A model generated the notes under the pieces. That model was not told the origin of the DNA and did no database searches. It saw only the letters and a program-made list of their open reading frames with translations. DNA of 64,000 nt from an uncultured Bifidobacteriaceae bacterium (GTDB lineage Bacteria > Acidobacteriota > Vicinamibacteria > Vicinamibacterales > UBA2999). This document shows positions 1 through 64,000 of this stretch, piece by piece. Location of the stretch: positions 1,234 to 65,233 of the forward strand of contig CAZUGF010000010.1 in the NCBI GenBank assembly GCA_964619705.1, in the 5' to 3' direction. A program made the translations under genes and the position numbers. Positions within the stretch are counted from its first letter, which is position 1. Every line of letters begins with the position of its first letter.

Positions 1-314
1 GCGCCATCGTCGTCGCGCAGTTGGCGTACTGGGTGCGAACGAAGGAAGGCCGGCAGAGGCAGGCGTTGCAGGCATGGCTCACACGGCTTGTCGACGCGCT
101 GCACGGACGGATCCACGGATTCAACGTGCCGGTGGCACACGTCTGGGCGGAGCAGGAGCGACTGTTGGAGAAGGCCGGCCAACGCATGCCTGTCGAGGAC
201 AGCTACATTGCCGCGACGGCGCGTCGACACGGTCTGACGATCGCCACGGGAAACGATCGAGACTTCAAGCGACCCGGGCTCAAGGTCTTCAATCCGTTCA
301 ACGAACTCTCGTAG
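1..314 (+). CDS. PIN-domain toxin (VapC/FitB-like), 5' end outside window
   Basis: ORF 21..314 is open to the window edge. It has the C-terminal half of a PIN fold, with acidic residues in VEDSYIAATA and TGNDRDF. The partner antitoxin would lie upstream of the window. Confidence 0.75.
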   Translation, partial: AIVVAQLAYWVRTKEGRQRQALQAWLTRLVDALHGRIHGFNVPVAHVWAEQERLLEKAGQRMPVEDSYIAATARRHGLTIATGNDRDFKRPGLKVFNPFNELS

Positions 315-400
315 GGTCACGTCGCCTTCCGGACGGTTTCAGAGGAGTCTTCTGCCTCCGGCGCAGCGGGCAAAATAGTGGCGAAGATCTTTCGATTTAC

Positions 401-450
401 GCCGCTTCTCAAATCAACCAGTTGCGGAAATCGTCCAGTGCGGCGAGCCA
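401..450. repeat. 50-nt element, copy A (partner at 4244..4293)
   Basis: Hand alignment with 4244..4293 gives 40 of 50 identical positions. It lies in a gene-free gap. Confidence 0.7.
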
Positions 451-829
451 CTTACATTTCGAACAGGCACACCTCTCCCGACTTGTCCCCTATTGGATGA
501 ACGCAATGTCGGGACGAACCTTACAAGCGTCGCGATCTTCTCTTTCGGCGCGGCTTGCTGCGGCTCGTCTGGCTGACCGCCGCTGACGGGCCGAACGGCC
601 GTGGCCGTCGTGTCGCGCGCACGGGACCACTCCAGCAGCACCTCGACACAGACGCACGTGCTCATCGCGAAGGAGACCGGTGCGGCAGGGCAACCCAATA
701 AGCCCGATGAAGCGATCTGCAAGGATGAGCCTTTGACCTGCTTCCCATAAGTTATTGATTTGCCATGCATTTAGGCTCTCTGGGCCGGGCTCGACCTTGT
801 TCTGGGGAAAGGCCTCGATTGATGATGTG

Positions 830-858
830 TTGACAACGTGTATACAACGCGCTACGGT
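830..858 (+). promoter_or_regulatory. Candidate sigma70-type promoter and operator of tacAT
   Basis: TTGACA (830-835), a 17-nt spacer, then TACGGT (853-858), about 45 nt upstream of the tacA ATG. The spacer contains the perfect 8-bp palindrome TGTATACA (839-846). Confidence 0.4.
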
Positions 859-903
859 TGGGACATCGACGCCTAGACATGGTCGTCGCTTGGGGAGCAA
901 ACC

Positions 904-1188
904 ATGGCAGCCACGTCAACCGCCGCGCGGACTCGAACCATCAATATCCGCATCGAGGAAGAGCGGCGCACGCTCATCGATCGAGCCGCTGAAGCTGCCG
1001 GGAAGGACCGTACTCAGTTCGTTCTGGACGCAGCAACCCGTGAAGCGACAACTGTACTTCTCGACCAGCGGTATTTTCAGCTGGACACAGCTGCGTTCGC
1101 GAAGTTCAACGCTGCCCTGGATGCGTCTCCCGCCGAGAACCCGCGTCTGCGGGAGCTTCTCTCTAGAAAAGCGCCCTGGGAGCGATGA
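904..1188 (+). CDS. tacA: DUF1778 ribbon-helix-helix antitoxin (TacA-like)
   Basis: 94 aa. The N-terminal RTINIRIEEERRTLIDRAAEAAGKDRTQFVLDAA is the RHH pattern of DUF1778. There is a 4-nt ATGA overlap with the downstream GNAT gene. Confidence 0.85.
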   Translation: MAATSTAARTRTINIRIEEERRTLIDRAAEAAGKDRTQFVLDAATREATTVLLDQRYFQLDTAAFAKFNAALDASPAENPRLRELLSRKAPWER

Positions 1189-1703
1189 GTGCGGAAGGAA
1201 TTAGCGCTCCAGCGCACCTGACAGCCGAGCACGACGTTAGCGCTTTCGACTCCGGTACCCCTGAACTCGACAATTGGCTGAAACGCCGAGCGCTTGCGAA
1301 TGAGGCGCTGGGCACCTCACGGACCTACGTCGTGACGGCAGGCGGACGTGTGGTCGCCTTCTATGCGCTTGCGAATGGCGCAGTTGCTCATAAGGACGTG
1401 TCCGCCAAAACGAGGCGCAACATGCCGGATCCAATTCCGGTGATGGTGCTTGCGCGTCTGGCCGTCGATTCTGCTCACCAGAAACAAGGTCTTGGCTCCG
1501 CGCTTCTAAAGGACGCTCTGCTCCGCACCATCGCGGCCGCTCAAATCGCCGGCATTCGCGCGGTACTGCTTCATGCGATGTCAGACGACGCGAAGCGCTT
1601 CTATGCACGTGCCGGATCTCACCAGTGTCCGGTCGATCCAATGATGATGATGATCACGCTCGCCGAGGTTGAGAAGAACCTCAGCCCGCCCAGCGCTAGC
1701 TGA
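1185..1703 (+). CDS. tacT: GNAT acetyltransferase toxin (TacT-like)
   Basis: 172 aa. It shows the GNAT-toxin pattern FDSGTPELDNWLKRRA ... LARLAVDSAHQKQGLGSALL ... AKRFYARAG. It is translationally coupled to the DUF1778 gene. Confidence 0.85.
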   Translation: MSAEGISAPAHLTAEHDVSAFDSGTPELDNWLKRRALANEALGTSRTYVVTAGGRVVAFYALANGAVAHKDVSAKTRRNMPDPIPVMVLARLAVDSAHQKQGLGSALLKDALLRTIAAAQIAGIRAVLLHAMSDDAKRFYARAGSHQCPVDPMMMMITLAEVEKNLSPPSAS

Positions 1704-1783
1704 CGATTCTTTGGCAGGTAACACTCGACGTGCCGGGACTCAGCAATGAGCCCGGCGCGCTTCGTTGGAGTGCAGCGCCACAC

Positions 1784-2263
1784 TTACGCGCCAGGCGGCA
1801 GCAGCGTGAGGCCGTAAGTCCTTGCGAGGCCAACCAGCTGCGCCGGGCTCGGAGGCGGCGAGCATCGGGCGATCTCCAGGAAATACTCCTCCAATCCACC
1901 GGGCGTGATGACGCATACGAAGCGGCCGGGCGTCTCACCCACATTCCGGAAGCCGTGGACGATGCCGCGGGGTAGAATCGCGCAGCCGCCCGCGGAAACA
2001 GTCCGCCGCTCGTCGCCCAGCGACACTTCGTAGGTGCCATCGAGCACGTACACGATCTCGTCTTCGTTCGCGTGCACGTGGCGCGGCGGTCCCCAGCCCG
2101 ATGGCGTCGCCTGCTCGAACACGGTGAAGCGGCCGTCCGTGTCAATGGCACGGGCGATCAGGCGTATGCTGGCGCCGAGCATGGTGAACGTCACGCCATC
2201 GCTCGAATCGCTCAGCGCGGGGAGATGACCTGTCGGCGCAGTGGCTGCGGTGCTAGTAATCAT
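1784..2263 (-). CDS. Cupin domain protein
   Basis: ORF 1784..2314. The cupin motifs are HVHANEDEIVYVLDG and PRGIVHGFRN. The start was moved to the ATG at 2263, which has GGAGG 7 nt upstream. Confidence 0.8.
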   Translation of the reverse strand: MITSTAATAPTGHLPALSDSSDGVTFTMLGASIRLIARAIDTDGRFTVFEQATPSGWGPPRHVHANEDEIVYVLDGTYEVSLGDERRTVSAGGCAILPRGIVHGFRNVGETPGRFVCVITPGGLEEYFLEIARCSPPPSPAQLVGLARTYGLTLLPPGA

Positions 2264-2367
2264 GGCGTTGCCTCCTGACAATGTGGCGTTGCCGAGCCGT
2301 TGAACAAGAACCACGATAACGCCGCGAGAAATGGCGCGATCCTCAATGATCGCTAGCGGTTTGCTAA

Positions 2368-2877
2368 ATGATCACTAAACGCGACGCCGTGGAGAGTCCC
2401 GTTGCGATAGACGACGCGCTGAAGGCGTTCATCGAGAGCGGGGTCTCGGTGGTGGTCGGCACGCGTGACGAGAGACTCGTCACCGAGCTCGTGCGCGCAT
2501 GGGGACCGCATGTGAGTCGCGACCGGCGAACCCTTCGCATGTGCGTCCCCGAAGCAACAAGCGTTCGGACGCGCATCAACCTCGTGGGAAACGGCCGGAT
2601 TGCCGTGGCGTTCTCACTGCCGAGCAACTACGAGACGGTGCAGCTCAAAGGCCATCATCTCCGCACGACCAAGCCAAGCGTCGAAGACCTGCTCAGGGTG
2701 GAACGCCACCGCGGGGCGTTTGCCGGCGTGAACGAATCGATCGGTGTTCCTCGAGCGCGTGTCGAGGTCTTCTGGCGTCGCGAGCTCGCGGGGTCGCCGC
2801 TCCTCGTGACGATTCACTTCGTCGTCGATGCCATCTTCAATCAGACGCCCGGTCCAGCGGCCGGTGCTCCGCGATGA
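2368..2877 (+). CDS. Pyridoxamine 5'-phosphate oxidase-like (FMN-binding split-barrel) protein
   Basis: 169 aa. It resembles the split-barrel flavin-binding family (VVVGTRDERLV..., GRIAVAFSLP...). ATGA overlap with the next gene. Confidence 0.6.
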   Translation: MITKRDAVESPVAIDDALKAFIESGVSVVVGTRDERLVTELVRAWGPHVSRDRRTLRMCVPEATSVRTRINLVGNGRIAVAFSLPSNYETVQLKGHHLRTTKPSVEDLLRVERHRGAFAGVNESIGVPRARVEVFWRRELAGSPLLVTIHFVVDAIFNQTPGPAAGAPR

Positions 2878-4226
2878 GCGGGATCTCGAGCGTGCCGGCG
2901 ACCCTCGACGCGATTGCGTCGTGCTTCGAGGGCATCGTTCCCGCAACGATCTGCTCCTGTGGCACGGATGGCACGCCGAACGTGACCTACCTCTCGATCG
3001 TGCACCGCGTCGACGAGTGGCGTGTCGGCCTGTCGTATCAGTTCTTCAACAAGACGCGGAAGAACGTGCTCGAGAACCCGATGGTGCAGGTGGTTGTCGT
3101 GTCACCGGGGACTGCGGATCAGTACCGGTTGGATCTGCAGTACGAACGGACCGAGGTTGACGGTCCCGTGTTCGATCGCATGAGCACGCGGCTCGCGGCG
3201 GTGGCGTCGCAGACCGGAATGAGCCAGATTTTTCGGCTTCGTGGCGTGGACGTGTTTCGCGTGCTCGACTGTCGTCCGGTGAATGCGGAGATTCAGGTGG
3301 AAGCAGCGCCGCTTCGCCAGTACCTTGCCCACATCGAGCTGCTGACCGGGGAGTTGGCCGGCTGCCTCGATCTCGACTCGCTCTTCGAGACCGGGCTCGC
3401 GAGTCTGGCCACGCTGTTCGGATACGAGCACGCGTTCATCATGATCCCTGACGAAGCAGGCCAGCGCTTGTATACGATCGCGAGCCGTGGGTACGATGCG
3501 TCCGGCGTTGGCTCGGAAGTCTGGCTCGGCACCGGCATGCTCGGCGTGGCGGCCGAGCGGCGCACGGTCGTTCGGACCACCAGCATGACGCGCGATGTGG
3601 TGTTCTCACGGGCGGTTCGAGCGTCGATCGAGCAGTCCGGTGCGCGTCACCTGGAACAGGAGATTCCGCTCCCAGGGCTGCCGCATCTGGAAAGCCAGGT
3701 CGTGGCGCCACTGGTCACGCACGGCGAGTTGCTCGGGATCCTGTGCATCCAGAGTGACGAAGTCGGCCGGTTCCTGGTGGACGACGAGCGCGTGATTCAG
3801 ATCGTCGGACGACATCTAGCGGCGGCGATGGCCACCCTGAGGAACCGTCCACCCGCTGAGTATCCTGCTGCTGAGCTGCGTCCGCCCAGACCGCCCGCAG
3901 GCGTGACGTCAACGATCAAGCACTATCAATCCGACGACAGCATCTTCGTCGACGATGCGTATCTGATCAAAGGAATAGCAGGACGGATCCTGTGGAAGCT
4001 GCTCCAGACTTACGATAGCGAGCAACGTGCCCGGTTCACGAACCGTGAGATTCGCCTCGACGAGAGCCTTCAACTACCAGATATCAAGGATAACCTCGAG
4101 GCCCGGCTGATCCTGCTGCGCCGCCGCCTTGCAGACAAATCTGAGGTCCTGAAACTGGTTCCCGAAGGTCGCGGGCGGTTCCGCCTCGACGTCCGACACC
4201 CGCTGGCTCTCGTCGAGCATTCGTAA
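2874..4226 (+). CDS. Split-barrel (PNPOx-like) plus GAF sensor protein with conserved C-terminal domain of unknown function
   Basis: This is the in-frame ATG at residue 126 of ORF 2499..4226. The N-terminal domain (ICSCGTDGTPNVTYLS...VVVVSPG), the GAF core (FGYEHAFIMIPDE...GELLGILCIQSD) and a C-terminal roughly 110 aa region (HYQSDDSIFVDDAYLIKGIAG...RLILLRRRL) are visible. Confidence 0.75.
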   Translation: MSGISSVPATLDAIASCFEGIVPATICSCGTDGTPNVTYLSIVHRVDEWRVGLSYQFFNKTRKNVLENPMVQVVVVSPGTADQYRLDLQYERTEVDGPVFDRMSTRLAAVASQTGMSQIFRLRGVDVFRVLDCRPVNAEIQVEAAPLRQYLAHIELLTGELAGCLDLDSLFETGLASLATLFGYEHAFIMIPDEAGQRLYTIASRGYDASGVGSEVWLGTGMLGVAAERRTVVRTTSMTRDVVFSRAVRASIEQSGARHLEQEIPLPGLPHLESQVVAPLVTHGELLGILCIQSDEVGRFLVDDERVIQIVGRHLAAAMATLRNRPPAEYPAAELRPPRPPAGVTSTIKHYQSDDSIFVDDAYLIKGIAGRILWKLLQTYDSEQRARFTNREIRLDESLQLPDIKDNLEARLILLRRRLADKSEVLKLVPEGRGRFRLDVRHPLALVEHS

Positions 4227-4243
4227 CAGTCCCTGTTACTCAG

Positions 4244-4293
4244 GCTGCTTCGCGGATGAGCCAGTGTCGAAAATCGTCCAGCGCGGCGAGCCA
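4244..4293. repeat. 50-nt element, copy B (partner at 401..450)
   Basis: 40/50 identity to 401..450. It overlaps the RBS and first 10 codons of the XRE gene. Confidence 0.7.
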
Positions 4294-4575
4294 TCCGCCT
4301 CCGCGCGCGGTGCATTCAGGCGCGCTACCGCGCGATGTCTCGCCGACGCCCGCAGGGCGAAGGTGGACAGGATCCGCCGTGCGCGCGGGATGGCGCAGGT
4401 GGCCCTGGCGTCGGCCATGGGCATCTCGCAAGCGCAGATCACGAAGGTCGAGCATCAGGCCGACCTCTACGTCAGCACGCTGCGTCGATTCGTGGAAGCG
4501 ATGGGCGGGGACCGGGAACTCGTGGCGCGGTTCCCGGACGGCGAGGTCGTGGGCGTGAGCCTCGCGACGCGTTGA
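4264..4575 (+). CDS. XRE-family helix-turn-helix protein (antitoxin-like), no adjacent toxin
   Basis: 103 aa with a GTG start. The HTH is GMAQVALASAMGISQAQITKVE, followed by STLRRFVEAMGGDRELVARFPDG, which is typical of HigA/XRE-type antitoxins. Confidence 0.75.
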   Translation: MSKIVQRGEPSASARGAFRRATARCLADARRAKVDRIRRARGMAQVALASAMGISQAQITKVEHQADLYVSTLRRFVEAMGGDRELVARFPDGEVVGVSLATR

Positions 4576-4738
4576 GCCAGTGTGGCCGTTCGGCATACGC
4601 GGACCTTACCGGGCCGCGACGACACCACCCGCAGCGCGTCGCTCACGTTCTCCGGCAGCCATCGCGCACATCCGCAGCGACACGTTCTGCGATGACCTGC
4701 CGTTCCATCGCCAGGAGTGTGTGGCGTAGACTCGCCGC

Positions 4739-5296
4739 ATGGGACTCCTGACCTTCAGCATCAACGTCACCCTGGACGGCTGCGTCGACCACCAGGAGGG
4801 CATCGCCGACGACGAGACACACGCCTTCTTCACCCGCCTCATGGACGAAGGCGGGGCGATGCTGTGGGGCCGCGTCACCTACGAGATGATGGAGAGCTAC
4901 TGGCCGGCGGTCGCCCGCGGCGACGAGGAGGCGCCGCCGGCGATGCGCGAGTGGGCGGTCAAGCTGGAGGCCAAGCCGAAGTACGTGGTGTCGTCGACGC
5001 GAAAGGACTTCCCGTGGACCAACAGCCACCACATCGCCGGCGACCTGCGCGCGGGCGTGCAGACGCTCAAGGACGCGACCCCGGCCGGCGTGCTCCTCGG
5101 TAGCGGCACGCTCGCGACCGAGCTGGACCGGCTGGACCTGATCGACGAATACCAGTTCCTCGTCCACCCCAGGATCGCCGGCCACGGTCCGACCCTGTAT
5201 CAGAGCGGGCTGCCCGGCACGCGACGGCTCGAGCTGGTCTCGGCGAAGCCGCTCCGCTGCGGCGCGGTGGCCCTGCACTACCGGCGCGCGCGCTGA
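4739..5296 (+). CDS. Dihydrofolate reductase-family protein (RibD C-terminal domain)
   Basis: 185 aa. FSINVTLDGCV..., MLWGRVTYE..., KYVVSST..., LLGSGTLATELDRLDLIDEYQFLVHP match the RibD_C/DHFR-like family. Confidence 0.85.
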   Translation: MGLLTFSINVTLDGCVDHQEGIADDETHAFFTRLMDEGGAMLWGRVTYEMMESYWPAVARGDEEAPPAMREWAVKLEAKPKYVVSSTRKDFPWTNSHHIAGDLRAGVQTLKDATPAGVLLGSGTLATELDRLDLIDEYQFLVHPRIAGHGPTLYQSGLPGTRRLELVSAKPLRCGAVALHYRRAR

Positions 5297-5437
5297 CTCA
5301 GAGCAGCGGCACTCCGGGCGCCCGCCCGGGACGGTGAGCCAATCCGACGCGCTTTCCGCTTGTAGGAAGGACAGCCACGGCATCGCCTGAGAACGGACCA
5401 CGGGTCGCTGGTGCCGGGCCCCGCTGCGGACACGTGT

Positions 5438-6211
5438 ATGAAGACAGCCGGGATCACCAATACACCGTTCCAGGACGAGCGTCGCACACGGCAAAGGTCC
5501 CGGCTGTTCGTCGGCCTGATGGTCGCGTTGACGATCCTCGCGATCGCAGGGTTCTCGCCACGGTACTACTGGCCGCTGCTCACGGGGCAACCGCTGCTCC
5601 CGTTGCTGCAGCATTGGGGAATCGCCGTTCACTCGGTCCTCAATCTGGCGTGGCTGACCTTCTTCGTGTTTCAGGCGTGGCTGGTCTCGCGTGGACGAAC
5701 CGACCTCCACATCCGGCTCGGGCCCTGGCTCGCGGCGTACGGCCTGCTGCTGGTCGTCCTCGACTATGGGATCGGCATGATGATCGAGGCCCATCGCGTC
5801 GCACTGGGCGAGCCAGTCGACCGGGTCCTACCGATGACGTTTGCCATCGTTCGGGACCTCGTCATGTTCGCCGGCTTTCTCGTCGCGGGCATCATCTACC
5901 GAAGAAAGCCGGCTGTTCATCGGGCCCTGATGTTTCTGGCGACGTACTCGTTGGTCGTGGTCGGCCTCGGACGGTTCCTGGGCATGCTGGCTCCTTCCGT
6001 GCACGGGGCGGTCCTCATCGCCATCTTCTCCGCCCCGATCGTCGTGGCGGCTCTCTACGACTGGCGCACACGGGGACGGCTGCAGCACCTCTACGCCGTC
6101 GGCCTTGTCGTGTATCTGCTGTTCAGATCGCCGGCCCAGGCGATCTGGCTTCCCATTCTCCGCGAGCGCTGGCCGCCGATCGGGCGGGCGTTGCTGCAGC
6201 CATTCTTATAG
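5438..6211 (+). CDS. Integral membrane protein, unknown family
   Basis: ORF 5411..6211. It has multiple hydrophobic segments (about 7). The start was set at the first ATG (5438); the GTG at 5411 is also possible. Confidence 0.6.
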   Translation: MKTAGITNTPFQDERRTRQRSRLFVGLMVALTILAIAGFSPRYYWPLLTGQPLLPLLQHWGIAVHSVLNLAWLTFFVFQAWLVSRGRTDLHIRLGPWLAAYGLLLVVLDYGIGMMIEAHRVALGEPVDRVLPMTFAIVRDLVMFAGFLVAGIIYRRKPAVHRALMFLATYSLVVVGLGRFLGMLAPSVHGAVLIAIFSAPIVVAALYDWRTRGRLQHLYAVGLVVYLLFRSPAQAIWLPILRERWPPIGRALLQPFL

Positions 6212-6225
6212 GGAGATGACACCCC

Positions 6226-6690
6226 ATGATGCGACTGACCGTTACCATCGCCGTGATCGCAGCCGTCTCGTCCGTATCGCCGTGCCTGGCGCAGAGCGTC
6301 ACGCCGGAAGGCATTGCCGATCAATTTGCCCGGGCATGGAGCACCCACGACAGGGCTGCATTCGACAGGCTCTTTACCGACGACGCCCACTTCATTCCGA
6401 CCTATGACCTCGTGGCCGAGGGCCGCGCGGATGTGGTCGCCGGTATCTATCAGGGACATCAGGAAGGCACCGGCGGGTTCCGAGAGACGAGCCTCACCAC
6501 GAGCAAGGTGTCGGTCCAGCCACTGGGCACGGACGCCGCCGTCGTCCACTTCAATGTGTCGATCCATCTCCCTCCGGGCCGCAACCTGCCTCCCCTCGAA
6601 CGAACCCTGCTCCTGGTGGCGGTCAAGCAGCAGGACGGCTGGAGAATCGCGTCGGGGCAGCTGACGAAGCCCAATTGCGGGCCCGGCTGA
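6226..6690 (+). CDS. Secreted SnoaL-like/DUF4440 (NTF2-fold) protein
   Basis: 154 aa. The signal peptide is MMRLTVTIAVIAAVSSVSPCLAQ. FARAWSTHDRAAFDRLFTDDAHF and DGWRIASGQ are typical of SgcJ/EcaC-like NTF2-fold proteins. GGGAGA lies upstream. Confidence 0.75.
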   Translation: MMRLTVTIAVIAAVSSVSPCLAQSVTPEGIADQFARAWSTHDRAAFDRLFTDDAHFIPTYDLVAEGRADVVAGIYQGHQEGTGGFRETSLTTSKVSVQPLGTDAAVVHFNVSIHLPPGRNLPPLERTLLLVAVKQQDGWRIASGQLTKPNCGPG

Positions 6691-6737
6691 TTGGGTCTGA
6701 CGTGACGCGCGGGAGCTCCCGGCGCGCGGCCGAGCGC

Positions 6738-7307
6738 TCACGGGTTCGCGCTCAACTCCCGGAACAGCCACGTGCGGGCGAAGAGCCAGTCGCGCTTGAC
6801 CGTGGCCACGGACACGCCGAGCGCCTCTGCGGTCTCGCGATCGTCGAGCCCGGTGAAGAACCGCAGCTCCACGACGCGCCCGGCACGCGGCTCGACCTCC
6901 ATGAACCGGCGAAGCGCCTCGTCGAGTGCCAGCAGATCGTCGTGGGGCGCGTCGGCAAGGCCCTCCGCCTGAGAGAGTGGGACCCGGATGTGTCGACCCG
7001 CGCGCTTCCCGGCGTTGCGGGCGCGCGCGTGATCCACGAGGATCCGCCGCATCTCCGTCGCCACGGCCGCGAAGAAGTACGCGCGGCTCTTCCACTCGAC
7101 GACACGGTCGGCAAAGAGTCGCGCGTAGGTCTCGTGCACGAGCGCCGTGGGCTGCAGCGTATGATCCGGCCGCTCCGCTCTCAGGTAGCGCGCGGCGATC
7201 CGGCGAAGCTCGGGATACACGAGGGCGACGAGTTGCTCGCGGGCGTCGGGATCCCCGGTGCGTACCCGCTCCAGCAGCACTGCCACCCGGTCGGCGTCGT
7301 TCGACAT
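6738..7307 (-). CDS. ECF-type RNA polymerase sigma factor (Sigma70_ECF / TIGR02999-like)
   Basis: 189 aa. LVALVYPELRRIAARYLRAERPDHTLQPTALVHETYARL (region 2) and ETAEALGVSVATVKRDW (region 4 HTH) are present. Confidence 0.9.
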   Translation of the reverse strand: MSNDADRVAVLLERVRTGDPDAREQLVALVYPELRRIAARYLRAERPDHTLQPTALVHETYARLFADRVVEWKSRAYFFAAVATEMRRILVDHARARNAGKRAGRHIRVPLSQAEGLADAPHDDLLALDEALRRFMEVEPRAGRVVELRFFTGLDDRETAEALGVSVATVKRDWLFARTWLFRELSANP

Positions 7308-7317
7308 AGGGATGCAA

Positions 7318-10143
7318 TCAGCGGCCGACGAGCGCAGGCCAGTTCACGACAAGCGTGAGCGGAACCGCGCCGGCTGCCGCGTTGCGCGTCACCGCCAGGA
7401 TGCGGCCGTCGGGCGAGACGTCGTGCTGCTTGCGCGGACCCGCCTTGACGTGTGGGAACAGCGGCGTGACCGCCCCGACGCGGACGGTATCGCGATCGAG
7501 CGTCAATGCGGCCGAGACGGCGCTGCCGCCGCCGAGGTACACGATCTCGCGTCCGTCGGCGCGCCACGCCGGGTCGATCCCTCCGCCCGGCGACACGCGT
7601 GCCTGGCGGCCAGGCCCGGGAAATGGCGCCACGTAGATCTCCTGGCGCCCTGATTCGGCGGACATGTAGGCCACCCAACGGCCGTCTGGCGAAATCTGCG
7701 GGAAGAAGGCTCGGGCGTGAGAGAACGGAAACGGCTTGCCGTCGCCCCCGTCGAGACGCAGTACCCATGCGGCCGGCGGCGCGCCACTGCTGCGGACGTT
7801 GTACAGCAGATAACGCCCGTCCGGAGTCACACTCGCCACCTCCTTGTCGAACGCGTCTTCGAGCAGGACCGTATCGGTACCGGCACCGTCCGCTCGACGC
7901 CGCAGGATCTGCAAGCGTCCGTCACGCTCCGCGGTATAGATGATGTGCGTTCCATCCCGCGTCCAGACACCCCCATGCAGGACGCGCACATCGTCGAACG
8001 TGATACGTGAGGCGACACCACGGTCCGCGTCGTACACCCACAGGTCGTGTGCCGCGGTCGAGTCCCGGCGAATCGACGCCAGCACACGCGTGCCGTCGGG
8101 CGAGACGACCGTGTCGGCGTAGTCAGCTGGAGCACCCAGCGTCCCGAGCCTCTGGCCGCGGCGGTCGTACCAGACGAGTTCGAACCCTGGTGACGCATCT
8201 GCCTGAAACGCGGCGACACCGGCCGACGACACGCTGAAGAGGTGCGTGTCCGGGCCGGAAGGACCGCGGTCGGCGGCGCGGATGTTCTCGCTGACCGCGA
8301 TCGGGGATCCCGTGAGCGCCTGTCGCTCCGTATCGAATGCCTGGGCCATCAAGGTTCTGCCGCGAACGAACCACACGAATCCGTCCGCGACCTGCACCAT
8401 CGTCGCGTTGATGGGCAGCGGCGTGTCGCCCCCGCCGTCGAGCGCGTGCAGGTACACCTGCGGTTCGTCCCGGATGGAGCGCCGCACGTAGAGAAAGTGT
8501 TGTCCGTCAGGAAGGAAGGACGGCCAGACGTGCAGGGTCTCCGCGGCCTGCGGGTCGATCGCCGTCAGAGGCACGGGTGTCCCGGCCGAGGCCGAGACGG
8601 CGGCCAGGTTCAACGTCGTCGTCGTGAAGAGGATCACGTCGCGCTCGCTCCAGGCGCCCCCGGCGAAGGCCTGGTCGCACAGCGTCACGGGCTCGCCCCC
8701 GCCCACGGCCACCTTCCGCAGTTGCCGGTCCTGAATGAACGCAATCCAGTTGCCGTCCGGCGACCAGAACGGCGTCACGGCGTTCACCGTCCCGGGGACG
8801 GGGCGTGCCACTGATGAGTCCAGCGGGCGAACCCAGAGCTGCGCACGTCCGTCCGCGGCCTCGGCGGTAAACGCCAGCGTGCGTCCGTCAGGCGAGACGG
8901 CGAGCGCGCCCGCAAGCGATATGGATCCGGGTAACAGAATCGAGCTGCGGACCACGTGCGTGTCGCGCGGCGGACGGCCGAACGGAGGAGCCACGGCAAA
9001 CCAGGCCGCCGCGGCCAGACCGGCCGCGGCCAGCCACCACGCAGCCGCGTGTCCGCGTCGTGTCGCTCGCGGTGTGCCGGCGACGCTCTCATCGATGACG
9101 GCGGCTTCGGCGAGGTCGAACCTGGCATCGGCAATGTCGGCAAGCCGGCGAGTACGATCCGGCTCGAGGCACCTGCGCAGGAGCCGCCGGAGCGCCGGTG
9201 GAAGATCATCCCGGTCCGGCGCGTCACGAACGTCGACGGGCGCGTCGCCGCCAGTGGTCATGGAAAACGGCCTGCGGTTCGTCAGCATCTCGAACAGCAC
9301 GCACCCGAACGCCCAGATGTCCGTACGCTTGTCGACGTCGTCGCCGTTCGCCTGCTCCGGGCTCATGTATGCGGCTGTTCCAAGAAGGACGCCCGCATGC
9401 GTCGCTTCATCTGGCCTCGCCCCCGCCCCGTCGGACGGCGCGCGTGGCAGTTCGATCACCTTGGCCAGGCCGAAGTCGAGGACCTTGACGATGCCGTCTT
9501 CACGCAGCTTGATATTCGCGGGTTTGAGGTCGCGATGGACGATGCCCGACTGGTGGGCCGCGTCCAGCGCGTCGACGATCTGGCGCGCGATGTGGAGCGA
9601 CTGATCGAGCGGCAGCGGTCCGGCCGCGATGCGTTCGGCGAGCGTCGGCCCGGGGATCAACTCGAGGACCAGCGCTCCGACGCCGTCCATGTCTTCGAGA
9701 CCATAGATGGTGGCGATGGACGGGTGGTTCAGCGACGCGAGAATCCGGGCTTCGCGGTGGAAGCGCGCCACGCGACCGGCATCGGCAAGAAACACGTCGG
9801 GCAGCAGTTTCAGCGCGACATCACGTCCCAGCGTGGTGTCGCGCGCCCGATAGACGTCGCCCATGCCACCTGACGCGAGGATACCGGTGACCTCGTACGG
9901 GCCGATGCGATCGCCGGGCCGCGCGTCCGATGTCACGACCCTCGCGACGCCTGCCTGGAGGAACGATCCCATGCGCTCCGCGGCTTCGAGCAGGTCCAGC
10001 ACGTCGCGGTGCAATGCCGAGTCCTCGCCGCACGCGGCCGTCACCGCCGCGGCACGCGCGTCCGGGGGCAGCTCCTGGACCGACTCGAAGATCGCGCGCA
10101 CGCGGCGGTGCCGCTCGACGATTCCGCTCATGGACGACGACAT
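7318..10143 (-). CDS. Ser/Thr protein kinase with transmembrane segment and TolB-like (PD40) beta-propeller
   Basis: ORF 7318..10425, with the start set at MSSSMSG (10143). Kinase motifs are GGMGDVYRA, ALK, HRDLKPANI, DFGLAK and SPEQ. The TM segment is WWLAAAGLAAAAWFAV. PD40-type repeats recur (SPDGRTLAF, SPDGNWIAF, SPDGTRVLA, SPDGRWVAY...). Confidence 0.9.
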   Translation of the reverse strand: MSSSMSGIVERHRRVRAIFESVQELPPDARAAAVTAACGEDSALHRDVLDLLEAAERMGSFLQAGVARVVTSDARPGDRIGPYEVTGILASGGMGDVYRARDTTLGRDVALKLLPDVFLADAGRVARFHREARILASLNHPSIATIYGLEDMDGVGALVLELIPGPTLAERIAAGPLPLDQSLHIARQIVDALDAAHQSGIVHRDLKPANIKLREDGIVKVLDFGLAKVIELPRAPSDGAGARPDEATHAGVLLGTAAYMSPEQANGDDVDKRTDIWAFGCVLFEMLTNRRPFSMTTGGDAPVDVRDAPDRDDLPPALRRLLRRCLEPDRTRRLADIADARFDLAEAAVIDESVAGTPRATRRGHAAAWWLAAAGLAAAAWFAVAPPFGRPPRDTHVVRSSILLPGSISLAGALAVSPDGRTLAFTAEAADGRAQLWVRPLDSSVARPVPGTVNAVTPFWSPDGNWIAFIQDRQLRKVAVGGGEPVTLCDQAFAGGAWSERDVILFTTTTLNLAAVSASAGTPVPLTAIDPQAAETLHVWPSFLPDGQHFLYVRRSIRDEPQVYLHALDGGGDTPLPINATMVQVADGFVWFVRGRTLMAQAFDTERQALTGSPIAVSENIRAADRGPSGPDTHLFSVSSAGVAAFQADASPGFELVWYDRRGQRLGTLGAPADYADTVVSPDGTRVLASIRRDSTAAHDLWVYDADRGVASRITFDDVRVLHGGVWTRDGTHIIYTAERDGRLQILRRRADGAGTDTVLLEDAFDKEVASVTPDGRYLLYNVRSSGAPPAAWVLRLDGGDGKPFPFSHARAFFPQISPDGRWVAYMSAESGRQEIYVAPFPGPGRQARVSPGGGIDPAWRADGREIVYLGGGSAVSAALTLDRDTVRVGAVTPLFPHVKAGPRKQHDVSPDGRILAVTRNAAAGAVPLTLVVNWPALVGR

Positions 10144-10448
10144 ACCACCAGACCTGCCACGCTGGCCAGTGACGACGTGAGGCGCCAGTCTACCGTCGAT
10201 CCGGCCGCGTCCAGCCGAGGCCACGCGTTCGCGCCGAGGGCTCAGGGCAGAGTCAGGGGTCCTGGCGTGCCGGCTCCTGCGGCTGCCCCACCACCAGGGA
10301 GGACGAGCCGTGTCTTGTCCGCCTAACTCCATTGATTCATAGGGCGTTGCGGGCGCAGGGCCGAACGGGACCATGCCCGGAACCGGAATGGCGTCCGGGC
10401 GGCCCGGCATCAGCCCCGTGCCCACGAACGGTCAGCCGATCGACGAGG

Positions 10449-10928
10449 TCATGACGGTCCCGCGTTCGCGCCCAGGGTGAGGAGCAGCTCGTCCAGTTGC
10501 GCGAACGTCTCGACCGTCGCATCCGCCGCCCCGGTGCCGGCGGCGTCGAGCGCTTCCTTCGAAGCATAGAGCTCGTGCATGACCAGCAGCGTCTGGCCAC
10601 GCGTTTCCTCGAATGTCACCGTGGTGACAGACCCACCCTCACCACCTTCCTCGTTGGTCCACACGAGGCGCGAGTGCGGTGTCACTTCGCGGTACGTGCC
10701 GAAGAACGCCATCCCATCGGGTTCGAACTCGAGACGGTACTGGCCCCCGACACGCACATCCATCTCACAGGACCGCAGGGACATGCCCATCGACTTCGGC
10801 ACCCACCACCGCGTGAACAGCTCGGGCCTGGTCCATGCCTCGAACACGAGGCGGGCCGGGCCGTTGAAGGTTCGGGTCACGACCACCTCACGCTCGGACG
10901 TCCGCTCCACCGTCGTGCGGTTCTTCAT
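10449..10928 (-). CDS. SRPBCC/AHSA1-family protein
   Basis: ORF 10449..10961. VVVTRTFNGPARLVFEAWTRPELFTRWW... is the Aha1/SRPBCC signature. The start was set at MKNRTT (10928), and the 10961 start would overlap arsR. Confidence 0.85.
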   Translation of the reverse strand: MKNRTTVERTSEREVVVTRTFNGPARLVFEAWTRPELFTRWWVPKSMGMSLRSCEMDVRVGGQYRLEFEPDGMAFFGTYREVTPHSRLVWTNEEGGEGGSVTTVTFEETRGQTLLVMHELYASKEALDAAGTGAADATVETFAQLDELLLTLGANAGPS

Positions 10929-10938
10929 GGGCGTGGGC

Positions 10939-11304
10939 TCACGCTCGCTTCTTGTGTCCATCAGCCTTCTCCTTCCGTTTCAGTTCCTCGACGACCGTGT
11001 CCAGCTCGTCGAATCGCGCCCCCCAGAGCTGGCGATACCTCTCGATCCATGCCGCCTCTTCGTCCAGTCGGCGCAGGCCGAGCCTGCAGGTCCGCACACG
11101 CCCGATCTTCTCCGTGGTGACCAGCCCCGCCTGCTCCAGGACGCCGACGTGCTTCTTCATGCCCGTGAGGGTCATGTGGAACCTGCCGGCCAGGTCCGTG
11201 ATCGACGCGTCTGCACGCCCGAGCTGCTCCAGGACACCGCGTCGGGTGGCGTCCGAGAGCGCGGCAAACGAGGCGTCAAAGCGGATCGGCGAATACTGAA
11301 CCAT
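10939..11304 (-). CDS. ArsR/SmtB-family transcriptional regulator
   Basis: 121 aa. FAALSDATRRGVLEQLGRADASITDLAGRFHMTLTGMKKHVGVLEQAGLV is the winged HTH of ArsR-family partners of SRPBCC proteins. Confidence 0.9.
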   Translation of the reverse strand: MVQYSPIRFDASFAALSDATRRGVLEQLGRADASITDLAGRFHMTLTGMKKHVGVLEQAGLVTTEKIGRVRTCRLGLRRLDEEAAWIERYRQLWGARFDELDTVVEELKRKEKADGHKKRA

Positions 11305-11316
11305 CTGGTTCAGTAT
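11293..11316. promoter_or_regulatory. Perfect 11-2-11 inverted repeat, candidate ArsR/SmtB operator
   Basis: ATACTGAACCA-TC-TGGTTCAGTAT overlaps the arsR-family start codon (11302-11304). It resembles the 12-2-12 TGAAC-type operators of the ArsR/SmtB family. Confidence 0.6.
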
Positions 11317-11480
11317 ATACCATCCCTGTTGGCGGCATGCAAGGCCCGTCTCGGCTTCATGTCAACGCCTCGGCTTCACCGGCGACTTCCGCGTGACGTT
11401 CGCGTGGTCCAGGCTCCTCGGGGCGGTGCCATCGTCGACCTGCGGTTCGAGTACGATGTCGCGAAAGGTGGGAGCCTTCC

Positions 11481-12605
11481 ATGAGACGTGATGCACCGAT
11501 CCGCGCCCTCGCCGTGGTGGTACTGGCTGTATGCGTTTGTGCGCTGCCGCAGACGGTGACGGCGCAGACTCCCGGTGACATCACGCCGGTTCCCTCAGGC
11601 CCGGCCGTGCCGCTGGCCGAGATGCAGGCCCGTTGCGATGCCAGCGCGGTGGGCCGCACCGCCGGCGTACGCAGGGACGACGCCTTCAATCCCGGCGTGG
11701 CCGGCGCGGCGGCGGTGCTGGCGAAGATCAGGCCGATCTTCGCCGGCTTCGCGCCGAACGGCTTTGAAACGCGCACCGGCGGCACCGTGTTCACCCCTGA
11801 GTACGGGATGCCCGCGTACATGCGCCCGTGGAATTTTCACGTGCTCAGTTACCCGTATTCCTGCCTGTCCAACGGCAGGTTCAGCCAGGATACCCATTAC
11901 GCCTTCTCCGCCTACGTCACCATCAACAACGGCCTGGACCATGGCCCGTACCGGCTGCCCCTCGACTACAACCCGGACAGCCGCAACGGCGACGGCACCG
12001 GCGAGGACTCCACGTTCGGTTTCTACACACTGCGGGACGAATGGCTGGTCGATGGCCTGCCGCAGGCGAAGAACGGCTACTTCCACATCCGGGGCGAATA
12101 CGCCGACAGCTACTGGTTCACCCGGGGCGGCCAGTTGCCGTTCGCGTATGTGAGCCGCGAGGAATTCCTGCGCAAGCAGACCGGCATCCTGCAAACCGGC
12201 CTGGCCCACACGCGCAGTGAAATGACGAGCGCCTACACCGCCGCCGGCCAGCCGGTCGACCACGCGACGATCAACACGATCCTCGCCGCGATGTACGAAA
12301 GGCCCATCGCCCGCTACCAGCAGTTACTGACGCAACCGGCGCCGTGGCTGCAGCAGCCGGCCATCGTGCGCATGAGCACGAGTGCCGAGGAGGCGAGCTA
12401 TGAGTTCCTCGAGGCGTCGCACATCGGCTTCGGCGCGCAGGTGCCGATCAAGCCACACCCCGGCTACTTCGACGCATCCACACCTGCCGGCGCGCCGCAA
12501 TACCTGGTCATCCGCCTGGGCAACCAACACAAGCGCGGCGAGTACGACCAGCTCCGCGATCTGATCGAGCGGAACGTCGAGACCTTCAAGTCGCTGGTGG
12601 ACTGA
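11481..12605 (+). CDS. Secreted hypothetical protein
   Basis: 374 aa. The signal peptide is MRRDAPIRALAVVVLAVCVCALPQTVTAQ. Codon bias is coding-like, and I recognise no domain. Confidence 0.65.
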   Translation: MRRDAPIRALAVVVLAVCVCALPQTVTAQTPGDITPVPSGPAVPLAEMQARCDASAVGRTAGVRRDDAFNPGVAGAAAVLAKIRPIFAGFAPNGFETRTGGTVFTPEYGMPAYMRPWNFHVLSYPYSCLSNGRFSQDTHYAFSAYVTINNGLDHGPYRLPLDYNPDSRNGDGTGEDSTFGFYTLRDEWLVDGLPQAKNGYFHIRGEYADSYWFTRGGQLPFAYVSREEFLRKQTGILQTGLAHTRSEMTSAYTAAGQPVDHATINTILAAMYERPIARYQQLLTQPAPWLQQPAIVRMSTSAEEASYEFLEASHIGFGAQVPIKPHPGYFDASTPAGAPQYLVIRLGNQHKRGEYDQLRDLIERNVETFKSLVD

Positions 12606-12657
12606 GGCGCTCCGTTCATCATGCCGCACATCGCGCAGTCCTGAGTGCGTAGGACGA

Positions 12658-13554
12658 CTACGCCGACCGTGCGTAGTGGCTCGGCGGCTGCCCGACATGC
12701 CGGCTGAACGCCACGCTGAACGCACTGGTCGAGCCGTAGCCCACACGTTCGGCAACGTCGGACACCGTCACCTTGTCGTGGCGAAGCAGTGCCTTGGCGA
12801 TCTCCATGCGCCATGCCAGCAGGTACGCCATCGGCGCCACCCCCACCATGCGCGAGAAGCGCTCGAAGAACGCGGAACGGGACAGGGCCGCGATCGTCGC
12901 CAACCGATCGATGCTCCAGGCGTGATCGATCCGCGCATGCATCTGCTTCAGCGCGCGCGCCAGCCGCTCATCCCCCAGACCCCGCAGCAACCCCGGAGGC
13001 GCGCTTCCGCCCGACGCCGCGCGCATGGCTTCCACGAGCAGCAGCTCCACAAGCCGGGACATCACGAACTCGCTGCCGGGCCTCTGATCCGCAGACTCTT
13101 CGCCCACCATCCGGACCAACTGCGACAGGCGCGCTGAATCCCGGACATGAACCAGCGTGGGCAGCAACGAGACCAGCAGCCCCGGATCGGCACAATCGAA
13201 CAGGAAGGCACCTCCCAACGAACGCATGTCCGGGGGGCCTTTCCGCTCGCCGTAGCGCATCTCGCGACGGGCGCTCGCGACAGCCCTGGGGTCGAGATGG
13301 ACCGGAGGCGCCGGCTCGAAGCTCGAGAGCGTAAAGGCCGGTGTCGTGGGCAGCAGGACGAAGTCACCTGCGCCGATCGTGATGGGTTCGTGCCCGTCGA
13401 CCGCCAGCCGGCAGCTTCCGTCCAGCACGATGCAGAAGCTGGGCAGGCCATAGTTCGCATAGCGCACCGCCCAGTTGCCCTTGCCGCTGATGACGTTGGC
13501 AAAGGCCGCGCTGGGCCGCAGCAGCCGCACGACCTCGGAGAGTGGGTCGGTCAT
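12658..13554 (-). CDS. AraC-family transcriptional regulator (cupin-like N-domain plus HTH_18)
   Basis: 298 aa. The C-terminal part, SIDRLATIAALSRSAFFERFSRMVGVAPMAYLLAWRMEIAKALL...VSDVAERVGYGSTSAFSVAFSRHVGQPPSHY, is the AraC HTH pair. Confidence 0.9.
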   Translation of the reverse strand: MTDPLSEVVRLLRPSAAFANVISGKGNWAVRYANYGLPSFCIVLDGSCRLAVDGHEPITIGAGDFVLLPTTPAFTLSSFEPAPPVHLDPRAVASARREMRYGERKGPPDMRSLGGAFLFDCADPGLLVSLLPTLVHVRDSARLSQLVRMVGEESADQRPGSEFVMSRLVELLLVEAMRAASGGSAPPGLLRGLGDERLARALKQMHARIDHAWSIDRLATIAALSRSAFFERFSRMVGVAPMAYLLAWRMEIAKALLRHDKVTVSDVAERVGYGSTSAFSVAFSRHVGQPPSHYARSA

Positions 13555-13662
13555 GATTAAGGACTTCTACTAAACATATCAGGACTCCAGATTATCGAAA
13601 GTCCGGCCGCGCTCGCCTATCGTTCTCTCCAGCGTCAACACACCTTCCAGGAGAGACACGAC

Positions 13663-14451
13663 ATGAAGACGGTACTCATCACCGGTTGTTCCTCCGGCTA
13701 CGGCCTGGAGACGGCTCGCCACTTCCTCGCGCAGGGCTGGCGCGTCGTGGCCACGATGCGCGCACCGCGGGAGGACCTGTTCCCCGCGTCCCCGCACCTG
13801 AACGTCCTGGCGCTGGATGTGACCCGGCCTGACAGCATCACCCGCGCCCTGGACGCGGCCGGCCCCATCGACGTGCTGGTGAACAACGCCGGCATCGGCC
13901 TGTTCGGGGCGTTCGAGGCCACGCCGATGTCCACGGTGCGCGACATCTTCGAGACCAACACGTTCGGTGTCCTGGCGATGTGTCAGGCGATCATCCCGCA
14001 GTTCCGGGCCCGCCGGGCCGGCACGATCGTGAACGTCACGTCGAGCGCGACCCTGGCCCCGTTCCCGCTGGTCGCGGCCTACACCGCCAGCAAGGCGGCC
14101 ATCGAAGGGTTCACGGCGTCCCTCGCACTCGAACTCCAGGGCTTCGGCGTGCGAGTCGCGCTCGTCGAGCCCGGCTACGGCCCCACGACCAGCTTCACCG
14201 CCAATGGCCAGCAGCGAATGCAGGGCCTGGTTCCCGAAGCCTACGAACCGTTCGCCCGCCGCGTGCTCGCCGGGTTCACCACGGACATGCCGGCGACGAA
14301 GGAATCCGACGTGGCCGAGGCCGTGCTGAAGGCCGCGACCGACGCCTCCCGTCGGCTTCGCTTCCCGGCAGGTGCAGACGCGCTGGCCCTCGCTGGCGAA
14401 GGGGTATTACGTCCCGCGGGCCAGCGGACTGTCCCAGACGCGGAGCAGTAG
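13663..14451 (+). CDS. Short-chain dehydrogenase/reductase (SDR)
   Basis: 262 aa. It has TGCSSGYG (TGxxxGxG), NNAG and YTASKAA (YxxxK). A GGAGAG RBS is present. It is divergent from the AraC gene. Confidence 0.9.
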   Translation: MKTVLITGCSSGYGLETARHFLAQGWRVVATMRAPREDLFPASPHLNVLALDVTRPDSITRALDAAGPIDVLVNNAGIGLFGAFEATPMSTVRDIFETNTFGVLAMCQAIIPQFRARRAGTIVNVTSSATLAPFPLVAAYTASKAAIEGFTASLALELQGFGVRVALVEPGYGPTTSFTANGQQRMQGLVPEAYEPFARRVLAGFTTDMPATKESDVAEAVLKAATDASRRLRFPAGADALALAGEGVLRPAGQRTVPDAEQ

Positions 14452-14880
14452 TGCCTTGAGGGCGGCAAAGCGCCTCGGTCCGAGCACCGTCGTCCATTCG
14501 CGTTCGATGTCGCGGAGGATGTCGTGGATCCGGGCATAGGCGGCGCGTCCGCGCCGGGTGAAGCGGACCAGGCGCGCGCGGCCCTCGTCGGGCGCGTCGG
14601 ACCGGACGAGATAGCCGAGCCCCTCGAGGCTCCGGAGCAGCTGATTCATGGCCTGTTTGCTCATCCCGGCGCGCTCGGCCAGCAGGCCGGGGCGAACGCC
14701 ATCCGGGCCCGGAAACTGCAGCACCGCCATGTGCGGCACGCGCAGGTCCTCGTACCCGGCCGCGTTGAGCTCCGCGATGATCCGGCGCTGAATGGTCTGG
14801 GCCGGCACGCGCAGCAACGCGCCGATGAGCATGTCCTTCGTCTCGACCGACGAGCGGCCCGGCGATTTCGGCATTGACAT
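14407..14880 (-). CDS. MarR-family transcriptional regulator
   Basis: 157 aa. LLAERAGMSKQAMNQLLRSLEGLGYLVRSDAPDEGRARLVRFTRRG is the MarR wHTH. Its 3' end overlaps the SDR 3' end by 45 nt. Confidence 0.85.
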   Translation of the reverse strand: MSMPKSPGRSSVETKDMLIGALLRVPAQTIQRRIIAELNAAGYEDLRVPHMAVLQFPGPDGVRPGLLAERAGMSKQAMNQLLRSLEGLGYLVRSDAPDEGRARLVRFTRRGRAAYARIHDILRDIEREWTTVLGPRRFAALKALLLRVWDSPLARGT

Positions 14881-14943
14881 TATGGTAAAGCGAATTTACT
14901 ATCCAGCCAGTCAACGCAGTTTACTACGACCAGAGAGGTATCC

Positions 14944-15423
14944 GTGCCAGAGACCACCGGCCTCCGCGTCAATCCCTCCGATGAGACCGTCCACCTCGGA
15001 CCGCTCACCGTGCGCTTCCTGCTCGCGGGAGACCACTCGACGGGCAGCGTCGCGGCCTTCGAGGTCCTGGTCCCGGCCGCCGAGCGCCTGGCGGCTCCCG
15101 CGCACAGCCATGACCACTACGAGGAGACGGTCTACGGTGTCGCCGGCGTGCTGACCTGGACCGTCGACGGGACGCCCATCGACGTCGCGCCGGGAGATGC
15201 GCTCTGCATACCGCGCGGCGCCGTTCACCGCTTCGACAACAACGGCAGCCAGGACGCGACGGCGCTCTGCGTGATCACGCCGGCCGCGATCGGACCCCAG
15301 TACTTTCGTGAAGCGGCCGAGTGGCTCGCCGCGGCGGCCGGCGGCCCACCGGACCGCGCCAGGATGGCGGAGATCATGCGACGCCACGGCCTCACGCCGG
15401 CTCCGCCCCCGCCCGAGGCGTAG
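14944..15423 (+). CDS. Cupin domain protein
   Basis: 159 aa with a GTG start and a GAGAGG RBS. HSHDHYEETVYGVAG and PRGAVHRFDN are the cupin motifs. It is divergent from marR. Confidence 0.8.
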   Translation: MPETTGLRVNPSDETVHLGPLTVRFLLAGDHSTGSVAAFEVLVPAAERLAAPAHSHDHYEETVYGVAGVLTWTVDGTPIDVAPGDALCIPRGAVHRFDNNGSQDATALCVITPAAIGPQYFREAAEWLAAAAGGPPDRARMAEIMRRHGLTPAPPPPEA

Positions 15424-15507
15424 TCCTTCGACGCGGCGCCTTGATCTGGCGTATGCTCACGCGGCGGTGTGGGCACAGGCCGGGCCGTTCACAGTCACCG
15501 CGATTCC

Positions 15508-16356
15508 TCACGCGCAACACGTCGGTCCGCAGCAGCGTTCCGCCGCCGCGGCCGGCTTGCGGGCCCGCACGAACGCGCTCATGATCCGGCCGTCGACCTG
15601 CGCGATGGTCGCCTCGTCCGCCAGTCCTGCCTCTTCGAGGAACTGCCTGGCGTCAGCGGCGCGATAGATCCGCGTCGGCTCCAGCTCGATCGCTTCGAAC
15701 CCGGCGCCTGCCAGCTTGCTCCGGTATGTCGATTCCTCCAGCGCGCCCGCGACGCAGCCCACCCAGAGTTCCAGGCTGCGGCGCACGTCGGCAGGCACGT
15801 CGTCGCCCCTCACGACCACGTCAGACACGGCGAATCGGCCGCCTGGCTTCAGTACGCGGAACGCCTCGGCGAGGACGCGGTCCTTGTCGGCGGAGAGGTT
15901 GATGACGCAGTTCGAGATGATCACGTCGACGGAGCCGTCCGGCAGCGGGATGTCCTCGATCTCACCCTTGAGGAACTCGACGTTCGTCAGGCCCGATCGC
16001 CCCTGATTCTCGCGGGCCAGCGCCAGCATCTCGTCGGTCATGTCCAGGCCATAGGCCTTGCCGTTCGGGCCGACGCGCCGGGCCGACAGCAGCACGTCGA
16101 TCCCGCCACCGGATCCCAGATCCAGAACGACCTCGCCCGCACTCAGCTCCGCCAGGGCGGTCGGGTTGCCGCAGCCCATCGACGCCAGCAGCGCCTCGGC
16201 GGGCACGCCGGCCGCCTGCGCAGCGTCGTAGAGGTCCGAGGTGATCGGATCGGGTCCACACGACGACCCGCATCCGCATCCCGCCTTTGCGCCGCTCCGG
16301 GCTTCCAGTGCGGCCGCGCCGTATTTCCGTTGCACGACTTGCTTGATGCTGTCCAT
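15508..16356 (-). CDS. arsM: Arsenite S-adenosylmethionine methyltransferase
   Basis: 282 aa. It has N-terminal Cys clusters (GCGCGSSCG, MGCGNP), the SAM motif VLDLGSGGGID, and a C-terminal CCGPTCC. Confidence 0.85.
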   Translation of the reverse strand: MDSIKQVVQRKYGAAALEARSGAKAGCGCGSSCGPDPITSDLYDAAQAAGVPAEALLASMGCGNPTALAELSAGEVVLDLGSGGGIDVLLSARRVGPNGKAYGLDMTDEMLALARENQGRSGLTNVEFLKGEIEDIPLPDGSVDVIISNCVINLSADKDRVLAEAFRVLKPGGRFAVSDVVVRGDDVPADVRRSLELWVGCVAGALEESTYRSKLAGAGFEAIELEPTRIYRAADARQFLEEAGLADEATIAQVDGRIMSAFVRARKPAAAAERCCGPTCCA

Positions 16357-16370
16357 GGAACACCCCTCAG

Positions 16371-16390
16371 ATATTTGCCTTGGCGAATAT
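16371..16390. promoter_or_regulatory. Imperfect 9-2-9 inverted repeat in arsM/arsR divergent region
   Basis: ATATTTGCC-TT-GGCGAATAT has one mismatch between its arms. It lies in an AT-rich 67-nt intergenic region. Confidence 0.45.
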
Positions 16391-16423
16391 AGCGACCCGT
16401 GCTACATTCGTCAAGGCATATAT

Positions 16424-16858
16424 ATGAGCAGGAGACGGGCATCGACGCCGGCGACCCCGGCCGCGGTTCACGAGTTGGAGAACGTCCTCAAGGCGCTCGC
16501 CGACAAGACACGCCTGCGCATCCTCGCCCTCCTGGGGAACAACGAGGTGTGCGTCTGCCATCTCCACGACAGCCTCGGACTCCCGCAACCAACCGTCTCC
16601 CGCCACCTGGCGTATCTGCGCAGGAGCGGGCTCGTGACGGCCCGGCGCGACGGCGTCTGGATGCACTATCAGGTATCGAGGTCGCTGAATCCCGCGATCC
16701 GGGGCGTCGTCGCGGCCGCCGTGGATGCGGTGCAGCGCCTGCCGGCGACGGCGCAGGACCAGAAGCAGTTCACGCGGGCGTTCGGACCGTTGTACGTGCT
16801 CGACAGCCCGGCGGGCGGCGCATGCTGCGCGCCCCGTGATCAGGGGCCGCCGTCCTGA
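16424..16858 (+). CDS. arsR: ArsR-family metalloregulator
   Basis: This is the in-frame ATG at residue 62 of ORF 16241..16858. LADKTRLRILALLGNNEVCVCHLHDSLGLPQPTVSRHLAYLRRSGLV includes the CVC metalloid-binding motif. Confidence 0.85.
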   Translation: MSRRRASTPATPAAVHELENVLKALADKTRLRILALLGNNEVCVCHLHDSLGLPQPTVSRHLAYLRRSGLVTARRDGVWMHYQVSRSLNPAIRGVVAAAVDAVQRLPATAQDQKQFTRAFGPLYVLDSPAGGACCAPRDQGPPS

Positions 16859-16934
16859 TCGCCAGGCGGGCAGGCCGGGCCGATGGCCGCCGCGCTGCGC
16901 GCGGATGAGCCCGGAGATGCGGCGCCGGGCCGCG

Positions 16935-17588
16935 CTACTTCCGATGCTCCAGGAGGTATGCAATCCAGGTCGGCGCGAACGGAGACGTGCACCCCTTGGA
17001 CACCGGATAGTCCTTGAGCACTTCCAGCTTGTGGCCGATGGCCATCGCGCGTGCGCGCAGCGCCGGGTAGTCGACCGCGATCCTGACCAGGCAGTAGTTC
17101 ATCGGTTCCTGCATGCGGAACGGGGCGGCTTTCATCCGCTTCTCGATCGTCGCGAGCACCGCCTTCGGATCGTTCTCCTCGAGATGCCCGGGCATGAGCG
17201 TCCAGCCGGCCCTGCCGATGTACTCGGCCCTGGAGGCCGTCCACTTCCGGCACAGCTCACCCTTGAACGGCAGCGCCTTGACGACGTTCTTGACGAACCA
17301 GTCCGTCGTGGTGAAGTAGCGCAGGTCCTTCGCCATGGCCTCCACGGCCGGCGGTGTCAACGGCTTCGGATCCATGATCAGCGTCGCCAGGTTCATCGCA
17401 TCGATGTTGCCGGACTTCCAGAGCGCCAGCGCCAGCGCGTGATCGCGCTTGATGCTCTTGCCCAGGCCGCGCAGCCTGCCGAGGTTCACGCCGAATTGCC
17501 TGTCGCCCGCGCCGTGCTTCGCGTTCACGGCACGCAGTTTCGGATCCTCCCACGCCTCGAGTTGCGTCATCACGGCCTGCAGATCCAT
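16935..17588 (-). CDS. DNA alkylation repair protein (HEAT-like repeat, AlkD/AlkC superfamily)
   Basis: ORF 16935..17684, with the start at MDLQAV (17588) and GGGGAG upstream. The pattern EAWEDPKLRAVNAKHGAG...LALALWKSGNIDA matches PF08713-type proteins. Confidence 0.75.
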   Translation of the reverse strand: MDLQAVMTQLEAWEDPKLRAVNAKHGAGDRQFGVNLGRLRGLGKSIKRDHALALALWKSGNIDAMNLATLIMDPKPLTPPAVEAMAKDLRYFTTTDWFVKNVVKALPFKGELCRKWTASRAEYIGRAGWTLMPGHLEENDPKAVLATIEKRMKAAPFRMQEPMNYCLVRIAVDYPALRARAMAIGHKLEVLKDYPVSKGCTSPFAPTWIAYLLEHRK

Positions 17589-17680
17589 GTCGGTCTCCCC
17601 TGGGGTTCGTGGCCATGGCGGCATGGCGTCAGCGGTGCCGCCTGCCGCGTTCCTGATGCCGGGCGCCCGTGCACGCGGGC

Positions 17681-18016
17681 TCACCGGCGCGTGCGCCGCG
17701 CGCGCTTGCCGCGCGCCACCTCCGTCGCCAGTGCCTCGAGCCGCGGGGCCCAGAAACGGCGGAAGGGGCCCAGCCAGGCATCGACCTCGGCCAGCGGCCG
17801 CGCGTCGACGGCATAGACGCGCCGCGTGCCTTCGGCCCGCACCGTCGCGAACCCGCTCTCGCGCAGCACCTTCAGCTGCTGTGAGACAGCCGACTGGGTG
17901 ATGCCGAACTCCGCCGAGATGACCTCGACGACTTCGCCCGACGCGTGCTCACCCTCGGCCAGGACTTCCAGGATCCGCCGCCGCACGGGATCGCCGAGGA
18001 CGTCGAAGGCATGCAT
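17681..18016 (-). CDS. ArsR-family transcriptional regulator
   Basis: This is the last 111 aa of ORF 17681..18628. DVLGDPVRRRILEVLAEGEHASGEVVEVISAEFGITQSAVSQQLKVLRESGF is the wHTH. There is a TGATG overlap with the upstream SRPBCC gene. Confidence 0.85.
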   Translation of the reverse strand: MHAFDVLGDPVRRRILEVLAEGEHASGEVVEVISAEFGITQSAVSQQLKVLRESGFATVRAEGTRRVYAVDARPLAEVDAWLGPFRRFWAPRLEALATEVARGKRARRTRR

Positions 18017-18660
18017 CAGGCGCCCGTGTAGAAGGCGATGGTTCGTTCCGCCTGCGCCCGCGCCTCGTCGGGGTCGGCTCCCGACGCGATGTAGGCCGCT
18101 CCCCACGCGTCGCCGCACGCGCGGACAAACGCCTTGCCCTCGTCCGAGAGCGTCCACGCCTCGAACCGGGCGGGGTCGATCGCCGTGGCGGGGTCGGCCA
18201 CGTGCTGCTCCAGCCCGCGAAGGCCGAGGTCCCAGCCGACGCCCGTCGCTCCCGGTCCGTACCGCTCGAAGTGCTCCCGGCCAATCCCGTCCGTGTGCGC
18301 GATGTGCTCGAGCGTCAGCCGCGTCCTGCCTTCCTCCGGCGTCAGCCGGAGATGGACCCAGCTCATGCCGCCCCCGTACTCCCACGTGAGATCCAGCGCC
18401 CGGGGCGGCTCGCAGCGCGTGATCGTCCCGCCGGCGTTGCCCTCGAGCTGATACCGGCCTCCCGGCCTCAGGTCCCCCTCCACGGGGAGGAACCACCGCG
18501 CCAGGCGCCCGGGCGTGGTCGTCGCCTCCCACAGGTCCTCCACCGTCGTCTCGTAGACGCGGGTCGCCACGCCCACCAGCGCGGGCTTGCCCAGGTGCTC
18601 GCGTCGCTCCACCCGGCGGGGCTCCCATCCGAACTCGCGTGTCATGTGATCGCTCTCCAT
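18016..18660 (-). CDS. SRPBCC/AHSA1-family protein
   Basis: 214 aa. VATRVYETTVEDLWEATTTPGRLARWF... is the SRPBCC signature. It is the first gene of a two-gene unit with the ArsR regulator. Confidence 0.85.
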   Translation of the reverse strand: MESDHMTREFGWEPRRVERREHLGKPALVGVATRVYETTVEDLWEATTTPGRLARWFLPVEGDLRPGGRYQLEGNAGGTITRCEPPRALDLTWEYGGGMSWVHLRLTPEEGRTRLTLEHIAHTDGIGREHFERYGPGATGVGWDLGLRGLEQHVADPATAIDPARFEAWTLSDEGKAFVRACGDAWGAAYIASGADPDEARAQAERTIAFYTGA

Positions 18661-18708
18661 GGCTGTTGCCGGATCTTGAATATCATATGTAGCTAATATA
18701 AGCCACTA

Positions 18709-20448
18709 CTAATTACGCTGCTCGTCTCGCGGCGCGGCATGACGGCGCTCGACACGGGACGACTCGTGCAGAGAAGGATGGGCCGGCGTGGTCACGATGG
18801 TCAGCCGGTACACCAGGAACACTGTGTCGTTCCCGGAGTCAGGAAGGCCGGCGTCAGGTACCGGGGGCGGCACCCGTCCGGCCGGGTACCCGGCAAAGCC
18901 GTCGTAGCGCACCGGACCACCCGGACCAGGAGCGCGGCCGTTGGAGGTGATGAAGTCGTTGTCGTTGGCCACGAAGAGGAAGTAGTCGTCCGGACGCGCG
19001 GGATCGAGCGCGGGCACGAGCGACAGGCCCTCCCACTTCTCGCCGAGCGTCAGCGCCGAGACCGGGCCCGTACCGGTGTCGAGCCGGACGTTGAACCGCG
19101 CCAGCTGACCGGCGTCCAGCAGATCGACGACCTCCACCCACCGCACGGGCGTGATTGCCGGATCGAGCACACCGGCCCTCGTCGTGATGCGCCCGCCCTC
19201 GGCGTTCCTTCCCGCGTCGCCGGCCACGTCCGTCGGCTCGTCCACGCTCAGGTCCGCGAGCAGCACGCGCTTGAACACGCTCGGGTTGGCGCTCGCACTG
19301 CCGAGCCCGTTCGTGTCGCGCGACAGGATCAGCAGGCGGGTGTCGTCCAGCGCGACGATCTCGCTCTGTGCGGCGGTGCGGTCGGGGAGGCCCTCGCCGC
19401 TCGCGGCGAAGACCGGGAGCGTCACCACGTACTCGGCGGCAGGCGCGGCCGGCGTGGGCGTGGCACTGACGTCGTACACGAGCAGCCGCGCGTGCCGCGC
19501 GAGCTGGTTGTTGGCCGCCGCGTCGCTGTCCTGCACGGTTGCGCTCTGGAGCAGCAGGAACAGCCGGCGGCCGTCGGGGCTGAGGGCCGCACCCTCGAAG
19601 CCCTGGTTCTGGCGGCGGCCGTTGATCGGGGCCGACAGGGAGCTGAAGTTCAGCGTCCCCGCGGGCCGGTGCGGCAGAAATGCCGGCGGCGGCACGATGA
19701 CGCCGGTCATCGTCTTCGTCCGGTCGAAATAGTAGACGAACGGCCCGTACTCATCGGCCACGTAGCCGCTGCCGTCCGCCTGCAGGGCCAGCGCCTCGGC
19801 GTCGATGGCCAGCTTGTGAACGGCGTCGAACGTCGCGGACACATCGTCGGCGCCGGCCGTGGGCGGACCGCTGTAGGCGATCACGTACGGGACGGGATGG
19901 CCGAACAGGGTGCCGACGCCACTGCCGGGGTCGAGCCCGGTGGTTGGCGACGGCGCCTGTCTCACCGGATCGTGATAGCTCAGCGGCTCGGTCGCGATCG
20001 GCAGCGTGAATGCAATCTGGCGCTGGGCCGCAAGCCGATCGGCCACCGTGTCCCCGCCCGGTAGGGCGGGGCCGTCATGCGGCGCGAACGTGAACCGCAC
20101 CTGGTGGATGCGCGCGGCGTAGTCGGCGTAGAAGCGGCCCGCGTTGTAGCCGCGATCGGGCAGGATGTGGAACGTCCCGGTGTACCGGCCGTCGCCCGTC
20201 CGCGTCCAGCCGGTGATCTGCAGGCCCGACACCGAGCCGAACGAGTCGCCGAGCGCGTCTGTCAGGCTGGCGGAGAGGCGCCCGACGCCCACCAACCCCT
20301 GGTTCGTCACCGTCGTCGCGCCCAGCGCCGCCATCGGCATGGCGTCCCACGGTCCCGGCTGCGGGGCGCGGCAGGCGGCCGCGGCCGCCGTGGCCATGAC
20401 CACGATGACCGCGGCGGCGATGCGCGCGTAATGGAGAGGCCGGTGCAC
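18709..20448 (-). CDS. Phytase-like esterase family protein (secreted, possible lipoprotein)
   Basis: ORF 18709..21381, with the start set at the GTG at 20448 (residue 312). This gives the signal peptide VHRPLHYARIAAAVIVVMATAAAAAC. The body (ILPDRGYN..., GFEGAALSPDGRRLF..., KWEGLSL..., ANDNDF) matches the esterase-like-activity-of-phytase family. Confidence 0.7.
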   Translation of the reverse strand: MHRPLHYARIAAAVIVVMATAAAAACRAPQPGPWDAMPMAALGATTVTNQGLVGVGRLSASLTDALGDSFGSVSGLQITGWTRTGDGRYTGTFHILPDRGYNAGRFYADYAARIHQVRFTFAPHDGPALPGGDTVADRLAAQRQIAFTLPIATEPLSYHDPVRQAPSPTTGLDPGSGVGTLFGHPVPYVIAYSGPPTAGADDVSATFDAVHKLAIDAEALALQADGSGYVADEYGPFVYYFDRTKTMTGVIVPPPAFLPHRPAGTLNFSSLSAPINGRRQNQGFEGAALSPDGRRLFLLLQSATVQDSDAAANNQLARHARLLVYDVSATPTPAAPAAEYVVTLPVFAASGEGLPDRTAAQSEIVALDDTRLLILSRDTNGLGSASANPSVFKRVLLADLSVDEPTDVAGDAGRNAEGGRITTRAGVLDPAITPVRWVEVVDLLDAGQLARFNVRLDTGTGPVSALTLGEKWEGLSLVPALDPARPDDYFLFVANDNDFITSNGRAPGPGGPVRYDGFAGYPAGRVPPPVPDAGLPDSGNDTVFLVYRLTIVTTPAHPSLHESSRVERRHAAPRDEQRN

Positions 20449-20468
20449 GGGCCGGCGTGTGCCGGCGC

Positions 20469-23400
20469 TCAGAACGTCACTCGGGCGCCGAACTGCATCT
20501 GCCGGGGATCGGCCTGGCTCGTGATGCGGCCGAAGTTCGGCGCGTTCAGCAGCCGGTTGACGAGCGTGTAGTTGCGGCGGTTCAGCGCGTTGAAGACCTC
20601 GGCACGCACCTCGATCCGCGTGCGGCCGAGCGCGAACACCCTGGCCAGGCCGAGATCGAGATTGGCGTAGCCGGGCCCGGTCAGCGAGTTGCGGCCCATC
20701 GTCCCGAACGTGCCGGCCTGGGGCGCGGCGAAGGCAGCCGGGTTGAGATACCCGTCGGTCTCCCACTGGTCCTTCGGCAGGTACGGGTCGACGCCGGGAA
20801 CGGCGTTCGGCCGGATCAGGATCCCGCCGGTGCCGCCGCCGATGCCCGCGGTATCGCCCTGGATGTTCACGGTGAACGGGAACCCGCTCTGCATCGTCCA
20901 GATGCCCGACACCTGGAAGCCGTAGGGCAGCACGCGCGTGACGCTCGTGACCCAGCGATGCGTCGCGTTGTAGTAGGCCGGCCCCCACTCCGCCTCGAGG
21001 TCGTGGGAGTCCTGCGGCGGGGAGTTCTCCGCGCCGGCCGCGCCGCCGGCGTTCCGGTACTGCGGCGCGTTGCTGCGCGCCCTGGACGCCGTGTAGGCGC
21101 TCAGCAGCGAGAAGCCGTTGGTGAAACGCCGCTCGAGTCTGAGCTCGATCGCGTCGTATTCGGATCGCGCCGAGTGCGGGAAGTAGTTGATCTGGCCCAC
21201 CGGCACCGAGTCGCCCCGCACGATGACGTAGTCGGGGAACGTCGTGTTCGGCGCATAGGTGAGCGCCGCGTACGGACGACGCGGGTCGACGCCGCCGGTG
21301 CCCGGCTGGGCGTTGTTCGGCTGGACGTTCTGCTCGAGGTACTTGCCGCGCGTGCGGACGTAGCTGGCGTCCACCACCCACCGGCCGGCCAGTTGGCGCT
21401 GCACGCCCAGCGTGAACTGGGCAGACTGGCTCGTCTCCTGGTTCATGTCGATGCTCGCCTGTTGAATCTGCACGGGACCGAGCTCGGCCGGTCCGAACAC
21501 GTCATAGCCCGGCGCGTTGGCCGGCACGAACGCGTTGAATGTCAGCGCCTGCGCGATGTTGGCGGGCAGGCCGGCGGCCAGCCGGAACAGCGGGTTGCCG
21601 TCCTGGGGCGCGTAGTAGATGCCGGCGCCGCCGCGGACGACCGTGTTGTCGTCAACGGCCCACGAGAAGCCGGCCCGCGGCGCCAGGTTGTTCGTGTCGG
21701 TATAGGCACAGCCCTTCGGCGTGCCGTTCTGGCCGCAGACGAACACCGTCGGCGTGTAGTACGCCAGGCGTCCCTCCGCGAAGATCTCCGCCGGCGTCGG
21801 CACGCTGCTCCAGTCGATGTTCGACATCTTGCCGCCGGCATCGTGCATGGGCGGCGACAGCTCGTAGCGCAGGCCGAGGTTGAGCGTGAGGCGCGGCGTC
21901 ACCCGCCAGTCGTCCTGGACGTAGGTGGCGAACGCCGCCTGCCGGCCGTTGATCGTGCTCGGTCCGATCGCGCGGTTGGCGATCTGCGGCAGGCCCAGGA
22001 GCAGGCTGGCCAGGCCGTTGCCCGTCCCGTCGCTGCTCGCCGTGCGGCTCGTGTAGCCCGAGACGAAGGTCAGCGTGCCGAGCGTGCTCGGCACCTCGTA
22101 GCGGTTGTACTCCGTCCAGAGGAACTCGGCCCCCGCCTTGAAGGTGTGACGTCCCATCTGGAACGAGAGGTTGTCGTACACCTGGTAGACGCGGTTGTTC
22201 ACCTCGACGGTGCCGCCGCCGGTCGTGCCCGTGAACGCGCCCGCGCCCCCGATGGCCGGATAGCCGGCGACCACGAACCGCGGGACCTGCACGTCGGCGC
22301 CGTTGACCGTGAACGACGGATCCGGCAGGCCGGACACGAGGTCGAGCCGGCTGTAGCCGAACCGCGCCTCGTTGACCATCGACGAACCGAGCACCGTCGT
22401 CCACCCGGCGGCGACGTTGACGGGCCGTCCGTCGCTGACGTTCAGGCGGCCGGGAATCGCCTCGGGGATGAGCGCGTTCTCGTCGGCCATCGACGCGCGG
22501 ACAAAGACCGACCCGGCCGCGCCGGCGTTCATGTCCAGGCGCAGGGAGTAGTTGTAGTTGTCCTGCCTGGTGATCTCGTCGGTGTTCACGTACCCGCGCG
22601 CTCCGGTGTTGGGCAGCGGGAGCGCGCGGACGGCGGCGAGCGCCATGGCCTCGAGCCGGTCGGCTGGAATCGTGTTGTTCGGGAACGGGGAACGGCTGGT
22701 GGTTCCCGTCGCCGGATCGTAGATGCCCGCGCCCGACTGGCTGAAGTCGCCGTTCCGCTCGAGCGCGGTCGGCACGGTCACGGTGGTCAGGCCGGCGGCC
22801 GCCTCGCGCCGGCGGAGCTGCTCGAACGCACCGAAGAAGAACAGCCGCTGCGGCAGGAGGGGGCCGCCGAGCGTGCCGCCGAAATTGTCGCGCTGGAACG
22901 TCGGCAGATCGCCGACGAGGTTGAACGGCTTCGCGTCGAAGCGCTTGTTGCGCGTGAACTCGAACGCCGAGCCGCGGATCGTGTCCGCTCCCGACTTGGT
23001 CACGACGTTGATCTGGGCGCCGGCGCGGCCGTACTCGGCCGTGAACTGCGAGGTCTGGACGCGGAACTCGGCGATGTCGTCGATGGACGGCGAGTAGCTC
23101 AGGGCGTTGTAGTCGGGGTCCGTGTTGACCGCGCCGTCAATCAGGAAGAGCGTGTTGTTGGTGCGGCCGCCGCCGACGCTGATGCCGCCTGTCGCATTGA
23201 GGCGTCCGGTCGCGTTCTGCTGGACCGCGCGGCCGCCGCTGTTGGCGCCGGGCACGAGGAGCGCGAGCTGGATGAACTGCCGGCCGTTGAGCGGCAGCGC
23301 CTGCACCTTCTCCTCGGTGATGACCGTGCCGCGCGTCGAGGACGCCATGTCGAGCAGCGGCACCTCGCCCTGGACCTCGACGACCTCACTGACGCCGCCG

Positions 23401-23735
23401 ACCTCGAGCCGCACCGGCAGGGTGGCGCTCTGGCCGACGAGCAGGCGGATCTCGATGTCGCGGAACTGCTTGAACCCGTCGAGCGCCACGCTCACGTCGT
23501 AGCGGCCAGGCGGGAGCGCGCTGAACACCGCACGGCCGTCGGATGCCGACACCAGCTCCCGGCGATTGCCGGTCGGGCCCTGGAGCACGACCGCGGCACC
23601 CGGCACAGCGCCGCCCGACAGGTCAGCGACCGCCACCGTCAAGGTGCCCGTCTCCGACTGGGCGCCGAGGGGAACACTCCAGGCGGCCACAGCCGCCGCC
23701 ATCGCCAGACACAAGACCCTCACACGTCGCATCAC
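20469..23735 (-). CDS. TonB-dependent receptor with CarboxypepD_reg-like N-terminal domain
   Basis: 1088 aa. It has a signal peptide, then TGTLTVAVADLSGGAVPGAAVVLQG..., a plug region, and a C-terminal beta-barrel ending in ...FGARVTF. Confidence 0.9.
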   Translation of the reverse strand: MMRRVRVLCLAMAAAVAAWSVPLGAQSETGTLTVAVADLSGGAVPGAAVVLQGPTGNRRELVSASDGRAVFSALPPGRYDVSVALDGFKQFRDIEIRLLVGQSATLPVRLEVGGVSEVVEVQGEVPLLDMASSTRGTVITEEKVQALPLNGRQFIQLALLVPGANSGGRAVQQNATGRLNATGGISVGGGRTNNTLFLIDGAVNTDPDYNALSYSPSIDDIAEFRVQTSQFTAEYGRAGAQINVVTKSGADTIRGSAFEFTRNKRFDAKPFNLVGDLPTFQRDNFGGTLGGPLLPQRLFFFGAFEQLRRREAAAGLTTVTVPTALERNGDFSQSGAGIYDPATGTTSRSPFPNNTIPADRLEAMALAAVRALPLPNTGARGYVNTDEITRQDNYNYSLRLDMNAGAAGSVFVRASMADENALIPEAIPGRLNVSDGRPVNVAAGWTTVLGSSMVNEARFGYSRLDLVSGLPDPSFTVNGADVQVPRFVVAGYPAIGGAGAFTGTTGGGTVEVNNRVYQVYDNLSFQMGRHTFKAGAEFLWTEYNRYEVPSTLGTLTFVSGYTSRTASSDGTGNGLASLLLGLPQIANRAIGPSTINGRQAAFATYVQDDWRVTPRLTLNLGLRYELSPPMHDAGGKMSNIDWSSVPTPAEIFAEGRLAYYTPTVFVCGQNGTPKGCAYTDTNNLAPRAGFSWAVDDNTVVRGGAGIYYAPQDGNPLFRLAAGLPANIAQALTFNAFVPANAPGYDVFGPAELGPVQIQQASIDMNQETSQSAQFTLGVQRQLAGRWVVDASYVRTRGKYLEQNVQPNNAQPGTGGVDPRRPYAALTYAPNTTFPDYVIVRGDSVPVGQINYFPHSARSEYDAIELRLERRFTNGFSLLSAYTASRARSNAPQYRNAGGAAGAENSPPQDSHDLEAEWGPAYYNATHRWVTSVTRVLPYGFQVSGIWTMQSGFPFTVNIQGDTAGIGGGTGGILIRPNAVPGVDPYLPKDQWETDGYLNPAAFAAPQAGTFGTMGRNSLTGPGYANLDLGLARVFALGRTRIEVRAEVFNALNRRNYTLVNRLLNAPNFGRITSQADPRQMQFGARVTF

Positions 23736-23878
23736 GACACTCCCCCGCCCTCGGCGTTTTGATCAAAGCCCGAGCGTACGGAAGGGATGCAGCGGACGCG
23801 TGACGGCGGTGAGGCGGTGATGTAACAGGGTGCTCATGCCCCCGCTCTTCCTCACCCCTTGCACCAGGTCTCAACAGC

Positions 23879-24328
23879 ATGTATAGTGCACTTATGAACG
23901 AATCGGCTGGCGTCGACCTGACGGTCATCCGCGGCCTCCTCCACACCGCAAGCGCCGTCCAGGCACACCTGGAGTCCCGGCTGTCGGGGCTCGGCCTCTC
24001 GGTGCCGAAGCTCCAGGCGCTGGTCGCCCTGCGCGACGCGGGGGAGTCGCTCCCCCTGTCCCAACTCGCCGGACGCCTGGCCTGCGTCAAGTCGAACATC
24101 ACGCAACTCGTGGATCGGCTGGAATCCGACGGGTTCGTCAAGCGCGGCCTGGACCCGTCGGATCGCCGGGCCCGCCTGGCCATCCTGACAACGGCAGGGC
24201 GCGTGGCGTGCGATGCCGGCAGCGGCCTGCTGGAGGAAGCCGAACGCGACCTCCTGACCGGCTTCAGTGCGGACGACGCCCGGGCGCTGAAGGCACTCGT
24301 GGAGCGCGTCGAGCGCCAGGCCGGCTGA
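23879..24328 (+). CDS. MarR-family transcriptional regulator
   Basis: 149 aa. LSQLAGRLACVKSNITQLVDRLESDGFVKRGLDPSDRRARLAILTTAG is the MarR wHTH. An alternative start is at 23894. Confidence 0.85.
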   Translation: MYSALMNESAGVDLTVIRGLLHTASAVQAHLESRLSGLGLSVPKLQALVALRDAGESLPLSQLAGRLACVKSNITQLVDRLESDGFVKRGLDPSDRRARLAILTTAGRVACDAGSGLLEEAERDLLTGFSADDARALKALVERVERQAG

Positions 24329-24346
24329 TCTTTGCATCTCCATCAG

Positions 24347-24358
24347 TGCATATATGCA
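24347..24358. promoter_or_regulatory. Perfect 12-bp palindrome TGCATATATGCA, candidate MarR operator upstream of the OYE reductase
   Basis: It lies in the AT-rich spacer between the marR stop (24328) and the reductase start (24407). A related AGTGCACTTATG lies at 23885-23896, over the marR start. Confidence 0.5.
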
Positions 24359-24406
24359 TCGTCTAGTTGTTGATAGTTTCTGATATTTCGGAATCGAGGG
24401 AATCCC

Positions 24407-25525
24407 ATGAACACCGCGACCGACCCGGCCCCGCAGGCACTCCTGTCCTCATACACAGCCGGCAGCCTGACGCTGCCCAATCGCGTCGTCCTCGCGCCGA
24501 TGACCCGCAGCCGGGCACAGGCCGGCAACGTGGCCCATCCGCTCGCGGCGACCTACTACGCGCAGCGCGCCTCGGCGGGGCTGCTGATCACGGAGGGCAC
24601 GCAGGTGAGCCCGCAGGGCGTCGGCTACATCCGGACGCCCGGCATCCACTCGCCCGCGCAGATCGAGGGATGGCAGGCGGTCACGCGCGCGGTGCACGAG
24701 GCGGGCGGGCGGATCTTCGGGCAGTTGTGGCACGTCGGGCGCGTGTCGCACACGGACTTCCATGACGGAGAGCCGCCCGTGGCGCCATCGGCCATCGCGG
24801 TCGAGGGCGAGACGTTCACGCCGAAGGGCCGCCAGCCGTTCTCCACGCCGCGCGCGCTCGAGACGGACGAGATCCCCGGCGTCATCGATCAGTTCCGCAC
24901 GGCGGCGCGGAACGCCAGGGAGGCGGGCTTCGATGGTGTCGAGATCCATGGCGCCAACGGATATCTCCTGGACCAGTTCCTGCGAGACGGCACCAACGTC
25001 CGGACGGACGGCTACGGCGGCAGCCTCGCGAATCGCGCGCGGTTTCCACTGGAGGTGGTCGACGCGGTCACCGACGTGTGGGGCGCCTCGCGCGTCGGCT
25101 ACCGGATCGCGCCGCGCTTCTCGATGCTCGGGATGTCCGACTCCGATCCGAAGACCACCTTCTCCTACCTCGCCGACGCGCTGCAGCAGCGCGGACTGCT
25201 CTACCTGCACGTCGTCGAGGCCATCGCCGGACCGCGCGCCGTCGACACGGCGGACCGCATCACGCCGGCGCTCCGCCGCGTGTTCGGCGGGACGCTGATC
25301 GTCAACGGCGGGTACGACCGCGCCTCCGGAGAGCAGGCGGTGGCCAATGGCTGGGCGGACCTCGTCGCGTACGGCGCGCCGTTCCTCGCCAACCCCGATC
25401 TGCCGGAGCGCTTCCGCGTCGCCGCGCCGCTGAACGCTCCGGACCCGTCGACGTTCTATACGGGCGACGAGCGCGGCTACACCGACTACCCGGCCCTCGA
25501 GCAGGCGTCTGCGCCCGTGGCGTGA
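24407..25525 (+). CDS. Old Yellow Enzyme-family NADH:flavin oxidoreductase (alkene / N-ethylmaleimide reductase-like)
   Basis: 372 aa. [45 protein letters not shown] and GYGGSL are OYE signatures. Confidence 0.9.
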
Positions 25526-25622
25526 CGAGGCGGCGGCGTGTTCCCTGTCCATCCCCGGCATGTTCCGGTGGATGGACAGGCGGGCACGCCGCGCGTCCCG
25601 ACCGGCACCATACACTGTAGGC

Positions 25623-26321
25623 ATGTCCCTCCTCGCCGCCGACGGCCTCATCCGGACGTATGCCGGGGCCGGCGCGCGGGTCACGGCCCTGGACGGCGTC
25701 TCGTTCTCCGTCGATGCCGGAGACTTCGTCGCGCTGATGGGACCGTCCGGCTGCGGCAAGTCGACGCTCCTCCACCTGTGCGGCGCGATGGATCGGCCCA
25801 CTGCCGGCCGCCTCCGCTTCGAGGGCCGCGACCTGGCCGCGCTCGCCGACGATGAGCTGACGCGGATCCGGCGGGAGCGGGTCGGGTTCGTCTTCCAGTT
25901 CTTCAACCTGCTGCCCACGCTCACGCTGGCCGACAACATCGCCCTGCCGCGCCTGCTGGCCGGCGCCCCCGCGCGGGACGCCGAGGCCGGCGCCGCGGCC
26001 ATGGCGGAGCGCGTGGGCATCGCGCACCGCCTGCGGCACTTCCCGGCGCAGGTCTCCGGCGGCGAGATGCAGCGCGCGGCCATCGCCCGCGCCCTCGCGC
26101 ACGAGCCGGCGCTCCTCATTGCCGACGAGCCAACGGGCAACCTGGACTCCGAGAACGGCGCCCGTGTGCTCGCGCTGCTCGTCGAGCTCAACCGCGAACT
26201 CGGCATCACCATCCTGCTCGCCACGCATGCCGCGGAGGTCGCCGCCGCGGCCGGCCGCGTGATCCGGATGCGTGACGGCGCCATCGACGCGGCCGATCCG
26301 GCTGCGGCACGCCGGGCCTAG
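25623..26321 (+). CDS. ABC transporter ATP-binding protein (MacB/LolD-type)
   Basis: This is the in-frame ATG at residue 22 of ORF 25560..26321. Walker A is GPSGCGKST, the signature is VSGGEMQR, and Walker B is [12 protein letters not shown]. Confidence 0.9.
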
Positions 26322-26331
26322 CGGTCGGATC

Positions 26332-29013
26332 GTGGGACGGCTCTTCCGCCAGTTCATCCTCCGCCGCCTTGCCCGGGATCGCGCGCGCACGGCCACCACC
26401 ATCCTGGGCGTCGCCCTCGGCATTGCCGTTGTCATCGCCATCCAGTTGACGAACGCCAGCTCCGTGCGCGGCTTCGAGACCGCACTGGCCACCGTCGCGG
26501 GACGGACCTCCATCGAGATTCACGGCACCGGCGGCATCGACGAGACCCTGCTGCCGTCGCTCGGCTGGCTGCGCGAGATCGGAACCGCGTCACCGGTCAT
26601 CGAGGGCGAGATGGCCATCGTCCAGGACCCGCCGGGTGGACGAGACCTCGACCCCGAGCGGCGGCCGGCCCGGCGCAGCGAGGCCGTCAAGGTCCTGGGC
26701 GTCGACATCCTCCAGGACCGGACCCTGCGCGACTACGCGGTGGGCGCACGGCTCGGCACCGCGCCAGCCGTGGACGAGGACGCCGGCGCGGAGGGCACCG
26801 CGCTGTACGCGCAGCAGTTCCTGGAGCTGCTGACCTCGGCACGGGGCCTGGTCATCACGGAGAAGATGGCCCTGCGGCGCGGGTACGCGCTGGGTGATGA
26901 GATTCGCCTGATGGCCGGCGACCGCGTCAACACGTATGTCATCCGCGGCCTCCTGAAGGACGAAGGGCCGGCGCGGGTGATGGACGGCAGCTTCGTCCTG
27001 ATGGACATCGCCGCCGCGCAGCTCGCGTTCGACCGCCTCGGCCGCATCGACAGGATCGACGTGCAGGTGGGGCACCCTGGAGCACCGGACAGCACCCCCC
27101 GAGCGGCCACCACGGCCCAAATCGATGCGGCGCTCGCCGCCATCTCCGCGCGGCTGCCCGAGGGTCTCGCCGCGCAGCGTCCGGCACGCCGCGGGGAGCA
27201 GGTGGAGCGGATGCTGGCGGCCTTCCACCTGAACCTGACCGCGCTCTCGTGGGTCGCCCTCGTCGTCGGCCTCTACCTTGTCTACAACAGCGTGACGCTG
27301 TCCGTGATCGCACGGCGCGCGGAGATCGGCACGCTGCGTGCCGTCGGGGTCACGCGGCGGCAGGTGCTGGCGCTGTTCCTCGGCGAGGCGGCCGCACTCG
27401 GCCTGGCGGGAACGGTGCTGGGCCTCGGTATCGGGCGCCTGCTGGCGGACGCGGCACTCGGCCTCACGCGATCGACGGTGAGCACGCTCTATATCGCGAC
27501 GGCGTCGGCGCCGCCCGCACTGGACGGGGCGCACGTGGCGCTTGCGTTCGCGATCGGCGTCCCGCTCTCGCTGCTCGCGGCGGCCCTGCCCGCCCTGGAG
27601 GCCGCACGCGTGCTGCCCACGGCCGCGATGCGCGGCGCCGATCGCGTGGCCGCACACGAGACGCTCCGCGCGCGCGCGGTCGTCGCACCGGTAGTCGTGC
27701 TTGCCCTGGCCGCATGGCTGTCACGCCTGGGGCCCATCGACGGCCGCCCGATCTTCGGCTACCTTGCCGCGTTCGCCACCATCGCCGGCGCGTCGCTCCT
27801 CGTGCCCGCCTTCATCGTCATGCTGGCACGGCTGCTGCGGCGGGTGCTGCGGACCGGCCTCGGCGTGACGGGACTGCTGGCGCACGCCAACCTCAGCGCG
27901 GCCATTCCGCGCCTGTCGATCTCCGTGGCCGCCCTCGCCGTCAGTCTGTCGATGATGGTCGCCGTCGCCGTGATGATCGGCAGCTTCCGGGACACGGTGG
28001 CGTACTGGGTCGGGCAGACGCTCCAGGCGGACCTGTTCATCGGCCCCGGTGTGCAGCCGACCGTGGGGTCCGAGCAGACGCTGTCGCAGGCCGTCATCGA
28101 CGCCGTGCGGGCCCACCCGGACGTGGAGGCGGTGGACGCGTTCCGCAACATCGACCTCGTGTACGAGGGCAACCTCGTCGTCCTCGGCGCAAGCACGTTC
28201 GACACCGTCGTCACGCGTGGGTCGCTCCTCTTCAAGTCCCCGGCGGACGGCCGCGCAGCGCTCCGGCAGGCCATCGGCAAGGATGCGGTCATCGTGTCCG
28301 AGGCATTCGCCAACCGGTATGGCGTCGGGCCCGGCGATACGGTGACGCTCGCCACGCCGGCGGGCAGCCGGGCGTTTGCGGTGACAGCCGTCTACTACGA
28401 CTACGCCGTGGACCGCGGGGTCGTCCTGATGGACCGCGGCACCTTCCGCGTCCACTTCGGGGATCTGCCGCCCGGCGGGCTGGCCGCCTACCTCGGGGCG
28501 GACGCCGAGCCGGAGCGTGTCCGCGCCGAGATCCTCGCCAGCCTGGACGAGGGGCACCGCGCCTTCATCTACACCAACCGCGGGCTCCGCGCCGAGGTCC
28601 TGCGGATCTTCGACAGCACGTTCGCCATCACCTACGCGCTGGAGATCATCGCCGTCGCCGTCGCGATGCTGGGCGTCGGGGCGACGCTGCTGACGCTCGT
28701 GCTCGAGCGGCGCCGCGAGATCGCGATGCTCCGCCTGGTCGGCGCCACGCGCCGGCAGGTCCAGGCCGTCGTCGTCCTCGAGGCCGTGCTCATCGGCTCC
28801 GCCAGCCAGGCCATGGGCGTCGTCGTCGGCCTCGCACTGTCGCTGCTGCTCGTCTACGTGATCAACGTGCAGAGCTTCGGCTGGACCATCCAGTTTGCGG
28901 TGCCGGCCGCCTTCCTCGCCCAGATGTCCATCGCCATCGTCGTCGCGACGGCCGTGGCGGGGTTCTACCCGGCGCGCAGGGCGACGCGGCTCGTGGCCGA
29001 ACGGGACGAGTAG
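26332..29013 (+). CDS. ABC transporter permease with two FtsX domains (MacB-like)
   Basis: ORF 26272..29013. The start was set at the GTG at 26332, just after the ATPase stop, and the 26272 start would overlap that gene by 50 nt. There are two FtsX-type 4-TM blocks with large periplasmic loops. Confidence 0.85.
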   Translation: MGRLFRQFILRRLARDRARTATTILGVALGIAVVIAIQLTNASSVRGFETALATVAGRTSIEIHGTGGIDETLLPSLGWLREIGTASPVIEGEMAIVQDPPGGRDLDPERRPARRSEAVKVLGVDILQDRTLRDYAVGARLGTAPAVDEDAGAEGTALYAQQFLELLTSARGLVITEKMALRRGYALGDEIRLMAGDRVNTYVIRGLLKDEGPARVMDGSFVLMDIAAAQLAFDRLGRIDRIDVQVGHPGAPDSTPRAATTAQIDAALAAISARLPEGLAAQRPARRGEQVERMLAAFHLNLTALSWVALVVGLYLVYNSVTLSVIARRAEIGTLRAVGVTRRQVLALFLGEAAALGLAGTVLGLGIGRLLADAALGLTRSTVSTLYIATASAPPALDGAHVALAFAIGVPLSLLAAALPALEAARVLPTAAMRGADRVAAHETLRARAVVAPVVVLALAAWLSRLGPIDGRPIFGYLAAFATIAGASLLVPAFIVMLARLLRRVLRTGLGVTGLLAHANLSAAIPRLSISVAALAVSLSMMVAVAVMIGSFRDTVAYWVGQTLQADLFIGPGVQPTVGSEQTLSQAVIDAVRAHPDVEAVDAFRNIDLVYEGNLVVLGASTFDTVVTRGSLLFKSPADGRAALRQAIGKDAVIVSEAFANRYGVGPGDTVTLATPAGSRAFAVTAVYYDYAVDRGVVLMDRGTFRVHFGDLPPGGLAAYLGADAEPERVRAEILASLDEGHRAFIYTNRGLRAEVLRIFDSTFAITYALEIIAVAVAMLGVGATLLTLVLERRREIAMLRLVGATRRQVQAVVVLEAVLIGSASQAMGVVVGLALSLLLVYVINVQSFGWTIQFAVPAAFLAQMSIAIVVATAVAGFYPARRATRLVAERDE

Positions 29014-29071
29014 GAACGAGCGCCGGAGGGTGGTCCCCAGGCCGGCCGATGCGGTTGAATGGTGGAGGGTG

Positions 29072-30226
29072 ATGATCGAAAAGCGGCGCGGTGACGGACG
29101 CGCGGGACGACGAGGGGCGCGCGCGTACGCGGCCCTGCGCGTGGGCTGTGCGCTGACCCTGCTGCTCGGCGCCGCCGTTCCGCTGGCGGCCGACTGGCGG
29201 CAGGCGACGGCCGGATACCGGTTCGTGTTCCCGCGCGACCACGCCAGCCATCCGGAATACCGCATCGAGTGGTGGTACTACACCGGCAACGTCGCCACCG
29301 CCGGCGAACGACGGTTCGGGTACCAGTTGACGTTCTTCCGCGTCGGCGTGGACGAGACACCGGAGAATCCATCGCGCTGGGCGGTGCGGGACCTGTTCAT
29401 GGCCCACCTGGCCGTCACGGATCCCCAGGGTCGCCGCTACCGATTCGACGAGCGGCTCGGACGCGGCGGGCCCGGGCTCTCCGGCGCGGCCGCCGACCGC
29501 TACCACGTGTGGAACGGCGACTGGACCGCGGCGCTCGATGACGAGGGACGGCACGTGCTGTCCGCCTCCGGGCGATCGGCAGCAGTGAGCCTGGTCCTCG
29601 ACGAGGGCAAGCCTCCTGTCATCAACGGCGTCGACGGCATCAGCCAGAAGGGCGTGCGCGACGGGAACGCCTCGCACTACTACTCCCTCACGCGGATGCC
29701 GACGCGCGGGTCGATCACGATCGACGGCGAGCGCTTCGACGTCACCGGCGAGAGCTGGATGGATCGCGAGTTCGGGACGAGCGTCCTCGAACCCGAGCAG
29801 CGCGGCTGGGACTGGGTGTCCCTCCAGCTCGACGACGGGCGGGAGCTGATGCTCTACCAGCTCCGGCGCGCCGACCACGCGCGCGACCCGCAGTCCAGCG
29901 GAACCCTGACGGACACACAGGGCCGCGCCACGCACCTGACGGCGTCGGACTTCTCGATGGTCCCGGCAGGCCCACAGTACCAGGCACCGTCGGGTGCCAC
30001 GTACCCGGTGGCCTGGACGCTCACCGTGCCGGGTCACGACATCACCCTGCACGTGACGACACCGATGTCCGAGCAGGAACTGGTGACGGAGGCGGCGGGC
30101 ATCGCGTACTGGGAGGGCATGGTCGATGCGCAGGGATCGAGTGCCGGAGCGGCCGTGTCGGGGCGCGGCTACCTGGAGATGACGGGCTACCGGGGCAGCC
30201 TCGGACGCGTCCTGAGCCAGCGATGA
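29072..30226 (+). CDS. AttH-like / carotenoid 1,2-hydratase (CrtC)-like lipocalin-fold protein
   Basis: This is the in-frame ATG at residue 60 of ORF 28895..30226, with GGAGG upstream. FPRDHASHPEYRIEWWYYTGN...GYQLTFFR...SHYYSLTRM...GESWMDREFG is the AttH/CrtC family pattern. Confidence 0.8.
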   Translation: MIEKRRGDGRAGRRGARAYAALRVGCALTLLLGAAVPLAADWRQATAGYRFVFPRDHASHPEYRIEWWYYTGNVATAGERRFGYQLTFFRVGVDETPENPSRWAVRDLFMAHLAVTDPQGRRYRFDERLGRGGPGLSGAAADRYHVWNGDWTAALDDEGRHVLSASGRSAAVSLVLDEGKPPVINGVDGISQKGVRDGNASHYYSLTRMPTRGSITIDGERFDVTGESWMDREFGTSVLEPEQRGWDWVSLQLDDGRELMLYQLRRADHARDPQSSGTLTDTQGRATHLTASDFSMVPAGPQYQAPSGATYPVAWTLTVPGHDITLHVTTPMSEQELVTEAAGIAYWEGMVDAQGSSAGAAVSGRGYLEMTGYRGSLGRVLSQR

Positions 30227-30263
30227 CGGGCGCGTCCACGGCATCGGAGGTCGGGGTGCGCTC

Positions 30264-31304
30264 GTGAACATCGCCGTCATCGGCGCCGGGATGGCCGGCC
30301 TCACCGCCGCACGCGCGCTCCAGGAACGCGGCCACTCCGTGGCGGTGCTGGAGAAGGCACGGCGCCCGGGCGGGCGGATCTCGACACGACGAGTCACCAT
30401 CGAAGATCCCACGCACCCGTCCCTGGCCACCCTGGCATTCGACGACGGGGCACAGTACTTCACGGCTCGCGACCCGCGATTCGAGCGGGAAGTGGAAGCC
30501 TGGCAGCGCGCGCGCGTCGTCCAGGTCTGGCACGGCACGCTGGCGGCCTTCGACAGCGAGGGACGCGACCCCGTCGACGACGAGACGATGCGGTGGGTCG
30601 GCGTGCCGGGCATGGACGATCTCACGCGGCACCTGGCTCGCGGGCTCGATGTCACCTGCGGCCGGACGGTGACGAGCGTGGACCCCGACGGGAGTGGCGG
30701 AGCCGGTGCGCGCAGGTGGCGTCTCGCGACGAAGGACGGTGACGCACCCGGCCCATTCGATGCCGTCGTCCTGGCCGTGCCGGCGCCGGATGCCGTGCCG
30801 CTGCTCGTCCACACGCCGGAACTGGCCGCTGCCGCGGCGGCCGTCACGATGCACCCGTGCTGGTCCACGACGGTGGCGTTCGACGCGCGCGTGCCATCGG
30901 CCTTCGACGGCGCCTTCGTCAGCGCCAGCCCGCTCGGCTGGATCGCGCGCGATCGATCCAAGCCGAAGCGCGGCCTGGCGGAGACGTGGGTCCTCCACGC
31001 CGCCGCGTCGTGGAGCCGCGCGCACGCCGGCGATCGCGCCGACACCGTCGGCCCGTTCCTGCTGAACGCCTTCGCGGACCTGATCCGCGGACCCGTGCCG
31101 CGTCCTGTACACCTCGGGACGCGACGCTGGCGCGACGCGGCTGCCGACGTGCCGCTGACGCGCGGCGCCCTGATCGATCGCGCCGCGCGCATCGTCGTCT
31201 GCGGGGACTGGTGCCTGGGCACCCGGATCGAGTCCGCCTGCATGAGCGGTCTGCTCGCCGCGGAACTCCTGTCGGACATCGGAGAGGACGAGCGCAGCGC
31301 GTGA
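30264..31304 (+). CDS. NAD(P)/FAD-dependent oxidoreductase (renalase/amine-oxidase-like)
   Basis: 346 aa. IAVIGAGMAGLTAARAL...VAVLEKARRPGGR is the dinucleotide-binding motif. The C-terminal CGDWCLGTRIESACMSG is typical of the family. Confidence 0.85.
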   Translation: MNIAVIGAGMAGLTAARALQERGHSVAVLEKARRPGGRISTRRVTIEDPTHPSLATLAFDDGAQYFTARDPRFEREVEAWQRARVVQVWHGTLAAFDSEGRDPVDDETMRWVGVPGMDDLTRHLARGLDVTCGRTVTSVDPDGSGGAGARRWRLATKDGDAPGPFDAVVLAVPAPDAVPLLVHTPELAAAAAAVTMHPCWSTTVAFDARVPSAFDGAFVSASPLGWIARDRSKPKRGLAETWVLHAAASWSRAHAGDRADTVGPFLLNAFADLIRGPVPRPVHLGTRRWRDAAADVPLTRGALIDRAARIVVCGDWCLGTRIESACMSGLLAAELLSDIGEDERSA

Positions 31305-31309
31305 TGCGC

Positions 31310-31339
31310 GGCCGTGGGGCGGCCGTGGGGCGGCCGCGG
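31310..31339. repeat. Tandem 11-mer GGCCGTGGGGC x2 plus partial third copy
   Basis: Read directly in the sequence: GGCCGTGGGGC GGCCGTGGGGC GGCCGCGG. It lies between convergent genes and can fold via CGCGGCCG / CGGCCGCG. Confidence 0.6.
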
Positions 31340-31391
31340 ATGAGGGATCCGCGACGCGTGCGGTGAGTCAGAACGGAGCGGGCGCCGCGGC

Positions 31392-32030
31392 TCAGTCGTC
31401 GGCGGTGCGCCGCTTCTTCCGGCGGACGCGCCCGTGCTCGCCGGCCGTCCAGTAGAGCTGCACGAGCGTGCCCACGGCCCCGATCGCGATCCAGGCCCAG
31501 GGCACCCATCGCTGGCCCGGCGCGGGGTTCATCGGATAGGCCACCCACACGTTCCCGGCTGCCGCGGCGGCGAGCGCCGTCGGATCCCCGAGCAGCGCCG
31601 TGGCGCCGACGATGGCCGTCCAGGCGCCGCCGAACGCGGTGCCGACGATGATGACATAGCGCTGCAGCCATGTGGCCACGAGCGCGCCGGCGACCGACAG
31701 CAGAATCACGACGAAGGGGTGCGGGTCGCCCTCGATGCGTGTCCAGATCAGGTTGGCGAGGAACGCGCCCATGCCGGCGCCGATCAGCGCCACGCCGAGG
31801 AAGTAGGACGCGAGCAGGATGACGGCGCCCGCCAGGCCGCCGACAATCGCCGCGATGACCATGGCGGTCGTGTCGCTCGCGCCGAAGACCGAGCTGGCCG
31901 CGAGCGCGCCGATGAAGAACCCGAACACCGCCAGGACGACCTTGAAGAGACGATAGCCGAGGAAGCACGAGAGAATGCCGCCGGCCACGAGCAGCACGGC
32001 GGCGGGCAGTTGATAGGCCGATGGCAGCAT
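31392..32030 (-). CDS. DUF4203-like (TM7S3/TMEM198-like) membrane protein
   Basis: 212 aa with about 6-7 glycine-rich TM helices and a basic C-terminal tail (RVRRKKRRTADD). Its start is 4 nt downstream of the recR stop. Confidence 0.7.
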   Translation of the reverse strand: MLPSAYQLPAAVLLVAGGILSCFLGYRLFKVVLAVFGFFIGALAASSVFGASDTTAMVIAAIVGGLAGAVILLASYFLGVALIGAGMGAFLANLIWTRIEGDPHPFVVILLSVAGALVATWLQRYVIIVGTAFGGAWTAIVGATALLGDPTALAAAAAGNVWVAYPMNPAPGQRWVPWAWIAIGAVGTLVQLYWTAGEHGRVRRKKRRTADD

Positions 32031-32034
32031 CGCG

Positions 32035-32628
32035 CTACAGCTCCCGGCGCCCCTCGAGCGCCCGGCTCATGGTCAGGTCGTCCGCGTAGTCGAGGTCGCT
32101 GCCGACGGGAATGCCCATGGCGATCCGCGTCGCACGGACGCCGAGCGGCTTGAGCAGCCGCGCCAGGTAGATGGCCGTCGCCTCTCCCTCGACCGTCGGG
32201 TTGGTGGCCAGGATCACCTCGTCCACGCGGCCCTCGGCAATACGCGTCAGCAGCCCCTTGATCTTCAGGTCGTCCGGTCCGATGCCCGAGAGGGGCGAGA
32301 TGGCGCCCATGAGCACATGGTAGGTGCCGCGGAAGCCGCCCGTCTTCTCCACGACGTTCACGTTCTGCGGCTCCTCGACGACGCAGATGAGCGCCCGATC
32401 GCGCGAGTCGTCGGCGCAGATGGCGCAGGGGTCCACGTCCGTGATGTTGTTGCACGCCGTGCAGTAGGTCACGCGGTCCTTGACCGTCCGGATGGCCTCG
32501 CACAGCCGCTCCGCCTCGTCGCGCGGGGTCTTGAGCACGTGGAACGCGAGGCGCTGCGCGCTCTTGCCGCCGATGCCGGGCAGGCGCTTGAACTGATCGA
32601 TGAGCTGCTGGAGCGAGTCGGGGAGCAT
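32035..32628 (-). CDS. recR: Recombination protein RecR
   Basis: 197 aa. It has [15 protein letters not shown] (HhH), the Zn finger C-x2-C...C-x2-C ([17 protein letters not shown]), and a Toprim region. Confidence 0.95.
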
Positions 32629-32647
32629 GGGACGGTTCCGGGAAGGA

Positions 32648-32950
32648 TCAGCCGCCGAGACCCGGGAGGCCGAGGCCCGACATCATCCCGCCCATGCGCT
32701 GCTGGAGTTCGGCATCCACCTTCCGGAACGCGTCGTTGACCGCGGCCAGGATCAGGTCCTGCAGCATGCCGACATCCTCCTTCGACACCACCTCCGGATC
32801 GATCACGATGGACTGCAGGTGCCGGTGGCCGTTCACCACGACGGTGACCATCCCGCCGCCGGCGGAGGCCTCCACGCGCAGTTCCGTCATCTGCTGCTGC
32901 AGGCGCTCCTGCATCTCCTGCGCCTGCTTCATCATGTGGCGAATATCCAT
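32648..32950 (-). CDS. ybaB: Nucleoid-associated protein YbaB/EbfC
   Basis: 100 aa. [14 protein letters not shown]...[25 protein letters not shown]...[10 protein letters not shown] is the YbaB family pattern. Confidence 0.95.
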
Positions 32951-32980
32951 GGGGCCCTTCTGTCGGCTCGTGCCGGGTTC

Positions 32981-34744
32981 CTACTCGACCGTGGTCTTCT
33001 CGACGGGGAACACCTCGAGCAAGGTGCGCACGGTCTCGTCCTCGAGCGCCGTCTGGCGCCGGCCCTCGTCCGGGACTGCGGGATCGGCCTTGAGGGGCGC
33101 GGGCTCGGCAGCGGGAGCCGCGGCCGGCGCCGCCGCGTCGGTGAACGCGATGGTCACGGGCAGCTTCCGGCCCGCGACGGACTCCACGATCGACTGCAGC
33201 CAGGTGCGGTTCTCCTCGCACTGCTGCTTCGGCATCTTCTGGTTGGGCTGGAAGACGAAGGCCACGCCCGATTCGGTGGCATCGATGCGGAACGCCTGGG
33301 CCACCACGAGGTTGTAGAACGTCGGCTTCGACGACTTGAGGGTGGACAGCAGCGCATCGCGGAGCTTGCCCGGCGCGGCAGGAACCGGCGCGTCAGCCGC
33401 GGCCGGCGCGGCGGCGGCCGGTGCGGACGCCGATCGCCCTCCCGTTCGCGGGCTCGGCGGCGCCGTGCGCGATGTTCCCGCGACACCGGGCCTGGGCGCC
33501 ACGATGCCCGGTGCGGCCCCGCGTGCCGGTGCCGCGCTCCGCGCCCCGCTGCTGACACTGCCGGCGATTCTCCCGCCCGTCCCGCCGGCACCGCTCGTTC
33601 CGCCGGCCCTGGCGCCGCCGCCGAGCAGCAACTCGGCCAGGGGGACCAGCTTGCGCAGGTGCATGAGGCGCAGGAGGGCCATCTCCATGCTGAAGCGCGG
33701 CTGCTCGGAGTGGCGAATCTCCTGCTCCGCCCGCGTCAGCAGATCGAAGCCGCGGAGCAGGTCCTCGCGCGACCAGCGGTCGGCCAGCGCCAGGAGGCGT
33801 TCGCTGTCCCCATCGCCGGCGATGTCCGGGTCCGAGGCGCGGGACTTGTCCACGGACAGGATCAGCAGGTCGCGCACGGCGCGCGCCAGCTCGCGGCACA
33901 GCAGCCGCAGGTCGTATCCCCGTTCGATCGCGGTCTCGGTGAGCGCAAAGGCCGCCGGCGCGGCCTCCTCCACCACCGCCTCCAGCATGTCGAGCACCAG
34001 GTCGCGGCCGACCAGGCCGAGGACGGTGATCACGTCCTCCGTCGCGATGGTCTCGCCCGCGAAGGCCCGCACCTGATCGAGGGCGCTCAGCGAGTCGCGC
34101 ATGCTGCCCTCGCCGGCCCGCGCCAGCAGGAGCAGCGCGGCATCCGGCGCCTCAATCTGTTCCGCGTCCGCGATGTGGCGCAGGCGTTCGGCCACCGTCT
34201 TCGCCGGGATCGTGCGGAACTCATGCACCTGCGAGCGCGACAGCACCGTGTCCGGAATCTTGTGGAGCTCGGTCGTCGCCATCATGAAGACGACGTGCGG
34301 CGGCGGCTCCTCGATGGACTTGAGCAGGGCATTGAACGACGAGGCGGAGAGCATGTGCACCTCGTCGATGATGAAGACCTTGTAGCGGTTGCGCACCGGG
34401 GCAATGGACAGCCCCTCGATGATGACCTCGCGGACGTTGTCCACGCCCGTGTGCGTCGCGGCATCGATCTCCAGCACGTCGATGTCGCGGCCTTCGGCAA
34501 TCTCCACGCAGGGATCGCAGACGCCGCAGGGGTCCGGCGTGGGCCCGTTGACGCAGTTGAGGGCGCGGGCCAGGATGCGCGCGCTGGTCGTCTTGCCGCA
34601 GCCCCGCGGGCCGGCAAACACGAACGCCTGCGCGATGCGCTTGCTCTTGAGGGCGTTCCGCAGCGTCCGCGTCACGGCCTGCTGGCCCAGCACGTCGTCG
34701 AAACTCTGGGGCCGCCACTTGCGCGCGAGGACCTGGTAGGACAT
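32981..34744 (-). CDS. dnaX: DNA polymerase III subunit gamma/tau
   Basis: ORF 32981..34798, with the start at MSYQVLARKWRPQSF (34744). It has GPRGCGKTT (Walker A), the Zn module C-x-C...C, and DEVHMLS. Confidence 0.95.
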   Translation of the reverse strand: MSYQVLARKWRPQSFDDVLGQQAVTRTLRNALKSKRIAQAFVFAGPRGCGKTTSARILARALNCVNGPTPDPCGVCDPCVEIAEGRDIDVLEIDAATHTGVDNVREVIIEGLSIAPVRNRYKVFIIDEVHMLSASSFNALLKSIEEPPPHVVFMMATTELHKIPDTVLSRSQVHEFRTIPAKTVAERLRHIADAEQIEAPDAALLLLARAGEGSMRDSLSALDQVRAFAGETIATEDVITVLGLVGRDLVLDMLEAVVEEAAPAAFALTETAIERGYDLRLLCRELARAVRDLLILSVDKSRASDPDIAGDGDSERLLALADRWSREDLLRGFDLLTRAEQEIRHSEQPRFSMEMALLRLMHLRKLVPLAELLLGGGARAGGTSGAGGTGGRIAGSVSSGARSAAPARGAAPGIVAPRPGVAGTSRTAPPSPRTGGRSASAPAAAAPAAADAPVPAAPGKLRDALLSTLKSSKPTFYNLVVAQAFRIDATESGVAFVFQPNQKMPKQQCEENRTWLQSIVESVAGRKLPVTIAFTDAAAPAAAPAAEPAPLKADPAVPDEGRRQTALEDETVRTLLEVFPVEKTTVE

Positions 34745-34768
34745 GGAGGGTTGATTGTCGCTCCCTCC

Positions 34769-34890
34769 GGGCCCTACCGCGACCCGGAATTGCTGCACAC
34801 ATCACGGAAACGACTTAGCGCTGCTGCCTTCCGGCCCTGACGCGGTTCGCCGCCCTGAGATTGCACAGGTCCCGGGCCGCGGTGCGGCCC
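34769..34890 (-). ncRNA. ffs: Signal recognition particle RNA (small bacterial 4.5S type)
   Basis: The minus strand reads ...ACCGCGUCAGGGCCGGAAGGCAGCAGCGCUAAG..., which is the domain IV motif with a GGAA tetraloop (compare E. coli GGUCAGGUCCGGAAGGAAGCAGCC). The ends pair as a long helix (GGGCC..ACCGCGGCCCGG with CCGGGUCGCGGU..GGGCCC, and CUGUGCA with UGUGCAG). Its position just upstream of dnaX matches known synteny. Boundaries are uncertain by about 10 nt. Confidence 0.8.
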
Positions 34891-34943
34891 GCCGCCGGCT
34901 GACGCGAGGCCACAGGGACCGCGCCCGGCGAAGGAACGAACCC

Positions 34944-35975
34944 CTAGTTTACATCAGCGGCGCCGGCGTCCGGGACACCCGCCAGCAGGACGGCGGCAAG
35001 CCGCTCGTAGAGCGCGACGGCCCGGTGCAGCTCGGCAATCTCGACGTGCTCGTGATCCGTGTGCGCCACGTGGATGGACCCGGGACCGGCCAGCAGGGGC
35101 GCGCCCCACGCGGACAGGAACGGGATGTCCGTCGTGTAGGCGAAGACGGCGGTCTCGAAGCCCGCGGGGGCCTCCAGCCGGACCGGCGGCACTTCGACCA
35201 CCTCCTGGACGGCCGCCCGATCCCCCACGGCCGCCCGCAGCACCTCGCGGATCCGAGCGTGGTCACCGACGCTCCTGAACGTCAGCTCGGCTTCGGCGTG
35301 CGGCGGGATGACGTTCGGCGCGACGCCGCCGCTGATCAGCCCGACCGTGTAGTGCGTACGGCCGAGCACCGGGTCCTCCGGCCACGGCGCCGCGCGCAGC
35401 GACACGAGGACGTCCAGCAGCGCCTCGATCGCCGAGTGACCAAGCTCCGGGTAGCCGGAGTGCGCCGCCCGTCCGCTGGTGGTGACCTTCACGCGGAGCA
35501 CGCCGCGCGTGGCCGCGCCCAGCCGGTTCTCCGTCGGCTCCCCGTTGATCAGGAAGCGGCTCCGTGATCCGATGCGGTTGGCGGCCATCGCCCCTTCGCT
35601 GCCCCGCTCCTCGCCGGCCACGAAGACCATGCCCACGCGCGTCTCTCCAGCGGCGCGGAGCCGTTCCACCGCGCAGACCTGCGCCGCCAGGATGCCCTTG
35701 GCATCACACGCCCCCCGGCCATAGAGGCGTGTCCCCTCGATGCGGCTCGGAAAGAACGGCGGCACGCAATCGATGTGCGTGGAGAACACGACCGCCGGCT
35801 CGCCGGCGGCCGCAATCACGTTGATCCGATCGCCCTCGACGGGTTGCTCGAGCACGGAGTAGCCGCGCGCCCGCAGGTAGCCGGCGAGCGTCCGCCCCAC
35901 GGCCCCCTCCTTCCCCGTCGTCGAGTCGATGTCGATCAGCAGCCGCGCAAGGGCGACGACGTCACTCGCACCCAT
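34944..35975 (-). CDS. M20-family metallohydrolase (ArgE/DapE family), likely N-succinyl-diaminopimelate desuccinylase by context
   Basis: ORF 34944..36065, with the start at MGASDVV (35975), which overlaps the dapD stop (TGATG). M20 motifs are STHIDCVP, GRGACDAKG and AGEERGSEG. Confidence 0.8.
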   Translation of the reverse strand: MGASDVVALARLLIDIDSTTGKEGAVGRTLAGYLRARGYSVLEQPVEGDRINVIAAAGEPAVVFSTHIDCVPPFFPSRIEGTRLYGRGACDAKGILAAQVCAVERLRAAGETRVGMVFVAGEERGSEGAMAANRIGSRSRFLINGEPTENRLGAATRGVLRVKVTTSGRAAHSGYPELGHSAIEALLDVLVSLRAAPWPEDPVLGRTHYTVGLISGGVAPNVIPPHAEAELTFRSVGDHARIREVLRAAVGDRAAVQEVVEVPPVRLEAPAGFETAVFAYTTDIPFLSAWGAPLLAGPGSIHVAHTDHEHVEIAELHRAVALYERLAAVLLAGVPDAGAADVN

Positions 35976-36805
35976 CAACGTATCCAGGCTTCGAGCTCTG
36001 TCCGGGTATCCGTGCGGTCGTCGCGATACTTGACAATGACCGGCGTGGCGAGCGACAGCCCCCACTCCGGCCCCGCGCCCATCGTCACGCGGCGCGCGCC
36101 GGGGACCACGACGGCGCCCTCCGGCACGACGAGCGGCTGCCCCGGCGCCGGCTTGATCACGACGCCGTTCGGCAGGTCGTAGACGGGCGTCGATCCGGTG
36201 AGCACGGTCCCCGCCGCAATCACCGCCCGCCGCTTGATGACCGCGCCCTCGTAGATGCCCGAGTTCCCGCCCACGAGGACATCGTCTTCGACGATGACGG
36301 GAAGGGCGCCAATCGGCTCGATGACGCCGCCAATCTGCGCGGCGGCGCTCACGTGGACGCGCGCGCCGATCTGCGCGCAGGAGCCGATGAGGGCGTGCGA
36401 GTCCACCAGCGTACCCTCGCCGACCCAGGCGCCGAGGTTGATGTACATCGGCGGGACACAGATGACGCCGGGCGCCACGAAGGCGCCCTCGCGAATGGCC
36501 GATCCGCCGGGGACGATCCGCACGCCGGCCGCGACGCCCGGCCGCTTCACGCCCATCGTGTCCTTGTCGTAGAACGGCAGGTCTCCCGTCGACATCTCGA
36601 CGAGATCGCCGAAGCGGAAGCCGAGCAGGATCCCCTGCTTGACCCAGGCGTTGACGCGCCAGCCGGTCGCCTCCGCGGCGTCCGGCTCCGCCGCGCGAAT
36701 CTCGCCGCGGCCGAGCGCCTGCAGGAACGCCCCGAACGCCTCACGCGCCTCCGTCCTGTCGGCCGCGGCGCCGGCGGCGGACAGCGCCTCGATCCGGTCC
36801 CTCAT
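35975..36805 (-). CDS. dapD: 2,3,4,5-tetrahydropyridine-2,6-dicarboxylate N-succinyltransferase
   Basis: This is the last 276 aa of ORF 35975..37669. Hexapeptide repeats are present (GAFVAPGVICVPPMYINLGAWVGEGTLVDSHALIGSCAQIG...). ATGA overlap with the dapA stop. Confidence 0.9.
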   Translation of the reverse strand: MRDRIEALSAAGAAADRTEAREAFGAFLQALGRGEIRAAEPDAAEATGWRVNAWVKQGILLGFRFGDLVEMSTGDLPFYDKDTMGVKRPGVAAGVRIVPGGSAIREGAFVAPGVICVPPMYINLGAWVGEGTLVDSHALIGSCAQIGARVHVSAAAQIGGVIEPIGALPVIVEDDVLVGGNSGIYEGAVIKRRAVIAAGTVLTGSTPVYDLPNGVVIKPAPGQPLVVPEGAVVVPGARRVTMGAGPEWGLSLATPVIVKYRDDRTDTRTELEAWIR

Positions 36806-37683
36806 GTCCACGGCCTCAGCGCGGCGAGGATCTTCGCCTTCGACGCCTCCCGCGGCGGCACCATCGGCAGGCGATACACCTCCTCGCACAAGCCCAGTGC
36901 CGACATGGCGAACTTGACGGGGCCGGGGTTGGACTCGACGAAGTTCACGAGCAGGAGCGGCAGCAGCCGCTGGTGCAGGGCCCGCGCGGCCTGGAAGTCG
37001 CCCTGCTCCGCGGCCTCGACCATCCGCGCCATCTCCCCGGGGATCTCGTTCGACGCCACCGAGATCAGTCCGCGGCCGCCAATCGCCATCAGCGGCACCG
37101 TGATCGCGTCGTCGCCGGAGAGGACCAGGAAGTCGTCCGGCACCGCGGCCAGGATCTCGGCCATCTGCTGGATGTTGCCCGATGCTTCCTTGACGCCGAC
37201 GACGGTCGGGATGCCGGCCAGGCGAGCAACGGTTGCCGCATCCATGTTGCAGCCCGTGCGGCCGGGCACGTTGTACAGCATGACGGGCAGCGGCGTCGCC
37301 GACGCGATCGCCGAGAAGTGTTCGAAGAGCCCCTCCGGCGTGGGCTTGTTGTAGTACGGCGTGACGGACAGCAGGCCGTCCGCGCCGGCTTCGGCCATCA
37401 CCTGTGCGGCGTGCACGACCTCGCGCGTGTCGTATCCGCCGGCGCCGGCCATCACCGGGACCTGGCCGCCGGACTCCTCCACGACCAGTTCCACGACGCG
37501 GCGCTTCTCCGCCTCGGACAGCGTCGGTGTTTCCCCCGTGGTACCGCACGGCACCAGGAAGTGAACGCCGGCATCGATCTGCCGCCGCGCCAGCCGGCGC
37601 ACGCCCGCCTCGTCCACTGCCCCGCTTGTCGTAAACGGCGTAATCAGCGCCGTTCCCACTCCCGTCCACCGTGCTCTCATCAT
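36802..37683 (-). CDS. dapA: 4-hydroxy-tetrahydrodipicolinate synthase
   Basis: 293 aa. GVGTALITPF, LVPCGTTGE, TPYYNKP, YNVPGRTG and VGVKEASG (catalytic Lys) are present. Confidence 0.95.
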   Translation of the reverse strand: MMRARWTGVGTALITPFTTSGAVDEAGVRRLARRQIDAGVHFLVPCGTTGETPTLSEAEKRRVVELVVEESGGQVPVMAGAGGYDTREVVHAAQVMAEAGADGLLSVTPYYNKPTPEGLFEHFSAIASATPLPVMLYNVPGRTGCNMDAATVARLAGIPTVVGVKEASGNIQQMAEILAAVPDDFLVLSGDDAITVPLMAIGGRGLISVASNEIPGEMARMVEAAEQGDFQAARALHQRLLPLLLVNFVESNPGPVKFAMSALGLCEEVYRLPMVPPREASKAKILAALRPWT

Positions 37684-37761
37684 CGACCTCTCGTGCTGAA
37701 CCTCAACTGCGCGGGGGCGTGCCGCCGTCCGCGCGGACCGCGTGTCGCGGCGTCAGTGCAT

Positions 37762-38445
37762 TCACTTCCCCAGCATGTCGCGCATCGAGTACCAGCCGCG
37801 GCGTCCGGCCAGCCAGCGCGCCGCCATCAGCGCACCGCGCGCGAAGACGGCCCGATCGCGGACCGTGTGCGTCAGCTCGATTGTCTCTGATGGACCGTCG
37901 AAGCCGACCGTGTGCGTGCCCGGCATGAAGCCCGCGCGCGTGGACGCCACGTCGATGGCGCGCGTGAACCCGGCCGTCTCCATGCCCGCCTTGAGCGTCA
38001 GCGCCGTGCCCGATGGCGCGTCCTTCTTCCGGTCGTGGTGCCGCTCGTGAATCCACGCGCCGACGTCTGGCTGTGCCGCCAGGCGGCGCGCCGCCTCCTC
38101 CACGACGAGCTGGAAGACGTTCATGCCGATCGAGAAGTTGGAGGCGGCCAGCACGCCGATGCCGGCGTCCGCCGCGAGGGCGCGCATGGCCGATTCGTGG
38201 TCCTGCCAGCCCGTCGTCCCGATGACGACATTGATCCCGCGCGCGGCGAGGAGCGGCAGGTTGGCGGGGACGGCATCCGGCAGCGTGAAGTCGATGGCCG
38301 CGTCCACCACGCCGAAGTCGCCGTCCGCGATGGCCCGTTCTCCCGACGATCGGTCCACGACTCCCGCCACTGTCATCCCGTAGTCCGGCGCCAGCGACTC
38401 CACCAGGCGTCCCATCCGGCCGCGTCCGACAATCAGGATTCGCAT
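37762..38445 (-). CDS. dapB: 4-hydroxy-tetrahydrodipicolinate reductase
   Basis: 227 aa. MRILIVGRGRMG (NAD-binding), ERHHDRKKDAPSGTA and GTHTVGF are DapB signatures. Confidence 0.95.
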   Translation of the reverse strand: MRILIVGRGRMGRLVESLAPDYGMTVAGVVDRSSGERAIADGDFGVVDAAIDFTLPDAVPANLPLLAARGINVVIGTTGWQDHESAMRALAADAGIGVLAASNFSIGMNVFQLVVEEAARRLAAQPDVGAWIHERHHDRKKDAPSGTALTLKAGMETAGFTRAIDVASTRAGFMPGTHTVGFDGPSETIELTHTVRDRAVFARGALMAARWLAGRRGWYSMRDMLGK

Positions 38446-38448
38446 GGG

Positions 38449-39867
38449 TCAGCTCCGCGTGCCGGTCACGGATCGGGACACCGGGAACGGCGCGAAGAAC
38501 GTCGCATCGATGCGCGTGAGCGCGGCGGTGACGTCCGCTTCCCGAATCACGAAGGTGATGTTACGGCGCGATGCCGCCTGGGACACGAGCCGGAGCGGCA
38601 CGTCACCGACGGACGCCAGGACGCGCGCGGCCAGGTGCGGGTCGCGGCGCAGGCCGTCGCCGACGGCGCAGACGATGGCCATGTGATCCTCGCACGTGAC
38701 CTCCGCGAACTCCGACAGCGCCTCCACGATCCCCGCCAGCCGCCGCGCATCGTCCACGGTGACCGAGACCGTGACCTCGGAGGTCGTGACCACGTCCACC
38801 GGCGTACGAAAGCGCTCGAAGACAGAGAAGAGCCGGCTCAGGAAGCCGTGCGCCATCAGCATGCGCGTCGACGTGATGTCCACGACCGTCACGCCCTGCT
38901 TGGAGGCCACGGCAGTCAGCGGCCGATCGCTGGCGGGCCGATCGGCGGTGACGAGCGTGCCGCGCGCCGTGGGCCGGCGCGAGTTGAGGATGCGGACAGG
39001 AATGTTGCGGGCCACCGCCGGCTGGATGGTGGCCGGGTGCAGCACCTTGGCGCCGAAGTACGCGAGCTCCGAGGCTTCGGCAAATGAGATGTGCGGCACG
39101 ACCTGCGGGTCCTTGACGATCCGCGGATCGGAGGTCAGCATGCCGTCGACGTCCGTCCATATCTGGATCTCCGCGACGCCGAGGCAGGACCCGACAATCG
39201 CCGCGGAGTAGTCCGAGCCGCCGCGGCCGAGCGTGGTCGTCACGCCCTCGCGCGTGGCGCCCACGAAACCGCCGAGCACGGGGACTTCGCCCGCCGCCAG
39301 CAGCGGATCGACCTCCGCCATCAGCCTGGCCGTCGTCTCCTCGAAGAGCGGCGCGGCCGCCTGGTGCTCGCCGTTGGTGACGAGCACGAGCCGCGCATCC
39401 ACCCACGAGGCAGGGATCCGCCGCGCGCCGATGGCCGCGGTCACCAGCCGGCTGCTCAGGATCTCGCCGGCGGCGACGATGGTGTCCGTCCAGCGTGGGG
39501 AGACTTCGCGCAGCACGCCGAGCGCCGAGACGATGCGTTCCAGTTCCGCAAAGTCACGCGCCATCTCGTCGAGCACGGCCTGCCGGCGCGCCGCGTCCGG
39601 GACGACCTCGGCCACCGCGACGTGACGCTGGTGCAGGTCGCGCAGGTTGGCGCGGGCGCCTTCGATGTCCCCGGCCGTGGCCTCCGCCGCCACGCCGAGC
39701 AGCCGATCCGTGACGCCCGAGAGCGCCGAGACCACGACCACCGGACCACGGGCGTCGCCGCCTTCCTGCTGCGCCTCGGCCTGCCGCTGCGCGCGGACAA
39801 TGGCCGTCAGGCGCTCGATGGCGTCGCGGTCCGTGACCGACGTCCCGCCGAACTTCATCACCACCAT
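38449..39867 (-). CDS. lysC: Aspartate kinase with C-terminal ACT domains
   Basis: 472 aa. MKFGGTSV, TLGRGGSDYSA and SYFGAKVLHP-like (AYFGAKVLHP) are present, followed by two ACT-like regions. Confidence 0.95.
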   Translation of the reverse strand: MVVMKFGGTSVTDRDAIERLTAIVRAQRQAEAQQEGGDARGPVVVVSALSGVTDRLLGVAAEATAGDIEGARANLRDLHQRHVAVAEVVPDAARRQAVLDEMARDFAELERIVSALGVLREVSPRWTDTIVAAGEILSSRLVTAAIGARRIPASWVDARLVLVTNGEHQAAAPLFEETTARLMAEVDPLLAAGEVPVLGGFVGATREGVTTTLGRGGSDYSAAIVGSCLGVAEIQIWTDVDGMLTSDPRIVKDPQVVPHISFAEASELAYFGAKVLHPATIQPAVARNIPVRILNSRRPTARGTLVTADRPASDRPLTAVASKQGVTVVDITSTRMLMAHGFLSRLFSVFERFRTPVDVVTTSEVTVSVTVDDARRLAGIVEALSEFAEVTCEDHMAIVCAVGDGLRRDPHLAARVLASVGDVPLRLVSQAASRRNITFVIREADVTAALTRIDATFFAPFPVSRSVTGTRS

Positions 39868-39900
39868 GGTTCGACTCCGGCCTCCAGGCTCCGGCGCTCC

Positions 39901-40941
39901 CTACGTCAACAGTCCTTCCGCGTGCATCAGCTCCGCGTTCAGGATGGCCGCCCCCGCCGCACCGCGGATGGTGTTGTGGCCGAGGGCCACGAACCGCGCG
40001 TGCAGGACGGGACACGATCGCACGCGGCCGACGGCCACCGCCATGCCCGAGCCCATGTCCGCGTCCAGCCGCGGCTGCGGCCGGTTGGGCTCCGCCATCA
40101 CCACGAGCGGCGGCTGCGGCGCACTCGGCAGCCACAGCTCCTGCGGGCGGCCCTTGAACGCGCGCATCGCCTCCACCATGTCCTCGATCGGCGGCTTGGC
40201 GTGCAGATCCACGGACACCGTCATCGTGTGGCCGTCGATGACCGGCACGCGATTCGTGTGCGCGCTCACCAGCGCGGGATACGGCGTCCGCCCGCCGTCC
40301 CGGCCGAGAATCTTGAGCGTCTCCACCTGCATCTTCTCCTCTTCGCCGCCGATGAACGGCACGACGTTGCCGAGGATGTCGAGCGAGGGGACGCCGGGAT
40401 AGCCTGCGCCGGAGACGGCCTGCATGGTCGAGACGATGACCGCCCGGATGTTGAACGCCCGCAGCGGCGCCAGCGCCATCGCCAGCACGACCGTCGAGCA
40501 GTTGGGGTTGGTGACGATGGCCCCGCGCCATCCGCGGGTGGCGCGCTGTTCGAGCAGCAGGTGCAGGTGATCGGCGTTCACTTCCGGAATGAGCAGCGGG
40601 ACCAGCGGGTCCATCCGGTAGTTGCGCGCGTTGCTGACGACGATGTGCCCGGCCGCGGCGAACGCGCCTTCGATGTCACCGGCCACCGACGCGTCCAGAC
40701 CGGAGAACACGACCTTCGGCCCCTTGCCGGGGACGCAGGCCTGCACGGTGCGCGCCGCGGACGCTTCGGGAATGGGCGCCGCCAGCCGCCACGGGGCCAC
40801 GTCGCCATAGGCCTTGCCTTCGGAGCGCTCGCTCGCGGCCAGCCACGTGAGATCGAACCACGGGTGCTTGGCCAGGCGCGAGACGAACTGCTGCCCCACG
40901 ACCCCCGTCGCCCCGAGCACCCCCACTTCAATCGCGCTCAC
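39901..40941 (-). CDS. asd: Aspartate-semialdehyde dehydrogenase
   Basis: ORF 39901..40944 (TTG). The GTG at 40941 is preferred because AAGGAGG lies 6 nt upstream. GVLGATGVVGQ, NPNCST (active-site Cys) and GHNTIRGAAG are present. Confidence 0.95.
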   Translation of the reverse strand: MSAIEVGVLGATGVVGQQFVSRLAKHPWFDLTWLAASERSEGKAYGDVAPWRLAAPIPEASAARTVQACVPGKGPKVVFSGLDASVAGDIEGAFAAAGHIVVSNARNYRMDPLVPLLIPEVNADHLHLLLEQRATRGWRGAIVTNPNCSTVVLAMALAPLRAFNIRAVIVSTMQAVSGAGYPGVPSLDILGNVVPFIGGEEEKMQVETLKILGRDGGRTPYPALVSAHTNRVPVIDGHTMTVSVDLHAKPPIEDMVEAMRAFKGRPQELWLPSAPQPPLVVMAEPNRPQPRLDADMGSGMAVAVGRVRSCPVLHARFVALGHNTIRGAAGAAILNAELMHAEGLLT

Positions 40942-40980
40942 CAACCGCCTCCTTGCCGGACCGCCATCGGCGGCCTCACC

Positions 40981-41018
40981 AACAAAAAACCCGCCTTGGC
41001 CTGGGGCCGCGGCGGGTT
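40981..41018 (-). terminator. Rho-independent terminator-like hairpin plus U-tract immediately upstream of the asd RBS
   Basis: The minus strand reads AACCCGCC-GC-GGCC-CCA-GGCC-AA-GGCGGGTT followed by TTTTTTGTT. It sits about 40 nt before the asd start and about 245 nt after the upstream gene stop. Confidence 0.7.
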
Positions 41019-41160
41019 GCTGAATGGCCCGTGAGGGCCGCTCGCTCGTCGGATGGTTACCGACGCGAGCTGAGAGAGACGCATCCCGACGCGTGCCAGA
41101 CCCGCTTTCGCGCGGATCGCTTTCGCATCGGGGTGGTCATCATCAGGGTTCGAAGTATAG
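41019..41160 (-). promoter_or_regulatory. Structured 5' leader of the asd-lysC-dap operon (candidate attenuator/riboswitch)
   Basis: A TATACT -10-like hexamer lies at 41159-41154 (minus). Downstream are two GNRA hairpins (GC-GAAA-GC), mutually exclusive stems (GUCGGGAUG/CAUCCGAC versus GCUCGCGUCG/CGACGAGCGAGC), and a GGCCC-UCAC-GGGCC hairpin, followed by the terminator. Confidence 0.35.
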
Positions 41161-41170
41161 CACGCCGGCC

Positions 41171-41264
41171 AGATCACAACATCTCCATCTACAAGATCAA
41201 CACCTCAACAGATCGACGACACATCAAGCGATCGAGCGATCGGATTCCCGCGATCACCAGATCA
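41171..41264. repeat. GATC / AGATCA motif cluster in AT-richer spacer
   Basis: There are seven GATC tetramers, at 41172, 41195, 41211, 41230, 41238, 41252 and 41260. AGATCA occurs exactly three times (41171, 41194, 41259), and AGATCG occurs at 41210. Confidence 0.6.
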
Positions 41265-41696
41265 AGAGGCCATCACATTCTCCACAGGCTTCCCCGTTAT
41301 CGACCGCACCGACAGGTATAACCCCAACCCCACCGGCCCGAGCAGAAAGGTCAAAACCAGCGCAGGCACGACCAGCAGATGCGGCACGCCGTTCCGCCGC
41401 GCATCCCGAACCTCCCAGCCGCCGATGAACAGATCGAAGGCCAGGTAGTGCGTCCACCCCGCGAGCAATGCGAGCGGATCGGCAAACAGCGCGCGGACCT
41501 CCGCCAGGGACGAGAACCCGCCGTCGGTGTACGGGAGCGTCACCGCGATCAGCACCAGGTAGACGATGCCCAGCAGGAACGGCACGACCACCGGCACAAC
41601 CGTCACGGCCCAGCGGGCCCGCGGGAGGAAGATCAGCGGCAGCCAGGCCAGCATCGTGGCCAGGTTCAGGATCGAGAAGAGCTGTTCCGGGTTCAT
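41262..41696 (-). CDS. DUF4281-like (ABA4-like) small membrane protein
   Basis: This is the last 144 aa of ORF 41262..42623. It has four TM helices and includes GWTHYLAFDLFIGGW. ATGA overlap with the upstream membrane gene. Confidence 0.7.
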   Translation of the reverse strand: MNPEQLFSILNLATMLAWLPLIFLPRARWAVTVVPVVVPFLLGIVYLVLIAVTLPYTDGGFSSLAEVRALFADPLALLAGWTHYLAFDLFIGGWEVRDARRNGVPHLLVVPALVLTFLLGPVGLGLYLSVRSITGKPVENVMAS

Positions 41697-42691
41697 ATGA
41701 CCATCCCATTCCGGCCGCCGGCCGGCACATGCCCCGGCTGACGGCCAATCCACACAAGGACCAGCAGTGTAAGCGCGCCCCAGGCGGCGAGCGCGAGCAG
41801 GGCCGTCGCGTCGGGCGCCGCCACGCTGTGCCCGCGGAGCGCGTCCGCGAGCAGGAGCAGGAACAACGCGGCGTAGCTCGCGGCGGCGGCCAGCATCGCC
41901 TTGATGCGCACGGACTCCGGACGCCGCACGTGCCGCAGGCCGAGCGCCGCGACGGCCAGCACCTGGATCGCGTGCAGGCCGGCAAAGTGCGCCACGCGCA
42001 CGTCGCCGTGCTCGCGGCTCCATCCGGTGACCGGGATGCCCGGGCCGCCGTCCACGCCGCCCACGGAGTGCGCACCCGCCGCCAGCATCGGGGCGCCGGC
42101 GCGCGCGGCCGCCAGTTGGGCTGTCGTCGGCCGTGTCATGAGCGGACCGGTGAGGGCACCGGCAATCGTGAGCGACATGCCGAGGCGCAGGGCCCATCCC
42201 AGCGTCCTGTCCGTGAACCGCTGCCGCCAGAGCGCCACCGCAACGGCCACGCTCACCAGCGTCTGCACCATGATCGCCGCGCCCATCGTCGTGAAGATGA
42301 CACCGTCGAGGAGCGTCGACACGTTGAAGTGGCTGGTGGTCCCGCGCCAGGCCTGGAAGTCGATCAGCGCCACCTCGAGTACGAAGACGATGGCGGTGGT
42401 CCAGCCGACGGCGCGCCGGACGCGCGGCCAGTCCGTCAGCCACTGGAACACCCACGCGAGCGTCAGGCTGTAGACGGCGGTCGAGACGGCGAACTTGAAC
42501 GGCTTGAGCCAGGCCGGTGCGCCCGAGATGACGCGAGGGTCGATCAGCATGGCGGCAAGCGAGGCCCCGGCCACGACGAGCATCAGGGCGCCAACCGCCG
42601 TCAGGGGCGGGCTGGCCTGCCACAACTCGTCGAACAGCGCGGGCCCCCGTGCCCCCGTGCGTGATCCAGCAGCGCCGGTGGTGGAATCCAT
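41693..42691 (-). CDS. Integral membrane protein, unknown family
   Basis: ORF 41693..42781, with the start at MDSTTG (42691) and AAGGGAGG 7 nt upstream. It has about 8 hydrophobic helices. It is divergent from the TetR gene. Confidence 0.7.
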   Translation of the reverse strand: MDSTTGAAGSRTGARGPALFDELWQASPPLTAVGALMLVVAGASLAAMLIDPRVISGAPAWLKPFKFAVSTAVYSLTLAWVFQWLTDWPRVRRAVGWTTAIVFVLEVALIDFQAWRGTTSHFNVSTLLDGVIFTTMGAAIMVQTLVSVAVAVALWRQRFTDRTLGWALRLGMSLTIAGALTGPLMTRPTTAQLAAARAGAPMLAAGAHSVGGVDGGPGIPVTGWSREHGDVRVAHFAGLHAIQVLAVAALGLRHVRRPESVRIKAMLAAAASYAALFLLLLADALRGHSVAAPDATALLALAAWGALTLLVLVWIGRQPGHVPAGGRNGMVI

Positions 42692-42741
42692 GAGCACGCC
42701 TCCCTTCATGTTGCCGTTGTCAACATAGGAATACTCCACGA

Positions 42742-42758
42742 TGTTGACTATGTCAACA
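42742..42758. promoter_or_regulatory. Inverted repeat TGTTGAC-TAT-GTCAACA, candidate TetR operator
   Basis: It has perfect 7-bp arms and lies in the 88-nt divergent intergenic region. An extra half-site TGTCAACA lies at 42718-42725. Confidence 0.55.
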
Positions 42759-42779
42759 CATGGAAATAGGATGAGGTGC

Positions 42780-43427
42780 ATGACGGCACGGACGCGGGCG
42801 GCGCGGCGGGGCCGCCGTCCCTACCATCACGGCAACCTCCGCCGTGAGCTCCTGGACGAGGCGGTGGCCACTATCCGCGACGAGGGCGTGGAGGCGTTGA
42901 CGCTCCGCGGCATCGGCGCGCGGCTGGGCGTCTCGCGGACGGCGCCCTACCGGCACTTCGCGGACAAGCGGGCGCTGCTCGACGCGGTGGCGACGGAGGG
43001 ATTCCGGACCCTGCGCGCGCAGCTGATCGCCGCGTGGGACGAGGGCGGGCGTACCACGGAGGCGTTCGACGCCATGGGGGCGGCCTACGTCCGCTTTGCC
43101 GTGGGCAACCCGTCGCACTACCGCGTGATGTTCGGCGGCTTCGTCGAACCCGAGACGTGCGAGGCCTCGCTCGCCGGCGAGGCGGCGGGGGCATTCCAGG
43201 CGCTCGTGGACGCGCTGGCCTCGCTGCAGGCGGACGGCGTCGTGCGCGGCGACGACACGGTGACGCAGGCGCGCTTCATCTGGGCGCTCGTCCACGGCAT
43301 GGCCATGCTCGGCCTCGATGGCCAGCTGCGCGAGCCCGGCGCCGTGGAGACGCTGATGCGCTACGCGTTCGCCCGGCTGCGGACGGGGATTGCGGCGGAT
43401 GCAGGGGATCGGGCGGCGGCGTCATAG
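42780..43427 (+). CDS. TetR/AcrR-family transcriptional regulator
   Basis: ORF 42741..43427, with the start at MTARTR (42780; 42771 is also possible). LLDEAVATIRDEGVEALTLRGIGARLGVSRTAPYRHFADKRALL is the TetR HTH. Confidence 0.9.
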   Translation: MTARTRAARRGRRPYHHGNLRRELLDEAVATIRDEGVEALTLRGIGARLGVSRTAPYRHFADKRALLDAVATEGFRTLRAQLIAAWDEGGRTTEAFDAMGAAYVRFAVGNPSHYRVMFGGFVEPETCEASLAGEAAGAFQALVDALASLQADGVVRGDDTVTQARFIWALVHGMAMLGLDGQLREPGAVETLMRYAFARLRTGIAADAGDRAAAS

Positions 43428-43519
43428 CGCCAGGGCCGGTACGCGCTCACGCGGCGTGGTTCGCCGTGCGGCCGCGTGCGTGCCGCCCGCGCCGGCCTGC
43501 GCCCGAGTTCCGCGCTACC

Positions 43520-45415
43520 ATGACGTCACCACCGCAACGTCTGCGGCAACTCTCGGCCGGTGGACGGAGTGCGAACGTGGACGACGGGTTGACATTCGTG
43601 AAGCGCTGGCTGGCCTTTGCCGGCGGCGTGCTCGTCGTCGCCGTCCTGTACTGGGCGCAGGACGTGCTCGTGCCGTTCGCGCTCGCCATCCTGCTCACGT
43701 TCGTCCTGGCGCCGCCCGTCGAGTGGCTCCAGCGATGGGTGGGCCGCGTGCCTGCCGTCCTGATCGTGGCCGCGCTGGTGTTCACGGTGCTCGGGCTCAT
43801 TGGCCTGGGCCTGACACGGCAGGTGGACCAGCTCATCGACGACCTCCCCGTGTATCGCGCCAACATCCGGGCCAAGGTGGCCGACGTGCGCATCGCCGGC
43901 AGCGGCGGCGCCATCGAGAAGCTGCAGGACGCGCTGGCAGGCATCAGGGACGACCTCGACGTGTCCGAGGCGCCTGCAGGACCCGCGTCCCGGTCTGTCG
44001 TGTTGGCCCCCGGCCCCGTCGCGGGCCTGCCGGCGGTGGCGTGGCTCGGGCCCGTGGTCGGCCCCCTCACGACGGCCGGGTTCGTGGCCGCGATGGTCCT
44101 CTTCATGCTGCTCGAACGCCGCGATCTACGGGATCGCCTGATCGGGCTCATCGGGTACGGGCAGCTCGCCACGACCACGAAGGCGTTCGACGAGGCCGGG
44201 ACGCGCGTCAGCCGGCAGCTCCTGATGCAATCGCTCGTGAGCCTGATCTACGGCGTCGCCGCCTTTGCCGGGCTCTACGCGCTCCACGTCCCCTACCCGT
44301 TGGTCTGGGCAACGCTCGGCGCCGCGTTTCGATTCATCCCCTACGTCGGACCCGTGCTCGGCGCCGCCGCGCCCATCCTCGTCAGCCTCGCTGCCCTGGA
44401 CGGCTGGGTGGGGCCGCTGATGGTCGTGGCGCTGTTCGGGGTCCTGGAGCTGTTCACGAACCTCGTGCTCGAGACGGTGCTGTATGCCGGCGCCGTCGGC
44501 GTGTCGCAGGTGGTGCTGCTGGTTTCGATCGCGTTCTGGACGTGGCTGTGGGGACCGCTCGGGCTGCTGATGGCCTCACCGCTCACGATCTGCGTCGTCG
44601 TCCTGGGCAAGCACGTGCCGGGCCTGGGATTCGTCGGCCTGCTGATGGATGCCGCACCGGCGCTGGCGCCGGAGTACGGCTTCTATCAGCGCCTGGTGGC
44701 GCGCGACCAGAGCGAGGCGGCGGAGCTCATCGACATCCACATCGCGAGCGGGCCGCCGGCCTCGGTCTACGACGCGCTGCTGATACCGGCGTTGAGCTAT
44801 GCGGAACGCGACCGCCTCGAGCGCCGGCTCTCGACGGACGAGGAGGCGGCGATCATCGAGACGGCCCGGGACCTGATCGCGGACGCGGCCGAGACCATCC
44901 GCCGTCACGTGCCGGCCGAGGCGCCGGCGAACGGCGAGGAGCCCTCACTCCTGGGCCCGCGCGAGCCGCTCCGTGTACTGGGCTACGCCGTCAACGGCGT
45001 CGCCGACGAGGTGGCACTCGCGATGCTGGCACAGTTGCTGGGCGACCTGCCGGTGACGATGGAGATCACGGGGGCGCGCATGCAGGCCGCGGACCTGGTG
45101 TCCCTCGTCCGGGATCGCCAGTTCTCGGTGGTGTGCTTCGCCGATCTCCCGCCGAGCTCGTCGTCCAAGACCCGGTACCTCGTGAAGCGGCTCCGCTCGA
45201 CGCTGCCCGAGCTGCAGATGGCGGTGGGACGCTGGGCGCCGTCGGTGCTGGCGGACGACAGCACGCAACCGCTCCTCGATGCGGGGGCCGATCACGTGGC
45301 CTCCCTGCTGAGCGAGACCCGCGAGTACGTCGGGGGGCTCCTCGAGAGGCCGCGTGTGCCGGTCGCCGTGGCCCCGGACACACCCCCCGTACCGACGGGA
45401 GGCGACCCGGCGTAA
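43520..45415 (+). CDS. AI-2E family transporter (PerM/YhhT-like) with about 250-aa cytoplasmic C-terminal extension resembling a B12-binding-type module
   Basis: This is the in-frame ATG at residue 163 of ORF 43034..45415. The permease core runs up to ...ICVVVLGKHVPGLGF. It is followed by a helical-cap-like region (FYQRLVARDQSEAAELIDIHIASG..VYDALLIPAL) and a Rossmann-like region (RVLGYAVNGVADEVALAMLAQLL...VVCFADL). Confidence 0.8.
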   Translation: MTSPPQRLRQLSAGGRSANVDDGLTFVKRWLAFAGGVLVVAVLYWAQDVLVPFALAILLTFVLAPPVEWLQRWVGRVPAVLIVAALVFTVLGLIGLGLTRQVDQLIDDLPVYRANIRAKVADVRIAGSGGAIEKLQDALAGIRDDLDVSEAPAGPASRSVVLAPGPVAGLPAVAWLGPVVGPLTTAGFVAAMVLFMLLERRDLRDRLIGLIGYGQLATTTKAFDEAGTRVSRQLLMQSLVSLIYGVAAFAGLYALHVPYPLVWATLGAAFRFIPYVGPVLGAAAPILVSLAALDGWVGPLMVVALFGVLELFTNLVLETVLYAGAVGVSQVVLLVSIAFWTWLWGPLGLLMASPLTICVVVLGKHVPGLGFVGLLMDAAPALAPEYGFYQRLVARDQSEAAELIDIHIASGPPASVYDALLIPALSYAERDRLERRLSTDEEAAIIETARDLIADAAETIRRHVPAEAPANGEEPSLLGPREPLRVLGYAVNGVADEVALAMLAQLLGDLPVTMEITGARMQAADLVSLVRDRQFSVVCFADLPPSSSSKTRYLVKRLRSTLPELQMAVGRWAPSVLADDSTQPLLDAGADHVASLLSETREYVGGLLERPRVPVAVAPDTPPVPTGGDPA

Positions 45416-45451
45416 CGCGCCAGCGGCGTGCCGCAGATGCTGGCCGCGTGC

Positions 45452-45700
45452 CTACAGGCCGGGCAGCAGGCTGCTGACGCGCCGGCGCTTCTGGCGCACG
45501 ACGACGACGACGGTCTGGGCGTTGGGGGCGAGGGTGCCGGCTGCCTTCAACTCCTCGACGCAGCCGTTGATCTCGTCGGCAAGCGGTCCGCCGCCGCGGC
45601 GCAGATCCTTGATGCGCTTGCGGCGCTGCTTGCCCATGTCGATGATGACGGGCGCTTTCGCGTCCGCCTTGGCGGGTGCGTCAGGTAATGTCGTAGCCAA
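45452..45700 (-). CDS. Small basic hypothetical protein
   Basis: This is the tail of ORF 45452..46072. A TTG start at 45700 has GAGGAG 7 nt upstream, and the ATG at 45637 is an alternative. It reads ...DMGKQRRKRIKDLRRGGGPLADEINGCVEELK...VVVVVRQKRRR and ends in LLPGL. Confidence 0.55.
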   Translation of the reverse strand: MATTLPDAPAKADAKAPVIIDMGKQRRKRIKDLRRGGGPLADEINGCVEELKAAGTLAPNAQTVVVVVRQKRRRVSSLLPGL

Positions 45701-45729
45701 GGTATCGCTCCTCGAGATGAGACAGGACG

Positions 45730-46053
45730 CTACAGACCGAGCAGCGCGGCCGGACGCAGTTCCTTGACCGCCTTGCGGCTTGCCTTCACGACATTGCCGG
45801 GAACGTCCCGGACCCAGCCGTCCTTCCGCTTGCGATTCGACTTCTTGTGTCCGCGCAGGTAGTGGCCCGTGGCCGCGTCGCTGGCTTCCGCCAGCGAGCG
45901 CATGACCCGCTCGGCCGGCCGCAGCAGCGCGGTGCCCTTCTTCTTGCTGCGGCGGCGCTTGAACACGACAACGGGCGCCATCCCGCCGCTCGCATCCCGC
46001 TGCAGAACCGTGATCCGCTTCACTGACTTGCTCAGTCGTGGCATGTCCATCAT
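45730..46053 (-). CDS. Small basic hypothetical protein
   Basis: 107 aa with GAGGA 6 nt upstream of the ATG. It is Lys/Arg-rich (FKRRRSKKKG, HKKSNRKRKDGWVRD) and ends in ALLGL. Confidence 0.6.
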   Translation of the reverse strand: MMDMPRLSKSVKRITVLQRDASGGMAPVVVFKRRRSKKKGTALLRPAERVMRSLAEASDAATGHYLRGHKKSNRKRKDGWVRDVPGNVVKASRKAVKELRPAALLGL

Positions 46054-46139
46054 TGGTGTCCTCAGCCGACAAGGCTATATATCACAAAAGGGCATTGGGG
46101 TATGCTGGCGCCCGAGCGCCCCCGGCGCACGTCGCCCAC

Positions 46140-47954
46140 ATGATCGCCCCGTCGCTCACGCCCACGCGCCTGGTCGAATCCGGGACCCGGCCGCCCGTCC
46201 CCATCTCCGAGCCGCTGCGGCCCGGCCGCTGGCAGGGCCTGAGGGTGTGCCGTGTCCTGCTGGTCCTCGGGGCCTGGATGCTCGGCCGCAAGCTGACCGG
46301 ACGGCTCGACCCCAGGACCCTCGGCGTCCGCCTGCGCGCGACCTTCGAGGAACTGGGCGGGCTGTGGCTCCACGCCGGACACCTCCTGTCGCTGCGCATC
46401 GACATCTTCTCGCGTGAAGTGTGCGAGGAACTCGCGCGGCTGCACGGCAGGCGGTCGGGCTTCCCCTCGGCGGAGGCCCGGCGCATCCTCGAAGAGGACC
46501 TCGGGGCGCCCGTCGCGCACTACTTCGACGAGTTCTCGGACGTGCCGTTTGCCGTGGCCCCCATCGCGCAGGTCCACCGCGCGCGCCTGCGGGTGGAACA
46601 GCGCTACGTGGCCGTCAAGATTCAGCAGCCGTACATCGACGAGGTGTTCGCGCGCGATCTCACGCACATCAGCCGCCTGGTGCGCCTGATCATCGTGCTC
46701 AGGATTCGGCCGCACCTGCTGTGGGAGTTCGCCCTGGACGAACTCCGCGAACACACCACGCAGCTACTGAACCTGCACTACGAGGCGTCGGCCATCCGGC
46801 GGATGCGCCAGCGGCTCCGCGGCCAGCGCCTGAAGGTCCCGGAGATCTTCGCCCGCTACTGCGGGCGGCGGGTGCTCGTCACGGAGTTCATCCACGCGGC
46901 GCTGATGGCCGACCTGCTCGGCCTGATGCGGACCGATCCGGTCCGGCTGGATGCGTGGCTGCACGAGAACAACATCGAGCCCCGGCGCCTCGCGCGGCGG
47001 CTGATCTTCTCGACGCTGCGGCAGGTCCTGGAGCACAACCTCTATCACGGCGATCCCACGCCGGGACACATCGTGCTGCTGCGTGACAGCCGGGTGGCCC
47101 TCATCGAGTTCACGTCGGCGACGTTCTCCGAGCTGGAGTACCTGGAGAAGTTCCGGCTGTTCCTGAAGGCGCTGGCCACGCGCGACTACGCCAAGGCCGC
47201 CGACATGAGCTTCATGCTGTGCGCGAGCCTGCCGAACATCGATACCGAGGAGGTCAAGGCGGAACTGGTCCGCGCGCTGCGCGCGTGGGCCACGCGCACG
47301 CTGGTCAAGGAGCTGCCGTACCGCGAGAAGTCGCTCGACAACGCCTTCATCGAGGTGCTCCGCGTGCTCGTGCGCTACCGCTGCACCATGGCATGGGGCT
47401 GGCTCCGCATCCGGCGCGCCATCATGACGCTCGACCTGTCGATCGAGCACCTCCACGGCGATGTCAACTACACCCGCCTCCTGCAGCACTACTTCGATCA
47501 GGCGGAAGCGCGGGCGATCGACGCGATGACCGCCCCGCGCCTCGCGCGGCGCGCGATCGGCAGCTACCTGACGGCGCTCGACATCCAGGACCGCGTGAAC
47601 GAGTACACGATGTTCCAGGGCGCCCTGGTGCGGCGGCACGCGCAGGTCTTTCAGGCCACGACCAACAAGGCGGCCGCGGTGTTCGCGGCCATCCTGGCCG
47701 AGGTGGCGTTCCTGCTGGGCGTGGGCGTGGCGGCGGCACTCGTCGTGTTCCTGACGCAGCGCTACCCCGACCGGATGGCGCCCTGGCTCGGACCGCAGTT
47801 GACCGCCCTCGTCAACCGCGTCCCCGCGCTCGACCCGGCCGTCTGGATCGTGGTCGGCATCGTCCTCGGCTACTCGGCCTGGTCGATGTTCTGGCTGCGC
47901 CGCCGGCTGCGCGAGAAGGACGTCCGGCCGCACGAACGGGTGGCGGCAGTATGA
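46140..47954 (+). CDS. ABC1/UbiB-family atypical kinase (copy 1) with C-terminal TM helices
   Basis: ORF 46038..47954, with the start at MIAPSL (46140). APIAQVHRARL...VAVKIQQP (the A-rich loop and Lys of the ABC1 family), LNLHYEASAIRRM and HGDPTPGHIVLL are present. The C-terminal hydrophobic pair is AAVFAAILAEVAFLLGVGVAAALVVF / VWIVVGIVLGYSAWSMFW. Confidence 0.9.
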   Translation: MIAPSLTPTRLVESGTRPPVPISEPLRPGRWQGLRVCRVLLVLGAWMLGRKLTGRLDPRTLGVRLRATFEELGGLWLHAGHLLSLRIDIFSREVCEELARLHGRRSGFPSAEARRILEEDLGAPVAHYFDEFSDVPFAVAPIAQVHRARLRVEQRYVAVKIQQPYIDEVFARDLTHISRLVRLIIVLRIRPHLLWEFALDELREHTTQLLNLHYEASAIRRMRQRLRGQRLKVPEIFARYCGRRVLVTEFIHAALMADLLGLMRTDPVRLDAWLHENNIEPRRLARRLIFSTLRQVLEHNLYHGDPTPGHIVLLRDSRVALIEFTSATFSELEYLEKFRLFLKALATRDYAKAADMSFMLCASLPNIDTEEVKAELVRALRAWATRTLVKELPYREKSLDNAFIEVLRVLVRYRCTMAWGWLRIRRAIMTLDLSIEHLHGDVNYTRLLQHYFDQAEARAIDAMTAPRLARRAIGSYLTALDIQDRVNEYTMFQGALVRRHAQVFQATTNKAAAVFAAILAEVAFLLGVGVAAALVVFLTQRYPDRMAPWLGPQLTALVNRVPALDPAVWIVVGIVLGYSAWSMFWLRRRLREKDVRPHERVAAV

Positions 47955-49117
47955 GCCCCCTCGACCCGCGCGCACAGTGGACGGACGAAGCACTGGACGG
48001 CTGGCGGCAGGTCGCCGACCCGCTCGCCGATCCGTTGTCGCAGGAGGTCTTCGAGGCCGGAGGCCCGGCGGCCCTCGGGCGGCTGACGCGGCAGCTCGAC
48101 GACTGGGAAGCGCCGCTGCCGGACGGCCTCACGCCCGCGATGCGCGCCTACTTCGACACGCCGCTCAGCTACCCGGCCTGGGTCGATCAGACGAAGATCG
48201 CCCACGCCGAGGATCTCTTCGCCTCCTTCGGTCCCCTGACCGTCACGGGCCTGCTGCTGAACGGCTACCCGCAGTTCCTCACCTGCCCGGCCGGTGCGCG
48301 GGCGATGTACGCCGCGCGCGTCTTCAGTCCGGAATCGCTCGCCAGCCGGATGCTCGAGATCGCCCAGTTCGCGCTGTACATGGGCGCGCGAGGCGGCCTC
48401 TCGCTTGCGCCGCGCGCGGCCGACACGCCGCCCGCCGTCGGCCGCAGCGCGATGGCGTACCGCAAGCTGCGGATCGTGCATGCGAACATCCGCCTCCTCC
48501 TCACGTGCGACGCCGCGCGCGATGCCTGGGACGCGGAGGCACTCGGGCTCCCCATCAACCAGGAAGACCTGGCGATGGGGATGCTGTGCTTCTGTCTCGG
48601 TGCGATCGACGGGCTCCAGAAGTCCGGCTTCGATCTCACGCGCGAGGATCAGGAGGCCATGCTGATGGCGTGGCGCGCCGCGGTCTGGCTGCTCGGCCTG
48701 GTCGACGACCTGCAGCCGGCCGACATCCCGGCCGCACAGGCGCTGCACGGCCGAAGTCTCGAGCGGCACCAGCGCGGCACGCACGAAGGCGCGGTCGTCA
48801 TCCGCGAGATGCTGCACATCGTCGAGAGTCTGCTGCCGCCGGGCACTCGCCGCATCCCCGGCGCGCTCGTCCGGTTCCAGCTCGGGGATCGCCAGGCCGA
48901 CCTGATCGACGTGCCCAATCCGCGCTGGCTGCTGGCGGTCATTCGGGGGACCGAGCCGCTCTGGAAGACCACGCGGCTGTTTGCCTCGCTGTCCAAGCTG
49001 CTGAGCCCGCGCCTGCTGGCGTGGGCCTCGTCGCCCAACCGCCTGGGGGGCACGCGGCGCCTGGAGCTGCCGCCCGAACTGGCCGCGAGACTGGGCAGCA
49101 CGCGGCCGGACCGCTAG
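47951..49117 (+). CDS. DUF2236 / MpaB-family oxygenase-like protein
   Basis: This is the in-frame ATG of ORF 47219..49117, overlapping the UbiB stop (ATGA). The family assignment is from memory of the pattern (…YRKLRIVHANIRLLL…, all-helical, about 390 aa) and needs an HMM check. Confidence 0.6.
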   Translation: MSPLDPRAQWTDEALDGWRQVADPLADPLSQEVFEAGGPAALGRLTRQLDDWEAPLPDGLTPAMRAYFDTPLSYPAWVDQTKIAHAEDLFASFGPLTVTGLLLNGYPQFLTCPAGARAMYAARVFSPESLASRMLEIAQFALYMGARGGLSLAPRAADTPPAVGRSAMAYRKLRIVHANIRLLLTCDAARDAWDAEALGLPINQEDLAMGMLCFCLGAIDGLQKSGFDLTREDQEAMLMAWRAAVWLLGLVDDLQPADIPAAQALHGRSLERHQRGTHEGAVVIREMLHIVESLLPPGTRRIPGALVRFQLGDRQADLIDVPNPRWLLAVIRGTEPLWKTTRLFASLSKLLSPRLLAWASSPNRLGGTRRLELPPELAARLGSTRPDR

Positions 49118-49368
49118 TCCGCCGGCCGGCTGTTCTCGACAGTGCGCACAATTTCGCGGATGCTCGTATACGAGTCCAGGGCGTCGTCCGGCACGGAGAC
49201 ACCGAAGCGCTTCTCGATGACGGCCAGGATCTGGAGCCCCTGCAGGGAATCGACGTTCAGTTCCTGTTTGAGGTGGGTGTCCGGCGTGATCCGCTCGATC
49301 GGCGCCTTCGTGATGCGCGACACGATCTCCGTGACTTCCTGCTCGATGCTCACCGGCAGATTATGCAC
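49114..49368 (-). CDS. Stand-alone acyl carrier protein
   Basis: 84 aa with a GTG start (an alternative GTG at 49353 gives MSIEQEV...). The phosphopantetheine attachment motif is LNVDSLQGLQI. It shows the four-helix ACP pattern. Confidence 0.85.
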   Translation of the reverse strand: MHNLPVSIEQEVTEIVSRITKAPIERITPDTHLKQELNVDSLQGLQILAVIEKRFGVSVPDDALDSYTSIREIVRTVENSRPAD

Positions 49369-49384
49369 TGGCGGCGCCCGTTCG

Positions 49385-49398
49385 GGGTAATAATACCC
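49385..49398. promoter_or_regulatory. Inverted repeat GGGTA-ATAA-TACCC with embedded TAATAAT in the ACP / radical-SAM divergent spacer
   Basis: This is the only AT-rich patch in the 77-nt spacer 49369-49445. It is a plausible shared -10 element or operator. Confidence 0.35.
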
Positions 49399-49445
49399 GC
49401 CTCGAACCGGCGGGGATGCCCTCCGCCATGCGGAGGCCTATCCGT

Positions 49446-50813
49446 ATGCGTGTTGGACTGATCGCAATGAGCGGTGTCCGGGTCGTCAATCCCAGGCTGA
49501 TCGAACTGGGGGTCACGCTTCCACAGTTCGTCAGCCGCGGAGAGGTCATCGCGCAGCTACCCTCGCTGGCCCTCCTGCTGCTGGCCGCCGCCACGCCCGA
49601 AGACATCGACATCGCCTACATGGAGGTGGCCGACGTCAAGGCCGCCGAGGCCTTTGACACCTCGTTCGACCTGGTGGCCCTGACCTCTTATACCGCGATG
49701 GCCTACGAGATGTACGACCTCGCCGATCGCTACCGGGCGGCCGGCATCCCGGTCGTCATTGGCGGGCTCCATGCCTCGTTCACGCCCGACGAGACCAAGG
49801 AGCACGCCGATGCGGTGTGCATCGGCGAGGGCGAGACGCTCTGGCCGTTGATCCTCGCGGACTTCAGGGCCGGCGGCGTCAAGGCGCTGAAGCCCTTCTA
49901 CCGCGAAGCAGCGCCCGGCAGCTACGACCTGGCCCATTCCCCGATGCCGCGGTTCGACCTGCTGCTCGGCCGCAAGTACAACCGCATTACCGTGCAGACG
50001 GTGCGCGGCTGCCCGCTCGACTGCGAGTTCTGCGGCGCCTCCAAGCTCTATGCGGCCAGGTACCGCCGCAAGCCCGTCGAGATGGTCGTCGCCGAGGTGG
50101 CGCGCATCAAGGAACTGTGGGGCGACAACGCCTTCTTCGAACTGGCCGACGACAACTCGTTCGCCAACCGGTTCTGGGCGAAGGAGTTCCTGACGTCCAT
50201 CCAGGACCTCGACCTGCGCTGGTTCACCGAGACGGACCTGTCGATCGCCGACGATGACGAGCTGCTGAAGCTGCTGGCCAAGAGCGGCTGCCGCCAGATC
50301 CTGATCGGCCTGGAGTCGACCGACGCCCGCACGTTGAACGGCATCGACCGGGCCAACTGGAAGATGAGGCACCTGTCGCGCTACATGGACGCGATCAAGA
50401 AGATCCAGTCCTACGGCGTCACCGTCAACGGCTGCTTCATCGTCGGCAACGATGGCGACGACAAGGGCGTGTTCGAGCGGCTGCGCGACTTCATCGAGAA
50501 GAGCGAGCTGATCGAGGCGCAGGTCACCATCCTGACGCCCTTCCCCGGCACGCAGCTGCTGGCGCGCCTGCAGCGCGAGGGCCGGCTGCTGTCGGACCGC
50601 ATCTGGGACAAGTGCACGCTGTTCGACCTGACGTTCGAGCCCCGGCAGATGACGCCGGACGAGCTGATTGAAGGCCACTCGTGGCTGATGTCGCAGATCT
50701 ACAACCAGGAGCAGTTCACGCGCCGCAAGCGGCACTATGTGAACATCATGAAGGACATCAGCCTGCCGTGGATGGCTGAACAGACAGAGGCGTCGCTCGA
50801 ATTCTTCCGATGA
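49446..50813 (+). CDS. B12-binding-domain radical SAM enzyme (class B type)
   Basis: ORF 49416..50813, with the start at MRVGLIAMSG (49446) and GGAGG 9 nt upstream. The N-terminal Rossmann-like region (DLVALTSYT...IPVVIGGLH) is followed by the CxxxCxxC cluster RGCPLDCEFCG. Confidence 0.85.
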   Translation: MRVGLIAMSGVRVVNPRLIELGVTLPQFVSRGEVIAQLPSLALLLLAAATPEDIDIAYMEVADVKAAEAFDTSFDLVALTSYTAMAYEMYDLADRYRAAGIPVVIGGLHASFTPDETKEHADAVCIGEGETLWPLILADFRAGGVKALKPFYREAAPGSYDLAHSPMPRFDLLLGRKYNRITVQTVRGCPLDCEFCGASKLYAARYRRKPVEMVVAEVARIKELWGDNAFFELADDNSFANRFWAKEFLTSIQDLDLRWFTETDLSIADDDELLKLLAKSGCRQILIGLESTDARTLNGIDRANWKMRHLSRYMDAIKKIQSYGVTVNGCFIVGNDGDDKGVFERLRDFIEKSELIEAQVTILTPFPGTQLLARLQREGRLLSDRIWDKCTLFDLTFEPRQMTPDELIEGHSWLMSQIYNQEQFTRRKRHYVNIMKDISLPWMAEQTEASLEFFR

Positions 50814-51817
50814 CACCCGCCATCGCGTCGGCGTTTCGCGAGCCGCGCATCGTCGAGGCCGTGCGGCGGCTGAGCATGGTGAGCAACGCGCGCGCCGCCG
50901 CGGCCGTGGCCCGCCAGTGGCTCATCATCGCCGGCTGCATCGCCGGCGCGACGTGGATCGGCGGCCCGGCGGCCTACCTGGCCGCCATCCTCATCATCGC
51001 CGGGCGTCAACATGCCCTCGGCGTGCTGATGCACGACGCGGCGCACTATCGGCTCTTCTCGAGCCGCCGGCTGAACGACGCCGTGAGCGACCTGTGCTGC
51101 GCGCTGCCGTTCGGGCTGGCGACCGTACGCTATCGCTCCGACCATCTGAGGCACCACCAGCATGCCGTCACGGCCGAGGATCCGTACTGGGTCACCATGC
51201 AGGCGCACCCGGCGGGATGGCGCTGGCCGAAGTCGCCGGCGTGGGCCGCGGTGCGGCTGGCCGCGGACCTCCTGGGCCCCGGGGCCGTGTCGTTCCACCG
51301 GGAATGGTACGCATGGCTGCCGTGGCCCAACCACTTCTCGACGCGGGAGTATCCCTGCCGGCTGGACGCCGCCTCGCGCCTGCGATGCTACGGCTTCTTC
51401 CTGGCGCTCGGCGGTGCGCTCGCCTACACCGGCGCGTGGTGGGGATTCCTCGCGTTCTGGATCGTGCCGATGCTGACGTTCCTCCAGGTCTTCCTGCGTA
51501 TCCGCGGCGTGGCCGAACACCTCGCGCCTCCCGGGGAGGAGGGGCTCGACGCCACGCGCGATACCGTGCCGACGCTGCTCGAACGCGCCACCGTGGCGCC
51601 GCTCAACGTCAGCTATCACCTGACGCATCACATGTTCCCGGGGATCCCGTACTACAACCTGGCGCGCGTGAGCGCGCTGCTGCGTTCGAACCCCGCCTTC
51701 AGCGGCGAGGCCCGCGTCTCGATGAGCTACTTCGGCCGTTTCGGCGTGGTGTGGCGCGAGATGATTCGACGGCGCGGCCAGCCCGGCGGCGGCGCCGCGT
51801 CGCCGCACGGGGCCTGA
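50810..51817 (+). CDS. Membrane fatty-acid desaturase-family di-iron enzyme
   Basis: 335 aa. It has three His boxes, HDAAHY, HLRHHQH and HLTHHMF, and TM helices. ATGA overlap with the radical SAM stop. Confidence 0.85.
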   Translation: MTPAIASAFREPRIVEAVRRLSMVSNARAAAAVARQWLIIAGCIAGATWIGGPAAYLAAILIIAGRQHALGVLMHDAAHYRLFSSRRLNDAVSDLCCALPFGLATVRYRSDHLRHHQHAVTAEDPYWVTMQAHPAGWRWPKSPAWAAVRLAADLLGPGAVSFHREWYAWLPWPNHFSTREYPCRLDAASRLRCYGFFLALGGALAYTGAWWGFLAFWIVPMLTFLQVFLRIRGVAEHLAPPGEEGLDATRDTVPTLLERATVAPLNVSYHLTHHMFPGIPYYNLARVSALLRSNPAFSGEARVSMSYFGRFGVVWREMIRRRGQPGGGAASPHGA

Positions 51818-51834
51818 CGGCCGGCCTGTCCACG

Positions 51835-53580
51835 TCAGGGCTCTCGGGACAAGGCCGCCATCGTCCCGGCCACGTACGCGCGCCGCGTATCCTGCCGGCG
51901 CACCTTGCCGCTGGTCGTGCGCGGGATGGCACCTGGCGCCACCAGCCGGATGTCGTCGGGGCCCATGTCGAAGTGCAGCTGGCACGCCTCGCGGATCCGC
52001 CGCTGGATGACCTCCTGCGCTTCCGCATCGCGCCGGCGCGATTCCGCCACGACCACGATCCGCATGCCGGCCAGGTCCCCGACCCCTACCGCCACCACGC
52101 CGCCGGCAATGAGGCCCGGCACCTGCGCCACCGCACGCTCGATGTCCTGCGCGTAGTAGTTGCGGCCGAACCGGATCAGCAGGTCCTTCGAACGGCCGGT
52201 GATGAACAACTGGCCGTCAGCGACGTAGCCCAGGTCGCCGGTATGCAGCCACCCGTTCCTCAGCGCGGCCGTCGACTCCACCGGCCGGCCGTGGTAGCCG
52301 CGCATCACGGAGGGCCCCTGCACGACGACCTCCCCGACGACCCGCGCCCCCACCTCGCGGTCCTCCTCGTCGACGATGCGGATGTCGGAGCCCGGCAGGG
52401 GCCGCCCCACCGAGACGAAGGCACGGCTGCGCGCGGCACCGCTCGCGGGATGCGCCCGTCCCTCGCGCTCGAGCCGATCGGCATCGACGCGATCCACGGT
52501 GGGGGCGCCAGGTGCGCCGAACGTCACGGCCAGCGCACACTCCGCCAGTCCGTAGACGGGCCGAATCGTACCCGGCCGCAGGCCGTAGGCCGCAAACCGC
52601 GCCTCGAAGTCCTCCACCGTGGCCGGGTCGATGGGCTCGGCGCCGTTGAGCGCGACCTCCAGCGTCGTGAGGTCCACGCCGGCCATGTCCTCGTCAGTGA
52701 TGGTCTTCGTGCACAGGGCATAGGCGAAGTTCGGGGCCACGGCGGTGTCGGCGCGGACATCGGAGGCGTACTGGAGCCAGCGGGCCGGGTCCCTGACGAA
52801 GGCCTGCGGCGGCATCAGTACCTGCGGCCGCCTGGCATAGAGCGTCGTGAGCGCGCAGCCGATGAGCCCCATGTCGTGGTACAGCGGCAGCCAGCTGATC
52901 GAGGCCGTCGTCGGGCGCGCGAGGACGCCGCTGATCACGCGGGCGTTCGCAATCACCGCCTCGTGGGTCAGCGCCACGCCCTTGGGATCGCTGGTGCTGC
53001 CCGAGGTGTACTGCAGCAGCGCCAGGTCTGACGGATCGACGTCACCGATGTCGCCGGCTCCCATCGCGGCGGGCGGCACGTCATCCGACGGGACGAGCGG
53101 CAGCATGCGATCGTGCTCCCGCAGGTAGTCGGCCAGGACGCGCAGCGATCGTTCCGGCCCCGCCAGAGCCGCGGCCGCGCAGTCGTCGGCAACGCGCAGC
53201 ACCGCCGCGAAGAGGACGGCCAGCTTGTCGGGCCGCGCGGAGTGCGGAGGCGCGACGGGCACAGGCGTGGCGCCCAGCAGCAGCGCGCCGAAGAACGCAT
53301 CGAAGAATCCCGGGCCGGTCGGCGTCATGACGATGACGCGATCCCCGGCCCTGACACCGGCGGCCGACAGGCGCGCGGCGCGCGCGGCGGCGCCCGCACG
53401 CAGCCGCGCCCAGGTGATCGCCTCGGGCTCGCGGCCGTGATCCACGAAAAGCAGGGCCGTCGCCTCCGGCGCGAGATCGGCGGCGGCCAGCAGCTCCGTC
53501 AGGGTGCGCGCGCGCGGCGCCTCCCACAACCGCTGCTGCAGGTCGAGGTGAGCCGTGAACGGCTCCAGCCGCGTCCGCAT
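51835..53580 (-). CDS. Fatty acyl-AMP ligase (FAAL-type adenylate-forming enzyme)
   Basis: This is the last 581 aa of ORF 51835..54624, with the start at MRTRLEPF (53580). LQYTSGSTSDPKGVALTHEAVIAN, APNFAYALC, YGLAECAL, TGDLGY and TSGKVRR are present. These resemble FadD32/FAAL-type enzymes rather than CoA ligases. Confidence 0.8.
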   Translation of the reverse strand: MRTRLEPFTAHLDLQQRLWEAPRARTLTELLAAADLAPEATALLFVDHGREPEAITWARLRAGAAARAARLSAAGVRAGDRVIVMTPTGPGFFDAFFGALLLGATPVPVAPPHSARPDKLAVLFAAVLRVADDCAAAALAGPERSLRVLADYLREHDRMLPLVPSDDVPPAAMGAGDIGDVDPSDLALLQYTSGSTSDPKGVALTHEAVIANARVISGVLARPTTASISWLPLYHDMGLIGCALTTLYARRPQVLMPPQAFVRDPARWLQYASDVRADTAVAPNFAYALCTKTITDEDMAGVDLTTLEVALNGAEPIDPATVEDFEARFAAYGLRPGTIRPVYGLAECALAVTFGAPGAPTVDRVDADRLEREGRAHPASGAARSRAFVSVGRPLPGSDIRIVDEEDREVGARVVGEVVVQGPSVMRGYHGRPVESTAALRNGWLHTGDLGYVADGQLFITGRSKDLLIRFGRNYYAQDIERAVAQVPGLIAGGVVAVGVGDLAGMRIVVVAESRRRDAEAQEVIQRRIREACQLHFDMGPDDIRLVAPGAIPRTTSGKVRRQDTRRAYVAGTMAALSREP

Positions 53581-53582
53581 CG

Positions 53583-54365
53583 TCAACGAGGCGCACCGGC
53601 GGCGGGACGCCCGGCACTGGCCGTCCAGCACTGGCCGGCCATCGTCGGCTCGATCGCATGCACGGTGAGGCCTGCCGCTTCGATCATCGCGCGCAGTTGC
53701 CCGGCGGTGGCAAACTGGTAGTCGCCGGACTGCTCCGCGCGCTTGATGCGCCACACGTAGTAGAAGATGCGGCTGGTGTTGACGAGATAGCGCACGCCGA
53801 GCGCCGCGGTGCCGAGCAGGCCGTCGGTCTGCCGGCGATCGCGCAGCGTCTCCGTGTAGACGCGCCACGTGTTGAAGCCCGTCGCGAAGACGGAGATGGC
53901 GATGCGGCCCCCGGGCTTCAGCACGCGCGCCAGCTCGGTGACGGCAAAGCGCTGGCGCTCCGGCACGAGGTAGTGCAGGACGAGACTGCAGGCAATCTTG
54001 TCGAACGTGGCCGTGTCGAAGGGCAGCGGGCGCGTCAGGTCCGCGACACGAAACGTCGCCGACGGCACCTTGCGGCGGCAGCGTTCCAGCGCGGGTTCGC
54101 AGAAGTCGATGCCGGTGACCCGGGCGCCCGGCACGGCCAGCACCTCGGTCACGTTGGCGGTGCCGCTGCCGGCATCCAGGATCACGTCGCCGGGGGCCGG
54201 TTCCAGCAGTTCCGCGTGCCGCTCGACCATCCGGCGGTACGGCGGCGACTCGTTCAGCGTGTCGTAGAACGAAAAATACCGCTCCCAGAATCGCTGCAGG
54301 GCACGCGATCGCGGCTCGGCCGGCGGCTCGGCGACGGCCGCATCCGGACTGGTCGGCTGGGTCAT
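53583..54365 (-). CDS. Class I SAM-dependent methyltransferase
   Basis: ORF 53583..54398, with the start at MTQPTS (54365). Motif I is ILDAGSGTANVTE, and the post-I/II region is VTGIDFC...LKPGGRIAI. Its stop is 2 nt before the FAAL start. Confidence 0.85.
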   Translation of the reverse strand: MTQPTSPDAAVAEPPAEPRSRALQRFWERYFSFYDTLNESPPYRRMVERHAELLEPAPGDVILDAGSGTANVTEVLAVPGARVTGIDFCEPALERCRRKVPSATFRVADLTRPLPFDTATFDKIACSLVLHYLVPERQRFAVTELARVLKPGGRIAISVFATGFNTWRVYTETLRDRRQTDGLLGTAALGVRYLVNTSRIFYYVWRIKRAEQSGDYQFATAGQLRAMIEAAGLTVHAIEPTMAGQCWTASAGRPAAGAPR

Positions 54366-54385
54366 GCGGCGTGATAATAGCCCAC

Positions 54386-54841
54386 ATGCGCCCGACATAC
54401 GAGTTCACGCTGTGGGTCGTGGTGATGGTGCTGGGTCTCCACTTCCTCGAGGAGTTCGCGCTCGACCTGCGCACCTGGCTCGAAGGCGTGCTCCAGGTGC
54501 CGGTGACCTGGGAGCAGTGCCATCTCGTCAACGCGTGCGTCACCCTGATGGCGATCGGCGGCACGGCCATCGGGTGGCGCCGGCCGGAGCTGAGCCTCAT
54601 CATGCCGGCGATTGTGATCGTCAACGCGATCGTGTTTCACCTCGGCTTCTCGATCATCTGGCGCAGCTACTCCCCGGGCACGGTGTCGGCGCTGCTGCTG
54701 TTCGTGCCGGCGGGCCTGTGGTGCTACATCGGCGCGCATCGCGACGGCGTGCTGACGCGCCGCGCGATCATCGTCTCCGTGGGCGCCGCGGTGTTCGTCC
54801 ACCTGTGGCTGCTGGCGTTTCAGCTGTTCGGGCCGCCCTGA
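54386..54841 (+). CDS. HXXEE-domain membrane protein
   Basis: ORF 54371..54841, with the ATG at 54386 preferred. It has the LHFLEEF motif in the first TM helix and four to five TM helices. Its 3' end overlaps the RND gene 3' end by 22 nt. Confidence 0.7.
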   Translation: MRPTYEFTLWVVVMVLGLHFLEEFALDLRTWLEGVLQVPVTWEQCHLVNACVTLMAIGGTAIGWRRPELSLIMPAIVIVNAIVFHLGFSIIWRSYSPGTVSALLLFVPAGLWCYIGAHRDGVLTRRAIIVSVGAAVFVHLWLLAFQLFGPP

Positions 54842-57800
54842 GCGACGGCCACGGGCGGTTCCCACCGGATGACGCGCAGGTCCAGCACGAAGATGGCGTA
54901 GAGCACGGGCACCAGCACCAGCGTCACCAGCGTGGCAATGGTCAGGCCGCCGATCTGCGTGTAGCAGAGCCCTTCCCACAGCGGTCCGCCGTGCATCGCC
55001 AGCGGCACCAGGCCGAAGACGGTGGCGCCGACCGTGACCGCAACAGGCCGCAGCCGGGCAATGCCGGCATCGAGCAGCGCGTCCTTCAGGGGTTCGCCGC
55101 GCGCGTGCGCCTCCTCGATGTAGTCGAAGAGCACGATGACGTGGCTCACGATCACGCCGATCAGGCTCGCGACGCCGAGGAAGGCCATGAACCCGAAGGG
55201 CGTGCGCGTGACGGCCAGCGTGACGAGTGCGCCCATCACGCCGAACGGGATGGCGGAAAAGACCACCAGCGGCTTGACCGCATTCCTGAACTGGAAGACG
55301 AGGGCCATGTAGATCAGGCCGATCGAGACCAGCATCACCCCGGCCAGTTCCGCAAAGCCCTTGACCTGCTCTTCCTCCTCGCCCCCGATCTCGAGGCGAT
55401 AGCCCGGCGGCATCGATGCGGCCAGCCGATCGATCGCCGGCCGCGCGGCGCCGAGCACTTCCGAGGCCAGCGTCCCGGGTACCGGGAACGCCGACACCGT
55501 GATCGTGCGGAACTGGTTCCGCCGGCGGATGCGCTCCGTCGACATGCCGTATTCCACCTGCGAGACCTGCCGGAGCGGCACGCGCGCCTCGCTCTGGAGC
55601 GAGTACACGTAGAGATCCTGGATGTCCGTGAGCCGCGCCCGGTCCTCGACGCGCAGCCGCGCCACCACGGGAATCCGCTTGTCGCCGTCACGCACCGTCG
55701 TGACCGGGAACCCGTTGATGGCGGTCACCGACGACAGGGCGACTTCCAGGTTCGACACGCCCGCCATGCTGGCGCGATCGGCATCCACCTCCAGGCGCAC
55801 CTTGAAGCTGTCGGCCCCCCAGTCGTCCCGCACGCCGTCTGCCGCCGGCACGGCGCGCAGTGCGGCCTTCGCCTGGTCGGCAAGCGCGCGCAGCGTGTCG
55901 ATGCGCTCCCCCGAAATCCGCACCGACACCGGGATGCCGACCGGCTTGCCCGTCTCGAGCTGCCGCACGTCGACGCGCGCACCGGCTATCGCGTGCGACA
56001 ACGCGCGCTGCAGCCGCGGCACGAGGGTTGACGTGTCGTGCTTGTCGGCCACGTTGACGATGAGCTGCGCGTAGTTGGGCTGCGCCAGCTCCGGCGCGAC
56101 CGAGAACCAGAACCGCGGCGCACCGGCGCCGACGAAGGTGGTCACCGACCGGAGCACCGGGGCGGCCGCCGCATCCGGGCCATGGTGCTCGACGCCGTAG
56201 GCTTCCGCCTCCTCACGGACGATCTGTTCGGCCTGCTGCGCCAGGGCGTTGGTGGCGGCGACCGTGGCGTCCTCGGGCAGCCAGATGTCGATGTAGGACA
56301 GGTACGACAGGTCCTTCGGGAAGAACTGCACCTTCAACCCGCGCACCGACACGGCGCCGACCAGGAGCAGCACGACGGCAGCGCCGAGCGTCAGCCAGCG
56401 GCGCTCGATGAGCCGGCTCAGCGTGCGGTAGTACAGGCCGCTGCGGCTGCCCGCGGCGTGACCGGATCGCGACGGGCGCAGCAGGTAGTACCCCAGCAGC
56501 GGGATGAACGTCATCGACGTGATGCGCGAGGCCACCAGCGCGCACGCCAGCACGACCGGCAGGCTGTAGATGAACTCGCCGCTCGTGCCGCTGATCATCA
56601 GGAGCGGGACGTAGGCCGCGATGTTGGTGATCGTCGCGAACAGGATGGCCACTTCCAGGCGCGTCGGGCCGAGCCACGCGGCAATGCGCGGCGGCTGGCC
56701 GGTATTGAGGCTGTGCTTGATGGCATCACCGGCCACGACCGGGTCATCGACCAGCAGCCCCAGCGCGATGATGAGCGAGGCAATCGACACCTGCTGCAGG
56801 TCGATGCCGAGCGCGTACATCGCGGCGAAGGTCAGCGCCAGCGTCAGCGGAATGGCCAGTGCCATCACCAGCGCCGACCGCCATTCCCAGAAGCCGATCA
56901 GCGCCACCAGCACGACGAGGACAATGGCCTCATAGAGGCTGCGCATGAACAGGTCCACGTTCTCGCGCACCTGCAGCGGCTGATCCGACGGCCGCGCCAG
57001 GATGAGGTCCGCCGGAATCGTCGGACCGAGCGACGCCAGCGCCTGGTCCACGGCCTCGCCGAACTCGGCAATCTGTTCCCCGGGCCGCATCTGCAGCGCG
57101 ACGGTGATGGCGCGCGCCCGGCGCCAGGTGCCGTCCGCCTGCCTCGTCGTCAGGTAGTTGAGGTCCTGCGCCGGCGTCTGGTAGCCGCGCACGATGTCGA
57201 CGCTGTCGCGCAGGTACACGGGACGGCCCGATGCCGACTGCCCCACGATGACGCCGCCGATCTCCCGCTCCGACGCGAACTCGCCGGCGGGATCGATCAG
57301 CAGCCCGCGGCCCTCGACGCCAATCAGCCCGCCGGTCGCCGCGCTGTTGCGCCCGGCCAGCACCTGCAGCAAGGTCGCGGGACGCAGCGACGACGCGGCC
57401 AGGCGCGCCTGGCCGTACTCGAGATAGATCTGCTCCGGCAGCACGCCCGACCGCGTGATCTTCGCGACCTGCGGCACGTTCTGCAGCGTCCGCTTGATGG
57501 TGTCGGTGAACTGATCGAGCTCGCGGTAACTGTACTTGTCGCCGGCCACCTCGGCCAGGCGGGCCCGCGCGTCCCCGGGCGACTCCACCAGCATCACCGG
57601 CCACACGTCGGGATGCAGGTCCGCCCCGACCAGCCGTCCGGCCACCATCCGGCTGACCGCGCCCAGCAGGGCGCCCGCGTCGCCGGCCGGTTCGAGGTCG
57701 AAGCCCACGAACCCCGGCCCGTCGAGCGGGCGCAGGTCGCGGCCGAGGCCCTGCGTGCCCGCCAGGTCCATGATCAGGTCGCGCTGGCGCGCCGGCAGGG

Positions 57801-58407
57801 CCGCGTCGATGATCGGCGGAAACGCGGCGACGAGCGACACGCGCGGCCCAGCCGGTGCCGCCGCCCGCACGGCCTCGATCGACGCCTGCACCGCCGCCGC
57901 GCGAATCGACAGCTCGACCTCGTCCACCTTCGGGCTCGCCACCGTCAGCAGCAGCGCCGCCGTGTCGCCGAAGTCCTTCATGAACTCGACCGGCCCGGCG
58001 CCCTCCGGCAGATCGCGCAGCGACGCCAGCCGCTGGGCGATGTCGGCAAACTCCTTGGCGGTGTCGTGGGTCCCCTCGTCGAGCTTGAGCACGACAATGG
58101 CGACGCTGCCGCGCGTGGTCGACTCGATCAGGGACACGCGCGCGTTCTCGGCGATCCGTTCCTCGATGCGGCGCGTCACCAGTTGCTCGACACGCTCGGC
58201 ATCCACGCCCGGCCACGCGCACACCGCCGCGGCATACACGACCTCGAACCGCGGATCCTTCAGCTTCGGCATCCGCATGTACGAGAACACGCCCGCCACG
58301 CACGCCGCGATGAGCAGCACCCACGCAATCTGGCGGTTCTCGACGAAGAACCGCGCCGTGTTGTGCGTGTCCCTGATGATCTCGTCGTCTGATCGGCCGT
58401 GGCTCAT
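54820..58407 (-). CDS. RND efflux transporter permease (AcrB/AcrD/AcrF superfamily)
   Basis: ORF 54820..58413, with the ATG at 58407. It is about 1195 aa with 12 TM helices and two large periplasmic loops. FFVENRQIAWVLLIA... is the typical N-terminus. Confidence 0.9.
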   Translation of the reverse strand: MSHGRSDDEIIRDTHNTARFFVENRQIAWVLLIAACVAGVFSYMRMPKLKDPRFEVVYAAAVCAWPGVDAERVEQLVTRRIEERIAENARVSLIESTTRGSVAIVVLKLDEGTHDTAKEFADIAQRLASLRDLPEGAGPVEFMKDFGDTAALLLTVASPKVDEVELSIRAAAVQASIEAVRAAAPAGPRVSLVAAFPPIIDAALPARQRDLIMDLAGTQGLGRDLRPLDGPGFVGFDLEPAGDAGALLGAVSRMVAGRLVGADLHPDVWPVMLVESPGDARARLAEVAGDKYSYRELDQFTDTIKRTLQNVPQVAKITRSGVLPEQIYLEYGQARLAASSLRPATLLQVLAGRNSAATGGLIGVEGRGLLIDPAGEFASEREIGGVIVGQSASGRPVYLRDSVDIVRGYQTPAQDLNYLTTRQADGTWRRARAITVALQMRPGEQIAEFGEAVDQALASLGPTIPADLILARPSDQPLQVRENVDLFMRSLYEAIVLVVLVALIGFWEWRSALVMALAIPLTLALTFAAMYALGIDLQQVSIASLIIALGLLVDDPVVAGDAIKHSLNTGQPPRIAAWLGPTRLEVAILFATITNIAAYVPLLMISGTSGEFIYSLPVVLACALVASRITSMTFIPLLGYYLLRPSRSGHAAGSRSGLYYRTLSRLIERRWLTLGAAVVLLLVGAVSVRGLKVQFFPKDLSYLSYIDIWLPEDATVAATNALAQQAEQIVREEAEAYGVEHHGPDAAAAPVLRSVTTFVGAGAPRFWFSVAPELAQPNYAQLIVNVADKHDTSTLVPRLQRALSHAIAGARVDVRQLETGKPVGIPVSVRISGERIDTLRALADQAKAALRAVPAADGVRDDWGADSFKVRLEVDADRASMAGVSNLEVALSSVTAINGFPVTTVRDGDKRIPVVARLRVEDRARLTDIQDLYVYSLQSEARVPLRQVSQVEYGMSTERIRRRNQFRTITVSAFPVPGTLASEVLGAARPAIDRLAASMPPGYRLEIGGEEEEQVKGFAELAGVMLVSIGLIYMALVFQFRNAVKPLVVFSAIPFGVMGALVTLAVTRTPFGFMAFLGVASLIGVIVSHVIVLFDYIEEAHARGEPLKDALLDAGIARLRPVAVTVGATVFGLVPLAMHGGPLWEGLCYTQIGGLTIATLVTLVLVPVLYAIFVLDLRVIRWEPPVAVAQGGPNS

Positions 58408-58414
58408 GCGCACC

Positions 58415-59518
58415 CTACCTCGTGGGGTTGACGCGCTCGCCGTCGGTGACGATGGTGGCGCCCTGGACGATCAGCTGCTCGCTTCCGGTCAGCCCGTCGA
58501 TGACGGTGATGTCGTTGCCGAGCAGGTCGCCCAGGCGCACGCGGCGGAGCTCCGCCGTCGAGACCCCGCCCTGCTGGCGCAGCACGTAGACCGCATAGCC
58601 CTCGCTCTCGCCGGGGGGACGGACGACAGCCGACAGGGGGATGACCAGCGCGTCCGCGCGCGCCTGCGCCGGATCGCCGGGACGCGTGGCCTGCACGACC
58701 GCCACCATGCCCGGCTTGAGCGCGCCGTCGGCGTTGGGCAGCGTGATCTCGATCTCGAACAGGCGGCTGCGCGGGTCGGCGGTCGGCGACACCTTGGTGA
58801 TGCGTCCCTCGAAGCGGCGATCGGGCAGCGCGTCGGTGCGAACGGCTTCGGTCGCGCCGGCCGGGAACGTCGGGAGCAGGGTGTCGGGCACGCCGACCAC
58901 CACCTTCACGGTGCGGATGTCGGCGATCACGAACCCCGGCGTGCCCGGACCGACGAGCGATCCCACTTCGACGAGCCGCTTGAGCACCACGCCGGCCAGC
59001 GGGGCGCGCAGCGCGGCATCGCCCTGCGCCAGTTCGGCCTCGCCGACGAGCGCCGTGGCGCCCGACATGCGCGCATCGATGGCGGCCAGCGTGGCCCGCG
59101 CCTGATCGAGATCCGGCCTGGTGAGGCTCTTCGACGCAAACAGCGCTTCCGCGCGGGCGACGGCGGCGGCAGCCGCCTCGCGCGACGCGGTCGCCTCGCT
59201 CAACTGGGCGCGTGCCTGGCTGACCTTCGCGTCGTAGTCCGCGCTCCGCACCGACGCCAGCACCGTGCCGGCGGCGACGTGATCGCCGTCCTGGATGGGC
59301 CGCCCGCCGATGGACGCGATCGACGTCACGTAGCCGCCGACGCGGAAGGCCAGGTCCACGCGCGTGCCTGGCTCGATCGCCGCCGAGTAGCGCAGCGGCA
59401 GGTCGATCGACTGCCGCTGCACGTCCGCCACCAGCACCGGCGTGAGGGGCTTGTCGTAGGGCACCGGCCGGCTGCAACCGGAGGCCAGCAGGATCGCCAG
59501 GAGGATGGGACGTGTCAT
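58415..59518 (-). CDS. Efflux RND periplasmic adaptor (MFP/HlyD family) lipoprotein
   Basis: 367 aa. The lipobox is LLASGCS. It also has a coiled-coil hairpin and beta-barrel motifs (GMVAVVQA, PLSAVV). Confidence 0.9.
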   Translation of the reverse strand: MTRPILLAILLASGCSRPVPYDKPLTPVLVADVQRQSIDLPLRYSAAIEPGTRVDLAFRVGGYVTSIASIGGRPIQDGDHVAAGTVLASVRSADYDAKVSQARAQLSEATASREAAAAAVARAEALFASKSLTRPDLDQARATLAAIDARMSGATALVGEAELAQGDAALRAPLAGVVLKRLVEVGSLVGPGTPGFVIADIRTVKVVVGVPDTLLPTFPAGATEAVRTDALPDRRFEGRITKVSPTADPRSRLFEIEITLPNADGALKPGMVAVVQATRPGDPAQARADALVIPLSAVVRPPGESEGYAVYVLRQQGGVSTAELRRVRLGDLLGNDITVIDGLTGSEQLIVQGATIVTDGERVNPTR

Positions 59519-60882
59519 GGGTCGGCCCTCGCCCGTTCGAATTCCGCACGGGCACTCCAGTACTGGCCGATGGCCTGCTCACGGGCGGTGTCGGCCTCGG
59601 CAAGGCGCGCCTGCGCCTCGAGCACGTCGCGCTGCAGGGCGGCATCCTGCGCAAATCGATCGGTGGCCACACGTACGCGCTCGCGCGCGGCCTCCCGGGC
59701 GGCATCGCTGATGGTGACCATGGCGTAGGCATCCTGCAGCGCCCGGAAGCGCGCGCGCACGTCCACGCGCACCAGCGACTCGGCCTCGGCCGTCCCCAGC
59801 GCCGCCTGTCCCTGCTGCAGCTGCGCGCGCGCGCGTTCGGCCCGGCGGCGTCCCCAGTCCCACGGCTCCCACGTGGCCAGCACGCCGAAGAGCGCGCCGT
59901 GGTGCGGCAGCACCTCGAACCCGTAGAACCCGGTGTACTCGAACGCCAGGCTCAGGTCCGGCATGCCGGGCGTCCTGGTGGCGGACATCGCCGCTTCGGC
60001 CCGGCGCGCCTGCAGCCGGGCGATGCGGACTTCCGGGCGCGCGGACAGCGCCAGCCGCTCCGCCTCGCGCAGGTCGATCTCCGCGGCTTCGGCGGGACGG
60101 AACGGCTCCACCGCGAACGTGTCGTCGACGTCGCGGCCGAGCAGGACATTCAGTTGCTCGCGATAGCCCTGCGCCGCTCGTCCGGCGATGGCGGCCTGCT
60201 GCTCCTGGGCCTGCACGCCCGCGCGGGCCGCCAGCACGTCGGCCGGCAGCGCCGCCTCCTGCGATGCATACGCCTCGCTGAGCCGCAGCAGTTCGCGCGC
60301 GTAGCGCGCCGATTCCTCGCGCGCCCGCGCTGCCCCTTCGGCCTGCACGACCGCGTAGTAGGCCTGCCTGACCTGGGCCACGAGCGCGGCCTCCTGCAGC
60401 CGTACCTGCTCGGCGGCCACCTGCGCACCCAGTTCGGCAGCGTCTTCGCCGTGGCCGATCCGGGAGAGTTGCGTCAGCGGCTGGATGACACTGGCAAAGA
60501 CCACCGTGCTGAGGCGAGGGTTGGTCGTGATCGTCACGTCGGACGGGGGAATGGGGCCCGTCGTGGGCAGCGTCCCGAAGACGCCCTCCGCAAAGCGGAA
60601 ACTCATCGGCGCCACCAGCGTGCCGGTGCCCACCTTGACGTCGAACAGCGGCTTCTTCTGCGCGCGGAAGATCGCGACCTCGTGCGCGGCGCTGTCCACG
60701 TCCAGGCGCGCGGCCTGCAGCGGCCGATTCTGCCGGCGGGCCAGCGCCACGGCTTCGTCGAGCGTCAGGACCCGCACCTCGGTGCCGGCCGTCTGGGCGG
60801 CCGCGCCGGCGGCGAGCGCGACCGACAACGCGGCGGCGATCCACCCTGCCCGCGCCCTCACCGGCCACGGGCCACGCGTCAT
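59515..60882 (-). CDS. TolC-family outer membrane efflux protein
   Basis: This is the last 455 aa of ORF 59515..61875, with the start at MTRGPWPV (60882). It has a signal peptide and then LTLDEAVALARRQNRPLQAARLDV.... There are ATGA overlaps at both ends. Confidence 0.85.
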   Translation of the reverse strand: MTRGPWPVRARAGWIAAALSVALAAGAAAQTAGTEVRVLTLDEAVALARRQNRPLQAARLDVDSAAHEVAIFRAQKKPLFDVKVGTGTLVAPMSFRFAEGVFGTLPTTGPIPPSDVTITTNPRLSTVVFASVIQPLTQLSRIGHGEDAAELGAQVAAEQVRLQEAALVAQVRQAYYAVVQAEGAARAREESARYARELLRLSEAYASQEAALPADVLAARAGVQAQEQQAAIAGRAAQGYREQLNVLLGRDVDDTFAVEPFRPAEAAEIDLREAERLALSARPEVRIARLQARRAEAAMSATRTPGMPDLSLAFEYTGFYGFEVLPHHGALFGVLATWEPWDWGRRRAERARAQLQQGQAALGTAEAESLVRVDVRARFRALQDAYAMVTISDAAREAARERVRVATDRFAQDAALQRDVLEAQARLAEADTAREQAIGQYWSARAEFERARADP

Positions 60883-62690
60883 GCGGCCACCGCCTGGCGA
60901 TGGGGCGCCACCCGGTTGGCGCCGATCGCCCGGTGCACGCGCAGGAGCGCGAGCCACAGCCACGCGTCGATCGCGAGTACCACCACGAGGGACCGCGGAT
61001 CGGCGGCCGGCACACCGAGCGGCAGGCCGCCCAGCCATCCCGTCACCGCCGGCCCCAGCACCGTCATCCCCGTCGCCGCCGCCGCCGCGATCGTCGCCGC
61101 GGCCTGCACGAGCACGAGCACCCGGCCGATCGACAGGAGCGTCGACGCGGACGCCGTGGTCCGATCGACGATGCCCTGGAAGACCGTGACTTCGCGGCGA
61201 ATCAGCGTGGCCTGCAGCGCGACGTACTCCTGGACGCGCGCCGGCAGGTCCAGTGCCTCGTTGACGATCGTCATCGCGCGCTGGACGCCCATCACGTCGA
61301 CCGCCCGGCGTGCGCGGCGTCCTTCCGCCTTCCGGAAGTAGTCCGCCGTCACCCGGCGATAGTCGATGCCGGGGTGCAGTTCGATGAGCGATGCGTCGAG
61401 CGTGGAGCTGGCGCGGTGCAGCCGGAGCCACGCCCAGTCCATCGTGCAGCCGTGGCCCAGCAGCACCTGCATCACGTCGAGCGTGAGGTTGTCCATGGAC
61501 TTGTCGTGAAACGGCAGCGCCCGGACCCACGACCGCTTGGCCCAGGCCTGCAGCACGCGCGTCAGCCGCGCGTGCACGTGTGCGAGATCGACAGCCGGCA
61601 GGCTGCCGCAGAGCATCAGGCACAGGTCGGCGCCCTTCGAGAACTGGCCCGTGGCCAGCGCACGCATGAAGCCGCGGAACTTCTGCAGGTACTCGCGCTC
61701 GGTGAAGTTGGTCGTGCCGAAGTCGATCAGCGCGATGCGGCTGTCGCGCAGCAGGCCGATGTTGCCCGGGTGCATGTCGCCGTGGAAGCGGTTGTCTTCC
61801 ATCATCTGGCGCTGGAACGAGTGAACAAGGCGCCGCGCGACGAGCCGCGGGCGGACGCGGTTCTCGGCCTGCCACGCCCGCAGTCGGCCCGGATCGGTCT
61901 GCGCCACACGCAGGTAGTCGGCCATCAGCACCATGTCCAGGAACTCGGTGACCATCACCCGCGGGCGGCAGTGGCGGGAGAACACCGCGGGCACGTAGAC
62001 ACGGTGGGCCTCGAGCCGGCGCCGCATCGTCCGGGTGGAGGCGGCCTCGAACCCGAAGTCGAGCTCCTCGCGCATGATCTGGCGCAGCTCGGCGAGGCCA
62101 TCCTTCCAGCGCATGTGGCGATAGATGCCGAGGGCATGGGCGATGTGGGCCACGCCGGCCATGACCGCGAAGTCACGCGAGAAGAGCTCAGCGGAGTACG
62201 GCTTCTGCACCTTCACCGCGACCCACGTCCGCTCGATGCGCAGCCGCGCGCGGTGCACCTGGCCGATGGACGCCGCGGCGAACGGGTCGTCTTCCCACAC
62301 GTCGAAGATCTGGTCGATCGGCGCGCCGAGTTCCCGTTCGACGATCTGCCGCGCGAGGGCCGGTGGAAACCCGAGGGCACGGGTCTGCAGGCGCGCCAGC
62401 TCGCGGCAGAGCGCCACCGGCAGCAGGTCGATGCGCAGCGCCAGGAACTGGCCGGCCTTGATCCACAGGCCGCCCATGCCTTCGAACGTCGTCCGCACCT
62501 CGCGCGCGAAGCGATCGGGGCCGTCTTCCCGGTCCAGCCGTGAGCGGAGGAACGCGATCGCGAGGCCCGCGAAACACGCCAGGACGTAGAGGATGCGCCC
62601 CCCCGACGGCCGCCGTACCGCCCTGATGGGAACCGCGGGTCGCGGGTCGCCCGGCAGCAACGGAGTCGGGATCAAGGACGCCTTGAGCAT
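60879..62690 (-). CDS. ABC1/UbiB-family atypical kinase (copy 2) with C-terminal TM helices
   Basis: 603 aa. ASIGQVHRARL...VAVKVQKP and HGDMHPGNIGLL are present. It is clearly paralogous to 46140..47954 along its whole length. It is the first gene of the TolC-MFP-RND operon. Confidence 0.9.
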   Translation of the reverse strand: MLKASLIPTPLLPGDPRPAVPIRAVRRPSGGRILYVLACFAGLAIAFLRSRLDREDGPDRFAREVRTTFEGMGGLWIKAGQFLALRIDLLPVALCRELARLQTRALGFPPALARQIVERELGAPIDQIFDVWEDDPFAAASIGQVHRARLRIERTWVAVKVQKPYSAELFSRDFAVMAGVAHIAHALGIYRHMRWKDGLAELRQIMREELDFGFEAASTRTMRRRLEAHRVYVPAVFSRHCRPRVMVTEFLDMVLMADYLRVAQTDPGRLRAWQAENRVRPRLVARRLVHSFQRQMMEDNRFHGDMHPGNIGLLRDSRIALIDFGTTNFTEREYLQKFRGFMRALATGQFSKGADLCLMLCGSLPAVDLAHVHARLTRVLQAWAKRSWVRALPFHDKSMDNLTLDVMQVLLGHGCTMDWAWLRLHRASSTLDASLIELHPGIDYRRVTADYFRKAEGRRARRAVDVMGVQRAMTIVNEALDLPARVQEYVALQATLIRREVTVFQGIVDRTTASASTLLSIGRVLVLVQAAATIAAAAATGMTVLGPAVTGWLGGLPLGVPAADPRSLVVVLAIDAWLWLALLRVHRAIGANRVAPHRQAVAA

Positions 62691-62890
62691 GCGGACGGCG
62701 ACAGTCTACACCGGCCGGTCCCGGCCCTCATGGAGTACCCTTCGCGCGAGGAGCGCACCCCGCTCTGGGTCTCCTCCTTGGCGTCCCAGCCGGCGCCGCC
62801 TGCCTGCGGACGTCCAGACCGCGTCGTTGAAGGCGCGGATGTGAGGCCGCCGGAGGAGGAGCTCCACGCTCGGCTATGATCCGGGATTGT

Positions 62891-64000
62891 ATGTCTTCGA
62901 TTGAGCAGCGGTTCGCCCGGCTCGGCACCGATCACGCGCCGGGCCAGGAAGTGCGGCAGGTGGACGACGGGCCGGACTCGGCGCTCCGCGGTGATCCCCT
63001 TCCGGGTGTGCCCGTGGACTTCTCGCACGGGGATGTCGACGAGACTGCGTTCGGCCCGGCACCAGGCGCGCTGGAGGCGTTTGTCGAAGGCGTAGGGCGC
63101 GGAGGACGGCAGGCCTACACCGAGTATCGCGGTGAAGCGGAGCTCCGCGACCGCCTGGCCGGGAAGCTGGCGGCGTTCACCGGGCGTCCGGTCTCCTCCG
63201 AGCGCGAGCTGATCATCACGCCGGGCTCGCAGGGCGCGTTGTTCCTGGCCGTCGGCGCCACGGTCAGCGCAGGCGACCGCGTGGCCATCGTCCGTCCCGA
63301 CTACTTCGCGAATCGCAAGCTCGTCGAGTTCCTCGGCGCCGAGGTCGTGCCCGTGAGGCTGGAGTACCTCGGCCACACCGATCGCGCGGGGATCGACCTG
63401 GGTCAGCTCGAAGACGCCTTCGCGTCCGGCGTGAGGACCTTCTTGTTTTCGAACCCGAACAACCCGGCTGGCGTGGTCTACTCGCCCGCCGAGATCGCGG
63501 GCATCGCGGAGCTGATCACCAGGCACGGCGTGACCGTCATCGTCGACGAGCTGTACTCGCGGCTGCTCTACGCGGGGCAGACCTACACGCACCTGCGTGC
63601 GGCGGCGGTGGACCCCGATCGGATCGTGACGATCATGGGACCGTCCAAGACCGAATCGCTCAGCGGCTACCGGCTCGGCGTCGCGTTCGGCGCCGCGCGC
63701 CTCATCGACCGCATGGAGAAGCTGCAGGCCATCGTCTCGTTGCGGGCGCCGGGCTACTCGCAGGCGGTGCTCCGGGGGTGGTTCGAGGAGCCTGCCGGCT
63801 GGATGGACCAGCGGACGGCGCAGCATCAGGCCATTCGCGATGACCTCGTGAGGGTCTTCCGGAGCGTGCCGGGTGTCGCGCTGCGGACGCCGGAAGCGGG
63901 CAGCTATCTCTTCCCGCGGCTGCCGGCGCTCTCCCTGCCGCTCGACGCGTTCGTGCGGGCGCTCCGGGTGCAGGCCGCGGTGACGGTGACGCCGGGCACC
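62891..64000 (+). CDS. Class I/II PLP-dependent aminotransferase, 3' end outside window
   Basis: Hand translation from the ATG at 62891 gives MSSIEQRFARLG...YTEYRGEAELR...ITPGSQGALF...SNPNNPAGVVY...GPSKTESLSGYRLG (PLP-Lys motif). It is not in the ORF track because no stop lies inside the window. Confidence 0.85.
   Translation, partial: MSSIEQRFARLGTDHAPGQEVRQVDDGPDSALRGDPLPGVPVDFSHGDVDETAFGPAPGALEAFVEGVGRGGRQAYTEYRGEAELRDRLAGKLAAFTGRPVSSERELIITPGSQGALFLAVGATVSAGDRVAIVRPDYFANRKLVEFLGAEVVPVRLEYLGHTDRAGIDLGQLEDAFASGVRTFLFSNPNNPAGVVYSPAEIAGIAELITRHGVTVIVDELYSRLLYAGQTYTHLRAAAVDPDRIVTIMGPSKTESLSGYRLGVAFGAARLIDRMEKLQAIVSLRAPGYSQAVLRGWFEEPAGWMDQRTAQHQAIRDDLVRVFRSVPGVALRTPEAGSYLFPRLPALSLPLDAFVRALRVQAAVTVTPGT

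Follow-up and report, generated by a model that had tools for sequence, protein, structure and literature searches.

A candidate carrier-protein-dependent acyl-chain tailoring cassette built around a B12-domain radical SAM enzyme in uncultured Acidobacteriota

Mycobacterial FadD-Pks systems and cyanobacterial clusters of the CylA/CylB type load fatty acids onto an acyl carrier protein (ACP) by means of a fatty acyl-AMP ligase; in the cyanobacterial clusters, the ACP-bound fatty acid is functionalized mid-chain. Among radical SAM enzymes (rSAM), the class B enzymes CysS and TokK act on pantetheine-linked substrates, HpnP, HpnR and HpnJ act on lipids in aerobic bacteria, and AprD4, a radical SAM 1,2-diol dehydratase, acts on an aminoglycoside and binds no cobalamin. 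The hopanoid methylase HpnP is reported to combine B12-binding, Radical_SAM and DUF4070 domains (PMC10697835), and B12-domain rSAM enzymes are found beside ACP-based acyl-chain systems in two uncharacterized clusters, the swf cluster (SwfA/B/C) of sponge symbionts (PMC3908369) and the ladderane cluster of anammox bacteria (PMC13459092).

The window, by which we mean the whole 64 kb stretch of DNA analysed here, from an uncultured acidobacterium of soil, holds a set of genes that we read, with about as much confidence as doubt, as a carrier-protein-dependent acyl-chain tailoring cassette whose product would most likely be a specialized envelope lipid. All genes listed in a preliminary description of this DNA are present and backed by Pfam, with minor corrections to start sites. 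Its bounds for the cluster (49114-54841) were nonetheless too narrow, as the conserved unit spans approximately 45.4 to 62.7 kb, and it had missed three conserved partners, an Lcp/MpaB-like oxygenase and a pair of ABC1 kinase-like proteins. The features are as follows:

45452..45700, minus strand: DUF6200 small basic protein, conserved upstream neighbour (PF19702, 74 bits)
45730..46053, minus strand: DUF6312 small basic protein, conserved upstream neighbour (PF19831, 84 bits)
46140..47954, plus strand: ABC1a, ABC1/UbiB-type atypical kinase-like protein (PF03109, 152 bits)
47951..49117, plus strand: putative haem oxygenase of the MpaB/Lcp family, DUF2236 (PF09995, 33.6 bits, cutoff 23)
49114..49368, minus strand: stand-alone ACP (PF00550, 60 bits; Ser in DSL)
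49446..50813, plus strand: B12-binding-domain (class-B-type) rSAM with C-terminal DUF4070 (Pfam; motif CPLDCEFC)
50810..51817, plus strand: membrane di-iron, three-His-box protein of the desaturase/hydroxylase family (PF00487, 123 bits, cutoff 29.7)
51835..53580, minus strand: fatty acyl-AMP ligase, FAAL (PF00501, 207 bits; FAAL model NF006624, 413 bits)
53583..54365, minus strand: class I SAM-dependent methyltransferase, MT (PF08241, 75 bits; PF13649, 71 bits)
54386..54841, plus strand: HXXEE-motif membrane protein, divergent from the MT gene (PF13787, 44 bits)
54820-58413, minus strand: AcrB-like RND protein (PF00873, 473 bits)
58415-59518, minus strand: membrane fusion protein of the tripartite RND system, which spans 54820..60882
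59515-60882, minus strand: outer-membrane factor of the RND system (PF02321, 124 bits)
60879..62690, minus strand: ABC1b, second ABC1 kinase-like protein (PF03109, 174 bits)

The start of the rSAM gene was moved from 49416 to 49446 (455 aa), where the homologues all open with MRVGLIAMSG. Comparison with locus L089 places the probable starts of the MT and HXXEE genes at 54365 and 54386 (longest ORFs from 54398 and 54371, respectively), and the 604-aa gene call for ABC1a was taken from L086. The DUF6200 gene has an equal position in L086 and L089 and belongs to cluster C7 in eight clade A loci; the DUF6312 gene corresponds to cluster C13 in L001, L009, L010, L012 and L015. Housekeeping genes (e.g. 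dapA/B, lysC, asd, dnaX and recR) surround the cassette, and AI-2E transporter, TetR and ABA4-like genes (approx. 42.8-45.4 kb) are known from gene calls.

As claimed earlier, PKS, NRPS, KAS, hpn, ole, PUFA, pls and elb genes were not found in the 64 kb, on the basis of Pfam scans that covered almost every called gene of at least 100 aa; likewise, the PKS and KASIII of a relative, used as tblastn queries, retrieved no such gene in the window. The earlier statement that no cluster of such composition has been characterized also agrees with the open literature, where we found no equivalent of the cassette described. The nearest likeness is to FAAL-ACP natural-product cassettes, in which an insertion-bearing FAAL likewise stands beside a dedicated carrier and is followed by tailoring enzymes for unactivated carbons, and the RND-type exporter near the cassette recalls mycobacterial MmpL. 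However, the window offers no PKS or NRPS to take the chain, its tailoring enzyme is a B12-domain rSAM instead of a halogenase or PKS module, and the hosts of cassettes of this type are uncultured Acidobacteriota. The swf and ladderane clusters differ in another respect: they build the chain (PKS/FAS or FabF/FabZ homologues), whereas the FAAL of the window would recruit a pre-made acid.

The assignment of this ligase as a FAAL, proposed in the preliminary description together with a search for the FAAL-specific insertion, is supported both by that insertion and by the best matches. Indeed, the protein has the adenylation fold of the ANL superfamily, and an insert of 26-32 aa separates the A5 (YGxxE) and A6 motifs (YGLAE and GRPLPG) in the window and in L001, L002, L011 and L014; no such insert was seen in seven clade B AMP-ligases and two Aas domains. 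Its best PDB matches are FAALs (7r7f, 3pbk and 3kxw), which align contiguously, whereas CoA ligases from the PDB align in two pieces with a break at residues approximately 386-394. The curated FAAL cutoffs are not reached (413 bits versus 600 for the best match, NF006624; 267-279 bits versus 975-1100 for the FadD32, FadD28 and FadD21 models). By sequence, the ligase is thus assigned to the FAAL group, outside any named subfamily.

The ACP shows the PP-binding fold and the D-S-L serine (ELNVDSLQGLQ) of a type II, stand-alone carrier. It scores below the cutoffs for the housekeeping AcpP (TIGR00517: 37 bits versus 70; PRK00982 variants: 24-41 bits versus 66-106), and we consider it, on these grounds, a dedicated carrier distinct from AcpP, which also speaks for the FAAL assignment. 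The gene adjoins that of the rSAM in 12 out of 13 clade A loci and in 39 of 68 other loci.

The rSAM has class B architecture, with an N-terminal B12-binding-type Rossmann region (PF02310, 48.8 bits, cutoff 32.1), a radical SAM domain (PF04055, 60.8 bits) whose CX3CX2C core is invariant (C189, C193 and C196), and a C-terminal PF13282/DUF4070 domain. Across 81 sequences, 93 positions are at least 97% conserved, including C282, C330 and C390. Its AF2 model (pLDDT 81) matches the folds of AprD4, MgmA, CysS, TokK, TsrM and OxsB. CysS (9n1b) and TokK (7kdy), among the top-ranked matches, share the Rossmann-type B12 domain and the CX3CX2C barrel (Foldseek probability 1.0, TMq 0.61-0.64), but are only 16-18% identical and longer (approx. 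630-660 aa); the window enzyme differs from them by DUF4070 and by two or three extra near-invariant cysteines (C282, C330, C390), and would act on a fatty acyl chain. The domain architecture including DUF4070 is common to HpnP. The best match in both structure (6fd2, TM 0.74) and PDB sequence (E 7e-14) is AprD4, of similar length (454 aa), which carries the same B12-type domain but no cobalamin; identity is 19% and the genomic context of AprD4 is unrelated.

It had been proposed earlier that the enzyme be placed relative to known rSAM families; according to NCBIfam, it falls in none of known function. The best matches, HpnJ (89 bits, cutoff 578) and HpnR (80 bits, cutoff 650), fall far short, so that the window rSAM is not a member of either; its partners, in contrast to those of Hpn enzymes, are an ACP and a FAAL, with no hpn genes nearby. 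Other candidates were rejected in the same way (bits versus cutoff: BchE, 74 versus 481; PhpK, 69 versus 600; MJ_0865, 66 versus 360; ladderane TIGR04072, 60 versus 360; AprD4, 50 versus 500). The curated cutoff for the MgmA family is likewise unreached, and the clade B relatives also stay below the curated NCBIfam family cutoffs. The enzyme belongs to a large uncharacterized family, whose members occur in more than 10 phyla and in no fewer than 579 genomes at the species level.

The rSAM stop codon overlaps the start of the desaturase gene (ATGA), as previously noted and as read directly in the sequence, so that the two genes are translationally coupled. The desaturase displays the His boxes HDAAH, HLRHH, EH and HLTHH, with nine histidines invariant across 13 sequences (H75, H79, H112, H115, H116, H237, H270, H273 and H274). 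Its best NCBIfam match is the arginine hydroxylase GntB (105 bits versus a cutoff of 380), and the DesA and DesB models score approximately 20 bits. Every homologue of 77-85% identity lies next to the rSAM gene, and FA_desaturase genes abut rSAM genes in three independent lineages. However, the desaturase is absent from L001 and L006-L015, including L001 and L006, whose rSAMs are 84-85% identical to that of the window. Contrary to the preliminary description, which had counted it as a member of the cluster, we regard it from its distribution as an accessory limited to the sub-lineage of the window, outside the conserved core. On the other strand, the MT stop codon (TGA) lies 2 nt upstream of the FAAL ATG, a spacing that was correctly reported and that places both genes in one operon; their adjacency is kept in clade A (cluster C8), and the MT has generic matches only in PDB and NCBIfam. 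The HXXEE protein is kept in nine clade A loci (cluster C5) and in L089.

The preliminary reading depended on these genes being syntenic in related genomes, and synteny does extend across classes and phyla. The order ABC1-MpaB/Lcp-like-ACP-rSAM-FAAL-MT-HXXEE is kept in approximately 10 loci of Acidobacteriota MAGs (L001, L006-L009, L011-L013, L015 and L089). A Thermoanaerobaculia MAG (L014) has the cassette genes rearranged, an alphaproteobacterial MAG (L002) carries a single co-directional operon (desaturase-rSAM-MT-FAAL-ACP), and L010, which counts against the cassette reading, keeps ABC1-MpaB-ACP-rSAM with FAAL, MT and HXXEE not nearby. The conserved order, together with the reshuffling in L014 and the operon in L002, argues that the adjacency is functional and not due to chance. 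The opposite view, that only chance or common descent has put these genes side by side and that they have no joint function, could appeal to their alternating orientation in five transcription units, to the lack of any consensus promoter or terminator pattern standing out in the cassette and to an ACP-rSAM intergenic sequence whose conservation ends at the closest relative. It is strongly disfavoured and, in our judgement, extremely improbable, given that the gene set survives rearrangement in another class and regrouping in another phylum, and that the pairing of an ACP gene with an rSAM gene recurs across many phyla, at over 50 loci.

Upstream of the ACP gene, the ABC1a stop codon overlaps the start of the MpaB/Lcp-like gene by 4 nt, and the latter is convergent with the ACP gene, again with a 4-nt overlap. 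At 10 loci of clade A, the MpaB/Lcp-like gene (cluster C4) adjoins the ACP gene, and in L001 it is fused to ABC1a in a single 1000-aa protein. The encoded protein carries the DUF2236 family domain and matches the rubber oxygenase Lcp (5o1l/5o1m, E 3e-14, residues 21-332). In the alignment with LcpK30 (5o1m), VHANIR of the motif KLRIVHANIR stands opposite VHAAVR, whose histidine (chain His167, or His198 in 5o1l numbering) we take to be the Lcp proximal haem ligand; haem binding is predicted accordingly from the kept position. ABC1/UbiB proteins are associated with isoprenoid lipid handling. One may ask whether the activated acid is itself a cleavage product: the oxygenase, assisted by ABC1, would split an unsaturated or isoprenoid lipid at a C=C bond, the FAAL and ACP would capture the acid, and the rSAM and MT would remodel it. 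Such a route would fit the homology to Lcp with its kept histidine, the tie of ABC1/UbiB to isoprenoid lipids and the position of the MpaB-like gene against the ACP gene in those Acidobacteriota loci of clade A whose upstream sequence is long enough to judge, as well as the fusion in L001. We nevertheless hold it to be very unlikely: the alphaproteobacterial operon lacks both MpaB and ABC1, the Pfam score is modest (33.6 bits) with synteny as sole support, and, among the Lcp distal-pocket residues aligned, the Lys167 position is not conserved.

Downstream, ABC1b is the first gene of the RND operon and is 42% identical to ABC1a; its arrangement is the same in L001 and L089. The RND system has an equal position in L001, L008, L009, L012, L013, L015 and L089 and is absent from the L002, L011 and L014 loci. 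It might export the cassette product, and its adjacency, limited to close relatives, may be owing to shared ancestry. Gene clusters for lipopeptides and lipid natural products typically combine a FAAL with an ACP, and the cassette might then yield a diffusible or secreted lipid-like secondary metabolite (signal, surfactant or antibiotic) exported by the RND system, and not a structural envelope lipid. Both in the window and at the seven loci with the RND system, the RND genes and ABC1b come immediately after the cassette, and other members of the rSAM family adjoin MFS or DevA/Lol-type ABC exporters; both points are consistent with secretion. This alternative is unlikely, however, as the window has no PKS, NRPS or other scaffold-building enzyme, the surrounding genes are housekeeping ones and the RND genes are missing from three loci.

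Elsewhere in the rSAM family, among 68 additional loci spread over more than 10 phyla, an ACP gene is adjacent in 39 and an adenylating enzyme in 27; the neighbours also include LplT-PlsC-Aas fusions (9-10 loci), PAP2, genes resembling desaturases and a small membrane protein that has no annotation. ACPs, acyl-activating enzymes, LplT-PlsC-Aas, PAP2 and desaturase-like genes in such company make a lipid substrate more likely. The clade A carriers are all uncultured, which leaves no lipid phenotype to draw on.

HpnP, Tes, Mss and Grs act directly on membrane-embedded lipids. By analogy, the rSAM could methylate alkyl chains or couple them tail-to-tail within the membrane, with the FAAL and ACP only feeding or re-acylating, and the family would then make lipids of the iso-diabolic-acid or brGDGT type by an aerobic route. 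In 58 of the 68 loci outside clade A, the rSAM has as its partner a small membrane protein with several predicted spans (polytopic; C3/C11/C15 family), and the recurrent LplT-PlsC-Aas fusions would suit lysophospholipid re-acylation. Moreover, one Methylomirabilales locus contains Ger-like BcrAD_BadFG and DUF2229 genes together with a FAD_binding_4 gene (the domain architecture of Ger is given in PMC13159169), and Acidobacteria make iso-diabolic acid in the absence of Mss, so that their route to it is unknown (PMC13159169). Against this, the Ger-like neighbourhood was met once only, and clade A has no C3 partner (the HXXEE protein was rejected as a homologue of the C3 family, hhalign probability <1%). 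The family is also present in Rhodobacteraceae isolates and cyanobacteria, groups that to our knowledge are not known for iso-diabolic-acid or brGDGT-type lipids; cultured carriers of a C3-ACP-rSAM module include Rhodophyticola sp. MJ-SS7 and Tropicimonas aquimaris. No cultured iso-diabolic-acid producer appears among the best 80 genome matches listed, and the tight coupling to the ACP favours a carrier-bound substrate. We thus consider direct action on membrane lipids quite unlikely.

For the carrier-dependent cassette, we infer the chemistry, substrate, cobalamin use and fate of the product as follows. The FAAL would adenylate a free long-chain fatty or fatty-like acid and, instead of using CoA, attach it to the dedicated ACP through the phosphopantetheine arm, a transfer for which the conservation of this ACP in the cassette is indirect evidence. 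On the ACP-bound chain, the rSAM, presumably using cobalamin, would abstract hydrogen at an unactivated carbon, which it would then modify. C-methylation is the most likely outcome, yet it is only a prior since the best structural match, AprD4, is a cobalamin-free dehydratase; C-C bond formation or rearrangement is possible. The class I MT would contribute a conventional methyl group, the membrane di-iron enzyme, in the sub-lineage of the window only, would add a double bond or hydroxyl, and the Lcp-like haem oxygenase and ABC1 proteins, conserved beside the ACP, would probably provide the lipid substrate or take part in its handling. The cassette contains no acyltransferase, thioesterase or condensation enzyme, so that product release is unexplained. 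The pathway outlined in the preliminary description is therefore retained in part: synteny, the FAAL and an rSAM outside known families speak for it, whereas the desaturase does not belong to the core and insertion into a membrane lipid has no identifiable step, acyltransferase and thioesterase being absent.

The link drawn earlier to mid-chain methylated acidobacterial lipids is speculation. We know of no enzyme in Acidobacteria for brGDGT-type mid-chain methylation or iso-diabolic-acid-type tail-to-tail coupling. It is a long shot, but the rSAM-ACP family, including this acidobacterial cassette, might perform one or the other of these reactions and so provide the oxygen-compatible machinery still lacking for the unusual alkyl chains in membrane lipids of soil bacteria.

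Pfam searches recovered, at 49.1-54.8 kb of the window, every gene that the preliminary description had listed for this cassette:

Genes of the cassette
49114-49368, minus strand: stand-alone acyl carrier protein (ACP), PP-binding family, attachment serine in ...VDSLQ...
49446-50813, plus strand: radical SAM enzyme of 455 aa, with B12-binding (48.8 bits), Radical_SAM (60.8 bits) and DUF4070 domains and the motif CPLDCEFC
Downstream of the latter, plus strand: desaturase-like protein, FA_desaturase family (123 bits)
Minus strand: adenylating enzyme (ligase), AMP-binding family (207 bits)
Minus strand: class I methyltransferase
Plus strand: HXXEE membrane protein

The junctions, read directly in the sequence, are also as described, with ATGA shared by the radical SAM stop and the desaturase start and 2 nt between the methyltransferase stop and the ligase ATG. 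We place the radical SAM start at 49446, 10 codons inside a 465-aa open reading frame, because MRVGLIAMSG opens all homologues; comparison with the closest relative (locus L089) indicates that the methyltransferase probably starts at 54365 and the HXXEE gene at 54386. The 77-bp divergent ACP-radical SAM intergenic region holds a G+C-rich inverted repeat (CCCGCCGG...GGCGGG then TATTATTACC, window 49396-49414) common only to the window and L089, and a promoter and terminator scan with intergenic alignment at the cassette gave no informative signal.

The window has a G+C content of approximately 70%, the cassette is surrounded by chromosomal housekeeping genes (asd, lysC, dapB, dapA, dnaX, ybaB and recR), and no extra copy of the radical SAM, ACP or ligase gene was found elsewhere in the window. 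PKS, NRPS, KAS, hopanoid, ole, PUFA and plasmalogen genes had been described as absent. This holds for the 64 kb, as assessed by Pfam on nearly all called genes of at least 100 aa, by gene calls for approximately 42.8-45.4 kb, and by tblastn with the PKS and KASIII of a close relative, which found no match in the window. In that relative (L001:1-5994), genes for KASIII, a DH-ACP protein and a large modular PKS lie upstream of the cassette at a distance of 4-10 kb; the window is without all three. Elsewhere in the window, genes for a MacB-type ABC ATPase and an FtsX/MacB permease precede those for a double-lipocalin protein resembling CrtC/AttH and for a protein of the FAD amine-oxidase type (25560-31304); the group may form a further lipid- or carotenoid-handling unit. 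An ECF sigma factor gene adjoins that of a Ser/Thr protein kinase of 1035 aa bearing WD40/PD40 repeats (6738-10425).

The nature of the adenylating enzyme was one of the points at which the preliminary description had considered its reading open to refutation, with alignment as the means of checking. The top curated model is ‘fatty acyl-AMP ligase’ (FAAL; NF006624, 413 bits), with further FAAL models next in rank, even though the protein falls below the cutoff of every named FAAL subfamily. Its closest solved structures are genuine FAALs (7r7f, 3pbk, 3kxw, FadD23, FadD32 and FadD28), which align unbroken over residues 34-577, whereas CoA ligases split near residue 390. In a MAFFT alignment, an insertion of 26-32 residues between YGLAE and GRPLPG is found in the ligases of the window and of four related loci (L001, L002, L011 and L014), and is absent from seven AMP-ligases located beside more distant radical SAM relatives and from two Aas-type domains. 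Since this insertion is a family-specific feature of FAALs, the alignment came out in favour of the assignment, and by these sequence features the enzyme is a FAAL. Its DSL serine, together with the conservation of adenylating enzymes, makes the ACP-like protein an unlikely RiPP-type substrate of the radical SAM enzyme.

The radical SAM enzyme itself lies outside the families of known function. Its best NCBIfam scores are all far under the cutoffs (HpnJ 89 bits against 578; HpnR 80/650; P-methyltransferase family 78/575; BchE 74/481; MgmA 66/360; ladderane-cluster radical SAM 60/360; AprD4 50/500), and by this measure it is a member of no described family. A profile search of the PDB matched only AprD4 (E 7e-14), MgmA and CysS, and the AlphaFold2 model (pLDDT 81, pTM 0.83) is closest to AprD4 (TM 0.74), then MgmA, CysS, TokK, TsrM and OxsB; the predicted fold is thus of class-B type. 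CysS and TokK, both among the top-ranked matches, act on pantetheine-linked substrates. The top match, AprD4, is a dehydratase that works without cobalamin, and cobalamin use and methylation should therefore not be assumed. Conservation reaches at least 97% at 93 positions over 81 family members drawn from more than 10 phyla; beyond CX3CX2C, C282, C330 and C390 are 96-100% conserved. The first of these is shared with AprD4 and the other two are specific to the family; all three might be auxiliary cluster ligands or catalytic thiols. MiaB/RimO fold matches had suggested a methylthiotransferase, which was rejected as no cysteine of the N-terminal domain is conserved.

Among the matches listed, near relatives of the enzyme (65-92% identity) come from metagenome-assembled genomes (MAGs) only: Acidobacteriota (Vicinamibacterales, Pyrinomonadaceae and Thermoanaerobaculia), some labelled Gemmatimonadaceae, and one alphaproteobacterium. 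No cultured carrier was found in this clade, every cluster member being from a MAG. One 2.6-Mb contig (contig_1584; L019/L001) is titled ‘uncultured Acidimicrobiia bacterium’, a label that looks doubtful given its TolC-type outer-membrane factor and its acidobacterial cassette at 84% identity.

Genes in high-GC loci were called by codon-position GC, the caller having been validated on the L001 gene calls. In ten loci (L001, L006-L009, L011-L013, L015 and L089) the genes run DUF6200, DUF6312, ABC1/UbiB kinase-like (ABC1)(+), MpaB-like(+), ACP(-), radical SAM(+), FAAL(-), methyltransferase(-), HXXEE(+), followed in most of them by an RND-MFP-OMP(-) system and a second ABC1. The same gene set occurs in a changed order in a Thermoanaerobaculia MAG (L014), and the alphaproteobacterial MAG (L002) displays a five-gene co-directional operon desaturase-radical SAM-methyltransferase-FAAL-ACP. 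Synteny in relatives, on which the preliminary description had made its interpretation depend, therefore exists and shows that the cassette genes belong together; the set has been conserved through rearrangement, and adjacency by mere chance is highly improbable. The conserved unit extends beyond the span first described, with DUF6200, DUF6312, ABC1 and the MpaB-like gene upstream and, in most loci, RND and the second ABC1 downstream.

The MpaB-like protein, a putative haem oxygenase of the Lcp family (DUF2236), is homologous over nearly its full length to the rubber oxygenase Lcp (E 3e-14), and the histidine aligned with the proximal haem ligand of Lcp is retained. In the window its gene and that of ABC1 are separate, with a 4-nt overlap; in L001 (6658-9660) both domains form a single protein of 1000 residues, a ‘Rosetta-stone’ hint that the two act jointly. 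With such an enzyme in the unit, the substrate could be a product of oxidative cleavage by the Lcp-like protein, which we consider quite improbable. The second ABC1 of the window (60879-62690), 42% identical to the first, heads the RND operon. This putative export system leads to another reading, in which the product is a secreted lipid metabolite; FAAL-ACP cassettes of lipid natural products are among the nearest concepts to the present one, and we regard this reading as rather unlikely.

The original observation is confirmed, and its interpretation holds in part. The FAAL assignment and the synteny stood; the desaturase did not, for it is not a core member, as loci with 84-85% identical radical SAM enzymes are without it. 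Its homologues at 77-85% identity lie beside the radical SAM gene in the window's own sub-lineage only, and distant ones (40-47%) were rejected as partners, being found in unrelated contexts with no radical SAM association. FA_desaturase-family genes nevertheless abut radical SAM genes in three independent lineages (the window's sub-lineage, the alphaproteobacterium and the Bryobacterales loci L092/L057), which indicates that the association recurs.

The wider radical SAM family is far larger. Relatives were found in at least 579 species (one genome per species), and when a Bryobacterales member served as protein query, 7957 of 8000 candidates reached E<=1e-60; in this branch many sequences share 75-80% identity although they come from Methylomirabilota, Gemmataceae, Armatimonadota and Acidobacteria. 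Among 68 non-redundant loci outside the window's clade, the radical SAM gene is adjoined by an ACP in 39 and by an adenylating enzyme in 27, the latter without the FAAL insertion and best matched by fatty-acid-CoA ligase models. A small polytopic membrane protein, absent from the window's clade, lies directly upstream in 58 of the 68 (e.g. L049:7789-8208, L059:9208-9738, L028:9297-10004, L033:2-1333 and approximately 55 other loci). It carries the motif WSFDGPxPVPxxLGxYxxxxRRLxRLGHIAFFGLG and has no Pfam or NCBIfam match; its three clusters (C3, C11 and C15) are mutually homologous (hhalign 99%), and no C3 homologue was found in the window. HXXEE was rejected as the equivalent of C3 in the window's clade (hhalign probability <1%). 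Rhodophyticola sp. MJ-SS7 and Tropicimonas aquimaris, both cultured Rhodobacteraceae, possess a minimal module made up of the membrane protein, an ACP and the radical SAM enzyme; in Rhodophyticola a TetR gene comes before it and an MFS transporter after it. In some low-GC loci (L004:8667-11568 and L020), tandem paralogous B12-domain radical SAM genes precede an ACP and an alpha/beta hydrolase.

Other neighbours include MFS-PlsC-AMP-binding fusions of the LplT-Aas lysophospholipid re-acylation type (9-10 loci) and, repeatedly, PAP2 phosphatase, AurF-like di-iron protein, acyltransferase domain, sigma-54 activators and lipid-type ABC exporters. This neighbourhood points to lipids. In a Methylomirabilales MAG (GCA_046758505.1, L093:3137-15674) the radical SAM gene lies between BcrAD_BadFG, DUF2229, a sigma-54 activator, an FAD_binding_4 protein and an LplT-PlsC-Aas fusion. 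The first two are domains of the ether-lipid enzyme Ger (PMC13159169); such genes were found in this locus alone and do not generalize as neighbours. In a further reading, the radical SAM enzyme could act directly on membrane lipids, the iso-diabolic acid/brGDGT idea included, which seems unlikely to us. Acidobacteria are without Mss (PMC13159169), which makes a tie of the radical SAM-ACP family to membrane-spanning or extra-methylated acidobacterial lipids attractive; based on circumstantial context, this tie is very doubtful.

To the best-supported reading, carrier-protein-dependent acyl tailoring by a radical SAM enzyme of an undescribed family, we give about an even chance. The analysis establishes the gene content, the FAAL insertion, a dedicated ACP and the retention of the gene set through rearrangement; the chemistry as a whole is inferred. 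In it, the FAAL would adenylate a free long-chain acid and load the dedicated ACP, and the radical SAM enzyme would direct a 5'-deoxyadenosyl radical at an unactivated carbon of the chain so tethered. Cobalamin methyl transfer, the commonest outcome in this fold class, could follow, or alternatively C-C bond formation or rearrangement. The class I methyltransferase would put on a second, conventional methyl and, in the window's sub-lineage, the di-iron enzyme would introduce a double bond or hydroxyl. The Lcp-like oxygenase and ABC1 proteins would probably deliver or act on the lipid precursor, and the RND system may export the product. The main gap of this model is that no enzyme releasing the chain from the ACP was identified.

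Among the radical SAM enzymes of lipid modification that a 2026 review lists (PMC13459092), namely Tes, Mss, Gms, GrsA/B, Gmm, Cds, HpnH/J/P/R, Jaw5 and those of ladderane synthesis, still unsolved, nothing has this composition, and full-text literature searches for FAAL, radical SAM, ACP and B12 together retrieved nothing relevant. The nearest concepts also include the ladderane cluster, the class B enzymes CysS and TokK with their pantetheinyl substrates, and the uncharacterized swf cluster of sponge symbionts (PMC3908369). The cassette, first presented as without known analogue, is less exotic than that, since its logic is familiar. It is also more general than first realized, since the radical SAM-ACP pairing spans hundreds of species.

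The finding is a solid, conserved, uncharacterized pathway lead. It provides a testable target for enzyme discovery, namely a B12-domain radical SAM family, very large and highly conserved, that has no characterized member and is consistently linked to a carrier protein and lipid-handling genes, and the two cultured carriers of the simpler module make genetics feasible. Its carriers belong to soil phyla that are dominant but for the most part uncultured (Acidobacteriota, Planctomycetota, Verrucomicrobiota, Methylomirabilota and Binatia) whose membrane-lipid biosynthesis, palaeoclimate-proxy lipids included, is to our knowledge poorly understood; even a negative outcome on the proxy-lipid tie would narrow the search. 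If the model is true, class-B-type radical SAM chemistry would gain a new class of substrate, the fatty acyl chain bound to a carrier.

What the first reader, a model, noticed from the sequence alone, without database searches (positions are those of the whole stretch)
54820..62690. RND tripartite efflux operon headed by a UbiB/ABC1 atypical kinase
Seen: four minus-strand genes run UbiB-like (62690->60879), TolC-like (60882->59515), MFP lipoprotein (59518->58415) and RND permease (58407->54820). The first two junctions are 4-nt ATGA overlaps and the third is a gap of about 7 nt. They are therefore almost certainly one translationally coupled operon.

Established: UbiB/ABC1 proteins are membrane-associated atypical kinases/ATPases linked to handling of isoprenoid lipids (ubiquinone precursors). 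RND pumps of the HpnN/MmpL type export lipids to outer layers.

Inference: pairing an ABC1 protein with a complete TolC-MFP-RND machine, directly beside a lipid-tailoring cluster, suggests a dedicated lipid extraction-and-export device rather than a drug pump. I am not aware of a described UbiB-RND operon.
Basis: partly seen in the sequence, partly recalled or inferred. Interest (0 to 1): 0.7.

Follow-up and report, generated by a model that had tools for sequence, protein, structure and literature searches.

The report
UbiB-like ATPase coupled to envelope exporter
A soil-bacterium gene cluster joins a UbiB-type ATPase to a three-part envelope pump and to lipid-tailoring enzymes; this conserved but undescribed arrangement suggests a dedicated lipid-export machine rather than an ordinary drug pump.

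Summary
Four minus-strand genes (ABC1/UbiB-like 62690-60879, TolC-like OEP 60882-59515, lipoprotein MFP 59518-58415, RND 58407-54820) form a tight operon with two ATGA overlaps and a 7-nt gap.

- The window holds a second ABC1 paralog (46140-47954) beside DUF6312, DUF6200 and an Lcp/MpaB-like oxygenase.
- The pump-head copy ("A") belongs to a monophyletic clade. All 8 distinct loci with context place it next to an envelope exporter: 5 with this long RND (ATGA overlap conserved) and 3 with a MacB-type ABC pump.
- In all 7 two-copy loci the other copy ("B'") has lost its catalytic motifs. Single-copy relatives keep them.
- A FAAL-ACP-B12 radical SAM-methyltransferase (plus or minus desaturase) module often accompanies these genes.
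- The RND is not HpnN/MmpL-like. Its nearest solved relatives are TriC and MexK, and it carries a ~140-aa insertion.

The most likely reading is a dedicated export system for a hydrophobic acyl product, with ABC1A as an ATP-driven lipid-handling accessory. The substrate and the mechanism are inferred. I found no prior description.

The parts
60879..62690 (-). ABC1A: a UbiB-family atypical kinase/ATPase-like protein of 603 aa and the first gene of the pump operon. All catalytic motifs are intact and there are two C-terminal hydrophobic helices.
   Evidence: PF03109 E 3.5e-51. TIGR01982 UbiB scores 198 bits, below the 487.55 cutoff. The motifs KxGQ, AAASIGQVH, VAVK, EELDF, HGDMHPGN and DFG are about 100% conserved in the A clade. 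Kyte-Doolittle hydrophobic segments lie at 516-545 and 565-586. The A clade is monophyletic.
59515..60882 (-). TolC-like outer-membrane factor (OEP), 455 aa, with a signal peptide and no lipobox Cys.
   Evidence: PF02321 E 1.1e-35, two stretches. ATGA overlap with ABC1A, conserved in L001, L086, L166 and L167.
58415..59518 (-). Periplasmic adaptor (MFP) lipoprotein, 367 aa.
   Evidence: TIGR01730 218.6 bits, above the 94.9 cutoff. HlyD_D23. ATGA overlap with OEP and an N-terminal LLASGC.
54820..58407 (-). RND permease of 1195 aa from a distinct 'long' subfamily (1190-1220 aa). It carries a ~140-aa insertion (about residues 150-289) after the first porter subdomain. The TM4 LLVDD motif is present.
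   Evidence: ACR_tran E 2.9e-141. It scores below the cutoffs of all curated subfamilies. Nearest solved structures are TriC 6VEJ and MexK at 393 bits, with query 150->289 aligned to TriC 144->152. The family is 58-93% identical among 120 hits. In the AF2 model the insertion has pLDDT 73-91 and an alpha/beta pattern, although the whole model is poor.
54386..54841 (+). HXXEE-family small membrane protein, convergent with the RND gene and overlapping its 3' end.
   Evidence: PF13787 E 3.5e-11. It occupies the same position in L001/L032, L002, L003, L006 and L167.
53583..54365 (-). Class I SAM-dependent methyltransferase, 260 aa.
   Evidence: Methyltransf_11/25. It is conserved next to the FAAL gene in L001, L002, L003, L006, L167, L170 and L172.
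51835..53580 (-). Fatty acyl-AMP ligase (FAAL), 581 aa.
   Evidence: AMP-binding E 3.7e-60. The best NCBIfam hit is the fatty acyl-AMP ligase family NF006624 at 411 bits, below the cutoff.
50810..51817 (+). Membrane fatty-acid desaturase/hydroxylase family protein, 335 aa, with an ATGA overlap with the radical SAM gene.
   Evidence: PF00487 E 2.5e-35. Overlap shown. A desaturase also sits next to the rSAM ortholog in L170.
49416..50813 (+). B12-binding radical SAM enzyme with DUF4070. The start is probably 49446, giving 455 aa. It is extremely conserved.
   Evidence: PF02310, PF04055 and PF13282. It reaches no equivalog cutoff; the best hits are HpnJ and HpnR at 80-89 bits. It is 76-84% identical in loci where ABC1 is only 45-60% identical.
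49114..49368 (-). Stand-alone acyl carrier protein.
   Evidence: PP-binding E 5.4e-16. GTG start candidates are listed.
47951..49117 (+). MpaB/Lcp-like (rubber-oxygenase-like) protein, with an ATGA overlap with ABC1B'.
   Evidence: PF09995. It hits rubber oxygenase Lcp 5O1L/5O1M at E 3e-14. Overlap shown.
46140..47954 (+). ABC1B': the second UbiB-family paralog, 604 aa and 42.5% identical to ABC1A, with degenerate catalytic motifs. It is probably a pseudo-enzyme.
   Evidence: PF03109 E 2.8e-44. Identity. Its motifs read WLHAGH, TTQLLNL, HGDPTPGH and IEFTS, against intact motifs in single-copy relatives. Start codon.
45730..46053 (-). DUF6312: a small basic protein of 107 aa, divergent from ABC1B'.
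   Evidence: PF19831 E 1.2e-23. It sits next to this ABC1 subfamily in about 30 loci. Its conserved motif is Y-x3-H-x2-S-N-x-K-x-[RK]-D-G-W-x-R-D.
45452..45700 (-). DUF6200-like small basic protein of ~82 aa (TTG start), immediately downstream of DUF6312.
   Evidence: ORF and SD-like GAGGAG. PF19702 genes occupy the same position in L002, L003, L166, L168, L169, L172 and L173. The window copy itself was not scanned against Pfam.

Best explanation
The four genes are one operon. It encodes a complete tripartite exporter (TolC-like channel, lipoprotein adaptor, long HAE1-related RND permease) together with a catalytically intact, membrane-anchored UbiB-family ATPase, ABC1A.

The operon is the export arm of a ~17-kb conserved system (window 45.45-62.69 kb) built from three modules:
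- (i) a fatty-acyl tailoring set: FAAL, ACP, B12 radical SAM and methyltransferase, here also a desaturase, an Lcp-like oxygenase and HXXEE;
- (ii) an ABC1 protein with two small basic partners, DUF6312 and DUF6200;
- (iii) an envelope-spanning pump.

In the window's lineage the ABC1 gene duplicated. One copy (A) stayed catalytically competent and became translationally coupled to the pump genes. The other copy (B') kept its place beside DUF6312/DUF6200 but lost its catalytic motifs.

Proposed mechanism, inferred by analogy with COQ8/UbiB: ABC1A uses ATP hydrolysis to bind or extract the very hydrophobic acyl product at the cytoplasmic face of the inner membrane and to make it available to the exporter. 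It probably acts as a pair with B', and with DUF6312/DUF6200 as cofactors or substrates. The exporter then moves the product to the outer membrane or the cell surface.

Shown here: gene content, the conserved coupling, the motif patterns and the swap of pump type. Inferred: ATPase activity, lipid binding, A/B' pairing, the identity of the substrate and the direction of transport.
For: Operon anatomy is shown.

The ATGA overlap between ABC1A and OEP is conserved in 5 loci whose proteins are 54-100% identical.

All 8 distinct A-type loci with context adjoin an envelope exporter. Five have the long RND with ABC1A as the first gene (window, L032, L086, L166, L167). Three have a MacB-type pump (FtsX plus ABC_tran-GAF, with an adaptor-like gene in L168 and L173 and an OEP in L168; L169 is cut by the contig end) (L168, L169, L173). 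The ABC1A link therefore survived a swap of pump type.

The A clade is monophyletic and sister to B. The module-linked RNDs are likewise a clade, with the A-headed pumps as a subclade.

A keeps all UbiB-family motifs. B' is degenerate in 7 of 7 two-copy loci but intact in single-copy loci.

The lipid context is conserved across L001/L032, L002, L003, L006, L167 and L172.

A distant ABC1 is independently coupled by a 4-nt overlap to a canonical RND inside an NRPS cluster (L114).

Precedents: COQ8 is an ATPase that extracts and chaperones lipid intermediates (PMC13418538). MABP-1 is a dimeric UbiB-like ATPase whose authors suggested it may cooperate with efflux pumps (PMC6208485).
Against: There is no experimental evidence of any kind, and all relatives come from uncultured organisms.

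The RND's nearest characterised relatives are drug pumps (TriC and MexK).

RND and MacB pumps are generally thought to take substrates from the periplasm or the outer leaflet, while the ABC1 domain is presumably cytoplasmic. A direct hand-over is therefore topologically awkward (from established knowledge, not tested here).

The modules are separable. L170 has the biosynthetic genes alone. L172 has biosynthesis plus ABC1 without a pump within 10 kb. L086 and L166 have pump plus ABC1s without biosynthetic genes between them. L054 has a close RND with no module nearby.

The product cannot be predicted. The radical SAM enzyme reaches no curated equivalog cutoff.
Confidence: 0.5

Rival explanations
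1. Regulatory kinase model. ABC1A is a true protein kinase, with B' as a pseudokinase scaffold. It phosphorylates the small basic proteins DUF6312/DUF6200, or pump or biosynthetic components, and thereby switches export on and off. It does not handle lipid itself.
For: The full set of kinase-like catalytic motifs is conserved in A, and a degenerate paralog is retained, which is the pattern of a kinase/pseudokinase pair. DUF6312 has an invariant Ser in a basic context, together with invariant His, Asp and Asn. A plant ABC1K has been shown to be a Mn2+-dependent protein kinase (PMC8956952, listed). The ATPases of the MacB-type variants carry a GAF sensor domain, which suggests that the system is regulated.
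Against: For COQ8 the demonstrated activity is ATPase and lipid chaperoning rather than trans protein phosphorylation (PMC13418538). MABP-1 acts as an ATPase. The KxGQ domain is conserved here; in UbiB proteins it occludes the peptide-binding cleft (from established knowledge). No phospho-acceptor was tested.
Confidence: 0.22
2. Ordinary xenobiotic or antibiotic efflux. The operon is a drug or toxin resistance pump of the TriABC/MexJK type, and ABC1A is a MABP-1-like drug-binding ATPase that adds to resistance. The neighbouring lipid genes are unrelated.
For: The nearest solved homologs are TriC and MexK for the RND and MABP-1 (Rv3197) for the ABC1. Most members of the long-RND family are stand-alone OEP-MFP-RND operons in variable contexts, as expected of general efflux pumps. 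A TetR gene lies in the region at 42741-43427.
Against: The similarity to MABP-1 is weak: 71 bits, and NF050082 scores 79 against a cutoff of 800. The module-linked RNDs form their own clade and co-diversify with ABC1. The same ABC1A/B'/DUF6312/DUF6200 set recurs with FAAL-ACP-rSAM genes in many loci. No local repressor is adjacent to the pump operon; the TetR gene is about 17 kb from the operon's start.
Confidence: 0.12
3. Self-contained isoprenoid or quinone homeostasis. The ABC1 proteins, the Lcp/MpaB-like oxygenase and the methyltransferase act on a polyprenyl lipid such as menaquinone or a carotenoid or hopanoid precursor, as UbiB does for ubiquinone. The pump is co-located only to remove a by-product.
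For: The UbiB family is linked to isoprenoid quinones. The MpaB/Lcp family cleaves isoprenoid double bonds. ABC1B'-MpaB coupling through an ATGA overlap is conserved. The methyltransferase gives weak UbiE/MenG-like hits.
Against: FAAL, ACP and a fatty-acid desaturase point to acyl rather than prenyl chemistry. No prenyltransferase or quinone-ring gene lies in the cluster. ABC1A is tied to the pump and not to MpaB.
Confidence: 0.1

Closest known systems
TriABC-OpmH and MexJK (HAE1 RND tripartite pumps of Pseudomonas aeruginosa; TriC structure 6VEJ, MexK)
   Same: Best sequence match among solved structures (393 bits, E ~1e-116) over both halves of the permease. The TM4 LLVDD motif is shared. 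Both work with an MFP adaptor and a TolC-type channel.
   Different: The window RND is ~170 aa longer and has a ~140-aa insertion after the first porter subdomain. It scores far below every curated HAE1 cutoff (367 against 1250; 253 against 940). It belongs to a separate clade found in Acidobacteriota, Myxococcota and other phyla. It is operon-coupled to an ABC1 protein and to lipid genes, which TriABC and MexJK are not (the last point from general knowledge).
UbiB / COQ8 (ADCK3) atypical kinase-like ATPases of ubiquinone biosynthesis
   Same: ABC1 domain with the KxGQ motif, the Ala-rich loop, the catalytic Lys/Glu/Asp and HxDxHPGN. Two C-terminal hydrophobic helices, as in bacterial UbiB. 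It is encoded near a class I methyltransferase and small accessory proteins, which recalls the E. coli ubiE-ubiJ-ubiB operon (the operon parallel is from memory).
   Different: It is below the UbiB equivalog cutoff (198 against 487.55 bits). No ubiquinone-pathway gene is nearby. It is coupled to a tripartite exporter. It occurs as an active plus degenerate paralog pair, with DUF6312/DUF6200 in place of UbiJ/UbiK.
MABP-1 (Rv3197) / MSMEG_1954, mycobacterial macrolide-binding UbiB-like ATPases
   Same: Closest solved ABC1 structure (5YJZ, E 7e-19). MABP-1 is a dimeric ATPase, and its authors proposed that it may cooperate with efflux pumps.
   Different: Only 71 bits of similarity, and the NCBIfam exception model is far from met (79 against 800). 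MABP-1 is soluble, has a different accessory domain, and is not encoded with a pump.
Dedicated lipid exporters encoded with FAAL/PKS genes: mycobacterial FadD-Pks-MmpL systems, HpnN for hopanoids, and DevBCA-HgdD (MacB-type plus TolC) for heterocyst glycolipids
   Same: The same logic: a fatty-acyl activating and tailoring cluster is encoded next to an envelope exporter. As with DevBCA and with RND systems, both MacB-type and RND-type pumps serve here (the comparison is from general knowledge).
   Different: The RND is not homologous to MmpL or HpnN at the subfamily level: it has no MMPL Pfam hit and scores 33 against 352 on HAE3. None of those systems is known to include a UbiB-family protein (no such case was found).

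Membership tests
Tripartite RND efflux system (AcrAB-TolC architecture) | An ACR_tran-type permease with 12 TM helices and two large periplasmic loops | tested here: met
   PF00873 E 2.9e-141 covers residues 267-1175, with a separate N-terminal stretch. The alignment to TriC covers 17-150 and 289-1172.
Tripartite RND efflux system (AcrAB-TolC architecture) | A cognate periplasmic adaptor (MFP) and an outer-membrane factor encoded with the permease | tested here: met
   TIGR01730 scores 218.6 bits, above the 94.9 cutoff. PF02321 scores 123.5 bits in two stretches. The genes overlap or lie 7 nt apart.
Tripartite RND efflux system (AcrAB-TolC architecture) | The acidic proton-relay pair in TM4 | tested here: met
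   LIIALGLLVDDPVV aligns with TriC LIIALGLLVDDAMI. D554 and D555 are invariant in 14 homologs. The TM10 partner residue was not examined.
Curated HAE1 multidrug subfamilies (TIGR00915, NF033617, NF000282) | A whole-protein score at or above the curated cutoff | tested here: not met
   367 against 1250 for NF033617, 286 against 1250 for NF000282 and 253 against 940 for TIGR00915. The permease is related to HAE1 but forms a distinct long subfamily.
HpnN/MmpL-type lipid RND (HAE3/MMPL) | An MMPL (PF03176) or HAE3 (TIGR00921) signature | tested here: not met
   No PF03176 hit at E<=0.01. TIGR00921 scores 33 bits against a 352 cutoff, and only over the C-terminal TM bundle.
UbiB (ubiquinone biosynthesis protein, TIGR01982 / NF003404) | The equivalog score cutoff | tested here: not met
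   197.8 against 487.55 bits and 167 against 667 bits.
UbiB/ABC1 protein family (PF03109) in the broad sense | The ABC1 domain with KxGQ, the Ala-rich loop, the catalytic Lys, Glu, HxDxHPGN and DFG | tested here: met
   174 bits against a 22.9 cutoff. All motifs are present and about 100% conserved in the A clade. The paralog at 46140-47954 keeps the domain but not the motifs.
UbiB/ABC1 protein family (PF03109) in the broad sense | ATPase or kinase activity and binding of a hydrophobic ligand | not testable with these tools
   This needs purified protein. It is inferred only from the motifs and from COQ8 and MABP-1.
MABP-1 macrolide-binding ATPase (NF050082) | The exception-model cutoff | tested here: not met
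   79 bits against 800. The phmmer match to 5YJZ is 71 bits.

The most novel reading that the evidence does not exclude
The ABC1A/ABC1B' pair, together with DUF6312 and DUF6200, is a previously unrecognised ATP-driven accessory module (a lipid 'extractase' or gate) for envelope-spanning exporters, and it can plug into either RND or MacB machines. It would be the first functional role assigned to bacterial UbiB-family proteins outside quinone biosynthesis. Its cargo would be a new envelope lipid made by the FAAL-ACP-B12 radical SAM-methyltransferase module. That module could conceivably belong to the still-unknown acidobacterial route to branched or membrane-spanning lipids, since the known Mss synthase is absent from Acidobacteria (PMC13159169).
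Probability: 0.25. Interest if true: 0.85.

Novelty: new variant of a known kind. Interest (0 to 1): 0.62.

Why it matters
UbiB/ABC1 proteins are ancient and widespread, yet their biochemical role has been worked out only for coenzyme Q. What the many bacterial paralogs do in organisms that make no ubiquinone is an open question.

This system offers a conserved genomic link between a UbiB-family clade and envelope exporters. The link survives a swap between RND-type and MacB-type pumps, and it comes with an active/degenerate paralog pair and two dedicated small proteins. Together these give a concrete hypothesis that can be tested by genetics.

If correct, it adds a cytoplasmic ATP-driven accessory to the tripartite-pump paradigm. 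It also points to a new exported lipid in abundant but uncultured soil Acidobacteriota-like bacteria, whose lipids are used as palaeoclimate biomarkers.

Tried and rejected
1. HpnN/MmpL-like classification of the RND: rejected, because there is no MMPL or HAE3 signature.

2. ABC1A as a true UbiB ortholog: rejected, because it scores below the equivalog cutoff and has no ubiquinone context.

3. All long RNDs travel with ABC1: rejected. Of the 80 species-representative loci fetched, 75 are bare OEP-MFP-RND operons with no other conserved neighbour.

4. The ABC1 hits are one orthologous group: rejected. They split into clades A and B.

5. The metagenome scan with the A-type alignment was diluted by generic kinase-motif patterns and yielded only two further A-type loci.

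6. The structure prediction of the whole RND from a 14-sequence alignment was poor (mean pLDDT 56). Only the insertion region was confident, so I ran no fold search on it.

8. A search for riboswitches or other RNAs in the cluster found none.

9. Five literature searches for any description of the cluster, the DUFs or an ABC1-pump link found nothing relevant.

10. The weak GntB/GntC (guanitoxin) hits of the desaturase and the flanking aminotransferase are well below cutoff. The aminotransferase is not conserved at this position in the other A-type RND loci (L001/L032, L166, L167), so I did not count it as part of the system.
Full report
OBSERVATION

The window has about 70% G+C. On the minus strand, ORFs at 62690-60879, 60882-59515, 59518-58415 and 58413/58407-54820 match these families:
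- ABC1 (PF03109, E 3.5e-51);
- OEP (PF02321, E 1.1e-35);
- HlyD-type adaptor (TIGR01730 at 218.6 bits, above its 94.9 cutoff);
- ACR_tran (E 2.9e-141).

The sequence shows ATGA stop/start overlaps at the first two junctions. It also shows TAG-7 nt-ATG at the third junction. Homolog N-termini (MSHG...) confirm the RND start at 58407. No promoter-like or terminator-like site was predicted inside the operon. The operon is delimited by a divergent aminotransferase gene 140 bp upstream. A convergent HXXEE gene overlaps the RND 3' end by 22 nt.

WHAT THE RND IS

By sequence the permease is AcrB-like and not HpnN/MmpL-like. It has no MMPL Pfam hit and scores 33 bits against a 352-bit cutoff on HAE3. 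It also fails every curated HAE1, HME and Mdt cutoff (for example 367 against 1250).

Its closest solved relatives are TriC (6VEJ) and MexK at 393 bits (E ~1e-116). MdtB, MexB and AcrB are far behind at 160-190 bits. The TM4 LLVDD pair is present.

The protein is about 170 aa longer than those pumps. Query residues 150-289 align to TriC residues 144-152, which means a ~140-aa insertion after the first porter subdomain. An AlphaFold2 model built from 14 homologs was poor overall (pLDDT 56). However, the insertion was its most confident part (pLDDT 73-91), with an alternating helix/strand pattern like a porter subdomain. I did not pursue this further.

The 'long RND' family is large and uniform: 120 top hits, all 1182-1221 aa except one truncated entry, at 58-93% identity. 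It occurs in Acidobacteriota, Myxococcota, Desulfobacterota-like, Nitrospirota, Verrucomicrobiota and other MAGs.

THE LINKAGE SURVEY

Searching with the ABC1 protein gave more than 1000 hits of very uniform length, about 604 aa. Looking at their contexts led me back to the window, where I found a second ABC1 gene at 46140-47954 (+). It is 42.5% identical to the pump-head copy over the full length.

The database hits split into an A clade (closer to the pump-head gene) and a B clade (closer to the second gene). An NJ tree of 77 sequences shows A as monophyletic and sister to B.

For every distinct A-type locus where context could be read, ABC1A is next to an envelope exporter.
- In the window, L001/L032, L086, L166 and L167 it is the first gene of ABC1A-OEP-MFP-long RND. 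The ATGA overlap with the OEP gene is conserved even though the proteins are only 54-60% identical.
- In L168, L169 and L173 the partner is instead a MacB-type pump. Its genes are an adaptor-like gene, FtsX and an ABC ATPase fused to a GAF domain, plus an OEP in L168. In L169 and L173 ABC1A follows the ATPase gene directly.

That makes 8 of 8.

In the RND tree, the module-linked pumps form one clade and the A-headed pumps form a subclade within it. By contrast, 75 of the 80 species-representative long-RND loci are bare OEP-MFP-RND operons with no other conserved neighbour. One close relative, L054, has no module within 10 kb. The ABC1 link is therefore a property of one subclade and not of the whole pump family.

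THE PARALOG PAIR

The A clade keeps every UbiB-family signature at about 100%: KxGQ, the AAASIGQVH loop, VAVK, EELDF, HGDxHPGN and DFG.

In all seven loci that carry both paralogs (window, L032, L086, L166, L168, L169, L173) the B copy is degenerate:
- KxGQ becomes xA(G/A)H;
- EELDF becomes Q(L/E)LN(F/L);
- HPGN becomes xPxH;
- DFG becomes (D/E)FT.

The Lys of VAVK and the HGD are retained. B-type proteins in loci that show only one ABC1 (L002, L003, L006, L088, L089, P0044, P0118 and others) keep all the motifs.

This is the classic signature of duplication followed by one copy becoming a pseudo-enzyme. It suggests that A and B' work together. MABP-1, the nearest solved homolog, is a homodimer.

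THE WIDER SYSTEM

The B-type gene is flanked on one side by DUF6312 and DUF6200. These are two small basic proteins, at window 45730-46053 and 45452-45700 on the minus strand. On the other side it is flanked by an MpaB/Lcp-like protein, which hits rubber oxygenase at E 3e-14 and overlaps the B' stop by ATGA.

DUF6312 accompanies this ABC1 subfamily in about 30 loci, including much more distant ones. It has invariant Arg, His, Ser, Gly, Asp and Asn residues after a poly-Lys patch.

Between this unit and the pump lie an ACP, a B12-binding radical SAM enzyme with DUF4070, a fatty-acid desaturase-family protein, a FAAL, a class I methyltransferase and an HXXEE protein. The radical SAM enzyme is 76-84% identical in loci where ABC1 is 45-60% identical. 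It reaches no curated equivalog; HpnJ and HpnR are the best hits, far below cutoff.

The modules are separable:
- L170 (an alphaproteobacterial MAG) has desaturase-rSAM-MT-FAAL-ACP alone;
- L172 has the biosynthetic genes plus DUF6200-DUF6312-ABC1 but no pump within 10 kb;
- L086 and L166 have the pump plus both ABC1s and the DUFs with no biosynthetic gene between them.

Separately, L114 shows a distant ABC1 overlapping by 4 nt the stop of a canonical 1027-aa RND, inside an NRPS/PPTase cluster. ABC1-RND coupling has thus arisen more than once in a biosynthetic-export setting.

MECHANISM

Shown:
- a translationally coupled operon;
- conserved, co-diversifying linkage between an intact UbiB-family protein and envelope exporters of two unrelated energising types;
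- a degenerate partner paralog;
- two dedicated small proteins;
- frequent association with fatty-acyl tailoring genes.

Inferred, by analogy with COQ8: COQ8 was recently shown to be an ATPase that extracts and chaperones insoluble CoQ intermediates through ATP-gated pocket access (PMC13418538). On that model, ABC1A (with B') uses ATP to mobilise the hydrophobic product at the inner membrane for the exporter, which delivers it outward.

The main difficulty is topological. RND and MacB pumps are believed to load from the periplasmic side, whereas the ABC1 domain should be cytoplasmic.

The principal rival is a kinase/pseudokinase regulatory pair acting on DUF6312/DUF6200 or on the pump. That reading fits the motif pattern equally well. 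It also has a precedent in plant ABC1K6 (PMC8956952).

A plain drug-efflux reading is supported only by the identity of the nearest solved homologs. It is disfavoured by the conserved biosynthetic context.

NOVELTY

Five full-text searches found no description of the cluster, of DUF6312/DUF6200 function, or of an ABC1-tripartite pump association. The MABP-1 authors only speculated about cooperation with pumps.

All relatives come from MAGs or metagenomes, so nothing has been tested. One open question this may touch is that Acidobacteria make iso-diabolic acid but lack the known Mss synthase (PMC13159169). A link to this radical SAM module is pure speculation. The module was seen only in uncultured lineages.

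VERDICT

I rate this a new variant of a known kind, namely a tripartite exporter with a dedicated UbiB-family accessory pair. Interest 0.62.

Noticed in passing
window 55540-57960 (RND residues ~150-289): All members of this long-RND family (1190-1220 aa) carry a ~140-aa insertion after the first porter subdomain relative to TriC, MexK and AcrB. In an otherwise poor AF2 model it is the most confident region (pLDDT 73-91) and looks like an extra alpha/beta porter-like subdomain.
   Followed up: partly
L114 4689-11729: A metagenome contig carries an NRPS (C-A-T), an MFP, a canonical 1027-aa RND, an ABC1 (35% identical to ABC1A, with a 4-nt overlap with the RND stop) and an Sfp-type PPTase. This is an independent ABC1-RND coupling in a secondary-metabolite cluster.
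   Followed up: partly
L168 4911-9967; L169 1230-3410; L173 1376-4874: In the MacB-type exporters that replace the RND next to A-type ABC1 genes, the ABC ATPase is fused to a GAF sensor domain. This is unusual for MacB-like pumps and suggests small-molecule regulation.
   Followed up: no
window 45730-46053 and alignment A3: DUF6312 proteins share a poly-Lys patch followed by an invariant motif, Y-x3-H-x2-S-N-x-K-x-[RK]-D-G-W-x-R-D-x3-N. DUF6200 has a similar 'beta-strand then basic cluster' look, so the two may be distant paralogs.
   Followed up: partly
window 50810-51817 and 62831-64000: The desaturase-family protein and the flanking aminotransferase give sub-threshold hits to guanitoxin GntB (105 bits against 380) and GntC (174 against 415). 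The aminotransferase passes the generic PRK06207 cutoff and is not conserved at this position in the other A-type RND loci (L001/L032, L166, L167), so this is probably a coincidence.
   Followed up: partly
L001 14233-17812 (= L032 10001-13571): In the 2.6-Mb MAG contig the long RND is split into 962-aa and 239-aa pieces by a frameshift, and its ABC1B' is also in two pieces. This could be an assembly error or pseudogenisation. The record is labelled Acidimicrobiia, which sits oddly with a TolC-type outer-membrane factor.
   Followed up: no
window 34779-34877 (-): Bacterial small SRP RNA (RF00169, 65.9 bits), immediately upstream of dnaX (32981-34801) on the minus strand.
   Followed up: no
window 34944-40944 (-): A lysine/diaminopimelate block: M20 peptidase (dapE-like), tetrahydrodipicolinate succinyltransferase-like, dapA, dapB, aspartokinase with ACT domains, and aspartate-semialdehyde dehydrogenase. 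This is housekeeping and marks the left limit of the cluster region.
   Followed up: no
window 42741-45415 (+): A TetR regulator (TetR_C_33) followed by a large polytopic membrane protein that looks AI-2E/PerM-like by eye and has a long C-terminal soluble domain. It lies just upstream of DUF6200/DUF6312. Whether it belongs to the system was not tested, and it was not seen in the other loci.
   Followed up: no
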